Below are positions 1 through 64,000 of a stretch of 64,000 nt of DNA, in pieces (positions within the stretch are counted from its first letter, which is position 1; each line of letters begins with the position of its first letter). A model generated the notes under the pieces. The model had not been told where the DNA came from, did not search any database, and was given only the letters and a program-made list of their open reading frames with translations. This stretch comes from Chthoniobacteraceae bacterium (lineage in GTDB: Bacteria; Verrucomicrobiota; Verrucomicrobiia; Chthoniobacterales; Chthoniobacteraceae). A program made the position numbers and the translations under genes. Location: NCBI GenBank assembly GCA_044221035.1, contig JBGAPU010000014.1:7598-71597 (forward strand). Direction: 5' to 3'.

Positions 1-274
1 CTCCATGAAGTCCTCCTTCGTGAGGTGCTTCAGCAGGTCGGTTCGGAGTTTCATCGGGCATAGGTTAATCCCCGCGGGGTTCGATGCAACCCCCGCAGCA
101 AAGCGCCCCGCCCGCCCCGTGGCGAGCGCATTCGCCATCCCCAGCCCTTCGCGTCACCTCGCCTTGGTTAATGCCGGACGCGGCGTGCGGGTGGCTCACC
201 AGTTCGGATTCGGAAACACGCAGCACCCCGGCCCATGCTTGGGAAGGCCTGCATCCTGCTAAATCCCTCCCGCC

Positions 275-1069
275 ATGGCACGCACCTACGGAAAACCTTC
301 GGAATATCTTTTGAAAGAGGCATCGGACAAGAGCATGCGGATTGTGCTCGGCGGGTTTCTCGCCGTCTTCGCCCTCGGCCTCGCCGTCGGCGGACTGATG
401 CACGCGGCGGAAGTCCATTACGCGCAGATTTCCGCCAGCGTCGTCTTCGCCTGCATCGTCACGGCTCTGGTGTTCTTCTGGTTCAGGCGCCGCGCCCTCG
501 CGTGGGAAAAGGAGCGCCAGAGCTTCCGCAAGGGCGCCCGCGGCGAGGCCGTCGTCGCAGACATCCTCGCGAGGCTCAGCGACAGCTACTTCGTCATCCA
601 CAACCTCCCCACCTCGAACGGCGCCTACGGCGACTACGACCATGTCGTCATCGGGCCCACCGGCATCTTTGTCATCGAGACCAAGGACTGGCGCGGCCAC
701 GTCACCACCGATGGCCACGGCGAACTCCTCCGCAACGGATACCCGACCGAGCGGCCCTTGGTGCGGAAGTTCGTCTCCCGCGTCATGCACCTCCGTGAGC
801 ACGTCCGCGAAGTCACTGGCTGCGAGCACTTCTTTCAGGCCGTCTTCGTCTTCACCTCCGCGCTGCTCAAGGCCGGGAAGGGCGACACGGGAAAGGCCCT
901 CTGCATCTCCGAGGAAAAGCTCTTCGACCTCATCGAGGAGGCAAAGCCCGCCAAGCGCATCCCCGGCACGGACACCCGGAGGATCGCCAAGGCCCTTCAC
1001 GATTTCGCCGTGAAGAATGGAAAGGCCCCGCACCAGCCCGCGGCCACACCCGCACCGGCGGCGGTGTGA
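275..1069 (+). CDS. Membrane-anchored NERD (nuclease-related domain) protein
   Basis: 264-aa ORF. Two N-terminal hydrophobic helices (GGFLAVFALGLAVGGL; VVFACIVTALVFFWF) are followed by a NERD-type core, 'GEAVVADILARL..YFVIHNLP..DYDHVVIGPTGIFVIETKDWRG'. Confidence 0.8.
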   Translation: MARTYGKPSEYLLKEASDKSMRIVLGGFLAVFALGLAVGGLMHAAEVHYAQISASVVFACIVTALVFFWFRRRALAWEKERQSFRKGARGEAVVADILARLSDSYFVIHNLPTSNGAYGDYDHVVIGPTGIFVIETKDWRGHVTTDGHGELLRNGYPTERPLVRKFVSRVMHLREHVREVTGCEHFFQAVFVFTSALLKAGKGDTGKALCISEEKLFDLIEEAKPAKRIPGTDTRRIAKALHDFAVKNGKAPHQPAATPAPAAV

Positions 1070-1070
1070 C

Positions 1071-1742
1071 TCACTGCAAAGCGGATCGCCCGCTTGTTGA
1101 AGTCACGGAGACCGGAAGGCAAATCTCCGGGGCGAGTTTCTGCAACAGGCTGAGCGCTTCGGCATACGTGCGCCTGTCGGCGATGTGTTCAACGTGGTCA
1201 TTCGCATCCAAGCCGTAGATTCCGAAGAACGGCTCGTCGTAGTTCTCGTCGAAAGGGTCATCGCTCGCTGTGAACGCTTCTGTGAAATCATCGCCGAGTA
1301 AGTTGCGCATAGTCTGGATGCGAAACGCCCTGAATGGGGAACCCTGCACGGGATTCGGCGCGATGACATCGATAGGCACGCGCAGACCTGCGGAAGACCT
1401 CACCGGCAGCCCCATGCGAAGCGCCACTCGCAGGCAGTGATTGTCGCCAAAGACGGCAAGGTTCTCGAAGCCCACCACCTCCACGCACGCACCACCAAAT
1501 CTGTCCTCCATCAGGTAAGGCCAGACCTCATCGAGCTCATCGAACGCAATAGTGTCTGAGGCCCATGTTTCAAAGCGCGTCGCCACCCGCATGACGACGC
1601 GCATGAATTCATCGCCGCCGTTGTAGCGCTCGGTGAGGTTCACGCGTTCAGAGCCTTTGGCCGCTTTCATGCACTCCTGCCAAAGTGACAAAGCGCATCC
1701 AAAAACTGCGGCGGGGTCGGGCTGTTCAGCTTCATCACTCAT
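1071..1742 (-). CDS. Hypothetical acidic protein (223 aa), no recognised domain
   Basis: Clean ATG-started ORF. Its stop lies 1 nt from the NERD stop (convergent). Its start lies 38 bp from the divergent HNH gene. Composition is non-repetitive and protein-like, unlike the antisense shadow ORFs. Confidence 0.6.
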   Translation of the reverse strand: MSDEAEQPDPAAVFGCALSLWQECMKAAKGSERVNLTERYNGGDEFMRVVMRVATRFETWASDTIAFDELDEVWPYLMEDRFGGACVEVVGFENLAVFGDNHCLRVALRMGLPVRSSAGLRVPIDVIAPNPVQGSPFRAFRIQTMRNLLGDDFTEAFTASDDPFDENYDEPFFGIYGLDANDHVEHIADRRTYAEALSLLQKLAPEICLPVSVTSTSGRSALQ

Positions 1743-1780
1743 CGCTTTTCCACAAAGCGGCAGGCCGGTAGTTTCCTGGA

Positions 1781-2581
1781 ATGTCTCTCCGGAAAAAATG
1801 GACCCGCGACGAACTGCTCGTCGTTCTCAACCTCTACCACAAGCTCACGTTCGGGAGGCTCCATGCACGGAACCCCGTCATCATGGCGCTCGCTGAAAAG
1901 CTCGGGCGTGGAGCGAACAGCGTGGCAATGAAGCTCTGCAACCTCGCTTCGCTCGATCCCGCGCTGAAGCTCCGGGGCATCAAAGGACTGACCGGCGCGA
2001 GCGCCTTGGACCGCGCCGCATGGGAGGAGTTTCACGCAGACCTCGAAGAATCCGTTCCCGCGAGCGAGGAAGCGTTCCGGGCGCTGTTCGAGGCGGACGC
2101 AAACGCTGAAGTGGAAGTATTGCCCAAAGCGGGTGTGCGTGTGCGCAAGACTCCTCCGCGAGGACCGACGGAAACAGTCGCCAGCGTGAAGCTGCGCAGA
2201 GGGCAGGAATATTTCCGTGACGCGGTGCTGAATAACTTCGGCGGGCGCTGCGGCGTCACCGGTCTCGCTGTTCGCGAATTGCTGATCGCGTCGCACATCC
2301 TCCCGTGGGGGTTGCACCCCGCGGAACGCCTCAATATCCGCAACGGGCTTTGTCTCTCACGCCTTCACGATGCCGCGTTCGATCGCGGCCTAATCGCCTT
2401 CGATGATGGCTTGAGGCTGCTGCTCTCCCCCCAACTCAAGATCGAGATTTCCCAGCGAACAGTGGCCGAAAATTTCGGCGCGTATGCGGGAACACCGCTG
2501 CAAGTGCCGGATGACGCCGTGCTGCCCGACATCGAATTTCTTGCGGCGCATCGCACCCAAGTCTTCCGCAAGCGGTCATAG
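1781..2581 (+). CDS. HNH endonuclease (HNH_2 / putative restriction endonuclease type)
   Basis: C-terminal 'RCGVTGLAVRELLIASHILPW...NGLCLSRLHDAAFDRGLIAFDD' is the His-Me finger pattern of the stand-alone HNH_2 family. The N-terminus 'WTRDELLVVLNLY' is typical of this family. Confidence 0.8.
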   Translation: MSLRKKWTRDELLVVLNLYHKLTFGRLHARNPVIMALAEKLGRGANSVAMKLCNLASLDPALKLRGIKGLTGASALDRAAWEEFHADLEESVPASEEAFRALFEADANAEVEVLPKAGVRVRKTPPRGPTETVASVKLRRGQEYFRDAVLNNFGGRCGVTGLAVRELLIASHILPWGLHPAERLNIRNGLCLSRLHDAAFDRGLIAFDDGLRLLLSPQLKIEISQRTVAENFGAYAGTPLQVPDDAVLPDIEFLAAHRTQVFRKRS

Positions 2582-2968
2582 CACCTCGAAAACGAATTCG
2601 CTCGGCTTCTCGGTGAGCAGCCTCGCCGATTTCACCCGGACTCTGCCAAGGTAAGTGAATGGCGAGTGGTGCCGCTTGCGATGGAACACGTGAATCTCGT
2701 CTCCTCTTTCGTCCGCCATGGCGATGCGTGAATCGGTGCGATGCCCATTCTCTCCCTCCCAATGCAGCGTCGCGCCGCTCAGCATGTCTTCATAGGCCGT
2801 GAGCGATTCCTGTTTCTCCTCAGTGACGAATAGCACGATGTAATTCTGGCCGGCTGGAGTGAACACGCCGCGGGCGATTGCGTGAAAGTCCCGGTATCCC
2901 CACAGCGTGGCGAGGTGGTTGCGGTCCCAGATGGAGTCCTTCGGGATGGAGTCGAATTGAACTGGCAT
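2576..2968 (-). CDS. Stand-alone DUF3427-like domain protein
   Basis: 130 aa with the pattern 'LFVTEEK...YEDML..ATLHWEGE...IHVFHRK...PFTYLGRVRV...KPSEFVFEV'. This matches the DUF3427 layout usually fused to SF2 helicase/nuclease proteins. Its 3' end overlaps the HNH gene stop by 6 nt (TCATAG). Confidence 0.6.
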   Translation of the reverse strand: MPVQFDSIPKDSIWDRNHLATLWGYRDFHAIARGVFTPAGQNYIVLFVTEEKQESLTAYEDMLSGATLHWEGENGHRTDSRIAMADERGDEIHVFHRKRHHSPFTYLGRVRVKSARLLTEKPSEFVFEVL

Positions 2969-3087
2969 GGGTTCCAGAAAGGTCTGAACGAGGAGCCATG
3001 TTCAAGCGCGCTCATAGCGCCGATGAGTCAAGTCGTGCCGCGCCCCGGCGCGCTTGTGTTCCGGGGGGTGGCGGGTATGCTCCCGCC

Positions 3088-3315
3088 ATGTCCGTGACGC
3101 TCACCGCCAACCGCGAACTTCCCATCCCCGAGGAGGTGTGCTCGCAACTGGGCCTGAGGGCAGGGGATGAGTTTGAAGTGCTCACCGCGGCGGACCGCCT
3201 GATCGCGATTCGGAAAGGTGCGGCGAAGCCGGGGGATTTCCGCGCGCTGATGGAGCGGCTCGCCTACGTGCGGGCGGGGCGCCGGTTCAGCCGCGACGAG
3301 GCGAATGAGCGCTGA
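3088..3315 (+). CDS. AbrB/SpoVT-family antitoxin (VapB-like)
   Basis: 75-aa product 'MSVTLTANRELPIPEEVCSQLGLRAGDEFEV' is a SpoVT-AbrB swapped-hairpin motif. Internal ATG at 3088 of the longer ORF 2878-3315. Overlaps the downstream PIN gene by 11 nt. Confidence 0.75.
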   Translation: MSVTLTANRELPIPEEVCSQLGLRAGDEFEVLTAADRLIAIRKGAAKPGDFRALMERLAYVRAGRRFSRDEANER

Positions 3316-3751
3316 GGCGTTTCTGGACACGAACGTCCTCGTCTATGGCTTCGATCCCTCGGAGCCGGAGAAGCAGCGCCGCGCGCTCGGCCTCGTGGAG
3401 TCGGCGCTGCGCGAGGGCAGCGCGGTCATCAGCACACAGGTGGTGCAGGAGTTCCTGAACTTGGCGACGCGCAAGTTTGCGACCGCGTTTTCGGCTGCAG
3501 ACCTGCGCGCGTATCTCGATGCGGTGCTGTGGCCGCTCTGCCGGGTTTTTCCAGACGCCGCGCTCTACGGGCTCGCGCTGGAGGTGCGCGAAGAGACGGG
3601 CTTCAGCTTCTACGACTCGCTGATCGTGGCGGGCGCGCTGGGCGCGGGATGCCGCAGGCTCTATTCGGAAGACATGCAGCATGGCCACACAGTGCGCGGT
3701 CTGGTGATCGAGAATCCCTTTGGCAGCGGCGTGCCGCCGGTCCGGCCCTGA
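3305..3751 (+). CDS. vapC: PIN-domain ribonuclease toxin (VapC-like)
   Basis: N-terminal 'FLDTNVLVY' acidic motif, internal 'QVVQEF' and 'FYDSLIVA' PIN signatures. Translationally coupled to the AbrB antitoxin. Confidence 0.85.
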   Translation: MSAEAFLDTNVLVYGFDPSEPEKQRRALGLVESALREGSAVISTQVVQEFLNLATRKFATAFSAADLRAYLDAVLWPLCRVFPDAALYGLALEVREETGFSFYDSLIVAGALGAGCRRLYSEDMQHGHTVRGLVIENPFGSGVPPVRP

Positions 3752-3844
3752 ACGTCGTCGAGGGCTGATGCCCCCTGCGCGGCGGTGCGGCAACCGGCAC
3801 CATCCGGTCCGATTCGGCGGGTGGGCTGGGCTGGGCCAGCCGCA

Positions 3845-3861
3845 ACTTTTTTCAAAAAAGT
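3845..3861. repeat. Perfect AT-rich 17-bp palindrome ACTTTTTTCAAAAAAGT, preceded by a GC-rich dyad (candidate bidirectional terminator or operator)
   Basis: Read directly. It is the only strongly AT-rich palindrome in this part of a GC-rich window. It lies about 95 bp after the vapC stop and after 'GCTGGGCCAGC'. Confidence 0.4.
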
Positions 3862-4106
3862 GAGGCTGAAAGTGTAACAAAACGGCGCGGGAGGCGTATC
3901 AGCGGGTGAACACCGAAATCTTCACCCCAGCCTCCCCATGAAGCAGACCCCAGCCGCGCTCCGGCGCATTTCCATCATTCCCACCCAGCGGCAGCCCGGC
4001 GATCCCGGCGCCGGGCCGGTGCCCGTGCCCGCATGGGTGCGCGGCACCGCCAGCCTTCACCGCGCGGGCGGCGCGCACTGAGCGAGACCACCGGGAGGAC
4101 GCAGCG

Positions 4107-4598
4107 ATGAGCACGAGGAAATCGGGCAGTGGGTCGGGAGAGCCGGCGGTGCCGGCGTGCGGGGAGAGCGAGGACGGGAACCGGCGCGGAAAGGCGACCG
4201 GGTGTGCGCGGGGACTCGCGAACGGCGAGTTCCGGAGCGCGAAGCGGCCCGTGAAGGGCCGGGGCAACGCGAACGCGCGCGGGCCGCTGGGGAAGGTCGC
4301 GGCCGACGGCACCTCCGAGCTTGGAAAATACTTCGGGCTCGTGGTGCGCATGGAGATGGAGTGGCAGGGCTACAACCAGCGCGGGCTGGCGAATCTCGCG
4401 ATGATGCGGGAAAGCACGCTGAGCCTCCTGCTGAATGCGAAGCACACCGTGTGGATGAGCACCGCGGAGAAAGTGGCCGACGCCCTCGGCTTCATGCTGG
4501 AGGAACTGCTGACGCGCGCGCGCGATTTCATCGAGACGGTGAAGGCCGAGGCCATCCGCGCGGCGGTCCTCGATGCGCTGAAAGCTTCTTTTCTTTGA
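4107..4598 (+). CDS. XRE-family helix-turn-helix protein with Arg/Gly-rich N-terminal extension
   Basis: 'LGKYFGLVVRMEMEWQGYNQRGLANLAMMRESTLSLLLNAKHTVWMSTAEKVADALGF' fits the Cro/C1 HTH pattern. The start codon is uncertain because the N-terminal 70 aa are low complexity. Confidence 0.55.
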   Translation: MSTRKSGSGSGEPAVPACGESEDGNRRGKATGCARGLANGEFRSAKRPVKGRGNANARGPLGKVAADGTSELGKYFGLVVRMEMEWQGYNQRGLANLAMMRESTLSLLLNAKHTVWMSTAEKVADALGFMLEELLTRARDFIETVKAEAIRAAVLDALKASFL

Positions 4599-4761
4599 AG
4601 CACACCTGACCCCGCGGCCCGCTTCAATCGCGCCCGTGCCACAGAACGAACCACTTTTCTGGGATGACGAAAGCGACCCCGCCCTCGTGTGGGATTCGCC
4701 GCTCCCGCTCGAGTGGGACGGCCTGCGGCCGGACAACAACAACAACCAACAGAACAACACC

Positions 4762-5265
4762 ATGCCAGACGACAACCGAATCAGCGCCACCGTGTCCCCG
4801 ACCGACAAGGCGGCAATCATCACCAAGCTCACGGAGATCAAGGCCCTGCTGCCCTTCCTCCTGAACCTGACGAAGGACGAGCGCATCCAGCTCCCGAAGC
4901 TCGGCGGCGCGTCGCTGCTCTTTGACGAGCAGTGCGCGAGCTACATGGCCAGCGCGCCCACCCTCGTGCCGCCCTATGTGGACCCGGCCGAGGTCGGCAA
5001 GGACCGCGCCCTGCGGCTCGTGATCGCGGACATCCTCCGCGAGGTGAAGAAGCTCTGCGAGCAGCTCGACGACACGCTGCTGCTCATCGGCAGCGAGATC
5101 TGGATGGCGGACCTGTCCTTTTACCAGATGGTGCGCCAGGCCGCCCGCCGCAACGTGGTGGGTGCGGACACCGTGTATGACGACCTGAAGGAACGTTTCC
5201 CCGGCCTGAATGGCGACCCGGAGGAGGAGCCGGAGGATCCCGAGAATCCGAACCCCACGCCGTAA
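4762..5265 (+). CDS. Conserved-looking hypothetical protein (167 aa)
   Basis: ATG at 4762 is preceded by an unusual A/C-rich leader (ACAACAACAACAACCAACAGAACAACACC). The product is helical and non-repetitive, with an acidic Pro-rich tail. The ORF track alternative start is GTG at 4636. Confidence 0.55.
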   Translation: MPDDNRISATVSPTDKAAIITKLTEIKALLPFLLNLTKDERIQLPKLGGASLLFDEQCASYMASAPTLVPPYVDPAEVGKDRALRLVIADILREVKKLCEQLDDTLLLIGSEIWMADLSFYQMVRQAARRNVVGADTVYDDLKERFPGLNGDPEEEPEDPENPNPTP

Positions 5266-5475
5266 CACCGGCATCCGAGCATGAAAGGGATGAACACCCA
5301 CCTCGCTGGGCACTGTGGGGCAGATGCCGTGAATCGCCGAGGCGGACGGGAAACCGGTGCCGCCGGGGTTCCGGGATGGCCCTGAATGCGCCGAACCTGC
5401 GGTATCCGACCAGTTTGGCGGGTAAAATGCGGGTCCAAGCCTCGATATCGCACAAAACCATGGCGAAACGGCACC

Positions 5476-5800
5476 TTTCACCCCGCGAGGGGGGACCCCT
5501 AGGGGTGGTCATCACCACCCCTGAGGGTGGTCATCGGCACCCCTCGGGGTGGTCGGTGGGGACCCTCCGGGGTGGTGATCGCCACCCCCGGAGCCCCCGA
5601 TCGGGACCCCTTGGGGTGGTTCCCGGGTGCCCTCGGGGTGGTGATCGGCAGCCTCGGGGGTGGTCGGTGGGCACCCTTTGGGGTGGTCATCGGGGGCCTC
5701 AGGGGTGGCTGCCGGGACCCCTCGGGGTGGCGATCGGGTGCCCGAGGGGTGGTCAACGGCAGCCCTCGGGGTGGCGATCACCACCCCGGAGGCTGCCGAT
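5476..5800. repeat. Degenerate 22-bp tandem array (about 13-15 units) with phased GGGGTGG cores
   Basis: GGGGTGG or a near-variant recurs at 5502, 5524, 5546, 5569, 5613, 5635, 5657, 5680, 5702, 5724, 5746 and 5768, giving spacings of 22-23 bp. Each unit carries a CCC-N3-GGGG mini-dyad. The region is open in all six frames, and the period is not a multiple of 3. Confidence 0.85.
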
Positions 5801-6130
5801 GGGGAGCCCGAAGGCTCCGGCCCGGATGCCCGCGACGCGCTCCCGGAATCCCCGGGAGGCGGCGACGACATGCCCGGCGGGTGGCCGCGGGAAGCCTGAA
5901 AGGCAGTCTTTGCCTGCCCAAACGGTGCCTCACCGAACCAGCCACGCCGCATCGTCGAACTTCACGACCCCGTCTTTCACCGCCGCGCCCACCTCCATCC
6001 CTCATCCTCGCTGCCATGAAAGACCGAGTCCCGCGACTCACGCCACCCCTGTTCCCGCTCCAGAGCCGCTCTCCATCACCCACTTTGCACACTCAAACGA
6101 ACGAAACCGCTCATATAAACGCCTGCGCCA

Positions 6131-6172
6131 AATCCGCAATCCGCAATCCCAAATCCACAATCCCAAAACTCC
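6131..6172. repeat. Six tandem heptads (AATCCGC-type) abutting a start codon
   Basis: The six heptads AATCCGC AATCCGC AATCCCA AATCCAC AATCCCA AAACTCC are followed directly by the ATG at 6173. Confidence 0.8.
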
Positions 6173-6607
6173 ATGCCCTTCGACCCCAATCTCCCCGCCT
6201 CCGGCTCCCGTATCCAATCCCAAGTCGTCCGCGACCAGCTTAATGGACTGAAGTCGCTCATAGACAATGTGCCCGGCATCACCGCCGTGGTGATTGACAG
6301 CGTGACCACGCTGCCGCCCGGCGAGGCGGCCACCGTGGGTGCCAGCGTCGCCGCCGGTGTGCTGCACCTCAGCTTTGCCATCCCGCAGGGCACCGCCGGG
6401 ACGAATGGAGCCGATGGTTCCCAAGGCCCGCAGGGCCCGATGGGTGCCGTGACTCCGCAGAACCTCGACGACGCCATCGTGACCACGGCCCGGAACCCGA
6501 GCGCCATCGGGCCTTTCGCTGGCACGTTCAGCGACCCGCCGACGCAGGCGGAGCTGGTGGCGTTTGCGGCGCACGTGGAGACGCTGCGCGCGGCGCTGGT
6601 GAGGTGA
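6173..6607 (+). CDS. Small collagen-like (Gly-X-Y) protein, tail-fibre-like architecture
   Basis: 144 aa. 'GTAGTNGADGSQGPQGPMG' gives six G-X-Y triplets (nt 6389-6445), flanked by non-repetitive N- and C-terminal regions. Confidence 0.55.
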   Translation: MPFDPNLPASGSRIQSQVVRDQLNGLKSLIDNVPGITAVVIDSVTTLPPGEAATVGASVAAGVLHLSFAIPQGTAGTNGADGSQGPQGPMGAVTPQNLDDAIVTTARNPSAIGPFAGTFSDPPTQAELVAFAAHVETLRAALVR

Positions 6608-6640
6608 GGGAGATGACGAATGGGCGGGGTGGAGTGGCCG

Positions 6641-6696
6641 GTGCTCAGTGCTCAGTGCTCAGTGCTCGGTGCTCGGTGCTCGGTCCTCGGTGCCCA
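6641..6696. repeat. Eight tandem heptads (GTGCTCA/GTGCTCG type)
   Basis: GTGCTCA x3, GTGCTCG x3, GTCCTCG, GTGCCCA. Lies in the convergent intergenic region between the stops at 6607 (+) and 6766 (-). Flanked by GAATGAC-type heptads at 6612-6622 and 6705-6720. Confidence 0.85.
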
Positions 6697-6765
6697 TCCA
6701 TCGGGAATGACGGGATGACGGGGGGAGCGTTTGGGGTCCGGAAGGCACCGTCTGCCGGGGATGAA

Positions 6766-9700
6766 TCAGTCCGGCTTTGCCCAGCGCTGGAGCACCTGAA
6801 GGTAGGCGTCGTGCTTTTCCGCGGGCGTGGCCTTTGCGATGGCGCGCAGCTTTTCGCGCAGGGCGAGCCATTCGTCGGCTTCGATGGTCTCCATGCCGCC
6901 GCTGGGGCCGATCTTCATCTGCGCCATGTAGCGGAGGAAGTCGGGGAACCAGTCCGGCGGGAGGCCGGAGCCGGGAGGGAGGATTTTCCAGATGCGCGCG
7001 CGCACATCGGGGCCGGCGACCACGACGGAGCTGCCATCCGGACTGAAGCGCGCACTGAGGGCCACCGGGTCGCGGCCCGTGCCGGCGGGCACGCCTCTTC
7101 CCGGTCCCATGGTGCCCAGCAGGCGCTCGCCGGCGATGTCCCACAGCGCGGCGGTGCTGCCCCAGTTGACGGTCGCCAGCCGCCGGCCGTCGGGGCTGAA
7201 ATGGATGCGGTGCTGCTGCTCGGAGTAGGTCTGGTCGAAGAAATTCGTGAGCGGCTTGCCGGTGGTGGCGTCCCAGAGGCGCGCATTGCGGTCGATGGAG
7301 GCGGTGGCGACGAGCCTGCCGTCGGGGCTGAACTCCGCCTCGTGCACGGGGCGCTGGTGGCCGGTGAGGCTGAGGAGGGGCCTGCCGGTGGCGGCATCCC
7401 AGATGCGCGCGGTGTTGTCGTCGGAGGCGGTGACGATGCGGGTGCCGTCGGGGCTGAAGGAGGCGCGGCTCACGTTGGACTCGTGGCCGGTGAGGAGGAG
7501 CAGCGGCTTTCCGGTGGCGGCATCCCACACGCGGGCGATGGGCTCGCGGGAGGCGGTGGCAATGCGCCTGCCATCCGGGCTGAACTCCGCGGAGGCGACT
7601 TCATCCGGGGAGCCGGAGAGGACGGTGAGCATCTCCCCGGTGGCGGCGTCCCACACGCGGGCGGTCTTGTCCTTCGAGGCGGTGACGAGGCGCCCGCCAT
7701 CGCGGCTGAACTGGGCGGTGAAGACTTCGTCGGTGTGGCCCTCGAGGTTCACGAGGACTTCGGCGCTGGCGGCATCCCAGACCAGCGCGGTGCGCGCCCG
7801 CCCGGCGGTGACGATGCGGGTGCCGTCCGGGCTGAACTGCGCATCCGTGGCGTAGGCGTCGCCGGGGAAGTTGTTGAAGGCGGCGGGCTCCGCGGGTTTC
7901 AGCGCGGTCCAGATCCGGGCGGTGCGATCCTGCGAGGCGGTGACGACGCGCGAGCCGTCCGGGCTGAACTCGGCGGCGAGCACCCAGCCGAGGTGGCCGC
8001 CGAGCGTGACGAGCTCCTTCCCCCGGGCCACATCCCAGATGCGCGCGGTGTTGTCCAGCGAGGCGGTGGCGAGCGAGCGGCCATCCGGGCTGAACTGGAC
8101 GCGGAAGATCGTGCTGCGGTGACCGCGGAGGATGGCGGTGGTCTTGCCCGTGGCCGCATTCCAGATGCGCGCCGTGTGGTCGCCCGAGACGGTGACGATG
8201 CGCCGGCCATCCGGGCTGAACCGTGCATCGAGCACCCAGTCTGGATGGCCGGCGAGGGTCATGAGCAGTTTCCCGCCCGCTGTCTCCCAGACGCGCGCCG
8301 TGTGGTCGAATGACGCGGTGACAATCCGGGCTCCATCGGGGCTGAAGCGTGCGATGAGTCCCTCCTTGTGCCCGGTGAGGGCGGCCATTTCGCGCCCGTC
8401 CGCGGCGTCCCACACCCGCGCGGTCTTGTCGTCGGATGCGGTGAGGAGGCGGGTGCCGTCCGGGCTGAAGGAGGCGTGGGAGAGTCTGTCGGTGTGGCCG
8501 GTGAGCGTGAAGAGGAGCTTGCCGCTGGCGGCGTCCCAGAGGCGCGCGGTTTTGTCCGCCGAGGCGGTGACCACTTTCGCCCCGTCGGGAGAGAACCTCG
8601 CGCTTTCGAGGGAATCCAGATGGCCGGAGAGAATGGCCTTGCTGGCGCCGGTGGCCGCATCCCACACGCGGGCCGTCTTGTCGCGCGCAGAGGTGACGAC
8701 GCGGGAGCCGTCGGGGCTGAACTCGGCGGAGGTGAGGGCATCGGTGTGGCCCTCCATTCGCACGAGGAGGGCGCCGGTCGCCGCGTCCCACACCTGCGCG
8801 GTCCGGCCGAAGAAGGTCACGATGCGGGCGCCATCGGCGCTGAACCGCACGCCCCACCACACCTCGCTGTCGCCGGGCTTTTCGAGTTTCGAGCGCGGCT
8901 CGCGCATGATGAGCGCCGGGTGCGGGTGGCACCAGCGGTTGAGGGCGAGGAAGGCCTTCTCCGCCGCGGCGGCGGAGCCCGGGGGATCGTATTCGCAGGA
9001 GCGCGCGAGATGCGCGAACGCCTCGCGGTCCCGCCACGCCTGCAGCTCCTCCTCGGCGGCGACGCGGTCGGAAAGCGCGGCCTCCGCCAGCATCCGCCGG
9101 GACTCCCCGTTTTTCCGCGCAATCTCCACGCGCGCAGCCTCGACCTTCTGAGTTTGGGAATTCGCCTCCGACTCGGCGCGCCGCGCGCGGAGCATCTGGA
9201 GCGTGCTCGCCGCGATGCCGCCGACGAGAAGGAGGAGGATGGTCGCGGCGGAGGCGAAGGCGAGGCGGTTGCGGCGGACGAGCTTGCGGAAGCGGTAGAG
9301 CGCGCTGGGCGGGCCGGCTTCCACGGGCTCGCTGGCGAGGTGGCGCGCGATGTCGGCGGCGAGTGCGGCGGCGCTGCCGTAGCGGCGCTCGCGGTCCTTT
9401 TCCAAGGCGCGGAGGGAAATCCAGTCGAGGTCGCCGCGGAGGGTGCGGGTGAGTTTGCCGGGCTCGGTGCCGCGCGTGGTCGCGGCGGTGCGGGTGATGT
9501 CGCCCGCATTGCCGACACGGCTGCTCGGGCGCGGGGCCTCGCTCTCGCGGATCATGCGGAGCATTTCATCGAAGGCGGCGCTGCGCAGCGTCTCCGTGCT
9601 GAGCGGGGTGTCGCCGGTGAGCAGCTCGTAGAGGATCACGCCGAGGGTGTAGATGTCGCTGCGGGTGTCGAGGTCCCCCTTGGCACCGGCCTGCTCGGGG

Positions 9701-10440
9701 CTCATGTAGCGCGGCGTGCCGATGAATGCGCCGGTCTGCGTGAGGGTGAGGCCCGCGCGGATGGCTTCGCTCTCGGTGCCGAGCGCCTTGGCGATGCCGA
9801 AGTCGATCACCTTCGGCACGGGCTTCCCGTCCACTTCGCTGACGAGGATGTTTCCCGGCTTCAAGTCGCGGTGGAGGATCGCCTTCTGGTGCGCGTGCTG
9901 CACGGCGTGGCAGACGGGGATGAAGAGTTCGAGCCGCTCGCGGATGGTGAGCTTGCGGGCGTCGGCGAACTTCGTGATCGGCTCGCCGCGGACCAGCTCC
10001 ATGACGAAGAAGGGGCGGCCATTCTCCGTGGTGCCCGCGTCGAGCACGCCGGCGATGTTCGGATGCTCCATGAGCGCGAGCGCCTGCCGCTCCGCCTCGA
10101 ACCGCGCGATGATCTCCGCGCTGTCCATGCCGGCCTTGATGAGCTTCAGCGCGACCTCGCGGCGAATGGGCTCGCTCTGCTCCGCGCGCCACACTGCGCC
10201 GAAGCCGCCCTCGCCGAGCTTCTCGATCAGCCGGTAGCGCCCCACGACCACGCCCGGCTGCTCCACGCCGCCCGCGGCCACGCGCGCCACGGTCCCTTCG
10301 GTGGGGAAATCCGCGGGGTTCTCCGCATTTGCCGCGAACATGCGCTGCATGGTCCCGTCACCCATCCGGTGCGTGGCGTCCTCCGGTTGCACGCCGCCCC
10401 CGTCGCCGTCACTCACCGGCTCGGTGGTCTCGTCAGACAT
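6766..10440 (-). CDS. Ser/Thr protein kinase with one TM helix and about 15 WD40 repeats
   Basis: Hanks kinase motifs are present: 'GEGGFGAVW', 'VALKLIK', 'HRDLKPGNIL', 'DFGIAK', 'GTPRYMSPEQ'. TM segment 'LAFASAATILLLLVGGIAAS'. Then about 15 units ending 'ARVWDAATG', 'ARIWDAATG' and similar. Confidence 0.9.
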   Translation of the reverse strand: MSDETTEPVSDGDGGGVQPEDATHRMGDGTMQRMFAANAENPADFPTEGTVARVAAGGVEQPGVVVGRYRLIEKLGEGGFGAVWRAEQSEPIRREVALKLIKAGMDSAEIIARFEAERQALALMEHPNIAGVLDAGTTENGRPFFVMELVRGEPITKFADARKLTIRERLELFIPVCHAVQHAHQKAILHRDLKPGNILVSEVDGKPVPKVIDFGIAKALGTESEAIRAGLTLTQTGAFIGTPRYMSPEQAGAKGDLDTRSDIYTLGVILYELLTGDTPLSTETLRSAAFDEMLRMIRESEAPRPSSRVGNAGDITRTAATTRGTEPGKLTRTLRGDLDWISLRALEKDRERRYGSAAALAADIARHLASEPVEAGPPSALYRFRKLVRRNRLAFASAATILLLLVGGIAASTLQMLRARRAESEANSQTQKVEAARVEIARKNGESRRMLAEAALSDRVAAEEELQAWRDREAFAHLARSCEYDPPGSAAAAEKAFLALNRWCHPHPALIMREPRSKLEKPGDSEVWWGVRFSADGARIVTFFGRTAQVWDAATGALLVRMEGHTDALTSAEFSPDGSRVVTSARDKTARVWDAATGASKAILSGHLDSLESARFSPDGAKVVTASADKTARLWDAASGKLLFTLTGHTDRLSHASFSPDGTRLLTASDDKTARVWDAADGREMAALTGHKEGLIARFSPDGARIVTASFDHTARVWETAGGKLLMTLAGHPDWVLDARFSPDGRRIVTVSGDHTARIWNAATGKTTAILRGHRSTIFRVQFSPDGRSLATASLDNTARIWDVARGKELVTLGGHLGWVLAAEFSPDGSRVVTASQDRTARIWTALKPAEPAAFNNFPGDAYATDAQFSPDGTRIVTAGRARTALVWDAASAEVLVNLEGHTDEVFTAQFSRDGGRLVTASKDKTARVWDAATGEMLTVLSGSPDEVASAEFSPDGRRIATASREPIARVWDAATGKPLLLLTGHESNVSRASFSPDGTRIVTASDDNTARIWDAATGRPLLSLTGHQRPVHEAEFSPDGRLVATASIDRNARLWDATTGKPLTNFFDQTYSEQQHRIHFSPDGRRLATVNWGSTAALWDIAGERLLGTMGPGRGVPAGTGRDPVALSARFSPDGSSVVVAGPDVRARIWKILPPGSGLPPDWFPDFLRYMAQMKIGPSGGMETIEADEWLALREKLRAIAKATPAEKHDAYLQVLQRWAKPD

Positions 10441-10551
10441 GGCGCTGGGACTCCATCGGCGCGGATGCTGGGGCGCGGAAGGGTGCGAGGCAAGCAGGGT
10501 GTCGTGACCTGTCGCGGGCTCCGGCGTGCCGGCTTCGGCGGCCGTGCGGGG

Positions 10552-13209
10552 TCACTTTTCCGAAAGCTCGGCGACGAACTCGCGTGCGTCCCTGGTGGCG
10601 GGGTGGTTTTCGCCGAGGACCTTCTGCCGGCCGCTGAGCACGCGGCGCGCGAGGGTGAGCGCCTCCGCGCGCTTGCCCTGCCGGGCGAGGGTGAGGGCGA
10701 GGTTGTAGCATTCCGTGAGGACCTGCGGGTGGTCGGGGCCGAGGCTGCGCTCGGCTTCCGCGAGCACGGCGCGGTGCTCGGCCTCCGCCTCGGGGAGCTT
10801 TTTCTGCCGCTCGAGGCAGTTGGCGAGGTTCATGCGGGCGCCGAGCGTGGTGCGGGCTGCCGGGCCGAGGACGCGCTCCATGACCGGAATGAGCGCGCGG
10901 AACTCCTTCTCGGCCTCGGCGTGGCTGCCGCTGTCGGTGAGCAGTCCGGCGAGATCCTGCCGGCTGGCGAGGGTGTCGGGATGCTCGGGGCCGATGAGGC
11001 GGGTCTCGGCCTCGATGACGGTCTGGAGTTCACCGACTGCCTCGGCGGGGCGGTCCTGGGCGGCGAGCGAAACGGCGAGGCCCTTGCGGCTGTTGAGGGT
11101 GTCGAGGTGGTCGGGGCCGAGAACCCGCAGGCGGATTTCCAGTCCGGCGCGGTGCTCGGCCTCGGCTTCGGAGTGCCTGCCGAGCCTGTGGAGGGCCAGC
11201 GCGAGGTTGCCCCGGCACATGAGGGTGTCGGGATGCTCCGGGCCGCGGGCCTTCACCCAGAGCGGGAGCATCGCGCGGAACTCCGCCTCGGCCTCGGCGA
11301 GGCGGTTGCGGTCGAGGAGCAGCAGCGCGAGGCTGTTGCGGGTGGCGAGGGTGTCCGGCGCGTCCGGGCCGAAGACGCGGGAGCGCAGATCGAGGTTGAG
11401 GCTGTGCTCGGCCTCCGCCTCCGCGTATTTGTGCTGGGCGCGCAGCGCGATGGCGAGGTTGTTCCTCGCGGAGAGGGTGTCGGGGTGCTCCGACCCCTGG
11501 GTGCGGGTGCGGATTTCCAGGAGCGCGCGGTGCTCGGCCTCGGCCTCGGCGAGCTTGCTCTGCGCGGCGAGGACGAGCGCGCGGTTGTTGCGGCTGCCCA
11601 GCGTCTCGGGGTGCTCGGGGCCTTGAAACTGCGTGCTGAGTTCAAGCGCCCGCAGAAGCTGCGGCAGGGCGCTGTCGGCGAGGCCGAGCCGGGAGTAGCT
11701 CACGCCGATGGTGTCGCGGATCGCCGCCTCGACGAGCGGCTGGTCGCGGAAGCGCCCGCCGATTTTCTCCGCGGCGCGGTCGAGGGCCTCGCGCACGGTG
11801 AGGTCCGGATTGGGTGCGTCGCCGCTGTCGGCCTGGGCGCCGGGGTCCACCTGGGCGAGGACGTCGCGGCGGAGAAATTCGCTCACCGCCTTCGCCACGG
11901 CCGCCTCGTTGTCCGCGCGCCTCTTCTCCGCCGTCACGTGCGTGAGCCGCAGCGTCGCGAGATCCTCGGCACGTCGCGCGCGGAGCATCTGGAGCGTGCT
12001 CACTGCGATGCCGCCGACGAGAAGGAGGAGGATGGCCGCGGCGGAGGCGAAGGCGAGGCGGTTGCGGCGGACGAGCTTGCGGAATCGGTAGAGGGCGCTG
12101 GGCGGGCCGGCTTCGACGGGCTCGCTGGCCAGGTGCCGGGCGATGTCGGCAGCAAGCGCGGCGGCGCTGCCGTAGCGGCGTTCGCGGTCCTTCTCCAAGG
12201 CGCGAAGGGCGATCCAGTCGAGGTCGCCGCGCAGGGTGCGGGTGAGCTTGCCGGGCTCGGTGCCGCGTGTGGTGGCGGCGGTGCGGGTGTCGTCGCTAGC
12301 GGTGCCGACCCGGCTGCTCGGGCGCGGGGCCTCGCTCTCGCGGATCATTCGGAGCATTTCATCGAACGCGGCGCTGCGGAGGGTCTCGGCGGAGAGCGGG
12401 GTGTCGCCGGTGAGCAACTCGTAGAGGATCACGCCGAGGGTGTAGATGTCGCTGCGTGTGTCGAGGTCCGCCTTCGCGCCCGCCTGCTCGGGGCTCATGT
12501 AGCGCGGGGTGCCGATGAAGGTGCCGGTGTGGGTGAGATGGAGGCTTTCGCGCAGGGCGTCGTCGCTCGCGCCGCCGGTGCCACCGGTGCCCAGCGCCTT
12601 GGCGATGCCGAAGTCGATCACCTTCGGCACTGGGTGGCCGTCCACCTCGGCGATGAGGATGTTTCCCGGTTTCAGGTCGCGGTGGAGGATCGCCTTCTGG
12701 TGCGCGTGCTGCACGGCGTGGCAGACGGGGATGAAGAGTTCGAGCCGCTCGCGAATGGTGAGCTTGCGCGCGTCGGCGAACTTGGTGATCGGCTCGCCGC
12801 GCACCAGCTCCATGACGAAGAACGGACGGCCATTCTCCGTGGTGCCCGCGTCGAGCACGCCGGCGATGTTCGGATGCTCCATGAGCGCGAGCGCCTGCCG
12901 CTCGGCCTCGAAGCGCGCGATGATCTCCGCGCTGTCCATGCCGGCCTTGATCAATTTCAGCGCGACCTCGCGTTTGATCGGCTCGCTCTGCTCCGCACGC
13001 CACACCGCGCCGAAGCCGCCCTCGCCGAGCTTTTCAATCAGCCGGTAGCGGCCAATGGATTCTCCGCTCTGTTCCCCCGCCTGCTCTCCCGGCGCCGCAT
13101 CCGCCGCGAGCATCCGTTGCAACGTGCCGTCGCCGATCCGGTGCGTCGCGTCCCCCGGCTGTCCGCCGCTCGGTGCGTCCGGATTTACCGGGTCCGTCTC
13201 GTCATGCAT
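10552..13209 (-). CDS. Ser/Thr protein kinase with one TM helix and TPR (kinesin-light-chain-like) repeats
   Basis: The kinase + TM module is nearly identical to the upstream paralogue. The C-terminus holds about 9 repeats of the form 'AEAEAEHRA.L..R.R..G.EHPDTL..R.NLA'. Start set at ATG 13209 (MHDETDPV) by analogy with MSDETTEPV of the paralogue. The ORF track start is 13389. Confidence 0.9.
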   Translation of the reverse strand: MHDETDPVNPDAPSGGQPGDATHRIGDGTLQRMLAADAAPGEQAGEQSGESIGRYRLIEKLGEGGFGAVWRAEQSEPIKREVALKLIKAGMDSAEIIARFEAERQALALMEHPNIAGVLDAGTTENGRPFFVMELVRGEPITKFADARKLTIRERLELFIPVCHAVQHAHQKAILHRDLKPGNILIAEVDGHPVPKVIDFGIAKALGTGGTGGASDDALRESLHLTHTGTFIGTPRYMSPEQAGAKADLDTRSDIYTLGVILYELLTGDTPLSAETLRSAAFDEMLRMIRESEAPRPSSRVGTASDDTRTAATTRGTEPGKLTRTLRGDLDWIALRALEKDRERRYGSAAALAADIARHLASEPVEAGPPSALYRFRKLVRRNRLAFASAAAILLLLVGGIAVSTLQMLRARRAEDLATLRLTHVTAEKRRADNEAAVAKAVSEFLRRDVLAQVDPGAQADSGDAPNPDLTVREALDRAAEKIGGRFRDQPLVEAAIRDTIGVSYSRLGLADSALPQLLRALELSTQFQGPEHPETLGSRNNRALVLAAQSKLAEAEAEHRALLEIRTRTQGSEHPDTLSARNNLAIALRAQHKYAEAEAEHSLNLDLRSRVFGPDAPDTLATRNSLALLLLDRNRLAEAEAEFRAMLPLWVKARGPEHPDTLMCRGNLALALHRLGRHSEAEAEHRAGLEIRLRVLGPDHLDTLNSRKGLAVSLAAQDRPAEAVGELQTVIEAETRLIGPEHPDTLASRQDLAGLLTDSGSHAEAEKEFRALIPVMERVLGPAARTTLGARMNLANCLERQKKLPEAEAEHRAVLAEAERSLGPDHPQVLTECYNLALTLARQGKRAEALTLARRVLSGRQKVLGENHPATRDAREFVAELSEK

Positions 13210-13304
13210 GGCGTGGGGAGTCCATGGCCGGGAATGCTGGGGCGCCGGGAAGCAGGAGGCAAGCGTGCGGCTGCGGCGGGAGCTTCGACGGCGGCTGGAA
13301 CTGC

Positions 13305-13670
13305 CTAGCTGCCGCCCTGTCCCCGGTGGCACATCACATTGATCACCGTGCCGCTGGGATCGGCCACGAAGAAGCGGCGGACGCCCCACGGTTCATCGGT
13401 GAGCGGGTAAACGATGGGGACGCCGAGCTGGACGGCGCGGGCGTGGGCGGCGTCCACATCGTCCACCTCGATGGAGATGTCCGGGTTTGCCGCGGGCGCG
13501 GGGGCCGGCTGCATGAGGGTGATTTGCGCCGTGGGGTTGCCCGGGGAGACGAACGTGAGAATCCAGCCCATGTCCATCGCGAGGTTCATCCCGAGGAATT
13601 CGCCGTAGAACCGGCGGCTCTCGTCCATCTGCGCGGAGGTGATGTCGGGAACGATGCGTTTGATGTTCAT
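13305..13670 (-). CDS. VOC / glyoxalase-bleomycin resistance family protein
   Basis: 121 aa from ATG 13670, 'MNIKRIVPDITSAQMDESRRFYGEFLGMNL...WGVRRFFVADPSGTVINV', which is the VOC beta-alpha-beta-beta-beta pattern. Confidence 0.8.
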   Translation of the reverse strand: MNIKRIVPDITSAQMDESRRFYGEFLGMNLAMDMGWILTFVSPGNPTAQITLMQPAPAPAANPDISIEVDDVDAAHARAVQLGVPIVYPLTDEPWGVRRFFVADPSGTVINVMCHRGQGGS

Positions 13671-13981
13671 TTTTTGGCGGGATGTTTGGTGGGATCGCAG
13701 CGCGCGGCGGGCGCGGGAGTGTGCTCGGTGTAGCCGATGGGGGAGTGGTGTCGAGGAAGGGCTTGAGGGCTGCTGCCCGCGGTCGCGGCGCTCTTTTCCC
13801 ACTCGTGCCGGAAGAGCAGCCAGTAGAGCGGGCCGAGCAGCGGGACGGAGATGACGACAAGTGTCCAGACGGCTTTGCGTCGCCAGACCGTGCGCGAGAA
13901 CAGAACGGCGGCGAGCACGGCTGCGTGAAACGCGATGGCGGCCCGGAGCAGAAAGGGGAGGGATGCGGGGTCGAATGGCAT
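13667..13981 (-). CDS. Small membrane protein with PLDc_N-like motif
   Basis: Two hydrophobic helices and 'VPLLGPLYWLLF'. Its stop overlaps the VOC gene start by 4 nt. Confidence 0.55.
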   Translation of the reverse strand: MPFDPASLPFLLRAAIAFHAAVLAAVLFSRTVWRRKAVWTLVVISVPLLGPLYWLLFRHEWEKSAATAGSSPQALPRHHSPIGYTEHTPAPAARCDPTKHPAKK

Positions 13982-14012
13982 CGGTCGCAGGGGCTTGCGC
14001 CCGGCGCCGGGC

Positions 14013-14294
14013 TCAGAGGGTGCCGGCCTCGAGCTGCTCGAGGTAGATGAAGTCGGGGGCCTTCACGCCGGCTTCGGCGCGGATGCGGACGAGTTCGGGG
14101 GATTCAAAGAAGCGGCGTGCGTTTTCGAGCGCGGTCCAGGCGGAGAAGTGGACGATGCGGTTCGGGTCGTGCTGAAACTTGAGGACTTGGTAGGAGCGCT
14201 CGCCGGCGTCCCGGCGGATGCCTGCGGCGGAGTCGAAGATCTTCTTCCAAGCCGGGTAGTCCGCGACTTCGTGGATGATGAGGACGTGTGGCAT
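14013..14294 (-). CDS. Small ferredoxin-like alpha+beta barrel protein (ABM/'cyclase'-like)
   Basis: 93 aa from ATG 14294, 'MPHVLIIHEVADYPAWKKIFD...HDPNRIVHFSAWTALENARRFFESPEL'. Confidence 0.5.
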   Translation of the reverse strand: MPHVLIIHEVADYPAWKKIFDSAAGIRRDAGERSYQVLKFQHDPNRIVHFSAWTALENARRFFESPELVRIRAEAGVKAPDFIYLEQLEAGTL

Positions 14295-14416
14295 CGGGCG
14301 CGGTGGATACCGGGCGAGCGGGGTGGCGTCGAGGTGAAGATGGTCGGCTCCGGATGGTCGGCTCGGTGACATTTGCGGCTCGCATCGGGAGCGCGGGCGG
14401 CGTGAGACTCGCGGGC

Positions 14417-15088
14417 ATGCGCACGCGAATCCTGCCGATGCTGTTTCTTGCCCTTGCGGTTTCCATTCACCCTCTGCGCGCGGAGGAGAAGGGCGGGGTG
14501 GGGAAGGAACCGGTGAAGGAACCGGCGAAAGCCGGGGCGAAGGACGACATGGAGCGGGAGGAGGAGTCGCCTTCGCCGGACGGGAAGTTCGCGTTCATCG
14601 CGAGCTTCAGCCCAGAGGCGCGGAGCTTGGACCTGATCGAGAAGGCGACGAAGAAGGTGCTGATGCGGGTGGCGGAGTCGGAGGAGGACAGCAACCGGCT
14701 GAGCACGAAGGTGCTGTGGGCGCCGGATTCGCGGCGGTTTGCGATCAGCATCTCGACGGTCTTCAAGCGCACGAGTGAGGTGGGTGTTTACACGAGGAGC
14801 GGGGCGACTTTCCGCAAGACGGCGATGCCGAAGCTGCCCGAGGCGTCGCTGCCGAAGGGCTATGCGTCGGACCCGAAGCGGTTCTGGCACACGGCGTCGC
14901 TCAACTGGGAGGATCCCGTGCGCTGGCGCAAGGACGGCTCGCTGGTGGTGGAGATCAACACGACGGTGGACGGCAACGACAACACGGCGACGGCGCTGCG
15001 GACGGTGGTGATTGGCTTCGGGAAGAATGGGGCGGGGAAGATTTTGGATTCGTCGCTGAAGCTGACGCGGCATCTGGAGAAGGAATGA
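14417..15088 (+). CDS. Secreted hypothetical protein
   Basis: Signal-peptide-like N-terminus 'MRTRILPMLFLALAVSIHPLRAEE' from ATG 14417. No recognised domain. Confidence 0.6.
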   Translation: MRTRILPMLFLALAVSIHPLRAEEKGGVGKEPVKEPAKAGAKDDMEREEESPSPDGKFAFIASFSPEARSLDLIEKATKKVLMRVAESEEDSNRLSTKVLWAPDSRRFAISISTVFKRTSEVGVYTRSGATFRKTAMPKLPEASLPKGYASDPKRFWHTASLNWEDPVRWRKDGSLVVEINTTVDGNDNTATALRTVVIGFGKNGAGKILDSSLKLTRHLEKE

Positions 15089-15096
15089 CGGATGAT

Positions 15097-15136
15097 GAAT
15101 GACGGGGCGGTGCATGGCCGTCGTGATTCGTCATTC
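15097..15136. repeat. Inverted GAATGACG / CGTCATTC hairpin downstream of a stop codon
   Basis: GAATGACGG (15097-15105) pairs with CGTCATTC (15129-15136), with an additional inner ACGG/CCGT pairing. It has no T-tract, so its role as a terminator is uncertain. Confidence 0.4.
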
Positions 15137-15303
15137 GCCTCCCGGGCATCTTCGCATTTGCGTGCGATGGGCAAAGCTGCCATCAAGCGCGCCCCGCGTC
15201 GCGCGCGGACGCGTCTCCCCTGCATGAGTGCCCGAGTGCTCGGAGGCTAAGCTGGCGCGGCGGCGCGGGTTTTCACCGCGCAATTCTCCTTACCCGAAAT
15301 CCC

Positions 15304-18300
15304 ATGAGACAATTCCCGATCCTCGCCACCACCATCCTCGCCGCGCTGTCGGTGCCCGCCCTTGTGGCGCCGGCGCATTCGCAGGAGCGGCTGTCGCTGC
15401 AAAAGGGCGACCACATCGCGATCGTCGGCAGCGGGCTGGCGGACCGGCAGCAGCATCACGGCTGGCTGGAGGCGCTCATTCACAAGGCGTATCCGGGGCA
15501 TGAGCTGACGGTGCGGAATCTGGGCTTTGTGGCGGATGAGGTGAATCTGCATCCGCGCAGCGACGAGGTGCCGACGGTGGAGCAGTTCCTCGACATGAAG
15601 CCGGGGACGACGACGCTCACGGTCGGGAAAACGGAGGTGACCTACCACTGGGGCGCCGATTTCCACGCGAACGTGATCCTCGCGTATTGGGGCTTCAATG
15701 AGTCGTTCAAGGGCGAGGCGGGCGTGGGGGATTTCAAGAAGGCGCTGGATGAGTATCTGAAGAAGCTCACGTCGTCGGACTTCGGGAAGGGCAAGCCGCG
15801 CGTGGTGCTGCTCTCGCCGATCGCGCACGAGAACATGAAGGACCCGGTGAATTTCCCGGACGGCTCGGCGAACAACAGGAACCTCGCGCTCTACACGAAG
15901 GCGATGGCCGAGGTGGCGAAGGCGAACAACGTGCAGTTCGTGGATCTGTTCACGGCGTCGCAGGATCTCTTCGCGCATGCGGCGCGTCCGCTCACGATCA
16001 ACGGCATCCACCTCACCGAGGAGGGCGACAAGCAGCTCGCGCCGGCGCAGTTCAAGGCGATCTTCGGCAAGGACGCGCCGAGCACGACGGAGCCGGCGGT
16101 GGAGAAAATCCGGAGGGCTGTCGTGGTGAAGAACACGGAGTGGCACCACCGCTACCGCACGCCGGACCAATACAACATCTACGGCCAGCGCTCGCGCATC
16201 AAATACGCCGACCCGAACGACCCGAAGAACGCGCCGGACAATGCGACGATCATGGGCCAGGAGATGGCGCAGCGCGATGTGAAGACGGCGAACCGCGACA
16301 AGGCGGTGTGGTCGGTGGCGAAGGGGAATCCGTTCTTTGTGAAGGACGACAATCTGCCGCCCGTGGGCAAGGTGCCCGCGAACCGCTTCGGTCCGCTGCC
16401 ATTCCCGAAGGCCGACGCCGCCTCGGTGAACACGACGGACAAGAAGCCGGACCCGAAGTCGCCCCTGCGCCCCTACATTGAGAAGGGCGAGGACACGCTG
16501 AAATACATCAAGTCGCCCGCGGGGACGAAGGTGGAGTTCATCGCGTCGGAGAAGGAGTTCCCCGACCTGATCAACCCGGTGCAGATGAACTTCGACACGC
16601 GCGGCCGGCTGTGGGTGGCCGCGTGGCCGAACTACCCGGAGACGACGCCGACGACGAAGGTGTTCGACAAGCTGCTGGTGTTCGACATCGACCCGAAGAC
16701 CGGGAAGTTCACTAAGTGCACGACGTTCGCCGACGGGCTGAACTGCCCGACGGGGTTCCAGTTTTACAAGGACGGCGTGATGGTGATGCAGCACCCGGAC
16801 ATGGTCTTCCTCCGCGACACGGACGGCGACGGAAAGGCCGACTGGAAGGAGCGCATCGTGCACGGGCTCGACGCCGCCGACTCGCACCACGAGACGAACT
16901 CTATCTGCTACGAGCCGGGCGGCGCGGTGTATTTCAGCGACGGTGTCTTTCACCGCACGGGCGTGGAGACGCTGAAGGGCCCGGTGCGCAATGTGAACGG
17001 CGCGATTTACCGCTTCGAGCCGCGCAGCTTCCGCTTCGACCGCTACGTGCCCTATGGCTTCGCCAACCCGCACGGGCGCGTGTTCGACTACTGGGGCAAT
17101 GACATCATCACCGACGCGACGGGCAACGCGAACTACTTCGGCCCGGCATTCAGCGGCCACATCGACAGCGGCGCGCATCCGAACATGAAGCAGTTCTGGA
17201 ACCGGCCCTCGCGTCCGTGCCCCGGCACGAACATCCTCTCGAGCCGCCACTTCCCCGACGACTGGCAGGGGCAGTTTCTGAACACGAACGTGATCGGCTT
17301 CCAGGGCATCTTCCGCGCGAAAATCTCCGAGGACGGCTCGGGGCTGAAGGGCGAGACGATCGAGCCGCTCGTCGAGGGCATCCTCGGCGACGACCAGCAC
17401 GAGGGAAATCCGAACTTCCGCCCGAGCGGCATCGCTGTGGCGCCGGATGGCTCGCTGTATTTCATGGACTGGTCGCAGATGCTCATCGGGCATCTCCAGC
17501 ACCACCTGCGCGACCCGAACCGCGGCCACGCCCACGGGCGCATCTACCGCATCACGTATCCCTCGCGCCCGCTGCTGCAGCCGAAGAAGATCGCCGGCGA
17601 GCCCATCGAGAAGCTCCTCGACCTGCTGAAGGAGCACGAGGACAACGTCCGCCAGCGCGCGAAGATCGAACTCGACACGCGTCCGACGAAGGACGTCATC
17701 GCCGCCGTGCAGAAGTGGGAGCGCGGGCTCGATAAGAAGGACGCGAGCTACGAGCACAACCGCCTCGAGGCGCTGTGGGTCCACCAGTGGCACAACATCG
17801 TGAACCTCGACCTGCTGAACGCCGTGCTGAAGTCGCCCGAGCCGAAGGCCCGCGCGCAGGCCGTGCGCGTCCTCTGCTACTGGATGGACCGCGTGCCGAA
17901 CGCGCTCGCGCTCATCGGCGCCGCGGTGACCGACTCGGCCCCGCGCGTGCGCCTCGAAGCCATCCGCGCGCTCAGCTTCGTGAAGGGCAAGGACGTGCCG
18001 CAGGCCATCGAGTTTGCGAAGACCGCGATGCTCGAGAAGGACTACTACATCGACTACTGCTTCCGCGAGACGATGAAGCAGCTCGGCTCGCTGCCCGAGG
18101 CGAAGGACATCATCAGCAAGGATCCCGTCCTCGTCGCGCGCCTCCGCGCCGCGCCGGATGCGAAGTTCGGCCCCACGCGCAAGAAGCTCACCTCCGCCGA
18201 GCAGAAGGCGTATGACCTCGGCAAGGAGGTCTTCAACCGCGACGCGCACTGCGTGACGTGCCACCAGGCCGACGGCAAGGGTGTGGACAACACCTACCCG

Positions 18301-18690
18301 CCCCTCGTGAAGAGCGAGTGGCTCGACGACGACGAGCGCATGATCAAGATCGTGCTCAAGGGCCTCAACGGCCCGCTGAAATTCCAGGGGAAGGAATACG
18401 GCAAGAACGCCGCCATCCCGCCGATGATCGGCTTCGCGCCGCTCGCGAACGACGAGGAAATCGCCGCCGTGATCAGCTACGTGCGCCAGTCGTTCGGCAA
18501 CGACCTCGACTTCATCAAGGCCGAGGACGTGAAGCGCATCCGCGAACAGACGAAGGACCGCAACATCTTCTACACCGTGGATGAAATCTTGAAGGAGCAC
18601 CCGCTCGGGCAGAAGAAGGCCGCGCCCGCTGGCGACAAGCCCGCTGAAAAGAAGGCGGATGAGAAGAAGGGGAGCGAAAAGAAGAAATAA
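15304..18690 (+). CDS. Giant secreted SGNH-hydrolase / dehydrogenase-like beta-propeller / HEAT-repeat / cytochrome c fusion protein
   Basis: Signal peptide. SGNH-like 'IAIVGSGLADR'. PVC 'membrane-bound dehydrogenase' region ('RLWVAAWPNYP', 'FADGLNCPTGF'). HEAT-like repeats ('VRQRAKIEL', 'PRVRLEAIRAL'). C-terminal heme motif 'CVTCHQADGKG'. Confidence 0.85.
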   Translation: MRQFPILATTILAALSVPALVAPAHSQERLSLQKGDHIAIVGSGLADRQQHHGWLEALIHKAYPGHELTVRNLGFVADEVNLHPRSDEVPTVEQFLDMKPGTTTLTVGKTEVTYHWGADFHANVILAYWGFNESFKGEAGVGDFKKALDEYLKKLTSSDFGKGKPRVVLLSPIAHENMKDPVNFPDGSANNRNLALYTKAMAEVAKANNVQFVDLFTASQDLFAHAARPLTINGIHLTEEGDKQLAPAQFKAIFGKDAPSTTEPAVEKIRRAVVVKNTEWHHRYRTPDQYNIYGQRSRIKYADPNDPKNAPDNATIMGQEMAQRDVKTANRDKAVWSVAKGNPFFVKDDNLPPVGKVPANRFGPLPFPKADAASVNTTDKKPDPKSPLRPYIEKGEDTLKYIKSPAGTKVEFIASEKEFPDLINPVQMNFDTRGRLWVAAWPNYPETTPTTKVFDKLLVFDIDPKTGKFTKCTTFADGLNCPTGFQFYKDGVMVMQHPDMVFLRDTDGDGKADWKERIVHGLDAADSHHETNSICYEPGGAVYFSDGVFHRTGVETLKGPVRNVNGAIYRFEPRSFRFDRYVPYGFANPHGRVFDYWGNDIITDATGNANYFGPAFSGHIDSGAHPNMKQFWNRPSRPCPGTNILSSRHFPDDWQGQFLNTNVIGFQGIFRAKISEDGSGLKGETIEPLVEGILGDDQHEGNPNFRPSGIAVAPDGSLYFMDWSQMLIGHLQHHLRDPNRGHAHGRIYRITYPSRPLLQPKKIAGEPIEKLLDLLKEHEDNVRQRAKIELDTRPTKDVIAAVQKWERGLDKKDASYEHNRLEALWVHQWHNIVNLDLLNAVLKSPEPKARAQAVRVLCYWMDRVPNALALIGAAVTDSAPRVRLEAIRALSFVKGKDVPQAIEFAKTAMLEKDYYIDYCFRETMKQLGSLPEAKDIISKDPVLVARLRAAPDAKFGPTRKKLTSAEQKAYDLGKEVFNRDAHCVTCHQADGKGVDNTYPPLVKSEWLDDDERMIKIVLKGLNGPLKFQGKEYGKNAAIPPMIGFAPLANDEEIAAVISYVRQSFGNDLDFIKAEDVKRIREQTKDRNIFYTVDEILKEHPLGQKKAAPAGDKPAEKKADEKKGSEKKK

Positions 18691-18723
18691 CTGGCGCGCC
18701 CCATTCTCGATTCAGCGCAAGCG

Positions 18724-19215
18724 GTGACGCCCTCAGCGATTCCGATCCACTACGTTGTTGGCGATGCCACCTCCCCGGTGGTTGATGGTCCAAAGATCAT
18801 CGTGCATGTCTGCAACGATATCGGCGGTTGGGGGCGGGGCTTTGTCATGGCGCTGTCCCGGCGCTGGCCGGAACCGGAGCGGGAATACAGGAACTGGCAC
18901 CGTGGAGAGACATCGCAGCCGTTTGCGCTGGGAGAGGTCCAGTTCGTCCAAGTCGAATCCGACATCTGGGTCGCGAACCTGATCGGCCAGCGGGACATCC
19001 GGCAGCGCGGCGGTTCGCCGCCGATCCGCTACGATGCGTTGCGCGCGGGGCTGCAGACCGTGGGCCGCGAGGCAAGGCGCCTGTCTGCGACCGTTCACAT
19101 GCCGCGCATCGGTTGCGGCCTTGCGGGCGGAAAGTGGGAGGAGGTCGGGCCCATCGTGGAGCAGGAGCTCGCCTCCCTCGGCATCGGTGTCACCGTGTAT
19201 GACTTGCCGGCTTGA
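18724..19215 (+). CDS. Stand-alone macrodomain protein, TARG1/OARD1/DarG-like clade
   Basis: 163 aa (GTG start). 'VVGDATSP..IIVHVCNDIGGWGRGFVMALSRRW' and 'VHMPRIGCGLAGGKWEEV...VTVYDL' match the human TARG1 motif 'MPRIGCGLDRLQWENV..ITVYTL'. Confidence 0.85.
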   Translation: MTPSAIPIHYVVGDATSPVVDGPKIIVHVCNDIGGWGRGFVMALSRRWPEPEREYRNWHRGETSQPFALGEVQFVQVESDIWVANLIGQRDIRQRGGSPPIRYDALRAGLQTVGREARRLSATVHMPRIGCGLAGGKWEEVGPIVEQELASLGIGVTVYDLPA

Positions 19216-19370
19216 GGCGGAGCAAACCTGCATGAACTCCGGCGCTGCGCAGCGGCCCGGGCGTTTTGGCGACCGCAGAGGGTGCTCATGCGATGCAGCA
19301 AATCAGCCGATTTTCCCCGCAAGCTTTCCACCCCTCACAGATTGAAACGAGACACTTCACCCACCAACCC

Positions 19371-22300
19371 ATGAAACGCCCCGCATTCTCCCGCCTCCTC
19401 GCCCTCGCCGCTTTTCTCGGCGGATCGCTCACGACGTTCACCGCGCTCGCGGAGCCGCAGTGGATCTGGCTTTCCAAAAGCTCGAAGCCGAAGGAGCAGG
19501 TCACGCTCGCGCATGAGTTCACGCTCGCGGGCGATGTGAAGTCGGCGGTGCTCTCCGTGTCCGTGGACAACGGCGCGAAGGTGTTCATCAACGGCAAGCA
19601 CGCGGGGGACAACCGCGACTGGATGCAGCCGGTGGTGAAGGCCGACGTGAAGGCGCTGCTCGCGAAGGGAAAAAACACAATCCGCCTCGACGCGCACAAC
19701 AACGACGGCAGCGCCGCCGCGGTGGCCTTGCTCGAAATCGAGCTCGCAGACGGGAAGAGGGTGGCCATCGAGACCGGCCCCGAGTGGAAGGCCGCGCCCG
19801 CGGGCAGCAGCGATTTCAAGCCCGCGGTCGTCATCGCGAAATATGGCGCCGGGCCTTGGGGCAATGCCTTTGCGCAGACGGGTGGCGGCAAGGGCGGCGG
19901 CAAGGTGAAGCGCGGCGTGGACACGAGCGTGCAGGAGGCGACGAATCCCGCGGACATCCAGACGCTGCCGGGATTCAAGGTGGAGCTGCTCTACACCGTG
20001 CCGAAGGCCGAGCAGGGCTCGTGGGTTTCCATGACGGTGGACAAGAAGGGCCGCCTGCTCTGCGGCGACCAATACGGCGCGCTCTACCGCGTGACGCCGC
20101 CGGCCATCGGCAGCAAGGAGGCGGCGAAAGTGGAGAAGCTCGACGTGAGCATCGGCGGCGCGCACGGGCTGCTCTACGCGCACGATTCGCTCTACGTGAT
20201 GTTGAACGAGAAGGGCGCGCCCGAGGCGAAGGGCCTCGCGTCCGGCCTCTACCGGCTGAAGGACAAGGATGGCGACGACCATTTCGAATCGCCCGTGCTC
20301 CTCGCCGAGTGCCAGGGCGGCGGCGAGCACGGCCCGCATTCCATCCAGCTCGCGCCGGACGGGAAGAACATCTTCTTCAACTGCGGAAACCACACGAAGC
20401 TGCCGGTGAACCTCTCGCTCTCGCGGGCAAAGATGGGTTCGTGGGACGAGGACCATCTGCTGCCGCGCCTGTGGGACGGCAACGGCCACGCCCGCGGCAT
20501 CACCGCGCCGGGCGGCTACATCTGCAAGACGGACCCGGAGGGGAAAAAGGTGGAGCTGTTCTGCATGGGCTTCCGCAATGAGTTCGACTTCGCATTTGAC
20601 TCGAACGGCGAGGTCTTCGCCTACGACGCCGACATGGAGTGGGACATCGGCTCGCCGTGGTATCGCCCCACGCGCATCAACCACTGCGTGAGCGGCGGCG
20701 AATACGGCTGGCGCTCCGGCAGCGGCAAGTGGCCGACGTATTATCCCGACAGCCTGCCCGAGGCCGTAGACATCGGACCCGGCTCGCCGACGGGCGTGGC
20801 CTTCGGCACCGGCGCGAAATTCCCCGCGAAATACCAGCACGCGCTCTACGGCAACGACTGGACCTACGGGACGATGTATGCGGTGCACTTTAAGCCCGAC
20901 GGTGCGGGCATGAAGGCGGTGAAGGAGGAGTTCGTCGCCGCGAAGCCGCTGCCGCTCACCGATGTGGTGATCAACCAGCACGACGGCGCGATGTATTTCG
21001 CCATCGGCGGACGCAAGGCGCAGAGCGCCCTCTATCGCGTGACGTATGCAGGCAAGGAATCCACCGCGCCCGCGCAGCCTTACGCGCTCACTCCGGAGAT
21101 GAAGCAGCGCCGCGAACTCGAGAAGCTGCACGAGGACGGCACCGGCCCGGACGCGATCGCAAAGGCGTGGCCTTTCCTCGCGAGCAAGGACCGTTACCTG
21201 CGCTTCGCTGCGCGCGTCGCCATCGAGCGGCAGCCGGTGAGCCAGTGGAAGGAGCGCGCGCTCGCCGAGAAGGATCCGCAGGCGATCATCGAGGCATCCA
21301 TGGCGCTCGCGCGCGTGGGTCGCACGGAAAATCACAACCCGCAGGAAAACGGCAAGCCCGCGCCGGGCACTTCGAGCGGCCCCGTCGGCCCGACGAATGC
21401 GGAGGACGGCAAGCTAGAGGCGCAGATCCTCGCGCGTCTCGACACGATTGATTTCGCGAAGCTGGACATCGACCACCAGCTCCAGCTTCTGCGCGCGTAT
21501 CAGGTCGTCTTTGCGCGCCTCGGAAAACCGGACGCCGCCGCGTGCGCGAAGGCCGCCGCGCATTTCGAGCCGCACTACCCGAGCGCGAATGCGCTCGTGA
21601 ACCGCGAGATGTCGCAGCTCCTCATCTTCCTCGACTCAAAGAGCGTCGTCGGCAAGACGCTCGCGCTTGTCGCCTCGGCGAAGGACGACGCGGCCGCCAT
21701 CGCCTCGGACGCGCTGCTCGCGCGCAACCCCGGCTACGCGAGGGCCGCCGAGAGCGCTCATTCGAGCCGCCCGAACCTCCAGCAAATCGCGCTCATCGCC
21801 GGGCTGCGCAACGCCCGCGCCGGATGGACACCCGCGCTGAGGAAGACCTACTTCGCGTGGTTCCAGCGCACCTACGACTGGCGCGCGGGCAACAGCTTCC
21901 CGAAATTCATCGATCACATCCGCACCGAGGCGCTCGCGAATTTCGTCACCGACGCCGCCGAGCGCACCGCACTCGACGAGCTTTCGAAAAAGAGGCTCCC
22001 CGCCGCGCCCGCAAACGTCGTGATGCCGAAGGGCCCCGGCAAGGCGTGGACCACAGACGAGATCGTCGCGCTCACGCAGGGCGGGCTGCATGGCCGCAAT
22101 TTCGAGCAGGGCAAGTCGATGTATGCCGCGACGCTCTGCGCGCGCTGCCACCGCTTCAACGGCGAGGGCGGCAGCATCGGCCCGGACCTCACCGGCGCCG
22201 GCAACCGCTACACCATGCGCGACCTTGCCGAGAACATCATCGATCCTTCCAAGGTGATCAGCGACCAATACGGCACCGACGAGGTCGAGCTGAAGGACGG

Positions 22301-22538
22301 CACGAGCGTCGTGGGCCGCGCCATCGTGGAGGAGAACGGAAAACTCTTCCTGATGACGAGCCCGCTCGCGCCCGACGACCTCACCGCGGTGAATTCCGCC
22401 GATGTGAAGGGCCGCAAGCCGTTCAATGTCTCCATGATGCCGCCCGGCCTCATCAACACGCTGAACAAGGACGAGCTGCTCGACCTGATCGCGTTTCTCG
22501 TGAGCGGCGGCAACCCGAACGACAAGGCGTTCAAATAG
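19371..22538 (+). CDS. Giant secreted jelly-roll / dehydrogenase-like propeller / HEAT / cytochrome c protein
   Basis: Signal peptide from ATG 19371 (MKRPAFSRLLALAAFLGG). Propeller region 'FKVELLYTVPK..GSWVSMTVDKKGRLL'. HEAT-like region. C-terminal 'CARCHRFNGEGGSIGPDLT'. Confidence 0.85.
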   Translation: MKRPAFSRLLALAAFLGGSLTTFTALAEPQWIWLSKSSKPKEQVTLAHEFTLAGDVKSAVLSVSVDNGAKVFINGKHAGDNRDWMQPVVKADVKALLAKGKNTIRLDAHNNDGSAAAVALLEIELADGKRVAIETGPEWKAAPAGSSDFKPAVVIAKYGAGPWGNAFAQTGGGKGGGKVKRGVDTSVQEATNPADIQTLPGFKVELLYTVPKAEQGSWVSMTVDKKGRLLCGDQYGALYRVTPPAIGSKEAAKVEKLDVSIGGAHGLLYAHDSLYVMLNEKGAPEAKGLASGLYRLKDKDGDDHFESPVLLAECQGGGEHGPHSIQLAPDGKNIFFNCGNHTKLPVNLSLSRAKMGSWDEDHLLPRLWDGNGHARGITAPGGYICKTDPEGKKVELFCMGFRNEFDFAFDSNGEVFAYDADMEWDIGSPWYRPTRINHCVSGGEYGWRSGSGKWPTYYPDSLPEAVDIGPGSPTGVAFGTGAKFPAKYQHALYGNDWTYGTMYAVHFKPDGAGMKAVKEEFVAAKPLPLTDVVINQHDGAMYFAIGGRKAQSALYRVTYAGKESTAPAQPYALTPEMKQRRELEKLHEDGTGPDAIAKAWPFLASKDRYLRFAARVAIERQPVSQWKERALAEKDPQAIIEASMALARVGRTENHNPQENGKPAPGTSSGPVGPTNAEDGKLEAQILARLDTIDFAKLDIDHQLQLLRAYQVVFARLGKPDAAACAKAAAHFEPHYPSANALVNREMSQLLIFLDSKSVVGKTLALVASAKDDAAAIASDALLARNPGYARAAESAHSSRPNLQQIALIAGLRNARAGWTPALRKTYFAWFQRTYDWRAGNSFPKFIDHIRTEALANFVTDAAERTALDELSKKRLPAAPANVVMPKGPGKAWTTDEIVALTQGGLHGRNFEQGKSMYAATLCARCHRFNGEGGSIGPDLTGAGNRYTMRDLAENIIDPSKVISDQYGTDEVELKDGTSVVGRAIVEENGKLFLMTSPLAPDDLTAVNSADVKGRKPFNVSMMPPGLINTLNKDELLDLIAFLVSGGNPNDKAFK

Positions 22539-22584
22539 AGCGTTGCCCGTCGTCCCGCGCGGGCTTCTCTTTCCGCACCCGTCC

Positions 22585-25500
22585 ATGAATTCGAAACTGA
22601 AATCTGCCCTCGCCGCCACCATCGCAACCGCGCTGCCGCAGTTCGCGGGCGCCGCGGAGAAGATTTCGTTCAACCGCGACATCCGGCCGATTTTTTCGGA
22701 CATCTGCTTCACGTGCCACGGGCCGGATGTGTCGAAGATGAAGGGCGGGCTGCGGCTCGACACGAAGGAGGCGGCGATGAAGGGCGGCGAATCCGGCGCG
22801 GCGATTGTGCCGGGCAAGCCGGAGGCGAGCGAGGTCTTCAAGCGGCTCACCACGCACGACGCAGAGGACATCATGCCGCCGAAAAAATTCGGCAAGACGC
22901 TATCGGCGGAGCAAATCGAAACCGTGCGCCGCTGGATCGCGGAGGGCGCGGAGTATCAGGGGCACTGGGCGTTTATGAAACCGGAGCGGCCCGCGGTGCC
23001 GAAAAGCAGTGCTCAGTCCTCAGTCCTCAGTGCTCAGTCAAAGCTGGGCGCGCAGAGTGGAAATCTGAGCACTGAGAACTGGGCACTGAGCACCAACGCG
23101 ATCGACGCGTTCATCCTCGCGCGGCTCGAGAAGGAAAAGCTGACGCCGCAGCCGGAGGCGGCGAAGGAGAGGCTCATCCGCCGCGTGACGCTTGACCTCA
23201 CGGGGTTGCCGCCGACGCCGGAGGAAGTGGACGCCTTCCTCGCGGACAAATCGCCGAACGCCTTCGAGAAAGTCGTGGATCGCGTGCTCGCTTCGCCCCG
23301 CTACGGCGAGCACATGGCGGCGCGCTGGCTCGACATGGCGCGGTATGCGGACAGCAACGGCTTTCAATCCGACACGAAGCGCGAGATGTGGCACTGGCGC
23401 GACTGGGTCATCGGCGCGTTCAACCGCAACCTGCCATTCGACCAGTTCACCATCGAGCAACTCGCCGGCGATCTCATTCCGAATGCGCAGCGTGATCAGA
23501 TCGTCGCCACGGGTTTCAACCGCAACCACCGGCTGAACGGCGAAGGCGGGCGCATTGTCGAGGAGTGGTTCGCGGAGACCGTGATCGATCGCGTGGAGAC
23601 GACCGGCCTCACATGGACGGCGCTCACGCTGAACTGCTGCCGCTGCCACGATCACAAATACGATCCGATTTCGCAGAAGGAGTTTTACCAGCTCTTCGCC
23701 TACTTCAATTCGATCAACGAGAACGGTGTGCTCGACGATTTCGGCGGCGCCGGCCGCACACGGCGCGGGGGGAATTCGCGTCCAGTGCTCGCATTGCCGA
23801 CGCCCGAGCAGGAGGTGCAAATCTCGAAGCTCACCGCAGCATTGAAAGACGCGGAGGCGAAAGTGGCCACAGCCAGCAAGGAGCTCGCCGCAGCGCAGGC
23901 CGCCTGGGAGCCGAAGTTCCGTGCGGAGATGGAGCGTGGACTGCAGCCGTGGACGCAGCTCCAGCCGAAGGAAGTCCGCAGCGATGGTGGCGCGACTTTC
24001 ACCCGGCAGGCCGATGGCTCGTATCTCGCGAGCGGGATCAATCCGCCGTTCGACCAATACCTCATCGTGTCGCCGATTCCGGAGGGGACGTTCAGCGGGC
24101 TGCTACTCGAGGTTTTTCCCGACGAGTCACTGCCGAACAAGAGCCTCGGACGAAACGGAAACGGAAACTTTGTGCTCACCGACGTGATCGTGGACGTCAA
24201 TGCGCCCGGCCTCGCGAAGCCGCTGAGCGCGACCTTCACGCGCGCCGAGGCGGACTACAATCAGTCGCGCTACGAGGTCGGTCAGATCGTGCAGGACACG
24301 CAGGGCAAGCAGAAGCGCGGCAAAGGCGGGAAGAAGAGCCAGGGCTGGGCGATTGACGGCAACGACCCGGCAAAGCGTCTGCCACGCAAGGCGATGTTCA
24401 TCACGGGCATGCCCATCACCGTGCCGCCGAATGCGACCCTGAGCGTGACGCTGCGGCACGATTCGATCGCAAACCACAACATCGGGCGCTTCCGGCTTTC
24501 GATGACTTCGCTGCCGCCCGCGACGGTGAAGCTGAACGGTGCGCAGGTGGCGCCGAACATCGTCGCCGCGATCAACACGGAGGCAGCAAAGCGCACACCG
24601 GCGCAGAAGGCCGAGCTGGCGAAATTTTTCCGCGAGAACGCCGACAATCCCGTGAAGCGCGCGGAGGCTGGCGTCGCCGCCGCGAAGAAGGCGCTCGATG
24701 CCGTGTATGCCGATGTCTCCAGCACGATGGTGATGGAGGAAATCGCGCAGCCGCGCGAGGCGCGCATTTTGAAGCGCGGCGAATACGACAAGCCCGGCGA
24801 CGTGGTGCCGCGCGCGCTTCCAGCGATTTTCCCGCCGCTGCCGAAGGACGCGCCGAACAACCGGCTCGGACTCGCGAGGTGGCTCGTGAGCGGCGAGCAT
24901 CCGCTCACCGCGCGCGTGTGGGTGAACCGCGAGTGGGAGCGATTTTTCGGCCTCGGCCTCGTGAAGACGACGGAGAATTTCGGCTCGCAGGCCGAGTGGC
25001 CGTCGCATCCCGAGCTGCTCGACTGGCTCGCGACGGAATTTGTGCGGCTGAAGTGGGACATGAAGGCGATGCAGAAGCTCATCGTGATGAGTGCGACGTA
25101 TCGGCAGTCGTCGCGCGTCACGCCCGACGTGCTCGCGAAGGATCCCGAGAATCGTCTGCTCGCGCGCGGCCCGCGCTTCCGGCTCGGCGCCGAGGCGCTG
25201 CGCGACCAAGCGCTCGCGATCAGCGGATTGCTCGTGGAGAAAATCGGCGGCCCGAGCGTGAAGCCCTACATGCCCGCTGCCGTGTGGGACGAGACGAGCG
25301 TTTACGGCGACATGCGCAACTACAAGGAGGACACCGGCGAGGGACTCTACCGCCGCACGCTCTACACGATTTGGAAGCGCACCGCCGCGCCGCCGACGAT
25401 GACGATGTTCGATTCGCCGTCGCGCGAGATTTGCACCGTGAAGCGCTCGCGCACCAACACACCGCTCCAGGCGCTCGCGCTGCTGAATGAGAAGACCTAC

Positions 25501-25806
25501 ATCGAAGCCGCGCGCGTCCTCGCGCAGCGAATGATCACCGAAGGCGGCAGCACGCCGGAGCAACGCATTGCATGGGCCTTCCGCCGTGCCACGTGCCGAG
25601 AACCGCGGGCGGATGAGATGAAAGTGCTCGTCGCCGGACTGGCGAAGCGCACCGCGCGCTTGCAGCAGTCGCCCGACGAGGCCACGAAAATCCTCGCAGT
25701 CGGCGAAGCGAAACCTGACCCGAAACTCGACCCCATCGAACTCGCCGCCTACACCGGCACCGCCAACGTCCTGCTGAATCTCGACGAGGTCGTGACGCGC
25801 GAGTGA
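22585..25806 (+). CDS. PSCyt1 (planctomycete cytochrome c) + DUF1549 (PSCyt2) + DUF1553 (PSD1) protein
   Basis: 'FNRDIRPIFSDICFTCHGPD' (PSCyt1). 'IDAFILARLEKEKL..RRVTLDLTGLPPTPEEV' (DUF1549). 'CCRCHDHKYDP' and C-terminal 'FDSPSREICTVKRSRTNTPLQAL' (DUF1553). Confidence 0.9.
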   Translation: MNSKLKSALAATIATALPQFAGAAEKISFNRDIRPIFSDICFTCHGPDVSKMKGGLRLDTKEAAMKGGESGAAIVPGKPEASEVFKRLTTHDAEDIMPPKKFGKTLSAEQIETVRRWIAEGAEYQGHWAFMKPERPAVPKSSAQSSVLSAQSKLGAQSGNLSTENWALSTNAIDAFILARLEKEKLTPQPEAAKERLIRRVTLDLTGLPPTPEEVDAFLADKSPNAFEKVVDRVLASPRYGEHMAARWLDMARYADSNGFQSDTKREMWHWRDWVIGAFNRNLPFDQFTIEQLAGDLIPNAQRDQIVATGFNRNHRLNGEGGRIVEEWFAETVIDRVETTGLTWTALTLNCCRCHDHKYDPISQKEFYQLFAYFNSINENGVLDDFGGAGRTRRGGNSRPVLALPTPEQEVQISKLTAALKDAEAKVATASKELAAAQAAWEPKFRAEMERGLQPWTQLQPKEVRSDGGATFTRQADGSYLASGINPPFDQYLIVSPIPEGTFSGLLLEVFPDESLPNKSLGRNGNGNFVLTDVIVDVNAPGLAKPLSATFTRAEADYNQSRYEVGQIVQDTQGKQKRGKGGKKSQGWAIDGNDPAKRLPRKAMFITGMPITVPPNATLSVTLRHDSIANHNIGRFRLSMTSLPPATVKLNGAQVAPNIVAAINTEAAKRTPAQKAELAKFFRENADNPVKRAEAGVAAAKKALDAVYADVSSTMVMEEIAQPREARILKRGEYDKPGDVVPRALPAIFPPLPKDAPNNRLGLARWLVSGEHPLTARVWVNREWERFFGLGLVKTTENFGSQAEWPSHPELLDWLATEFVRLKWDMKAMQKLIVMSATYRQSSRVTPDVLAKDPENRLLARGPRFRLGAEALRDQALAISGLLVEKIGGPSVKPYMPAAVWDETSVYGDMRNYKEDTGEGLYRRTLYTIWKRTAAPPTMTMFDSPSREICTVKRSRTNTPLQALALLNEKTYIEAARVLAQRMITEGGSTPEQRIAWAFRRATCREPRADEMKVLVAGLAKRTARLQQSPDEATKILAVGEAKPDPKLDPIELAAYTGTANVLLNLDEVVTRE
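23009..23093. repeat. Hairpin-capable heptad-repeat element embedded in-frame in a CDS
   Basis: GTGCTCA GTCCTCA GTCCTCA GTGCTCA (23009-23036) faces the inverted CTGAGCACTGAGAACTGGGCACTGAGCAC (23065-23093). It encodes 'SAQSSVLSAQSKLGAQSGNLSTENWALST' in the PSCyt1-DUF1549 linker. Confidence 0.8.
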
Positions 25807-25857
25807 GCGACGGTTGGCGGCACAAAGGCAGGCAAATTATTTCCGAACGAACACACC

Positions 25858-28479
25858 ATGATTCAGAGACGCACCCGCATCATCGCACTCGCCACTGTCA
25901 TCGCGGCGGCACCCGTATTTTCCGCAAAGCCGCCAGCCCCTGAGCCAGCACCGATGCCGCCGAAAGGCGAGGCGACTCGGCTCGTGAAGCAGACGCCGAT
26001 GCTGTCGCCGGCTGACGAGCTGAAGACGATTCAGCTTCCGGATGGCTACCGGCTCGAGCTCGTGCTGAGCGAGCCGGACATCAAGGAGCCGATGGCGATC
26101 GCATTCGACGGGAATGGGCGGATGTATGTCGTGGAGATGCGCACTTACATGCAGGACATCGACGGCACGGGTGAGCACGACCCGAAGAGCCGCGTGTCGC
26201 GCCATGAGAGCACGAAGGGCGATGGGAAATACGACAAGCACACGGTGTTTGCCGACAACCTGCTCATCCCGCGCATGGTGCTGCCGCTGCAGGATTCGGT
26301 GCTCATCGGCGAGACGGACACGAACGACATCAACGAATTCCGCGACAAGAACGGCGACGGCGTCTCGGATGAAAAGAAGCCGTGGTATGAGGGCGGGCCG
26401 CGTGGCGGGAACATGGAGCACCAGCCGAGCGGGCTCCTGTGGGCGATGGATAATTGGATTTACACGACCTACAACGCGTATCGCCTGCGCTGGAATCCGA
26501 AGGGTGCAGTGCTGAAGGAAAACACGGCACCGAACGGCGGGCAGTGGGGGCTCACGCAGGATGATTTCGGCAAGCCGTGGTTCTCGAACGCGGGCGGCGA
26601 GAAGGGCGTGTGGAATTTCCAGACGCACGTCGCCTACGGTGCGATCAATGTGCCGAGCCAGTGGGATGAAAATGGCTGGATGACGGTGTGGCCGGCGGTG
26701 GGGATGTTCGACGTGCAGGGCGGGACGAAGCGGCATCGCGACGACGGCACGGTGAATCATTTCACGGCGTCGTGCGGGCAGGAGATTTTCCGCGGCGACC
26801 GCCTGCCGGCGGATTTGCGCGGCAATGTGTTTTTGCCCGAGCCGGTCGGGCGTCTGATCCGGCGCGGTGTGGTCGAAGTGAAAGACGGCATCACGACGCT
26901 GAAGAATCCGCACGGTGAGTCGGAGTTTCTGCGCAGCACGGATCCGAATTTCCGCCCGGTGGACATGAAGACCGGACCGGATGGCTGCCTCTACATCGTG
27001 GACGCGTATCGCGGCATCATTCAGGAGGGCAACTGGGTGCGCGAGGGATCGTATCTGCGCCCGCAGGTGCAGCGCTGGGGCTTGCAAAACAACATCGGCC
27101 ACGGCCGCGTGTGGCGGCTCGTGCACAAGGATTTCACGCCCGGCCCGCAGCCGAAAATGCTCGACGAGAAGCCCGCGCAGCTCGTCGCGCACCTCGAACA
27201 TCCGAATGGTTTCTGGCGCGACACCGCGCAGAAGTTGCTCGTCGTGCGGCAGGACAAGTCGGTCGTGCCCGCGCTGCTCACGATGACGCGGACGAGCAAG
27301 AGCCCGCTCGCCCGCGCCCACGCGATGTGGACGCTCGAAGGTCTCGGCGCCCTCGACGCGGCACTTGCGCGCGAGAAGCTGAAGGACGAAAACCCGCGCG
27401 TGCGCGAGAACGCGATCCGCGCGACGGAGTCGCTCATCAAGGCGGGCGACAAGTCGCTCATCGCGGAGATCACCGCACTGGCGAAGGACGCGGATCCGAA
27501 CGTCGTCCTGCAGGTGGTTGGCACGTCGAAGGCGCTGAATTTTCCCGAATGGGAACACAACGCGCAGATCGTGATCGCATCGAGCAAGTCGCAGGGCGTG
27601 CTCGAAATCGGCAAGGCGCTCATGACTTCGTCGAAGGGCGTGGACGCGAAGGCGTTCGCGAAGGACGAGATCGCCGTGCTGAAAAAGGGCGAGGCGATTT
27701 ACAAGGAGCTGTGCTTCGCGTGCCACGGCTTCGACGGGAAGGGCATGCCGATGCAGGGCCAGCCCGCGGGCGTGACGATGGCACCGCCGCTCACCGGCTC
27801 GAAGACCGTGACCGGTCACCGCAACGGCCCTGTGCTCGCGCTGCTGCACGGCCTTGCCGGCCCCGTGAACGGCAAGACCTACGAGGCGCAGATGGTCCCG
27901 CTGGGCACGAACACCGACGACTGGATCGCGGCCGTCGCCAGCTACGTGCGGAACAGCTTCGGCAATTCCGGCGCGCTCGTGACCGCCGCCGAGGTGAAGC
28001 GTCTGCGCGAGGCGACGAAGACCCGCACGCAGCCGTGGACGCAGAGCGAGCTCGCCAGCGTGCTGCCGCAGCCGGTCGGCGATTTGAAAAACTGGAAGCT
28101 CACCGCGAGCGCGAACGACAAGGGGTGCAGCAACGCAATCGATGGCGACGCGAAGTCGCGCTGGGACACGCACGGCGGACAGACGCCCGGCCAGTGGTTC
28201 CAGATCGAGCTGCCCGCCGAGACGGAAATCACCGGCCTGCGCCTCGACACGACGAAATCTGCCAACGACTACCCCCGCGGCTACAAGGTCGAGCTGAGCG
28301 CCGACGGCCAGCAGTGGGGCAAGCCCGTCGCGCAGGGCAAGGGCCGCGGCTCCGTGACGGAAATCGAGTTTGCGCCCGCAAAGGCGAAGTTCATCCGTAT
28401 CACGCAGACCGGCGAGGTGAAGGGGAACTTCTGGAGCATCCACGAGATGGCGGTGCTGAAGGCGGGCGCGAAATTCTGA
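25858..28479 (+). CDS. Secreted dehydrogenase-like propeller / HEAT / cytochrome c / F5-8 type C (discoidin) protein
   Basis: Signal peptide. 'PDGYRLELVLSEPDIKEPMAIAFDGNGRMYV'. HEAT-like 'NPRVRENAIRATESL'. Heme motif 'CFACHGFDGKG'. C-terminal 'NAIDGDAKSRWDT..GQWFQIELP'. Confidence 0.85.
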   Translation: MIQRRTRIIALATVIAAAPVFSAKPPAPEPAPMPPKGEATRLVKQTPMLSPADELKTIQLPDGYRLELVLSEPDIKEPMAIAFDGNGRMYVVEMRTYMQDIDGTGEHDPKSRVSRHESTKGDGKYDKHTVFADNLLIPRMVLPLQDSVLIGETDTNDINEFRDKNGDGVSDEKKPWYEGGPRGGNMEHQPSGLLWAMDNWIYTTYNAYRLRWNPKGAVLKENTAPNGGQWGLTQDDFGKPWFSNAGGEKGVWNFQTHVAYGAINVPSQWDENGWMTVWPAVGMFDVQGGTKRHRDDGTVNHFTASCGQEIFRGDRLPADLRGNVFLPEPVGRLIRRGVVEVKDGITTLKNPHGESEFLRSTDPNFRPVDMKTGPDGCLYIVDAYRGIIQEGNWVREGSYLRPQVQRWGLQNNIGHGRVWRLVHKDFTPGPQPKMLDEKPAQLVAHLEHPNGFWRDTAQKLLVVRQDKSVVPALLTMTRTSKSPLARAHAMWTLEGLGALDAALAREKLKDENPRVRENAIRATESLIKAGDKSLIAEITALAKDADPNVVLQVVGTSKALNFPEWEHNAQIVIASSKSQGVLEIGKALMTSSKGVDAKAFAKDEIAVLKKGEAIYKELCFACHGFDGKGMPMQGQPAGVTMAPPLTGSKTVTGHRNGPVLALLHGLAGPVNGKTYEAQMVPLGTNTDDWIAAVASYVRNSFGNSGALVTAAEVKRLREATKTRTQPWTQSELASVLPQPVGDLKNWKLTASANDKGCSNAIDGDAKSRWDTHGGQTPGQWFQIELPAETEITGLRLDTTKSANDYPRGYKVELSADGQQWGKPVAQGKGRGSVTEIEFAPAKAKFIRITQTGEVKGNFWSIHEMAVLKAGAKF

Positions 28480-28584
28480 ACCGTCCGTCATCGGGCGGGC
28501 GTTGATTTCCCGTCGCAAAGGGCTTGGGTTCCGCTATTCCCCTGCAAGGCCGCGTTTGCGGCACTGCATCACATCCCCACAGCC

Positions 28585-30741
28585 ATGAAACGACTCGTCC
28601 TTTCCACCTCGATCGCAGCCTGCTCCGTCCTCGCGTGGACCGCCACCGCCTTTGGCGCGAAGGGTGACAGGAAGAAACAGGCGGATGCACCGGCGGTCGT
28701 CTCCGTGAAGCCCGCTGTGGACACGCAGCCGCTGCAGGCGGAACTGCCGTCGCCGTGGCGCACATGGAGCGATGCGCAGGGGAACAAGCTGGAGGCGCAG
28801 TTCTGCTCGCTCTACGGGAACATCCTCACGGTGCAGACGCACGAGGGGAAGACGGCGCAGATGTATCTGATGAATCTCGTGCCCGCGGACCGGGCGTTTG
28901 CGCAGGACTATGCGAAGAGGCTGCGCGCGCGGGCATTTGCCGACGACTACGTGAGGAAGGCGGCGTATCAGATCGATTACCTCATCGGGTCCACGCTCGT
29001 GAGCAAGGGGCAGAAGTTCAACCCGCCGGCGACGGACGAGCAGTTCGTGCGGCGCATTTACCTCGATGCCGTGGGCCGCGTCCCGACGGCGGACGAGGCG
29101 TCGGAATTCCTCGCGGACAAGGCGGCGGACAAGCGCGCAAAGCTCATCGACCGGCTGCTCTATTCGCCCGGCTACACGATGCAGATGTATAACTGGATGG
29201 GCGACATGCTGCGCGTGAAGGACACGTTCGCCAAAAACGTGCCGGCGTTCACCTTCCAAGACTGGCTGAAGGATCAGCTCCACGCGGACCGCCCCTGGGA
29301 TTCACTCGTGCGCGCGATGCTCACGGCGGATGGCAAGCTGTGCGACAACGGCGCGACGGGCTTCCTCGCCTACGACGCGCAGATGCCGCTCGACGGCGTG
29401 TCGAACCTGCTCACGACGTTCCTCGGCGCGAACGTCGCCTGCGCGCAGTGCCACGACCATCCGCTCGCGGACTGGAAGCAGCGCGACTTTTACCAGATGG
29501 CCGCATTTTTCGGCGCGAGCGACGGGCTCGACGAAAAGGCGCTCAACGCGGGCAAGAAGCTCGCGAAGAACGGTGGCAAAGGCACACCCGGCCTGAACAA
29601 GGGACTCGTTCAGAAAATCGCGAGCGCGAACGCCTACCGTCAGGAGGACACGACAAAGCAGACGCTCACCTTTCCGAAGGACTACAAATACAGCGACGCG
29701 AAAGCGGGTGCGCCCGTGATGCCGACGCTCATCTCGTGGTCGAAGAACGACGCGAAGAGCCCGCTCTACCGCGGTGTGAACACGTCGAACCCCGTGCAGC
29801 TCCGCGTGGAGTTTGCGAAATGGATGACGGCTCCCGAGAACCCTCGCTTCGCCGCGAACATCGCGAACCGCGTGTGGAAAAAAGTCTTCGGCCTCGCGGT
29901 GCAGGAGCCCGTATCCGACCTTGACGACCCGACAAGGGCGAGCAACCCCGCGCTGCTCGCGCACCTCGCGACGGTCATCAAGGCGGGCCGCTTCGACCTG
30001 CGCGAGTTCCAGCGCGTGCTGTTCAATTCGCAGACCTACCAGCGTGCGGCCAGCGCGTCGCCCGACCTTGAAAAAGGCCCGTATCTTTTCCCCGGCCCGC
30101 TTGTGCGCCGCATGACTGCCGAGCAGGTGTGGGACAGCCTCATGGTGCTCAGCACCGGGACGGACGTGGACAACATCACGCTGCGCCGTGGCGACGACGA
30201 GAAGCTGATGTCGCTTCCCGGCAACGCGATGACCGCGGAGAACTTCAAATACGTCATCGAGCGCATGCAGTCCTCCGGCGCGGAGATGCGCGGCGGCGGA
30301 AAGAAAAACGCCGCTGTTTCAAAGAACCTCATCACCGAGTATCAGGGCGGCAAGCCGCAGCAGCGCCACGGGATGATTCTCGCCCGCGCGAGCGAGCTGC
30401 CGCAGCCCGCGCCCGAGACGCATTTCCTCCGCCTCTTCGGCCAGAGCGACCGCCTCGTCGCCGATTCCGCCACGACGGACGGCAGCGTGCCGCAGGCGCT
30501 CATGCTCATGAATGGCGGCGCCGGCCAGCTCATCACGGACACCAACTGCGCCGCCGTCACCGCCGCCGAGAAGGCGGGCTCCGCCGATGAAAAAGTGGAC
30601 CGTCTCTACCTCTCCTTCCTCGCCCGCAAACCGACCGCCGAGGAGCGCCCCGTGGCCACGCAGGCACTCACCACCGGCCTCGGCATCAGCGATGTCGCGT
30701 GGGCGCTCGTGAACACGCGCGAGTTCCTCTTCATCCAGTAA
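28585..30741 (+). CDS. DUF1549 + DUF1553 protein with an N-terminal SHD1-like module
   Basis: Signal peptide. '[25 protein letters not shown]'. '[16 protein letters not shown]'. '[18 protein letters not shown]'. C-terminal '[17 protein letters not shown]'. Confidence 0.9.
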
Positions 30742-30760
30742 ATTCAACGACACCTCCGCC

Positions 30761-32704
30761 ATGAACAACGACATCCTCCGCGATCCCATCCAGCGCCGCT
30801 CCTTTGTCGAGCGCTGCGCCCGCTACGCCTTCGGCCTCACCGTGCTGCCCGCCGTGGGCGCGCAGCTTTTTGGCGCGGAAAAAGCCGCGGCCTCTGCTGT
30901 GTCCGCCGTCTCGCACGGCCCCGGCTTTGGCAAGGCGAAGCGTGTCATCTTCCTCGAGCTGCAGGGCGGCCTCAGTCACATCGACTCGTTCGACCCGAAG
31001 ACCGGCGACTCGAAGGGTCCCGGCGCGCCGCTCTCCACCAAGGCCGGCTTCCAAGTCACCGAGTATCTCCCCGAGACCGCGAAGATTGCCGACAAAATCA
31101 CCGTCATCCGCTCGATGACCGCGAAGGTCGGCGTCCACGCCAGCGCGCAGTATCTCATGCGCACCGGCTATGAAAAGCGCGGCACGATCGTGCATCCGAT
31201 GCTCGGCGCGTGGGCGCAGCATTACCTCGGCGGGAGCAGCAAGACGCTGCCATCGACCGTCTGCGTGAACCGCCCGGCCAACCACGGCAACGGCTACTTT
31301 CCCGCGTCGTATTCGCCTCTGCCGATTCTCGACCCCGACCAGGGCCTCGTGAACTCCGCCGCACAGGTCTCCGCCGACGTGCATCAGAAGCGCCTCGGCC
31401 TCCTCGGGCAGCTCGATGCGACCTTCGGCAAAAAGATGGCCGATGAAAACGTGAAGGCCTACGGCGACTTCTACGACTCCACGATGCAGCTCATGAAGAG
31501 CAGCGACCTCAAGGCCTTCAGCATCGCCGACGAGCCCGCCGCCATGCGCGAAAAATACGGGCGCAACAAGTTCGGCCAGGGCTGCCTGCTCGCGCGCCGG
31601 CTCGTCGAGAGCGGCGTGCGTTTCGTCGAGGTGTCGAGCGGCGGCTGGGACATGCACAAGCAGCTCGCCGACGGCATGGAAGACCGCGGCGGCGACTTCG
31701 ACCGGGCCTTCGCAGCACTCGTGAGCGACCTCGACTCGCGCGGCCTGCTCGATTCCACGCTCGTCTGCGTGACGACCGAATTCGGCCGTAAGCCGCAGTT
31801 CGACGGCAGCGGACGCGGGCATCACCCCGTCGCCTTCAGCACCGCCCTCGCCGGCGGCGGCGTGAAGCGCGGCTACGTCCACGGCGCCAGCGACGAGAAA
31901 GGCTACGAGCCCGCGAAGGACCCGATGAGCGTCGGCAGCTTCCACGCGACCATCGCCCACGCCGCTGGCCTGCCCATCGACCAGGAAGTCATGACCCCGA
32001 GCGGCCGCCCGATGACCGTCGGCAACAAGGGCAAACGCTTCGACGCCATCGGCGATGCGGAAATCCAGACGCGCATCGCGCAATACGAGATGGCCTTCCG
32101 CATGCAGGCGAGCGTGCCCGACCTCACCGACATCTCGAAGGAGCCGCAGCATGTCCTCGACATGTATGGCCCCGAGGTGAAGACGCCCGGCACCTACGCG
32201 TCGAACTGCCTCCTCGCGCGTCGCCTCGCCGAGCGCGACGTGCGCTTTGTGCAGCTCTTCCACATGGGCTGGGATCACCACGGCGGCCTGCCAAACGCCA
32301 TCAAGGGCCAGTGCCGTGACACCGACCAGCCCACTGCGGCGCTCCTCACCGACCTAAAACAGCGCGGCCTGCTCGACGACACGCTCATCGTCTGGGGCGG
32401 CGAATTCGGCCGCACCATCTACTCGCAGGGCACGCTCACCGAGACGAACTACGGCCGCGACCATCACCCGCGCTGCTTCACCGTGCTGCTTGCCGGCGCC
32501 GGCGTGCGGAAAGGACACACGCACGGCGAGACCGACGATTACAGCTACAACATCGTCCGCGATCCCGTGCATGTGCATGACCTCAACGCCACGATCCTGC
32601 ACCTCATGGGCGTCGAGCACACGAAGCTCACCTACCGCTACCAGGGCCGCGACTTCCGCCTCACGGACATCCACGGTGAAATCGTGAAGCCGCTGCTGGC
32701 GTAA
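30761..32704 (+). CDS. DUF1501 (sulfatase-like) protein carrying an extra C-terminal half-copy of a second DUF1501
   Basis: 647 aa, against about 450-480 aa for the two other DUF1501 genes in this window. The motif series [11 protein letters not shown] / GLLD-TL-EFGR / GR-HHP / HAT-I-H occurs twice (aa 275-400 and aa 483-615). Confidence 0.85.
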
Positions 32705-32843
32705 TCTTCCAAGGGGAGCCTCGCGTCTTCCAAGGGGAGCCTCGCGTCTTCCAAGGGGAGCCTCGCGTCTTCCAAGGGGAGCCTCGCGTCTTCCAAGGGG
32801 AGCCTCGCGTCTTCCAAGGGGAGCCTCGCGTCTTCCAAGGGGA
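32705..32843. repeat. Perfect 21-bp tandem repeat, 6.6 copies (TCTTCCAAGGGGAGCCTCGCG)
   Basis: Six identical units from 32705 to 32830, plus a 13-nt partial seventh. It starts at the first base after the DUF1501 TAA stop. Confidence 0.95.
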
Positions 32844-33087
32844 ATGCGGCGTGATGGAAGACGGGCGTTTTTCAAGCCGGAAATTCCTCATGAGGCTCGT
32901 TTGAGGTCCGGCAATGTGGGTCGGTGTCTGAACCGGGTGTCGGGCTGGTATGGCGGCTGCTAAGTTTCCCCCGCCCAAACTCAGCAATTACCCTGACTCA
33001 AAATCGGTAGTTACCCGCGCCCAAAATGCATAATCACCGCCACCACATGAATGCCCCCGCGTCATCGCGTCATCGCGACCGGGGCCT

Positions 33088-36000
33088 ATGAAGCAGCGGA
33101 GGATTTTCGCGAGCGCCCACCCCTCAGACACTGAAGCACCGCCCGCCAATCCGCAGAGGGAGGCGAGGCCACAGCCGATGCTTCGCCGCCGCCGGACTCC
33201 TTTGCTCGTGCGTGCGCTGCTCTGGCTTTTCCTTTCCCACGCGACGCCGTGGATGGGGCGGGCGATGGCGAACCTCGAGAAGGACGTGCTGACGACGGCG
33301 ACGGACCTGACGGCGGGGGCGAGCTATGTGGGCGGCGGCACGCCGGGGGCGACGTGGGATGTGACGTTCATGAACGGCGCCTACAGCGCGACGACTTTCA
33401 CAGTGAACTCGAACCTCGGCATCGGCACGCTGAACGTGCTGAACTCCACGCAGGCGCTCGTCATTACCAGCAACGGCTCGGCGAACCGGACTCTGACGCT
33501 GAATGGGGGGACGAATGTCGTGCCGGGCGCCGCTGCTGCGGACCTCATCTACCTCGCTGCGAATGGCAGGCTGACGATTCAGAACGGCACGCGGACGCTG
33601 GGCCTGGTGCTTGCGTCGAGCGGGAATTTCGACACGGCCTCGGGTTCGTCGCTGATCATCAGCTCGGTCATCTCGGGCAATTTCAACCTCGCGAAGACGG
33701 GCAGCGGAATGATGACCGTGAGCGGGACGAACACGTTTGGCGGGTCGGGCAGGACGTTCACGCTCTCGGGCGGGACGCTGAACATCAATGCGGCGGCGGC
33801 GCTCGGCAACGCGTCGAACACGTTCGTGATCAACGGCGGGACGACCATCGACAACACAAGCGGCGCGGCCATCACGACGAGCAACTACGCGGTGACGCTG
33901 AACGGGGACTTCACCTTCGCGGGCGGCGGGACGGGAACCACGCACGATTTGAACCTCGGCACGGGTGCCGTCACGCTCGGCACGGCGGCAGGGACGAGCC
34001 GGGCCATCACGGTCACTGCGGCGAACAGCACGCTGCGCTTCGGCGGTGTGATCGCGAATGGCACGACGGCGAACGCGGTGATCAAGAGCGGCGCCGGCAT
34101 CCTCACTTTCTCCGGCAGCGGCGCGAACACCTACTCCGGTGGCACGGTGGTGACGGCGGGCACGCTCATCCTCACGAAGACGGCGGGCATGAATGCCGTC
34201 GGCACCGGCACGCTGCAGATCGGTGACGGCACCGGCGGAAACGACAGCGCGATTGTGCAGCTCGGCGCGAACAACCAGATCGCCGACACGGTGATCGTGG
34301 ATGTCGGGAGCAGCGGGCGCTTCAATCTGAACAACTTCAGCGAGACCATCGGCGGCCTCATCCTCAACACCGATACGGCGCAGGCCGCGACGGTGGTCAC
34401 CGGCACGGGCACGCTTACGCTCGGCGGCAATGTGACGGTGAACGCGAACGGCACCGGGGCGACGGGCGCGGATTTCACGGGAAGCCTGAACCTCGGAAAC
34501 GCCGCGCGCACTTTTGCTGTCGCGGCCGGGTCGTCGCCGGGGGCCTACGATTTCGATGTGAACGGCGTGGTGAGCAGCACGACGGCGGCGAGCGGCTCGG
34601 TGGTGAAGGCGGGCGCCGGCACGATGCGCTTCAGCGGCACGACCGCGAACACCTACACGGGCATGACCACCGTGAATGCCGGCACGCTGCTGCTGAACAA
34701 GAGCGCAGGCGTGGTGGCGGTGGCGGGCGGCATGACCATCGGCGACGGCGCTGGCGGTGCGAACAGCGACATCGTGCGGCTGATGGCGAACGGGCAAATC
34801 GCGGCGACGGCGGCGGTGCTGGTGAACGGCTCGTCCGGCATGCTGGATCTCAATGGATTCACGCAGACCATCGGTTCGCTCGCCGACACGGGCACGGTGA
34901 CTGCAGGCGGCAGCAGCGTGAATCTTGGCTCGGGCACGCTGACGGTGGGGAACACGACTTCGACAGTCTTTTCCGGTGCCATCACAGGCGCTGGCGGCAG
35001 TCTCATCAAGCGGGGCAGCGGCACGCTCGCGCTGGGCGGGACGAACACCTACACCGGCATGACGACGATCACGGCAGGCACGCTGCAGCTCCGTGCGTCG
35101 GGCGCGATTCCCGCGGGCGGAAACGTGACGATCCTCGGCGCCGCGCTCGACATCGCCGGCCAGAGTCCGACGGTCGGGACAATCACCTTCGGCGATGGCA
35201 CTGCGACGGGCGCGAACTCGATGAGCGATTCAGCGACGGTGAAGGGGAGCGTCACGCTGAATGGCGACATTGCCTACAACGGCACGGCCGCGCACACCTT
35301 CCAGGCGAGCCTCATCACCACGAACCTCTGGCTCTCCACCGGGGTCCATTCGCTGAGCAACCCGAATGCGAACTACAGCTCGGTGATCTACGACGTGGTG
35401 CTGAGCGGCGTCGTGAGCGGGCCGGGCGGATTTTCAAAGGACGGCACGAACCCGCTCTACTGGGTCGCGCTGAATGCCGCGAACACCTACACCGGCGTGA
35501 CGAACGTGACCGGCGGCCGCCTTTATCTCGGCGTGGTGAATGCAATCCCGTTGATGAGCGCCGTGACCGTGGGCATGGATGGTATTCTCATTTTGAACCC
35601 GACGGTGACGGAGAACGGAATGGTCGCCGGAAACTACAGCCAGAGCATCGGTTCGCTCGCCGGCGATGGCTCGGTGACGCTCGGCTCGGCGACGCTCACG
35701 ACGGGCAATGATGGCACGTCGCCGACCTTCGCCGGCGTGATTTCCGGCACTGGCGCGGTCGTGAAGACAGGCACCGGCTCGCAGACCTTCTCGGGTGCGA
35801 ACACCTACACCGGCGGCACGACGCTCGGCGGCGGACTGCTCATTGCGGGGAACAATGCGGCGTTCAGCACCGGCTCGATCACGTTCAACGGCGGCGGCCT
35901 CGGTTCGAGCAGCGGTTCGCGCCTGATCACGAATGGGATGTCTGTGAACAACGTCGCGGGGAACCACATCGGCGGGTCGCAGAGCCTCACGCTGACTGGT

Positions 36001-36609
36001 GCCGCGAGCGGCACCGGCACGTTGGCGGTGAGTTTTTCGGACAGCACCAAGTCCGCCACGATCAATCCCGGCACCGCAAACACCTTCGCCCCCGCCGTCC
36101 TCCGCCTCACGAGCGGCACGCTGCTCCTCGGCGGCTCGAACAAGATTGGCGACACGACTGGCGTGACGATGGGCGGCGGCACGCTGAACACCGGCGGTTT
36201 CAGCGACACGATGGGCCCGCTGATCCTCTCGTCGGATTCCGTGCTGGATTTTGGATCGAGCAACAACGTGCAGCTCCAGTTTTCCTCCGCGACTTGGGCT
36301 GGCGGCACGCTGTCCATCCTGAACTGGACCGGAACCGCCGAGACTTCGGGCAACGCCGACCAGTTCCGCATCTCGTCCGGGCCGGTCAGTTCGGATTTTC
36401 TGAATCATATCTCCTTCGATGGGTTTGCGTCCGGCGGAGTCGCCATCTCGCTCGGCGGCGGGCTCTATGAGATTTCACCGAAAGCCGGACCACTGGGTCC
36501 GCTCACCCCGGTGCCCGAGCCCGCGACGCTTTTCGGCGGGGCCGCGCTGCTGGTATTTGTCGGCTGGCGCGAAAGGCGGCGGCTGAGGGGGCTTTTCACC
36601 GGGACCTGA
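33088..36609 (+). CDS. Giant autotransporter-associated beta-strand-repeat (PATR) protein with PEP-CTERM sorting signal
   Basis: There are tens of 'G.GTL.L.G.NTY.G.T.V..GTL' repeats. The C-terminus 'PVPEPATLFGGAALLVFVGWRERRR' is PEP + TM + basic. An alternative start at 33178 (MLRRRRTPLL...) would give a signal peptide. Confidence 0.85.
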   Translation: MKQRRIFASAHPSDTEAPPANPQREARPQPMLRRRRTPLLVRALLWLFLSHATPWMGRAMANLEKDVLTTATDLTAGASYVGGGTPGATWDVTFMNGAYSATTFTVNSNLGIGTLNVLNSTQALVITSNGSANRTLTLNGGTNVVPGAAAADLIYLAANGRLTIQNGTRTLGLVLASSGNFDTASGSSLIISSVISGNFNLAKTGSGMMTVSGTNTFGGSGRTFTLSGGTLNINAAAALGNASNTFVINGGTTIDNTSGAAITTSNYAVTLNGDFTFAGGGTGTTHDLNLGTGAVTLGTAAGTSRAITVTAANSTLRFGGVIANGTTANAVIKSGAGILTFSGSGANTYSGGTVVTAGTLILTKTAGMNAVGTGTLQIGDGTGGNDSAIVQLGANNQIADTVIVDVGSSGRFNLNNFSETIGGLILNTDTAQAATVVTGTGTLTLGGNVTVNANGTGATGADFTGSLNLGNAARTFAVAAGSSPGAYDFDVNGVVSSTTAASGSVVKAGAGTMRFSGTTANTYTGMTTVNAGTLLLNKSAGVVAVAGGMTIGDGAGGANSDIVRLMANGQIAATAAVLVNGSSGMLDLNGFTQTIGSLADTGTVTAGGSSVNLGSGTLTVGNTTSTVFSGAITGAGGSLIKRGSGTLALGGTNTYTGMTTITAGTLQLRASGAIPAGGNVTILGAALDIAGQSPTVGTITFGDGTATGANSMSDSATVKGSVTLNGDIAYNGTAAHTFQASLITTNLWLSTGVHSLSNPNANYSSVIYDVVLSGVVSGPGGFSKDGTNPLYWVALNAANTYTGVTNVTGGRLYLGVVNAIPLMSAVTVGMDGILILNPTVTENGMVAGNYSQSIGSLAGDGSVTLGSATLTTGNDGTSPTFAGVISGTGAVVKTGTGSQTFSGANTYTGGTTLGGGLLIAGNNAAFSTGSITFNGGGLGSSSGSRLITNGMSVNNVAGNHIGGSQSLTLTGAASGTGTLAVSFSDSTKSATINPGTANTFAPAVLRLTSGTLLLGGSNKIGDTTGVTMGGGTLNTGGFSDTMGPLILSSDSVLDFGSSNNVQLQFSSATWAGGTLSILNWTGTAETSGNADQFRISSGPVSSDFLNHISFDGFASGGVAISLGGGLYEISPKAGPLGPLTPVPEPATLFGGAALLVFVGWRERRRLRGLFTGT

Positions 36610-36688
36610 CGCGGAGCGCCACATTAGCGGTTGGCAGGGTCCGGAGAAAGTGCCGCCTCTGGCACGACGCGTGCATTTGCTCTGCGGC

Positions 36689-37990
36689 ATGAAACCATCC
36701 AAAGCCCTGGGATACGTTTTTCTCGCCGCCGCCATTGGCTGGAGCGGCTTCCGTCTCGCTGAGCTCGCCTACACGAATCTCCCCGTCGGCGCGCCGACCC
36801 CGCAGCAGGCGGCTGTGGTTGCCGTCGCATCGGCGGCGAAGGAGCGCGACACTTTTGCGGTCACGCGGCCCGTGATGCTCGCGGAGGCGCCGGCGGTGGA
36901 AGCCGCCGAGGCCGAGCCGCTGCCGCCCATTGCCGAAGGTCCCGCAGATGCGCTGCGCGCCCTCGACGCAGTTGCGGACACCGTGCCGAAGGAGCCGGCA
37001 AATGTCGTCTTTGAAGAAGCGGACCTCCTCGCTGCCGTGGAGCAGCAGACCATTCAGGCGACGCTCCGCGGCAATGGCCGCGACCGCATGGTCGCGCAGC
37101 TCCGCAACAACAGCCCCACGCCGATGCGCGTCTCCGTTTCCGTCGGGCAGGTGCTTGAAGGCGGGCGCAACCGCGTGGTCGTCACGCGCGGGGCCGCCGC
37201 GGAGATCATGCCCGCGCGCACTGTCGAGCTGAACCTCGTCACCGCAGCGCTGCATTCCTCAAACACCGTCGTCGACGGCGCCTACAAGCTCTCGTATCAG
37301 AATGCCGAGCGCGTCGAGGGATTCCTGAAATGGGCTGATGAGCATGGCGGCCTCTCCGCCCCTGCGATGCAGACGGTGGTGCTGGCGCTCACGGAGAATC
37401 TCCCGCTGCGCTCGGTCGCGAAATTCGCGCCCGCAAACCCCGGCGAATACAACACCGACGCCTTCCGCGTGGAGACGAGCGACCTCATGGCCGCCCTGAA
37501 CGCCCTGCGCGACTGCGGCGCCCGTGTCGAGAACCTCGCCATCGCGACGGACCCGCAGCTCCGCATCGAGGCGATGATCGAGCCGCTCAGCCGCGAGGCC
37601 GCGAAGCGCTACTACGGCATCGCCGAGGAGCGCGAATGGGATTTCTGGAAGCACGAGCTCCTCGAGGGCAGCCCGAGCACGCGCCACTACGCGCTCTTCG
37701 GCATCGCACGTTTCTACCCGGATGTCGCGATGGACATGCTCCCGAAATGGGCGCGCCAGGAGGGCACGCACCCCGTCTACCGCCTCTCCGCCGTGCAGGC
37801 CCTCGCCGACACGCAGCGCCCCGAGGCGCTCCCGATTCTCCGCACGCTCGCCGGCGAACTTGGCGCCACCACCGAGCTCGGCAAAGCCGCCACGCAGGCC
37901 GCGAACTACCTCGACCGCCGTCTCACCGAGCAGTCGAAGCGCCCCGCGTCCGTCGCCTTCCGCGGCCGGACGAATGTGAACGGGCTCTGA
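36689..37990 (+). CDS. Hypothetical protein with N-terminal TM/signal anchor and C-terminal HEAT-like region
   Basis: 'MKPSKALGYVFLAAAIGWSGF' anchor. C-terminal 'HYALFGIARFYPDVAMDML...RLSAVQALADTQRPEALPILRTLA'. Confidence 0.6.
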   Translation: MKPSKALGYVFLAAAIGWSGFRLAELAYTNLPVGAPTPQQAAVVAVASAAKERDTFAVTRPVMLAEAPAVEAAEAEPLPPIAEGPADALRALDAVADTVPKEPANVVFEEADLLAAVEQQTIQATLRGNGRDRMVAQLRNNSPTPMRVSVSVGQVLEGGRNRVVVTRGAAAEIMPARTVELNLVTAALHSSNTVVDGAYKLSYQNAERVEGFLKWADEHGGLSAPAMQTVVLALTENLPLRSVAKFAPANPGEYNTDAFRVETSDLMAALNALRDCGARVENLAIATDPQLRIEAMIEPLSREAAKRYYGIAEEREWDFWKHELLEGSPSTRHYALFGIARFYPDVAMDMLPKWARQEGTHPVYRLSAVQALADTQRPEALPILRTLAGELGATTELGKAATQAANYLDRRLTEQSKRPASVAFRGRTNVNGL

Positions 37991-38015
37991 GTGGAGCGCC
38001 GCCGCCCCGCGGCAG

Positions 38016-38054
38016 AAAAAAGCCGGCACCCGCTTTCGCAGATGCCGGCCTTTT
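38016..38054. terminator. Bidirectional rho-independent terminator
   Basis: A-tract (38016-38021), stem GCCGGCA (38022-38028), 14-nt loop, stem TGCCGGC (38043-38049), T-tract (38051-38054). Lies between convergent genes ending at 37990 and 38084. Confidence 0.65.
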
Positions 38055-38083
38055 GAAAATGCGGAGCTGAATCCGCGGGCGGG

Positions 38084-38605
38084 CTACTTCTTCTTCTCGC
38101 CCTCGGCAGCGGGCTTCTTGCCCTCGCCTTCAGCAGCCTTCTTCTTGGCACCGCCCTCCTTCGGGGCGGCTGCGCCGAACTTCGTGATCTTCACGACTTC
38201 ATAGCCGGAGGCGGTCTTCTTGCGGAGGCCGGAGACCATGTCGCCCTTCTTGATGTCCTCGAACTTCGCGGGCTTGTCGCCGTTGTGGATTTCGGTCGTG
38301 GCGGTCACAGTGTTCACGGACTTCTTCCCGTCCTTGGTAATCTGGGTGATCGTCTTCGCGCTCGCGTCGATCTCGTCGGCGCGGACATACATCGGGATGG
38401 TGTCCTTCTTGGCCTTGGCCTCGCCCTCGGCCTTCGGCTTTGCGGCCTCGGCGGATGCGGCGGGCTTGCCGCTCTCGGCTGCGGGCTTTGCACCGGCCTC
38501 AGCGGGCGCGGCACCTTCCTTCTTCTTCTTCGCCTGGGCGAAGGTGGACTGGCTGCCGGCTGCGAGCGCAGCGGCGAGCGTGAGGGTGAACAGGAGTTTC
38601 TTCAT
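38084..38605 (-). CDS. Secreted Lys/Ala/Glu-rich protein with a small central globular domain
   Basis: Signal peptide 'MKKLLFTLTLAAALAAGSQSTFAQA'. Low-complexity KKKEGAAPAEAGAKPAA flanks surround the core 'IPMYVRADEID..TVTATTEIHNGDKPAKFEDIKKGDMVSG'. Confidence 0.65.
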   Translation of the reverse strand: MKKLLFTLTLAAALAAGSQSTFAQAKKKKEGAAPAEAGAKPAAESGKPAASAEAAKPKAEGEAKAKKDTIPMYVRADEIDASAKTITQITKDGKKSVNTVTATTEIHNGDKPAKFEDIKKGDMVSGLRKKTASGYEVVKITKFGAAAPKEGGAKKKAAEGEGKKPAAEGEKKK

Positions 38606-38796
38606 GTTGTTTGTTCTTGGGTTTGTTGTTTCGGGAGTCGATGGAACCGCGTCGAGCGATGCCTTCGCTTCCTTGGCGCGCGATGGGAGTGGAAAGTTAG
38701 GATGCCGTCAAGATGCGAAAATTCCGCAATCGTCATGCTCGGGACAAATTGGACGATGCGGACAAACCGCGCCGCTTCTGCTATTCCCCTCCCGCC

Positions 38797-40389
38797 ATGA
38801 AGAAACTTCCCCTCGCCCTCGTCGCGTTCATCGCCCTCCTTTCGTCATTCGTCATCCGTCATTCGGCATTCGCGGCCGACGCCGCGCCCGCGCGCCCGAA
38901 CATCCTCTTCATCATCTTCGACGACTGGAACGGCAGCACGCATGCCGGAGCCTACGGCTGCAAGTGGATCCAGACTCCGAACTTCGACCGCATCGCGCGC
39001 GAGGGCATCCTGTTCAAGAACGCCTTCACCTCGAACCCCAAGTGCAGCCCGTGCCGCGCCAGCATCCTCACCGGGCGCAACACGTGGCAGCTCAACGAGG
39101 CCGTGTCGCACGGCGGCTATTTCCCGGCGGGTTTCGAGACGTATCCCGACCTGCTGGAGAAAGGCGGATACGCGGTGGGACTCACGGGCAAGGGCTGGGG
39201 GCCGGGCGACTTCAAGACGCTCGCCAAGCGCACGCGCAACCCCGCGGGCCCGAGCTTCGACGCCAAGACGCAGGAGCCCGTCGCGAAGGGCATCGGCAAG
39301 CTCGACTACCCGGCAAACTTCGGCGACTTCCTCGCGCAGCGTGACAAGTCGAAGCCCTTCTGCTTCTGGATGGGCTTCCACGAGCCGCACCGGCAATACG
39401 AGTGGAATTCGGGCGTCCGCCTCGGCAAGAAGCTGGAGGACGTCGTGGTGCCGAAATTCCTGCCCGACACCGAAATCGTCCGCCGCGACCTGCTCGACTA
39501 CTCCGTCGAGGTGGAATGGGGCGACGCGCAAATCGGCCGCGCGCTGAAACTCCTCGAGGAGGCCGGCGTGCTCGATGACACGCTCATCGTCGTCACGTCC
39601 GACCACGGCATGCCGTTCCCCTTTGTGAAGGGCCAGATCCACGAGGACGCCTTTCACCTCCCGCTCGCGATGCGCTGGGGCAAGGGCATCAAGCCCGGCC
39701 GCGTCGTCGAGGACTTCGTGAACATGCGCGACCTTGCGCCCACCTACATGGAACTCGCCGGCCTCAAGCCTCACGCGCAGATGACCGGCAAGTCGCTCGC
39801 CGCCATTCTGCGCTCGGAAAAATCCGGCTTCGTCGAGGGCCGCGACACCATGCTCGCCGGCAAGGAGCGCCACGACATCGGCCGTCCGAACGACATGGGC
39901 TACCCGGTGCGCTGCCTGCGCACGAAGGACTTCCTCTACGTCCACAACTTCCACCCCGAGCGCTGGCCTGTCGGCAACCCCGAGACCGATTTCGGCAACT
40001 GCGATCCCAGCCCCACGAAGGAAGTCGTGAAAGCCCTCGGCGGTCATTTCTACGAGCTGTGCTTCGGCAAGCGCCCCGCCGACGAACTCTACGACCTCCG
40101 CCGCGACCCCGAGTGCGTGAACAACCTCGCCGCCGACCTCGCCTTCGCCTCTGTGCTCGACGACATGCGCTACAACCTCATGCGCCTGCTGAAGGAGGAC
40201 GGCGATGCGCGCGCCGCCGGCAAGGGCGACGACTTCGAGTCGCTCAAATACGTCGGTGGCCGCACGAAGGGCTACGAGACGTGGCTGAAGGAGCAGGAGG
40301 CGACGACCCTTGCCGAGCTGAAGAAGAAGCTCGATGAAGGGACCGCGAACATGGGGAAGAAAAAGAAGAAGGGCGCGGCTGCGGATTGA
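38797..40389 (+). CDS. Formylglycine-dependent sulfatase (N-sulfoglucosamine sulfohydrolase-like)
   Basis: Signal peptide from ATG 38797. 'NILFIIFDDW'. Fgly motif 'CSPCRASILTGR'. 'VVTSDHGMPFP'. Confidence 0.9.
   Translation: MKKLPLALVAFIALLSSFVIRHSAFAADAAPARPNILFIIFDDWNGSTHAGAYGCKWIQTPNFDRIAREGILFKNAFTSNPKCSPCRASILTGRNTWQLNEAVSHGGYFPAGFETYPDLLEKGGYAVGLTGKGWGPGDFKTLAKRTRNPAGPSFDAKTQEPVAKGIGKLDYPANFGDFLAQRDKSKPFCFWMGFHEPHRQYEWNSGVRLGKKLEDVVVPKFLPDTEIVRRDLLDYSVEVEWGDAQIGRALKLLEEAGVLDDTLIVVTSDHGMPFPFVKGQIHEDAFHLPLAMRWGKGIKPGRVVEDFVNMRDLAPTYMELAGLKPHAQMTGKSLAAILRSEKSGFVEGRDTMLAGKERHDIGRPNDMGYPVRCLRTKDFLYVHNFHPERWPVGNPETDFGNCDPSPTKEVVKALGGHFYELCFGKRPADELYDLRRDPECVNNLAADLAFASVLDDMRYNLMRLLKEDGDARAAGKGDDFESLKYVGGRTKGYETWLKEQEATTLAELKKKLDEGTANMGKKKKKGAAAD
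38844..38871. repeat. Four GTCATTC-type heptads inside the sulfatase signal-peptide coding region
   Basis: GTCATTC GTCATCC GTCATTC GGCATTC encodes 'SFVIRHSAF'. The same heptad family occurs at 6612-6622, 6705-6720 and 15097-15136. Confidence 0.7.
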
Positions 40390-40394
40390 CCCCG

Positions 40395-41003
40395 ATGTCG
40401 AAGATCGACCTCAAGAAGGAGCTGAAGGCGCTCTACAAAACCTCTGCAAAAGAAGTGGTGCAAGTGACGGTGCCGCCGCTCCGTTACCTGATGATTGACG
40501 GCAGGGGCGACCCGAACTCGTCGCAAGCATATGCCGACGCCGTTGCGGCTCTTTTCTCGGTGTCCTACGCGGTGAAGTTTGCCGTGAAGAGGGGGCCTCA
40601 GAAAATCGATTACTCCGTGATGCCGCTCGAAGGGCTGTGGTGGGCGGATGATTGGTCCGCATTCGTCGCGGGCGACAAGGCGAACTGGAATTGGACCATG
40701 ATGATTTTGCAGCCGTCGTTTGTCGCCGATGCGACCATCGCGAAGGCCATCGCGGATGTCCGCCTGAAGAAGGGCCTTCCCGCGCTGGACAAACTGCGGC
40801 TGGAGGAGTTTTCCGAGGGCCGATGCGCGCAGATTCTGCACATCGGCCCCTTCTCAGCCGAGGGTCCGACGATCGAGAGGCTGCATGAGCATATCCTGAG
40901 TCACGGAAGCCTCGCCGGGAAACACCACGAGATTTATCTGACGGACATCCGGCGAGCCGCCCCGTCGAAATGGAAGACGATTCTGCGGCAGCCAATGAAG
41001 TGA
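40395..41003 (+). CDS. GyrI-like small-molecule-binding domain protein
   Basis: 'YLMIDGRGDPNSS..Y..AV.ALFSVSYAVKF...MPLEGLWWADD...HHEIYLTDIRRAAPSKWKTILRQP'. ATG at 40395, with TTG at 40386 as an alternative. Confidence 0.75.
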   Translation: MSKIDLKKELKALYKTSAKEVVQVTVPPLRYLMIDGRGDPNSSQAYADAVAALFSVSYAVKFAVKRGPQKIDYSVMPLEGLWWADDWSAFVAGDKANWNWTMMILQPSFVADATIAKAIADVRLKKGLPALDKLRLEEFSEGRCAQILHIGPFSAEGPTIERLHEHILSHGSLAGKHHEIYLTDIRRAAPSKWKTILRQPMK

Positions 41004-41092
41004 GGGCTGAAGGTGCCATGAGTCGCCGGCGTGTGCGCGTCCCGGACGGAGGCTGTTGATTTTAGCCCCGCCGTGCGCTGTGCTCGCCGCGC

Positions 41093-41854
41093 ATGAAGCT
41101 CATTTCCTGGAACGTGAACGGCATCCGCGCGGTGCTGAAGAAAGGATTTCTCGATTTCCTCGCCGCGGAGAAGCCGGACATCATGTGCGTGCAGGAGACG
41201 AAGGCGCACCCGGACGACGTGGAGGCGGAATGGCCTGGCTACGAGGCGCACTGGAACTGGGCCGAGAAGAAGGGCTACTCCGGCGTGCTTACGCTTTCGC
41301 GCCAGAAGCCGCTCTCCGTGCAGCGCGGCATGGGTGTGCTCGATCACGACCGCGAGGGTCGCGTGCTGGCGACGGAGTTCGCGGATTTCTTCCTCGTGAA
41401 CGTCTATGTGCCGAACTCAAAGCGTGAGCTGACGCGCCTGCCCTATCGCCAGACGTGGGACCGCGATTTCCTCGCGTGGCTGAAGTCGCTCGAGCGCGCG
41501 AAGCCGGTGGTTTTCTGCGGCGACCTGAATGTGGCGCACGCGGAGATCGACCTCGCGCGGCCGAAGGACAACGTGAAGAACCACGGTTTCACCCCTGAGG
41601 AGCGTGCGGGTTTCAGCGCGTTTGTGGACGCCGGATTCGTGGACACGTTCCGCGAGTTTGAGAAGGCCGGCGGGCACTACACGTGGTGGAGCCAGATGGG
41701 CACGGCACGCGCGCGGAACATCGGCTGGCGCATCGACTACTTCCTCGCCTCCGCCGCGCTGCGCCCGCGGCTGAAGTCAGCGCACATCTACCCGCACATC
41801 ACCGGCTCCGACCACTGTCCGGTGGGGCTGGAATTGAAGCGCGGGAGAAAGTAG
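41093..41854 (+). CDS. xth: Exodeoxyribonuclease III
   Basis: 'MKLISWNVNGIRAVLKKGFLDFL..PDIMCVQETK', 'GDLNVAHAEIDL', 'YTWWS..ARARNIGWRIDYFL', 'SDHCPV'. Confidence 0.9.
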   Translation: MKLISWNVNGIRAVLKKGFLDFLAAEKPDIMCVQETKAHPDDVEAEWPGYEAHWNWAEKKGYSGVLTLSRQKPLSVQRGMGVLDHDREGRVLATEFADFFLVNVYVPNSKRELTRLPYRQTWDRDFLAWLKSLERAKPVVFCGDLNVAHAEIDLARPKDNVKNHGFTPEERAGFSAFVDAGFVDTFREFEKAGGHYTWWSQMGTARARNIGWRIDYFLASAALRPRLKSAHIYPHITGSDHCPVGLELKRGRK

Positions 41855-41878
41855 CGGCCGTCGGCCGCTGCGGATGGG

Positions 41879-42178
41879 CTAAAGGCGAGGCGCCTTCTCG
41901 AGGATGCTGGCGAACTGCGCGGAGTCGAACGCACGGAGGATCTGCGTGTGGACGTTTCCGAGCGAGGAGAGGGCAAGCATCGCGCTCGCGGCGGCCTCGT
42001 CGTTGTGCGCCTCAAAAACGATCACGCCGTCGAATGCGCCGAGCGTCCAGTAGATCTCGCGGACTTTCACGCCCGACTTCTTCGCGGCGGACTTGAATGC
42101 GCCGGCGCGGTGCGGCGACTCGTGGACGTTCTGCAGCCCCTGCTGGGTGAAGTTGAGGAGGGCGATGTAGCTGGTCAT
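41879..42178 (-). CDS. GYD-domain protein
   Basis: 99 aa from ATG 42178, 'MTSYIALLNFTQQGLQNVHESPHRAGAFKSAAKKSGVKVREIYWTLGAFDGVIVFEAHNDE'. Confidence 0.75.
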   Translation of the reverse strand: MTSYIALLNFTQQGLQNVHESPHRAGAFKSAAKKSGVKVREIYWTLGAFDGVIVFEAHNDEAAASAMLALSSLGNVHTQILRAFDSAQFASILEKAPRL

Positions 42179-42347
42179 GGGAGCGGTTGGTTTGGGATTG
42201 AGCGCGGGAACTGGTCGCTCCCGCAGCCATAACGAAGCACGGCGCCCATGGGCCGCCTCCACGGAAATTGGCACTCGCTGCACCACGCTTGCATTTCAGC
42301 GGCACAATCGTCTCCACAACGACGGCGTCCGTGCGCAGAGTGCGCCG

Positions 42348-42965
42348 ATGTCGTCGCGCGTGCTCATCCTATTCGCCCACCCGGCGCTGCAGAAATCGCG
42401 TGCGCACCGCGTGCTCGCCGAGGCGGTTTCGCCGCTCCCCGGTGTCACGTTCCATGACCTCTACGAGCGCTACCCGGACTTTTTCATCGACGCGAAGGCC
42501 GAGCAGGGGCTGCTCCGGGCGCACGACGTGATCGTCTTCCAGCATCCCTTCTACTGGTATTCCGCGCCGGCGATCGTGAAGGAGTGGCAGGACCACGTGC
42601 TGCAGCACGGCTTCGCCTACGGGGCCGGCGGCGATGCGCTGCGCGGAAAGGTCACGTTCTCAGTGCTGACGACCGGTGGGTCGGAGGAGTCCTACCGCGC
42701 GGATTCCCGCGAGCATTTCACGGTGCGTCAGCTCCTCGCTCCGTTTGAGCAGACTGCGCGGCAGTGCGGCATGGACTACCTGCCGCCGTGCGTCTTTCAC
42801 GGCACAGATGCGCTCGATGAGGCGGGCCTTTCCGCGGTCGCGTCCGAATACGCCCGGCTGATCTCAGCTCTGCGGGATGCAACGCTCGACCTCGACGCGG
42901 CGCGGCGCAGTGACCGGCTGAACTCGGAAATCGAGCAACTCATCACGGGGCGCGGCGCGGCATGA
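42348..42965 (+). CDS. kefG: Glutathione-regulated K+ efflux ancillary protein (flavodoxin-like quinone oxidoreductase)
   Basis: 'VLILFAHP..VTFHDLYERYPDFFIDAKAEQGLLRAHDVIVFQHPFYWYSAPAIVKEWQDHVLQHGFAYG' closely follows E. coli KefG. ATGA overlap with the next gene. Confidence 0.8.
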   Translation: MSSRVLILFAHPALQKSRAHRVLAEAVSPLPGVTFHDLYERYPDFFIDAKAEQGLLRAHDVIVFQHPFYWYSAPAIVKEWQDHVLQHGFAYGAGGDALRGKVTFSVLTTGGSEESYRADSREHFTVRQLLAPFEQTARQCGMDYLPPCVFHGTDALDEAGLSAVASEYARLISALRDATLDLDAARRSDRLNSEIEQLITGRGAA

Positions 42966-44824
42966 GGGACAGCTTTCTTTTCCAAGCCTTTGTCTATCTG
43001 CTCGCGGCGGTGATCGCAGTGCCGATTGCGAAGCGCCTCGGCCTCGGCTCGGTGCTTGGTTACTTGCTGGCAGGCGTGGCCATCGGGCCGTCGGGCCTCG
43101 GTCTCATCGGCGGGACGGGCAACGCGATGCACTTCGGCGAATTCGGCGTGGTGATGATGCTCTTTCTCATCGGCCTCGAGCTGAAGCCCGCGCTGCTCTG
43201 GCGCATGCGCGGGCCGATTCTTGGCATGGGCGGAATGCAGATGCTCGGCACGGCGCTCGCGGTGCTGGTGGTCGCCGCGCTCCTTGGCCGCGATTGGCGC
43301 GAAGCTCTCGCCGTGGGGTTCATCATCGCGATGTCGTCAACGGCGATCATCCTGCAGACGCTCGCGGAGAAGGGTCTGCTGAAGACGCGCGGAGGGCAGT
43401 CGTGCTTCTCGGTGCTGCTCTTCCAGGACATCGCGGTCATTCCCCTGCTCGCGTTGCTCCCGCTCCTCGCGCTGAGCGGCGGGTCGGCGGCGGATGCGGG
43501 ACACTTCGAGAAGCCGCTCGCGCACCTGCCTCGCTGGGCGCAGGCGCTGGCGACCTTTGGCGCCGTGGCGCTCATCGTGGTCGGCGGGCGGTTCCTGCTG
43601 CGCCCAGTGTTCCGCTTCATCGCCGGCACGAAGCTGCGCGAAGCCTTCACTTCGGCCACCCTGCTGCTCGTCGTGGGCATCGCGCTGCTGATGGATTTCG
43701 TCGGCCTCTCGGCTGCGCTTGGCACATTCCTCGCAGGCGTGGTGCTCGCGGACAGCGAATACCGCCATGAACTGGAGGCCGACATCGAACCGTTCAAGGG
43801 CCTGCTCCTCGGTCTGTTCTTCCTCTCGGTCGGCAGCGGGATCGATTTTGCACTGGTCGCCGCAAACCCGGGTCGCATCGCGCTCCTCGTGGCGGGGTTG
43901 ATCGCGCTGAAATTTGCGGTGCTGCTTCCGGTCGCGCGCCTCTTTCGCAGCGACTGGGGAGAGAGCCTCCTCTTCGCGCTCGCGATGGCGCAGGGCGGCG
44001 AGTTCTGCTTCGTGCTGTTTTCGTTCTGCGAGTCGCACGGTGTGCTCGATGTCTCCGTGACGAAGCCGCTCACGGCCGCCGTCGCGCTTTCCATGGCGTT
44101 CACGCCGCTGCTGTTCGTGCTCTATGAGAAGGCCGTGGCGCCGCGCTTCGTGCGCAGGAAAAAATCGCGGGAACCCGATGCGGTGGAGGACCACGAGCAT
44201 CCCGTCATCCTGGCGGGCTTCGGGCGTTTCGGCCACGTTGTCGGCCGCCTGCTGCGGGCAAATGGCTTCGGTGTGACGGTGCTCGACAACGACGCGGACC
44301 AGGTGGACCTCCTCGCGAAATTCGGCCTCCAGAGTTTCTACGGTGACGCCTCGCGGATTGACCTGCTGCACGCCGCAGGTGCCGGGAAGGCGCGTCTTTT
44401 TGTGCTGGCGATCGACGACGAGGAGCGCTCGCTCGGCATCGTCCGCACGGTGCGGCGTGAGTTTCCGCACCTCCGAATCCTGGCCCGCGCCGTGAGCCGT
44501 CAGCACGCCTACGAGCTCATTCGTGCGGGAGTGGCGGAGGTGTATCGCGAGACGCTCGGCAGCGCCGTGGACCTGAGCATCGATGCGCTCCGCGCGCTCG
44601 GAGTGAGGGGGGCGGAGGCGCTGCGGGCGGCGCGCATCTTCAAGCAGCACGATGAGGCGGCGCTGCGGGACATGGCGCACATGCAGGAGATTGACGGCGC
44701 CTATGTCACCCGGGCCCGCCAGCACATCGAGAACCTCGATCGCATCCTGCAAAGCGACCGCCTCACGGCGAAGGACCCCACCGGGAACGCGTGGGCTTCC
44801 AAGCCGCCGGAGAAGTCTGCGTAG
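42962..44824 (+). CDS. kefB: CPA2-family K+/H+ antiporter with RCK/TrkA-N domain (KefB/KefC type)
   Basis: About 12 TM segments, 'LFLIGLELK', 'ALGTFLAGVVLADSEYRHELE', then Rossmann-type 'VILAGFGRFGHVVGRLL'. Confidence 0.85.
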   Translation: MRDSFLFQAFVYLLAAVIAVPIAKRLGLGSVLGYLLAGVAIGPSGLGLIGGTGNAMHFGEFGVVMMLFLIGLELKPALLWRMRGPILGMGGMQMLGTALAVLVVAALLGRDWREALAVGFIIAMSSTAIILQTLAEKGLLKTRGGQSCFSVLLFQDIAVIPLLALLPLLALSGGSAADAGHFEKPLAHLPRWAQALATFGAVALIVVGGRFLLRPVFRFIAGTKLREAFTSATLLLVVGIALLMDFVGLSAALGTFLAGVVLADSEYRHELEADIEPFKGLLLGLFFLSVGSGIDFALVAANPGRIALLVAGLIALKFAVLLPVARLFRSDWGESLLFALAMAQGGEFCFVLFSFCESHGVLDVSVTKPLTAAVALSMAFTPLLFVLYEKAVAPRFVRRKKSREPDAVEDHEHPVILAGFGRFGHVVGRLLRANGFGVTVLDNDADQVDLLAKFGLQSFYGDASRIDLLHAAGAGKARLFVLAIDDEERSLGIVRTVRREFPHLRILARAVSRQHAYELIRAGVAEVYRETLGSAVDLSIDALRALGVRGAEALRAARIFKQHDEAALRDMAHMQEIDGAYVTRARQHIENLDRILQSDRLTAKDPTGNAWASKPPEKSA

Positions 44825-45088
44825 GCGCGGTCCGGCGCGCGTCGACCCATCCAAGAAATGGCTCGCGGCGGGCGCCCCGGGGCATACATTCGCCGCCGAC
44901 GAACACATGGCATGAACCCGTGCGTCTCCAGCACTCAACCGCGGTTTTTCGAGGAGCGGCTTTCGCCTCCGGCGCGGCGGTTGAATTGTGTCCTGACCGG
45001 CTTCTTTTACTGCAAATCCCAAACTCCGGTGCCCTGCGACCTCCTCGGCCGGAGCTGACCGCACAAACCCACATTAAAGGAGACAGCC

Positions 45089-64000: not shown

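What the first reader, a model, noticed from the sequence alone, without database searches (positions are those of the whole stretch)
275..3751. Tightly packed NERD / acidic unknown / HNH / DUF3427-like / AbrB-PIN island: candidate composite defence locus
Six small genes are packed with almost no intergenic DNA and with alternating orientation:
- The NERD stop and the stop of the 223-aa ORF are 1 nt apart.
- That ORF and the HNH gene diverge from a 38-bp spacer.
- The HNH and DUF3427-like genes overlap tail-to-tail by 6 nt.
- The AbrB-PIN pair follows, divergent from the DUF3427-like gene.

NERD, HNH_2 nucleases and PIN toxin-antitoxin pairs are all recurrent in anti-phage islands. This particular combination does not correspond to a named system that I know.
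Basis: partly seen in the sequence, partly recalled or inferred. Interest (0 to 1): 0.65.

Follow-up and report, generated by a model that had tools for sequence, protein, structure and literature searches.

The report
Restriction nuclease with unknown acidic partner
The six tightly packed genes are not one defence system: only two of them, an HNH restriction-type nuclease and a neighbouring acidic protein with no detectable structural or sequence relative, travel together across Verrucomicrobia, usually inside the wreck of a cytosine-methylating restriction-modification system.

Summary
The six-gene "composite system" reading fails.

In 52 loci from other genomes that hold a homologue of the 223-aa ORF (U223):
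- An HNH homologue is adjacent in 40.
- NERD appears once and the DUF3427-like gene twice. AbrB and PIN never appear.
- The closest syntenic relative lacks all four.

The real unit is U223 (1071-1742, minus strand), the HNH gene (1781-2581, plus strand) and their 38-bp spacer.

- **HNH.** It has a McrA-like layout: an uncharacterised helical N-domain followed by an HNH_2 domain similar to that of VcaM4I.
- **U223.** It is acidic (pI 4.5) and restricted to Verrucomicrobiota. It has no family, and its confident model has no structural match.

In relatives the pair sits in the R slot of Dcm/EcoRII-type M-R-V systems:
- The C5-methyltransferase is 3'-truncated in all 16 loci (a further locus, L133, holds a 5'-truncated one).
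- Vsr lies beyond U223.
- Neisseria gonorrhoeae NgoAXIII shows the same nuclease family beside a truncated methylase and Vsr.

The U223 promoter region carries an ACCTGGCCAGGT palindrome containing two CCWGG sites. The window's spacer keeps one invariant CCWGG.

My best reading is a modification-dependent, type-IV-like nuclease with a new accessory protein. The other four genes are independent additions. The mechanism is inferred, not shown.

The parts
1071..1742 (-). U223: a 223-aa acidic protein (pI 4.46) of an uncharacterised family restricted to Verrucomicrobiota. It is the conserved partner of the nuclease.
   Evidence: - 334 homologous clusters. Only 292 representatives among 1.84 billion proteins.
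- No hit in Pfam, NCBIfam, PADLOC or PHROGs.
- AlphaFold model with pLDDT 91.9 and pTM 0.86: a helical N-terminal half and a beta-rich C-terminal half.
- No Foldseek match with E <= 0.001 in the PDB or BFVD.
- pI 4.46. dN/dS about 0.16.
1743..1780 (.). 38-bp divergent control region. It holds an invariant CCWGG (CCTGG, 1775-1779) directly before the HNH start codon, preceded by TAGTTT (1769-1774).
   Evidence: - Spacers of 36-38 bp occur in about 10 related loci.
- (T/A)CCAGGAA is invariant next to the HNH start codon in this spacer class.
- The site at 1775 is the only CCWGG between positions 1 and 5135 of the window.
- Reading TAGTTT as a -10 element for a leaderless HNH transcript is inference only. 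The sigma-70 consensus scan found nothing.
1781..2581 (+). HNH: a 266-aa restriction-type nuclease with an uncharacterised helical N-terminal domain (about residues 1-125) and a C-terminal HNH_2 domain.
   Evidence: - PF13391 at 8e-11.
- PADLOC PDLC04132 'HNH' at 3e-83 over the full length.
- PDB 6yex (VcaM4I) at 5.6e-15 over residues 129-229, with the ASHI / NGL / LHD motif residues conserved.
- The N-domain has no Pfam or PDB sequence match. Its model has pLDDT 77-93 over most of the domain (70 for residues 61-70) and no significant fold match.
- dN/dS about 0.21.
275..1069 (+). Membrane-anchored NERD protein (264 aa; two predicted N-terminal transmembrane helices, NERD domain at residues 86-193). 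It is an independent, lineage-specific neighbour.
   Evidence: - PF08378 at 1.5e-16.
- Matches to MAD6 and PglW cover only their NERD parts and are far below cutoff.
- Absent from L002. A NERD gene is next to U223 in 1 of 52 loci (L017).
- The transmembrane helices are read from the sequence.
2576..2968 (-). Stand-alone DUF3427-like domain protein (130 aa). This is the SauUSI-type modified-cytosine reader domain without a catalytic domain. It is not a conserved partner of the pair.
   Evidence: - PF11907 at 4.5e-8, a partial match.
- 47% identical to the N-terminal half of a DUF3427-like-HNH_2 fusion at L037:4047-4940.
- 58% identical to a stand-alone 131-aa protein in L009.
- DUF3427 is the 5mC/5hmC recognition domain of SauUSI and of the McaZI group (PMC6765204).
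3085..3315 (+). AbrB/MazE-type antitoxin (76 aa from 3085; the alternative start at 2998 gives 105 aa).
   Evidence: - TIGR01439 at 1.8e-5 and PF04014 at 0.0029, both below cutoff.
- The gene call on L001 gives the 105-aa version.
- It overlaps the PIN gene by 11 nt.
3305..3751 (+). PIN-domain (VapC-like) toxin, 148 aa.
   Evidence: - PF01850 at 3.8e-11.
- Never found next to U223 homologues in the 52 loci.

Best explanation
The island is an accretion of independent defence and toxin-antitoxin genes around one conserved two-gene module. That module is the HNH nuclease (1781-2581), the acidic protein U223 (1071-1742) and their shared 38-bp control region.

**What is shown**
- U223 and a nuclease gene are neighbours across Verrucomicrobiota, in several gene orders and with interchangeable nucleases.
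- In relatives the module occupies the restriction-enzyme slot of Dcm/EcoRII-type methylase-restriction-Vsr systems.
- The C5-methyltransferase in those systems is truncated in every case seen.
- The U223 promoter region carries a conserved palindrome made of two CCWGG sites.

**What is inferred**
- The HNH protein works like McrA, TagI or VcaM4I. Its N-terminal domain would select DNA, most likely DNA carrying Dcm-type (CCWGG) cytosine methylation, and the HNH_2 domain would cut it.
- This would explain why the nuclease coexists only with disabled methylases of that type.
- U223 would be an accessory that gates or tunes the nuclease, either as a direct modulator or through a circuit that reads the CCWGG operator.
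- U223 is not an obligatory antitoxin, because the nuclease persists without it.

In this window the module is stripped down: no methylase remnant, small ORF or Vsr is left. NERD, the stand-alone DUF3427-like reader and the VapBC-like pair were added later and act on their own.
For: **Pairing**
- HNH is adjacent to U223 in 40 of 52 loci. Of these, 35 are divergent and 5 co-directional.
- In five HNH-less loci U223 is divergently paired with NOV_C/DUF3883 nuclease proteins. In two it lies next to DUF2075 helicases.
- Loci L019 and L028 have near-identical U223 (dN 0.055) but HNH genes of different clades (dN 0.50).
- The distance matrices of the two proteins correlate only weakly (Mantel r = 0.21). 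This indicates nuclease swapping beside a constant partner.

**Nuclease type**
- The HNH_2 core aligns to VcaM4I with the catalytic motif intact.
- The architecture is an N-terminal domain plus C-terminal HNH, as in the modification-dependent enzymes of Lutz et al. (PMC6765204).

**Methylase context**
- 3'-truncated C5-methyltransferase genes have motifs I-VIII at most and no motif IX or X. They end at the nuclease stop codon or, where HNH is co-directional (L046), about 40 nt before its start codon. They occur in 14 of 52 U223 loci and also in L074, L142 and L143; of the 14, only 7-8 still hold motifs I, IV and VI, and the rest are shorter pieces of 29-134 aligned residues.
- Of 80 related methylase loci, 53 have matches to both motif IX and X, 22 have only one of the two (my search patterns were narrow), three run off the contig end, and two are truncated (L074 at its 3' end beside HNH, L133 at its 5' end). 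Where flanking sequence was available, Vsr was commonly found directly or after an EcoRII-like or EcoRII-N-HNH_2 restriction gene.
- Vsr is present in 22 of 52 U223 loci.
- The same nuclease family (39% identity, full length) sits next to Vsr and a 133-aa methylase stump in N. gonorrhoeae. That methylase is reported as truncated and inactive (PMC6789123).
- L133 shows the same family with a 5'-truncated methylase.

**Control region**
- CCTGGCCAGG occurs exactly once in each of 22 U223 loci, 12-15 nt before the U223 ATG in 20 of the 21 loci where a start could be placed (15 nt in 14; 5 nt to the first in-frame start in L014; no start placed in L026).
- It occurs in 0 of 87 other loci held at the time.
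- 31 of 36 divergent spacers contain CCWGG.

**No cognate methylase in the window**
- No homologue of the relatives' Dcm-type methylase family is detectable anywhere in the 64 kb. Other methylase families were not searched.
Against: - No biochemical property of either protein is shown. Modification dependence rests only on architecture and on the negative association with intact methylases.
- The N-terminal domain matches no known reader fold.
- U223's role is unknown. Its model matches nothing, and no interaction with the nuclease could be tested.
- Each gene can persist alone. HNH occurs without U223 in L056, L057, L074, L143, L145 and in other phyla. U223 occurs without an adjacent nuclease in L022, L032 and L044.
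- The methylase stumps evolve under purifying selection (dN/dS about 0.21) and have lower dS than their neighbours. Simple pseudogene decay does not predict this.
- MvaI/BcnI-type restriction genes survive next to the module in L019 and L143.
- CCWGG depletion in the window (observed/expected 0.53) is not unique among pentamers, and it is only 0.76 in pooled relatives.
Confidence: 0.5

Rival explanations
1. All six genes form one composite defence system. NERD, U223, HNH and the DUF3427-like protein would cooperate, with the AbrB-PIN pair as a module of the same system.
For: - The packing is very tight: a 1-nt gap, a 38-bp spacer and a 6-nt overlap.
- The low-G+C islet spans all of these genes.
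- DUF3427-like genes recur near the pair in L009 and L037. A membrane-anchored NERD gene follows U223 in L017.
Against: - NERD is adjacent in 1 of 52 loci, the DUF3427-like gene in 2 of 52, and AbrB and PIN in 0 of 52.
- The closest syntenic relative, L002, lacks all four.
- The orientations are convergent, so these genes are not co-transcribed.
- The positions of the DUF3427-like genes differ in the three cases.
Confidence: 0.03
2. The HNH protein is a classical type II restriction enzyme (PADLOC's HNH class) that cuts unmethylated sites. The protecting methyltransferase would be encoded elsewhere in the genome. U223 would be a controller-like or unrelated neighbour.
For: - The PADLOC 'HNH' model gives 3e-83. 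A second HNH model described as a type II enzyme gives 3.3e-28.
- HNH_2 proteins with an EcoRII-N domain do serve as the R gene beside intact methylases of the same family in L071 and L078.
- The tail-to-tail arrangement with a C5-methylase gene is typical of R-M pairs.
- CCWGG is depleted in the window.
Against: - None of the 16 3'-truncated stumps seen beside this nuclease family is intact: 14 in the U223 loci (one, L031, beside a NOV_C nuclease) plus L142 and L143, with Neisseria and L133 as further cases.
- No homologue of the relatives' Dcm-type methylase family is detectable in the 64-kb window.
- A type II enzyme without its methylase should be lethal. Yet the nuclease is under purifying selection with an intact motif.
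Confidence: 0.15
3. The pair is a toxin-immunity or abortive-infection module. U223 would be a DNA-mimic-like inhibitor that holds a promiscuous HNH (or NOV_C) nuclease in check until infection.
For: - U223 is strongly acidic (pI 4.46) and the nuclease basic (pI 9.37).
- U223 tolerates nucleases of unrelated folds.
- U223 almost always has a nuclease or helicase neighbour: 47 of 52 loci.
Against: - The nuclease persists intact without U223 in at least five verrucomicrobial loci and in Neisseria and Hymenobacter. U223 is therefore not an essential antidote.
- The divergent arrangement is unusual for toxin-antitoxin pairs.
- There is no structural similarity to known immunity proteins or DNA mimics.
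Confidence: 0.15
4. The nuclease-U223 cassette is a selfish, homing-type element that repeatedly inserts into Dcm-type methylase genes, or into M-R-V systems. Its association with truncated methylases would reflect target choice, not defence.
For: - The truncation point in the methylase varies from residue 29 to 254 but nearly always abuts the nuclease gene.
- The methylase stumps have dN/dS of 0.21 and lower dS than the cassette genes. This is what one would expect if intact, recently spread methylase genes were hit independently.
- The cassette lies between M' and R-V in L019 and L143.
- Genomic contexts outside the block vary.
Against: - No copy is found on IMG/VR viral contigs or on plasmids.
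- Module G+C tracks host G+C (r = 0.84), and dS between copies is saturated. The copies are old residents.
- No terminal repeats flank the module in the window.
- Homing elements normally preserve the host gene.
- No empty-versus-filled allele pair with identical flanks was found.
Confidence: 0.08
5. U223 belongs functionally with the downstream small ORF and Vsr, as a repair or methylation-related operon left from the old R-M-V system. The neighbouring nuclease slot would simply be a variable insertion site, so the HNH-U223 adjacency would have no mechanistic meaning.
For: - U223, S95 and Vsr are co-directional, with overlapping or short gaps, in many loci.
- The U223 promoter palindrome is present whatever the nuclease, and even without one.
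- The nuclease type varies beside a constant U223.
Against: - The nuclease is U223's most persistent neighbour: 40 loci with HNH plus 5 with NOV_C. Vsr is present in 22 of 52 and S95 in 12 of 52.
- The pair survives where Vsr, S95 and the methylase stump are all gone: the window, L002 and L010.
- The pair also occurs in co-directional, operon-like orders.
Confidence: 0.09

Closest known systems
Modification-dependent HNH restriction endonucleases with an N-terminal reader domain (EcoKMcrA, TagI, VcaM4I/TspA15I group; Lutz et al. 2019, PMC6765204)
   Same: - Single polypeptide of about 250-310 aa with an N-terminal DNA-selecting domain and a C-terminal HNH_2 domain.
- The HNH core aligns to VcaM4I (6yex) at 5.6e-15 with the motif residues kept.
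- No functional methyltransferase lies next to it.
   Different: - The N-terminal domain is helical and matches no SRA, EVE, PUA, SBD or other known reader, by sequence or by fold.
- It has a conserved separate partner, U223, which none of the known enzymes has.
- Modification dependence is untested.
Neisseria gonorrhoeae NgoAXIII remnant locus (V.NgoAXIII Vsr plus a truncated, inactive C5-methyltransferase, between pheS and pheT; PMC6789123)
   Same: - The same nuclease family (39% identity over 97% of the protein, same N-domain) lies beside a Vsr gene and a C5-methylase stump cut after motif I.
- This parallels the verrucomicrobial block.
   Different: - The gene order is Vsr, stump, 113-aa ORF, HNH, all co-directional.
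- There is no U223 homologue.
- The papers I could read do not mention the HNH gene.
Dcm/EcoRII-type M-R-V restriction-modification systems with Vsr
   Same: - The related loci keep the 5' part of a methylase of this family and an intact Vsr on either side of the module.
- Of 80 related methylase loci, 53 match both C-terminal motifs, and in several the restriction gene between M and V is EcoRII-like or an EcoRII-N-HNH_2 protein.
   Different: - In the module-bearing loci the methylase lacks the TRD end and motifs IX-X.
- The R slot holds the HNH (or NOV_C) gene plus U223.
- The window has lost the methylase and Vsr entirely.
SauUSI / McaZI-type DUF3427 enzymes
   Same: - The 130-aa protein at 2576-2968 carries part of the DUF3427 modified-cytosine recognition domain.
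- A relative is fused to HNH_2 in L037.
- DUF3427 fusions are reported to sit in defence islands with methylases and DUF2075 helicases. The U223 loci L017 and L045 also contain DUF2075 helicases.
   Different: - Here the domain stands alone, without a nuclease or helicase domain.
- It is not a conserved neighbour of the pair.
VapBC-type (AbrB/PIN) toxin-antitoxin pairs
   Same: - A small AbrB/MazE-like gene overlaps a PIN gene by 11 nt in the usual antitoxin-then-toxin order.
   Different: Nothing unusual was seen. It is unrelated to the conserved pair.

Membership tests
Type IV (modification-dependent) HNH restriction endonucleases, McrA/TagI/VcaM4I type | C-terminal HNH_2 (beta-beta-alpha-Me) catalytic domain with an intact motif | tested here: met
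   - PF13391 at 8e-11.
- 6yex at 5.6e-15, with ASHI, NGL and LHD conserved.
Type IV (modification-dependent) HNH restriction endonucleases, McrA/TagI/VcaM4I type | N-terminal domain of a recognised modified-base reader class (SRA, EVE/PUA, SBD, McrA-N) | tested here: not met
   - An N-terminal domain of about 125 aa exists and is conserved.
- It has no Pfam or PDB sequence match.
- It has no significant Foldseek match. The top hits are insignificant and include several winged-helix or HTH DNA-binding proteins, E >= 0.27.
Type IV (modification-dependent) HNH restriction endonucleases, McrA/TagI/VcaM4I type | No cognate functional methyltransferase adjacent | tested here: met
   - No homologue of the relatives' Dcm-type methylase family is detectable in the window.
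- In relatives only truncated methylase genes are adjacent.
Type IV (modification-dependent) HNH restriction endonucleases, McrA/TagI/VcaM4I type | Cleavage requires modified DNA | not testable with these tools
   This needs enzyme assays or toxicity tests in dcm+ and dcm- hosts.
Type II R-M with an HNH restriction enzyme (PADLOC category 'RM type HNH') | Match to an HNH restriction-enzyme model | tested here: met
   - PDLC04132 at 3e-83 and PDLC03546 at 3.3e-28.
- That these models belong to that category is my recollection. The category name is attested in papers.
Type II R-M with an HNH restriction enzyme (PADLOC category 'RM type HNH') | Adjacent intact DNA methyltransferase | tested here: not met
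   - The six island ORFs give no methylase hit in Pfam, NCBIfam or PADLOC.
- tblastn with the relatives' methylase finds nothing in the window.
- Where tested, the relatives' methylases lack matches to motifs IX and X; the shorter stumps align only to the N-terminal part of the family.
SauUSI / McaZI DUF3427 modification-dependent enzymes | DUF3427 recognition domain | tested here: met
   PF11907 at 33.1 bits, above the 27.7 cutoff. The match covers only profile positions 155-245 of 280.
SauUSI / McaZI DUF3427 modification-dependent enzymes | Nuclease (PLD, PD-(D/E)XK or HNH) and/or helicase domain in the same protein | tested here: not met
   - The protein is 130 aa with no other domain.
- The fused form exists elsewhere, in L037.
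VapBC (AbrB-PIN) type II toxin-antitoxin | PIN toxin preceded by a small overlapping AbrB/MazE-fold antitoxin gene | tested here: met
   - PIN at 3.8e-11.
- The AbrB domain at 1.8e-5, below cutoff.
- 11-nt overlap.
NERD-containing named defence proteins (MADS MAD6 kinase, BREX PglW) | Full-length architecture: NERD plus kinase and further domains | tested here: not met
   - Only the NERD segment matches.
- Scores are 48 bits against a cutoff of 460 (MAD6) and 13.8 against 990 (PglW).
Any named multi-gene defence system in PADLOC-DB 2.0 | Two or more of the genes match components of one system | tested here: not met
   - Only the HNH protein has a strong PADLOC hit.
- U223, the DUF3427-like protein and PIN have none.

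The most novel reading that the evidence does not exclude
The nuclease-U223 cassette would be a dedicated counter-measure against Dcm/EcoRII-type cytosine methylation systems, built from three parts.

1. The nuclease attacks CCWGG-methylated DNA.
2. The cassette establishes itself inside such R-M-V systems by destroying their methylase. This would have happened repeatedly, and in two phyla.
3. U223, a protein with no detectable structural or sequence relative, is expressed from a promoter whose operator is itself a double CCWGG site. The module would therefore read the cell's own CCWGG methylation state to decide when the nuclease may act.

This would be a methylation-sensing, self-regulating type IV system with a new class of accessory protein.
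Probability: 0.2. Interest if true: 0.8.

Novelty: new variant of a known kind. Interest (0 to 1): 0.55.

Why it matters
If the reading holds, three things follow.

1. It defines a new protein family with no detectable structural or sequence relative (U223). The family is a recurrent partner of restriction-type nucleases of at least two catalytic folds in a poorly studied phylum.

2. It gives a genomic signature of conflict between methyl-directed nucleases and methyltransferases. This nuclease family is found beside dead Dcm-type methylases in Verrucomicrobiota and in Neisseria gonorrhoeae. In Neisseria the HNH gene next to the well-studied NgoAXIII remnant is not mentioned in the papers I could read.

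3. It offers a simple, testable regulatory element: a 12-bp palindrome of two CCWGG sites at a fixed distance from a start codon. This element could couple gene expression to cytosine methylation.

If the reading does not hold, the locus is an ordinary defence islet with one orphan HNH nuclease.

Tried and rejected
**Searches that gave nothing**
- U223 against Pfam, NCBIfam, PADLOC, PHROGs and PDB sequences: nothing.
- U223 model against the PDB: best E = 0.33. Against BFVD: best hit is a 99-aa uncharacterised phage protein at E = 8.8e-3.
- Profile search of 1.84 billion representatives: the family stays small. The only longer forms (P0265, P0270) have an N-terminal extension of about 200 aa with no family and sit in operons with no Pfam matches, so they give no domain-fusion clue.
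- HNH N-domain profile against Pfam and the PDB: nothing.
- Fold search of the HNH model: nothing significant. The HNH core itself was poorly modelled.
- N-domain profile search of the protein database: mostly fragments, and no architecture other than HNH_2.
- U223 on IMG/VR viral contigs and on plasmids: absent.
- Rfam, the sigma-70/terminator scan and the repeat search on the island: nothing relevant.

**Ideas tested and dropped**
- That the N-terminal regions of the HNH and NOV_C partners are the same domain. hhalign aligns them in register but at E = 0.11, so this is unsupported.
- That the small ORF S95, or the DNA between U223 and Vsr, is the missing 3' end of the methylase or a remnant of the displaced restriction gene. 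No match to my patterns for motif IX or X was found there. No similarity to the C-terminal ends of the EcoRII-like, MvaI/BcnI-like or other R genes was apparent by eye; no alignment was run.
- That the methylase stumps are freely decaying pseudogenes. dN/dS of 0.21 argues against this.
- That CCWGG depletion in the window is a strong independent signal. Other pentamers are comparably low, and pooled relatives show only 0.76.

**Literature**
- A search for the palindrome sequence returned only unrelated papers.

Full report
**1. The observation**

- NERD lies at 275-1069 (+) and a 223-aa ORF at 1071-1742 (-). One nucleotide separates their stop codons.
- A 38-bp spacer (1743-1780) lies between the divergent start codons of that ORF and the HNH gene (1781-2581, +).
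- The HNH gene and the DUF3427-like gene (2576-2968, -) overlap tail to tail by 6 nt.
- An AbrB-type gene (3085 or 2998 to 3315, +) overlaps a PIN gene (3305-3751, +) by 11 nt.

G+C is 58-63% over 1-3000. It is 70-73% over 6.5-12 kb, and the rest of the window (8001-64000) averages 65.9%.

**2. What each gene is**

Pfam confirms NERD (1.5e-16), HNH_2 (8e-11), a partial DUF3427 match (4.5e-8, above cutoff) and PIN (3.8e-11). AbrB is supported only below cutoff.

- The NERD protein has two hydrophobic N-terminal segments, read from the sequence. It matches MAD6 and PglW only through their NERD parts.
- The 223-aa ORF, which I call U223, has no family in Pfam, NCBIfam, PADLOC or PHROGs. It is nevertheless a real gene: 334 homologous clusters conserved from residue 1, and dN/dS about 0.16.
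- In PADLOC only the HNH protein scores strongly (PDLC04132 'HNH', 3e-83, full length).

**3. Co-occurrence test centred on U223**

A scan of one genome per species with the U223 family alignment gave 52 loci. Nearly all are Verrucomicrobiota MAGs (four carry other or probably mislabelled names): Chthoniobacterales/Spartobacteria, Akkermansiaceae, Luteolibacter, Opitutaceae, Limisphaerales/Pedosphaera.

tblastn with the window's proteins shows the following:

| Neighbour of U223 | Loci (of 52) |
|---|---|
| HNH homologue | 40 (35 divergent, 5 co-directional) |
| NERD gene | 1 (L017) |
| DUF3427-like gene | 2 (L009, L037) |
| AbrB or PIN | 0 |

About ten of the divergent loci have the same spacer of 36-38 bp.

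The closest relative is L002, a Spartobacteria MAG with HNH at 80% and U223 at 70% identity. It is syntenic for U223, HNH, the HTH gene and the 209-aa gene, but it lacks NERD, DUF3427-like, AbrB and PIN.

**4. U223 goes with nucleases in general**

- In five loci without HNH (L014, L023, L024, L027, L031), the divergent neighbour is a protein of about 283 aa with a NOV_C/DUF3883 (PD-(D/E)XK) domain.
- In L017 and L045 the neighbour is a DUF2075/Schlafen-type helicase. In L045 there is also a different HNH_2 protein.
- Thus 47 of 52 loci have a nuclease or helicase next to U223.
- The HNH partners fall into three clades, at about 70-83%, 45-57% and 37-40% identity to the window's protein.
- L019 and L028 have almost identical U223 (dN 0.055) but HNH genes of different clades (dN 0.50).
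- The distance matrices of the two proteins correlate only weakly (Mantel r = 0.21).

So the nuclease is exchanged beside a constant partner.

**5. Sample centred on HNH**

I fetched contexts starting from HNH homologues.

- U223 is present in L054/L055, L142 and L144.
- U223 is absent in L056, L057, L074, L143 and L145. Several of these still carry remnants of the larger block described below.
- Full-length relatives of the nuclease (39-41% identity) also exist without U223 in N. gonorrhoeae and on a Hymenobacter plasmid.
- The N-domain profile finds 838 clusters, against 334 for U223.

The dependence is asymmetric. U223 nearly always has a nuclease, but the nuclease does not need U223. This argues against an obligatory antitoxin role.

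**6. The two proteins**

*HNH.*
- Residues 129-229 align to VcaM4I (PDB 6yex), an EVE-HNH modification-dependent enzyme, at 5.6e-15 with the motif residues kept.
- Residues 1-125 form a conserved domain with a W-T-R-D-E...N-L-Y...G-R...S-V-A-M-K-L-N-F-A-S-L-D-P pattern. It has no Pfam or PDB sequence match.
- In the AlphaFold model the N-domain is helical with a terminal hairpin (pLDDT 77-93 over most of the domain, 70 for residues 61-70). It has no significant Foldseek match. Among the top, insignificant hits are several winged-helix or HTH DNA-binding proteins.

*U223.*
- pI 4.46.
- Its model is confident (pLDDT 91.9, pTM 0.86): a helical bundle (residues 10-109) followed by a beta-rich domain (125-190).
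- No Foldseek match with E <= 0.001 in the PDB or BFVD.
- The family has only 292 representatives among 1.84 billion proteins.
- It is absent from IMG/VR and from plasmids.

**7. The larger block in relatives**

Clustering the neighbours of U223 revealed three recurrent elements.

*(a) A truncated C5-methyltransferase.*
- A C5-cytosine methyltransferase gene (PF00145, up to 9.5e-62) lies convergent with the nuclease in 14 loci.
- In every case it keeps at most motifs I-VIII. It stops at a variable residue (29 to 254) at or within about 40 nt of the nuclease stop codon in most loci (L019 and L048 have gaps of about 650 nt). Motifs IX and X are not found in the loci tested, apart from two far-off opposite-strand matches to the motif X pattern in L046 and L048.

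*(b) A conserved ORF of about 95 aa (S95)* with no family, directly after U223, in 12 loci.

*(c) Vsr* (PF03852), present in 22 loci, usually downstream of and co-directional with U223.

L019 and L143 also keep an MvaI/BcnI-family restriction gene between U223 (or its remnant) and Vsr.

A metagenome scan with the methylase fragment found 80 loci with methylases of this family. Fifty-three match both motif IX and X. Vsr follows either directly or after a gene of about 1 kb. That gene is EcoRII-like in L062, an EcoRII-N-HNH_2 protein in L071 and L078, and something else in L068 and L069. The methylase family is therefore of the Dcm/EcoRII type, probably specific for CCWGG. The specificity is inferred from the EcoRII-N partners.

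The nuclease-U223(-S95) unit thus sits where R and the 3' end of M used to be.

The stumps are not simply decaying. Their dN/dS is about 0.21, and their dS is several-fold lower than that of HNH and U223 in the same pairs of loci. This suggests either repeated hits on recently spread intact methylases or recombinational refreshment. I cannot decide between these two.

**8. A parallel in another phylum**

In N. gonorrhoeae the nuclease homologue (249 aa) lies between pheS and pheT. It follows a Vsr gene (7.5e-39), a 133-aa methylase stump cut after motif I, and a 113-aa ORF without a family. This is the locus described as NgoAXIII: a Vsr plus a truncated, inactive methylase (PMC6789123). The papers I could read do not mention the HNH gene. 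L133 shows the same nuclease family next to a GHKL ATPase and a 5'-truncated methylase.

**9. The control region**

- The decamer CCTGGCCAGG, which contains two overlapping CCWGG sites and is usually extended to ACCTGGCCAGGT, occurs exactly once in each of 22 U223 loci. It occurs in none of the other 87 loci held at the time.
- It lies between a conserved CTTGCC and a TAGT/TGTAT element, 12-15 nt before the U223 start codon in 20 of the 21 loci where a start could be placed (15 nt in 14). This holds in loci whose partner is NOV_C and in loci with no nuclease.
- The spacer class found in the window lacks the full palindrome. It keeps an invariant (T/A)CCAGGAA abutting the HNH start codon.
- In the window this is CCTGG at 1775-1779, preceded by TAGTTT. 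It is the only CCWGG between positions 1 and 5135.
- In all, 31 of 36 divergent spacers contain CCWGG.
- CCWGG is under-represented in the window (48 observed, 90 expected). Other pentamers are similarly low, and pooled relatives give 0.76, so I treat this as weak evidence.

**10. Interpretation**

*Shown:*
- the conserved pairing;
- the nuclease swapping;
- the position inside decayed Dcm-type M-R-V systems;
- the absence of any intact methylase next to this nuclease family;
- the CCWGG palindrome.

*Inferred:*
- The HNH protein is a McrA-like restriction nuclease that is incompatible with Dcm-type methylation, and hence probably modification-dependent.
- U223 is an accessory that modulates it, possibly through a circuit that senses CCWGG methylation.

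*Rivals:*
- a type II enzyme with a distant methylase;
- a toxin-immunity pair;
- a homing-type cassette that targets methylase genes;
- a U223-S95-Vsr operon beside a variable nuclease slot.

None of these is excluded. The six-gene composite is.

**11. The other genes**

- DUF3427 is the 5mC/5hmC recognition domain of SauUSI and of the McaZI group (PMC6765204).
- The window's 130-aa protein is 47% identical to the N-terminal half of a DUF3427-like-HNH_2 fusion in L037. It is 58% identical to a stand-alone copy in L009. It is therefore a free-standing reader domain and not a conserved partner of the pair.
- NERD and the AbrB-PIN pair are ordinary.
- Module G+C is on average about 5 points below its flanks but tracks host G+C (r = 0.84). 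The module is an old resident, not a recent import.

**12. Novelty and verdict**

- The nuclease belongs to a known kind: HNH_2 restriction nucleases.
- The N-domain, the U223 partner, the CCWGG palindrome and the systematic association with truncated Dcm-type methylases are, as far as the libraries and the literature I could search show, undescribed.
- I rate it a new variant of a known kind, of moderate interest, with a mechanism that is testable but unproven.

Noticed in passing
window 5495-5779: A tandem array of a roughly 22-bp G+C-rich, partly palindromic unit (consensus near GGGTGGTCGATCGGGACCCTCG; about 11-15 copies, with higher-order periods of 44 and 111). It lies between the 209-aa gene and the collagen-like ORF. 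No function is assigned. Rfam gives only a chance miRNA hit there.
   Followed up: partly
window 4107-4598 and 4636-5265: An HTH protein (163 aa) and an acidic 209-aa protein without a family are syntenic with the HNH-U223 pair in L002 (55% and 41% identity). A weak relative of the 209-aa protein lies near the HNH gene in L145. This may be a second conserved neighbourhood element.
   Followed up: partly
window 6173-6607: A 144-aa ORF with a collagen-like G-x-y stretch gives weak PHROG hits to phage tail-fibre proteins (best 4e-5). This is a possible prophage remnant next to the island.
   Followed up: no
window 6766-10440 (-): A 1224-aa ORF that reads as a Ser/Thr protein kinase N-terminus followed by many WD40-like repeats. 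This is seen only in the translation and was not analysed.
   Followed up: no
L003:6660-6959 and 11 other loci (for example L013, L015, L046): A conserved ORF of about 95 aa (S95; motif AWCxIAYxxPGLHPDG...FAAEAWRRAxAGEL...DAQWSGLYDRM) lies between U223 and Vsr and ends at the Vsr start. It has no Pfam family and is absent from the window.
   Followed up: partly
L003, L006, L012, L015, L019, L028, L031, L048 (methylase stumps): The 3'-truncated C5-methyltransferase fragments have dN/dS of about 0.21. Their dS is several-fold lower than that of the adjacent HNH and U223 genes in the same pairs of loci. This is unexpected for pseudogenes and points to mosaic histories.
   Followed up: partly
L140:3956-5747 (Neisseria gonorrhoeae, between pheS and pheT): Next to V.NgoAXIII and the truncated M.NgoAXIII lie a 113-aa ORF without a family and a 249-aa HNH_2 protein of the same family as the window's nuclease. 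The papers I could read on this locus do not mention them.
   Followed up: partly
L009:3021-3311 (-) and L037:3660-3995 (+): A homologous small ORF (96-111 aa, 51% identity, no Pfam family) lies 124 nt (L009) and 51 nt (L037) from the DUF3427-like gene in both loci. It has no counterpart in the window.
   Followed up: partly
L058:2308-3657 and L059:580-1884: Rare long forms of the U223 family (434-449 aa) carry an N-terminal extension of about 200 aa with a CxxC...CxxC motif and no Pfam match. They sit in co-directional operons with no Pfam matches.
   Followed up: partly
L019:2963-3742 and L143:2819-3598: Full-length MvaI/BcnI-family restriction genes persist next to Vsr although the adjacent C5-methylase is truncated. 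How the host tolerates them is unexplained.
   Followed up: no
L133:862-3155: Here a homologue of the nuclease (38% identity) is preceded by a GHKL/HATPase_c_3 ATPase and followed by an overlapping 128-aa ORF. This is a different accessory set for the same nuclease family.
   Followed up: no

What the first reader, a model, noticed from the sequence alone, without database searches (positions are those of the whole stretch)
5476..5800. Iteron-like array: about 13 phased 22-bp units with GGGGTGG cores in a 900-bp non-coding gap
The GGGGTGG core recurs with a strict 22-23 bp period from 5502 to 5768, with one degenerate unit at about 5591. Each unit also carries a CCC-N3-GGGG dyad. The period is not a multiple of 3 and all six frames are open, so this is not a protein repeat.

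Twenty-two bp is about two helical turns, which places all cores on one DNA face. That geometry is used by plasmid-origin iterons and by cooperative regulator arrays. The array sits in an island with a TA module and an XRE regulator, but no Rep or integrase gene is visible. The dense G-runs could also form G-quadruplex or i-motif structures.
Basis: seen in the sequence. Interest (0 to 1): 0.6.

Follow-up and report, generated by a model that had tools for sequence, protein, structure and literature searches.

The report
Gene-linked 22-bp phased repeat array
The 22-bp repeat array is real and non-coding, and it is not a plasmid origin: it is the standard downstream companion of a widespread, uncharacterised 160-200-aa protein family found in at least six bacterial phyla, which gives the unexplained 21/22-bp repeat arrays of this and other genomes a first candidate partner gene.

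Summary
Observation confirmed. Window 5476-5800 holds 13 phased units of 22/23 bp: 11 exact GGGGTGG cores, one with a mismatch and one degenerate unit. It is non-coding.

The plasmid-iteron reading is not supported. There is no Rep gene, no AT-rich unwinding region and no plasmid or phage relative.

What is there is a conserved two-part module. The 209-aa gene just upstream (4636-5265, "p209") has no Pfam family and no fold match, and its family spans about 4600 clusters at 50% identity. In Verrucomicrobiota, Planctomycetota, Chloroflexota, Acidobacteriota, Bacteroidota and others it is followed on its 3' side by a tandem array of period 21/22 (or 42/44) bp. TRF found such an array downstream in 15 of 30 metagenome loci and upstream in 1 of 27.

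The unit sequence changes with the protein lineage. Unit orientation can flip, and copy number differs between near-identical strains.

Best reading (about 0.4): phased double-stranded-DNA binding sites for p209.

This genome also has 76 intergenic arrays of the same period with unrelated sequences. Sampled relatives without p209 have few or none. The boldest reading is that p209 is the missing partner of these genome-wide 21/22-bp arrays.

The parts
4107..4598 (+). XRE-type helix-turn-helix gene (163 aa). It is a frequent but not obligatory upstream neighbour of the module in Verrucomicrobiaceae.
   Evidence: Weak Pfam hits to HTH_26, HTH_31 and HTH_3 and to PHROG transcriptional regulators. 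An HTH gene sits upstream of p209 in about 10 Verrucomicrobial loci but not in the distant loci. Pairwise identity is only about 32% among loci that share the array unit.
4636..5265 (+). p209: a 209-aa protein of an uncharacterised family. It has an acidic N-terminal 'TWD' leader, a helical core (residues 43-190) and an acidic tail. It is the conserved partner gene of the array.
   Evidence: Codon-position GC is gene-like at 0.67/0.38/0.90. There is no hit in Pfam, NCBIfam, PHROGs or PADLOC. It has 242 close homologues and 4600 representative clusters. The AF2 model has pLDDT 81 and is all-helical, with no Foldseek match in PDB or BFVD.
5266..5475 (.). Spacer between the p209 stop codon and the array. 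It ends in the conserved array entry GAGGGGGGACCCC (5487-5499).
   Evidence: The same entry sequence begins the arrays at C83, L013-L017 and L020. No intrinsic terminator was found here, unlike 5 of 16 other loci.
5476..5800 (.). The array: 13 units of 22/23 bp, with unit logo GGA-S-CC-YY-N-GGGGTGG-Y-N-A-T. Degenerate units trail on to about 5870.
   Evidence: Homologous arrays are at G000 C83:1114-1400 and C167/C106, and in four congeners.
6131..6172 (+). Heptamer repeat (AATCCGC-type) running up to the start codon of the downstream gene.
   Evidence: TRF found period 7 and period 14 here. Similar heptamer runs precede other p144 paralogues.
6173..6607 (+). p144: a small collagen-like protein. 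It is the downstream gene of the module in Verrucomicrobiaceae and has about 20 paralogues in this genome.
   Evidence: Weak Pfam Collagen hit. tblastn found more than 20 places in G000. It follows the array in L019-L040. All 155 homologues are unnamed.
6639..6693 (+). Heptamer repeat (CGGTGCT) x 7.9, just after the p144 stop codon.
   Evidence: TRF. The same heptamer occurs at many places in the genome.

Best explanation
The array is the cis element of a two-part module, 'p209-family gene plus 3'-flanking 21/22-bp-period repeat array'. The module is inherited together across at least six bacterial phyla.

I infer that each 22-bp unit is a sequence-specific site on double-stranded DNA, with core GGGGTGG and a conserved GGA..CC part 9-13 bp upstream. 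A spacing of two helical turns puts all sites on one face, so the binding protein can line up side by side into a short nucleoprotein filament of about 13 units. The most likely binder is p209 itself.

The filament lies between the end of p209 and the promoter region of the next gene, here the collagen-like p144. It probably acts locally, as a silencer, insulator or roadblock for the adjacent, often variable, genes. Slippage changes the unit number and would tune its strength.

**Shown:** the array, the gene-array linkage and its polarity, the change of unit sequence with protein lineage, flips of unit orientation, copy-number variation, and the non-coding nature of the array.

**Inferred:** that the level of action is DNA rather than RNA, that p209 is the binder, and what the complex does.
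For: **Linkage**
- In 37 genome loci from Verrucomicrobiota, Planctomycetota (Schlesneria), Chloroflexota, Acidobacteriota, Bacteroidota and unclassified MAGs, the strongest periodicity in the 1.5 kb after the p209 homologue is 21, 22, 42, 43 or 44 bp in 31 of 37 loci.
- In 416 kb of those loci, all 24 arrays of period 21/22 found by TRF lie directly after the gene.
- In an independent metagenome sample, arrays lie downstream in 15 of 30 loci and upstream in 1 of 27 (Fisher p = 8e-5).
- The chance expectation for an 800-bp stretch of this genome is about 1.3%.

**Unit sequence follows the protein**
- Loci whose p209 is at least 63% identical share the GGGGTGG/CCACCCC unit.
- More distant proteins have quite different units of the same length, for example CGAGTCTTTGAAACTCACCCG, TCCGTCTTTGAGTCGGAATGC and CCACTTCCGAAGTGGGGGGGT.
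- p209 is about 75% identical among loci sharing the unit, while the XRE neighbour is about 32% identical.

**DNA rather than RNA**
- Units are inverted relative to the gene in L021, L027, L028 and L035.
- Folding energy shows no preference for the gene's strand: the sense strand is more stable in 12 of 27 arrays.
- A strong intrinsic terminator (-18 to -26 kcal/mol) separates gene and array in 5 of 16 loci.
- In 134 units the right half is invariant by the anchoring on exact GGGGTGG. The left 'arm' fails to pair at 2 of 6 positions in most units, and no compensating change was available to score because the right arm was fixed. What is conserved is therefore a sequence, not a hairpin.
- The period of 21-22 bp equals two turns of B-DNA (established knowledge).

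**Other**
- The p209 core is only mildly acidic (18 K/R against 22 D/E) and has conserved Arg/Lys residues.
- Copy number differs between strains with 99.7% identical flanks, and between L064 and L065.
Against: - No experiment or transcript data exist.
- p209 as a whole is acidic: pI is 4.1-5.6 in 24 of 26 family members. It has no recognisable DNA-binding fold. Direct binding is therefore a guess.
- A Gammaproteobacterial homologue on a megaplasmid has no array. TRF found none in half of the metagenome loci.
- In distant phyla no conserved gene follows the array, so regulation of a downstream gene cannot be the universal role.
- About 70 further arrays of the same period with unrelated units exist in this genome without any p209 gene nearby. 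One sequence-specific binder does not explain them.
- Positions -3 and -4 of the unit are pyrimidine-only, so C/T against G would keep G-U pairing. That is also what an RNA or single-strand hairpin on the G-rich strand would show.
Confidence: 0.4

Rival explanations
1. Repeat RNA partner. The array is transcribed from its own promoter or by read-through. It gives a repeat RNA whose 21/22-nt units bind or are processed by p209, in the manner of the repeat antitoxin RNA of type III toxin-antitoxin systems or another RNP.
For: - Gene plus adjacent tandem repeat, with a terminator between them in 5 of 16 loci, recalls the type III toxin-antitoxin layout (PMC3401426).
- Most arrays fold far better than shuffled sequence, with z from -2 to -13.
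- Pyrimidine-only variation opposite G (92 T:G against 8 other mismatches at pairs 1-2) fits G-U tolerance.
- Modules sit among toxin-antitoxin and defence genes: PIN/AbrB, Fic/MazE, type I R-M, TIR and NOV_C.
Against: - The repeats lie after the gene, not before it.
- Unit orientation flips relative to the gene, and there is no strand bias in folding.
- The local 'hairpin' would have a 2-nt loop and two non-pairing positions.
- p209 is acidic and matches no endoribonuclease family or PADLOC model.
- Rfam gave only sub-threshold miRNA-like noise.
Confidence: 0.2
2. Length-ruled minisatellite. The array is one of many 21/22-bp tandem duplications produced by a lineage-specific process that measures length and ignores sequence. 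It has no site-specific function of its own. p209 is either part of that process, acting preferentially next to its own gene, or a passenger.
For: - G000 has 76 intergenic arrays of period 20-22 or 41-42 with unrelated units, many 90-100% homogeneous. Apart from periods 7 and 9 almost no other period occurs.
- They occur in tandem, divergent and convergent gene gaps alike.
- Copy number varies between strains.
- Sampled p209-positive congeners have 4-23 arrays per Mb. Two p209-negative relatives have 0 in 400 kb and 0 in 520 kb, and a third has 2 old arrays.
- Earlier scan notes describe the same unexplained rule in Bacteroidota and Treponema (unchecked leads).
Against: - The GGGGTGG unit is conserved across species whose p209 proteins are only 63-75% identical, which needs selection on sequence.
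- This array is old and degenerate (64% matches), unlike the young orphan arrays.
- The presence/absence comparison covers only seven genomes and is confounded by relatedness. G018 has arrays without a detectable p209.
Confidence: 0.2
3. Operator array of the adjacent XRE regulator (4107-4598). The XRE dimers bind the dyads cooperatively and control p144.
For: - An XRE gene lies upstream of p209 in about 10 Verrucomicrobial loci.
- In the sister modules of this genome an XRE gene lies immediately before a 21-bp array (C195).
- Units contain a CCC-N2-3-GGGG dyad.
Against: - XRE is missing from L021 and from all distant loci that keep gene plus array.
- XRE domains are about 32% identical among loci sharing one unit sequence.
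Confidence: 0.08
4. Iteron-type replication origin or partition centromere of an integrated plasmid or ICE.
For: Tandem 22-bp repeats are typical of iterons and of parC-type centromeres (PMC5016525 and established knowledge). The array lies in a variable island with toxin-antitoxin genes.
Against: - No Rep, ParA/ParM/TubZ, relaxase or integrase gene in 1-14000.
- No AT-rich stretch: GC is at least 0.62 within 600 bp.
- tblastn of p209 found nothing in 72,556 plasmids or 50,697 phages, and a pattern scan of IMG/VR found nothing.
- Orphan homologous arrays sit at syntenic chromosomal sites.
Confidence: 0.03

Closest known systems
Plasmid iterons and parC/parS-type centromeres (R1 and pSK41 parC with ParR; pSM19035 parS with omega; F sopC)
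   Same: Tandem, phased, short DNA repeats next to the gene of the protein that binds them. Copies lie on one helical face, and cooperative binding gives a wrapped filament. Direct and inverted units can both be used (PMC5016525).
   Different: There is no Rep initiator and no partition NTPase. The partner protein is neither ribbon-helix-helix nor ParB-like: it is a helical fold with no match. The location is chromosomal. The array lies 3' of the gene rather than at its promoter. There are 13 or more units, and the same period recurs at 76 unrelated loci.
Type III toxin-antitoxin systems (ToxIN, CptIN, TenpIN)
   Same: A protein gene physically coupled to a tandem repeat array, often with a terminator in between. 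The location is among defence genes, and the repeat sequence is specific to each protein lineage (PMC3401426).
   Different: In type III systems the repeats are 34-45 nt, number 2-6, and lie upstream on the same strand. The protein is a basic endoribonuclease. Here units are 21/22 bp, number 5-25, lie downstream and can be inverted. The protein is acidic and unrelated.
BrickBuilt (23-nt) and MITE464/PgRS (41-nt) minisatellite MITEs of Porphyromonas gingivalis
   Same: Intergenic, imperfect tandem repeats of about 22 or 41 nt. Copy number varies between strains, the arrays are predicted to fold into long stem-loops, and their function is unknown (PMC4596501).
   Different: BrickBuilt copies share one unit sequence and carry leader and tail segments with terminal inverted repeats, and no partner gene is known. 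Here no terminal inverted repeats were found. The unit family occurs at only three loci, and a conserved protein gene is attached.
Genome-wide 21- or 42-bp-period intergenic arrays noted earlier in this scan (Bacteroidota, Treponema; unchecked AI notes)
   Same: Many arrays per genome share a period of 21/22 or 41/42 bp but not sequence. Units often hold a small palindrome. The arrays are young and unstable.
   Different: Those notes report no partner gene. Here one array type is tied to a conserved protein family across phyla, including Bacteroidota loci L056 and L059.

Membership tests
Iteron-type replication origin | Tandem direct repeats of about 17-22 bp | tested here: met
   13 units of 22/23 bp.
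Iteron-type replication origin | Adjacent gene for a Rep initiator (winged-helix Rep family) | tested here: not met
   No Rep family among the ORFs of 1-14000. p209 is all-helical with no fold match.
Iteron-type replication origin | AT-rich unwinding element next to the repeats | tested here: not met
   GC is 0.62-0.73 everywhere within 600 bp.
Iteron-type replication origin | Supports autonomous replication | not testable with these tools
   This needs cloning into a suicide vector.
Partition centromere (parC/parS/sopC) | Operon with a partition NTPase (ParA, ParM or TubZ) and a centromere-binding protein | tested here: not met
   No such Pfam family in the locus, nor in related loci.
Type III toxin-antitoxin | Repeat array upstream of the toxin gene and on the same strand | tested here: not met
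   The array is downstream in 15 of 30 loci against 1 of 27 upstream. Units are inverted in several loci.
Type III toxin-antitoxin | Toxin of the ToxN/AbiQ, CptN or TenpN endoribonuclease families | tested here: not met
   No Pfam or PADLOC hit.
CRISPR array | Repeats separated by unique spacers of similar length | tested here: not met
   Units abut head to tail, and the variable part is only about 6-8 nt.
VIPR (vrRNA plus RAMP protein) | 9-16 YNNGG 5-nt repeats next to a RAMP-fold gene | tested here: not met
   The period is 22 rather than 5, and p209 is helical (bioRxiv 10.64898/2026.04.26.720920).
MITE with internal minisatellite (BrickBuilt-like) | Non-repetitive leader and tail ending in terminal inverted repeats; many dispersed copies with the same unit | tested here: inconclusive
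   The only flanking inverted pair is a 12-nt, 92% match (5365-5376 with 5841-5852), and it was not seen in the alignment of the paralogous arrays. The unit family occurs at only three loci.
Known RNA family (Rfam 15) | Match at or above the gathering score | tested here: not met
   The best hit is 27 bits against a threshold of 70, to a plant miRNA model.
G-quadruplex or i-motif forming tract | Four runs of at least 3 G (or C) with loops of 1-7 nt | tested here: not met
   No match on either strand. Matches appear only when loops are relaxed to 12 nt.

The most novel reading that the evidence does not exclude
The p209 family is the missing trans-acting partner of the 21/22-bp (and 41/42-bp) intergenic arrays that fill some genomes of Verrucomicrobiota, Bacteroidota and other phyla. 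It would be a protein that binds, stabilises or even generates tandem repeats of exactly two helical turns whatever their sequence. Its own 3' flank would be its oldest and preferred substrate. Genomes that carry it accumulate dozens of such arrays, and genomes that lose it lose them.
Probability: 0.15. Interest if true: 0.9.

Novelty: categorically new. Interest (0 to 1): 0.72.

Why it matters
**An unexplained repeat class.** Tandem arrays with a fixed 21/22-bp period and arbitrary sequence are abundant in several bacterial lineages, with 76 in this genome. I found no published explanation for them.

**A first candidate partner gene.** One ancient array type is physically and evolutionarily tied to a large uncharacterised protein family. 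That family has about 4600 clusters at 50% identity, no Pfam entry and a fold with no match. This turns a descriptive puzzle into something a laboratory can test: protein-DNA binding, the effect on neighbouring genes, and the effect on repeat stability.

**Possible links to defence.** The modules sit in variable regions rich in defence genes, so they may also bear on how such islands are organised or regulated.

**Annotation.** Gene callers place spurious ORFs inside these arrays, as in L061 7474-7911.

Tried and rejected
- **Rfam scan of 4000-7500 at E up to 10.** Only sub-threshold miRNA-like matches caused by the palindromic units.
- **Coding repeat.** Rejected for this array: period 22, flat codon-position GC, and stops in five of six frames. 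In distant 21-nt arrays one frame is often open and reads as heptads. I regard this as a by-product of a period divisible by 3 but did not test it further.
- **VIPR** (tandem-repeat guide RNA, bioRxiv 2026). Its repeats are 5 nt and its protein is a RAMP, so it does not fit.
- **G-quadruplex.** No canonical motif.
- **Promoter scan.** No sigma-70-like site in 4000-6800, and no terminator between p209 and the array.
- **Function of p209.** Pfam, NCBIfam, PHROGs, PADLOC, PDB sequence profiles, and Foldseek against PDB and BFVD all gave nothing.
- **Phage or plasmid origin of p209.**
  - tblastn of the window's p209 against INPHARED and PLSDB found nothing.
  - A pattern scan of IMG/VR gave no relative.
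  - The L050 homologue gave no match in INPHARED.
  - The Bacteroidia homologue (L056) hit one megaplasmid gene, and that gene has no array.
- **Homology between p209 and the second array-linked family (FN3-ended).** Only the 39-residue N-terminal leader aligns.
- **Terminal inverted repeats around the array.** None convincing.
Full report
**1. The observation**

Window 5476-5800 holds a real tandem array.
- GGGGTGG occurs 11 times exactly on the + strand from 5502 to 5768, plus one copy with a mismatch at 5524. Spacings are 22 or 23 bp, with one 44-bp step where a degenerate unit sits near 5591. That gives 13 units.
- The whole window has 24 hits against 7.7 +/- 2.6 in shuffles.
- TRF gives period 22 with 11.5 copies and 64% matches.
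- Each unit has CC(C)-N2-3-GGGG.
- The array lies in the 907-bp gap between a 209-aa gene (4636-5265, here p209) and a 144-aa collagen-like gene (6173-6607, here p144), both on the + strand.

Only one of six frames is free of stops, and there is no canonical G4 or i-motif pattern.

The array is non-coding. The spanning ORF has flat codon-position GC (0.64/0.67/0.69, against 0.67/0.38/0.90 for p209). Paralogous arrays differ by indels that are not multiples of 3, including whole 22-bp units.

**2. Paralogues and orthologues of the array**

The genome is a 6.06-Mb, 65% GC assembly. Its congeners carry record titles of Verrucomicrobiaceae MAGs. It holds the same unit family at two more loci.
- C83:1114-1400 lies next to a C-terminal fragment of a p144 paralogue.
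- C167:136-277 and C106:130-430 are the two halves of one locus, syntenic with one array in a congener (L014). The contig break next to them carries the start of an IS256-like transposase gene.

Four of 24 congeners have homologous arrays. All arrays start with the same entry, GAGGGGGGACCCC-T-W-GGGGTGG.

In three congeners and in several metagenome contigs the order is [XRE] - p209 - array - p144, as in the window.

**3. The array travels with p209, not with the XRE gene**

*The protein family.*
- p209 has 242 close homologues at 55-90% identity, all unnamed.
- A profile search finds 4600 cluster representatives at E <= 0.001 and 2786 at E <= 1e-10.
- It matches nothing in Pfam, NCBIfam, PHROGs, PADLOC or PDB sequences.
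- Its AlphaFold model (pLDDT 81, five helices, one about 55 residues long) has no Foldseek match in PDB or BFVD.

*The linkage.*
- A scan of one genome per species returned 37 loci from Verrucomicrobiota, Planctomycetota, Chloroflexota, Acidobacteriota, Bacteroidota and unclassified MAGs.
- In 31 of the 37 loci with enough sequence downstream of the gene (34 from this scan plus L020, L021 and L023), the strongest periodicity in the next 1.5 kb is 21, 22, 42, 43 or 44 bp.
- TRF on all 416 kb of those loci found 24 arrays of period 21/22, every one directly after the gene.
- An independent metagenome sample gave arrays downstream in 15 of 30 loci and upstream in 1 of 27 (Fisher p = 8e-5). TRF misses units less than about 70% alike, so 50% is a lower bound.

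*The XRE neighbour.* XRE genes are present upstream only in Verrucomicrobiaceae, and not in all of those loci. The distant loci hold just gene plus array, set among varied neighbours.

**4. Unit sequence follows the protein**

Loci whose p209 is at least 63% identical share GGGGTGG/CCACCCC units. More distant proteins have unrelated units of the same length, usually with a short dyad.

Among nine loci sharing the GGGGTGG unit, p209 proteins are 67-95% identical (median 75%). The XRE domains are 20-87% identical (median 32%).

At that protein divergence neutral DNA would be randomised, so the unit is under selection, and p209 is the gene that tracks it.

**5. DNA or RNA?**

Several results point to double-stranded DNA.
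- Units are inverted relative to the gene in L021 (four GGGGTGG units, then eleven CCACCCC units), L027, L028 and L035.
- Folding energy shows no preference for the gene's strand: the sense strand is more stable in 12 of 27 arrays.
- A strong intrinsic terminator separates gene and array in 5 of 16 loci.
- The logo of 134 units is GGA-S-CC-YY-N-GGGGTGG-Y-N-A. The supposed left arm cannot pair at two of six positions in most units, and the loop would be 2 nt. What is conserved is a sequence, not a hairpin.
- The period equals two turns of B-DNA.

Against this, positions -3 and -4 are pyrimidine-only, which would keep G-U pairs on the G-rich strand.

p209 is acidic overall: pI is 4.1-5.6 in 24 of 26 members. 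Its core is only mildly so, with 18 K/R against 22 D/E. Direct binding by p209 is therefore plausible but unproven.

**6. Instability and context**

Strains with 99.7% identical flanks differ by about seven units (L067 against L068). L064 and L065 differ by one 42-bp unit, and their homology breaks right at the distal end of the array, where different genes are inserted: NOV_C plus a D12 methylase in one, DUF5946 in the other.

Modules lie among toxin-antitoxin and defence genes:
- NERD, HNH and PIN-AbrB in this window
- type I R-M
- an SNF2/DUF1156 cluster
- Fic-MazE
- a TIR-like gene
- a RecQ-like helicase

tblastn of p209 found nothing in INPHARED or PLSDB. The pattern scan of IMG/VR also found nothing. 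The one exception was a megaplasmid gene hit by the Bacteroidia homologue, and it has no array.

**7. A genome-wide class of the same period**

TRF on the whole genome found these counts among arrays of at least 4 copies:

| Period (bp) | Arrays |
|---|---|
| 7 | 40 |
| 9 | 12 |
| 21 | 41 |
| 22 | 18 |
| 41 | 7 |
| 42 | 8 |

Almost no other period occurs. Counting periods 20-22 and 41-42 together gives 76 arrays. Their units are unrelated in sequence, and many are 90-100% homogeneous.
- Most are intergenic: 25 of 76 touch a contig end or overlap a called ORF. The rest occur in tandem (31), divergent (12) and convergent (8) gene gaps.
- Their units are modestly enriched in short inverted repeats: arms of at least 5 bp occur in 33%, against 16% of shuffled units.
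- Eighteen lie near p144 paralogues or near a second family.

That second family is 242 aa, with a helical N-part and an FN3-like end, and has 7 copies. Each copy has a 21-bp array on its 5' side. In the three loci examined in detail (C26, C195, C45) a p144 paralogue follows, and at C195 an XRE gene lies before the array. It shares only the N-terminal 'TWD' leader with p209 (hhalign probability 92.8% over 39 columns).

A profile search of 41 related genomes found p209 relatives in 10. I sampled about 250-520 kb of six relatives:

| Genome | p209 | Arrays of period 21/22 | Sampled |
|---|---|---|---|
| G012 | present | 8 | 353 kb |
| G014 | present | 2 | 400 kb |
| G016 | present | 1 | 248 kb |
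| G015 | absent | 0 | 400 kb |
| G030 | absent | 0 | 520 kb |
| G018 | absent | 2 (old, 57-64% matches) | 400 kb |

. That is 11 arrays in 1.00 Mb against 2 in 1.32 Mb (one-sided binomial p = 0.003). The trend is suggestive, but it rests on few, related genomes and on one exception.

Earlier notes of this scan describe the same unexplained 21- or 42-bp rule in Bacteroidota and Treponema, with no partner gene. They are unchecked leads. I found the pattern in this genome independently.

**8. Interpretation**

*Main reading.* The array is the cis element of a 'p209 gene plus 21/22-bp array' module. I read the units as phased double-stranded-DNA sites, most likely for p209, that build a one-faced nucleoprotein filament. 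I expect it to act locally on the adjacent, often variable, genes, with a strength set by an unstable unit number.

| Claim | Confidence |
|---|---|
| Gene-array linkage | about 0.85 |
| Action at the DNA level with p209 as the binder | about 0.4 |

*Rivals.*

| Rival | Confidence |
|---|---|
| Repeat RNA partner, type III toxin-antitoxin-like | 0.2 |
| Length-ruled minisatellite without site-specific function | 0.2 |
| XRE operator array | 0.08 |
| Iteron origin or partition centromere | 0.03 |

*Membership.* Tests for iteron origins, partition systems, type III toxin-antitoxin systems, CRISPR, VIPR and Rfam families fail on at least one defining feature. The test for BrickBuilt-type MITEs was inconclusive: no convincing terminal inverted repeats, and the unit family occurs at only three loci.

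**9. Novelty**

I found no description of this gene-array pair in Pfam, NCBIfam, PADLOC or the searchable literature.

In form it resembles iterons and parC-type centromeres (PMC5016525). In layout it resembles type III toxin-antitoxin systems (PMC3401426). As a repeat it resembles the 23-nt BrickBuilt minisatellite (PMC4596501).

The combination has no described counterpart: a novel helical protein family, a 3' array with a conserved period but lineage-specific sequence, a spread over many phyla, and dozens of same-period arrays elsewhere in the genome. It makes the 21/22-bp repeat puzzle testable.

Noticed in passing
whole genome G000 (e.g. window 32705-32843; C13:6625-7065; C15:56866-57387; C195:60268-60725): There are 76 arrays of period 20-22 or 41-42 bp, nearly all intergenic, with unrelated unit sequences; many are 90-100% homogeneous. 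There are also 40 heptamer arrays. Almost no other period occurs among arrays of at least 4 copies.
   Followed up: partly
G000 C195:1-2200, C26:65900-69000, C13:4800-7100, C45:9200-10925: A sister module is repeated about 7 times. At C195 an XRE gene comes first. Then a 21-bp array of 12-21 copies with a different unit at each locus. Then a 242-aa gene starting MPxPxTWD and ending in an FN3-like domain. Then heptamer repeats, then a p144 paralogue. In C45 the array is in frame with the gene's ORF.
   Followed up: partly
window 4636-4760 and the FN3-ended family (alignment A3): p209 and the FN3-ended family share only a 39-residue N-terminal leader with W-D motifs (hhalign probability 92.8%). 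p144 paralogues start with a similar MP(F/Y)DP motif. This may be a shared targeting or regulatory leader.
   Followed up: no
window 6173-6607 and about 20 other places in G000: p144 is a multi-copy collagen-like gene family (47-83% identity among copies) restricted to Verrucomicrobia. It is flanked by heptamer repeats of several sequence families.
   Followed up: partly
G000 C46:55147-56370 and C106:1-54: An IS256-like (Mutator-family) transposase gene lies 81-84 bp from a 21-bp array at C46. Its first codons lie at the contig end about 80 bp before the C106 array. The IS may insert next to such arrays, or the arrays may simply break the assembly.
   Followed up: partly
G000 C51:47162-47614 (- strand): A second, distant p209-family gene (E = 3e-18) also has a W-N/W-D leader. 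It is followed directly by an IS1595-like transposase ORF instead of an array.
   Followed up: partly
L064 7946-10097 versus L065 7988-8668 (Bacteroidia): Two contigs encode the identical p209 homologue. They share gene and array but carry different genes right after the array: NOV_C plus a D12 methyltransferase in one, DUF5946 in the other. The array end coincides with a gene-swap boundary.
   Followed up: partly
L061 7474-7911, L065 7526-7828, L064 7646-7756: Public gene calls place ORFs of 36-145 aa inside the 21/42-bp arrays. In several 21-nt arrays one frame is open and reads as heptad-like peptides. These are probably false genes caused by a period divisible by 3.
   Followed up: partly
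L020 3134-4129: A Y1 (IS200/RAYT-like) transposase gene lies 2 kb upstream of the p209 homologue in one metagenome locus. It is a single case with no pattern established.
   Followed up: no
L037, L050, L053, L055 flanks: Heptamer tandem repeats (for example ACAGTGG, AGTGACG, CATCACG) occur within 4 kb of p209 homologues in distant phyla as well.
   Followed up: no
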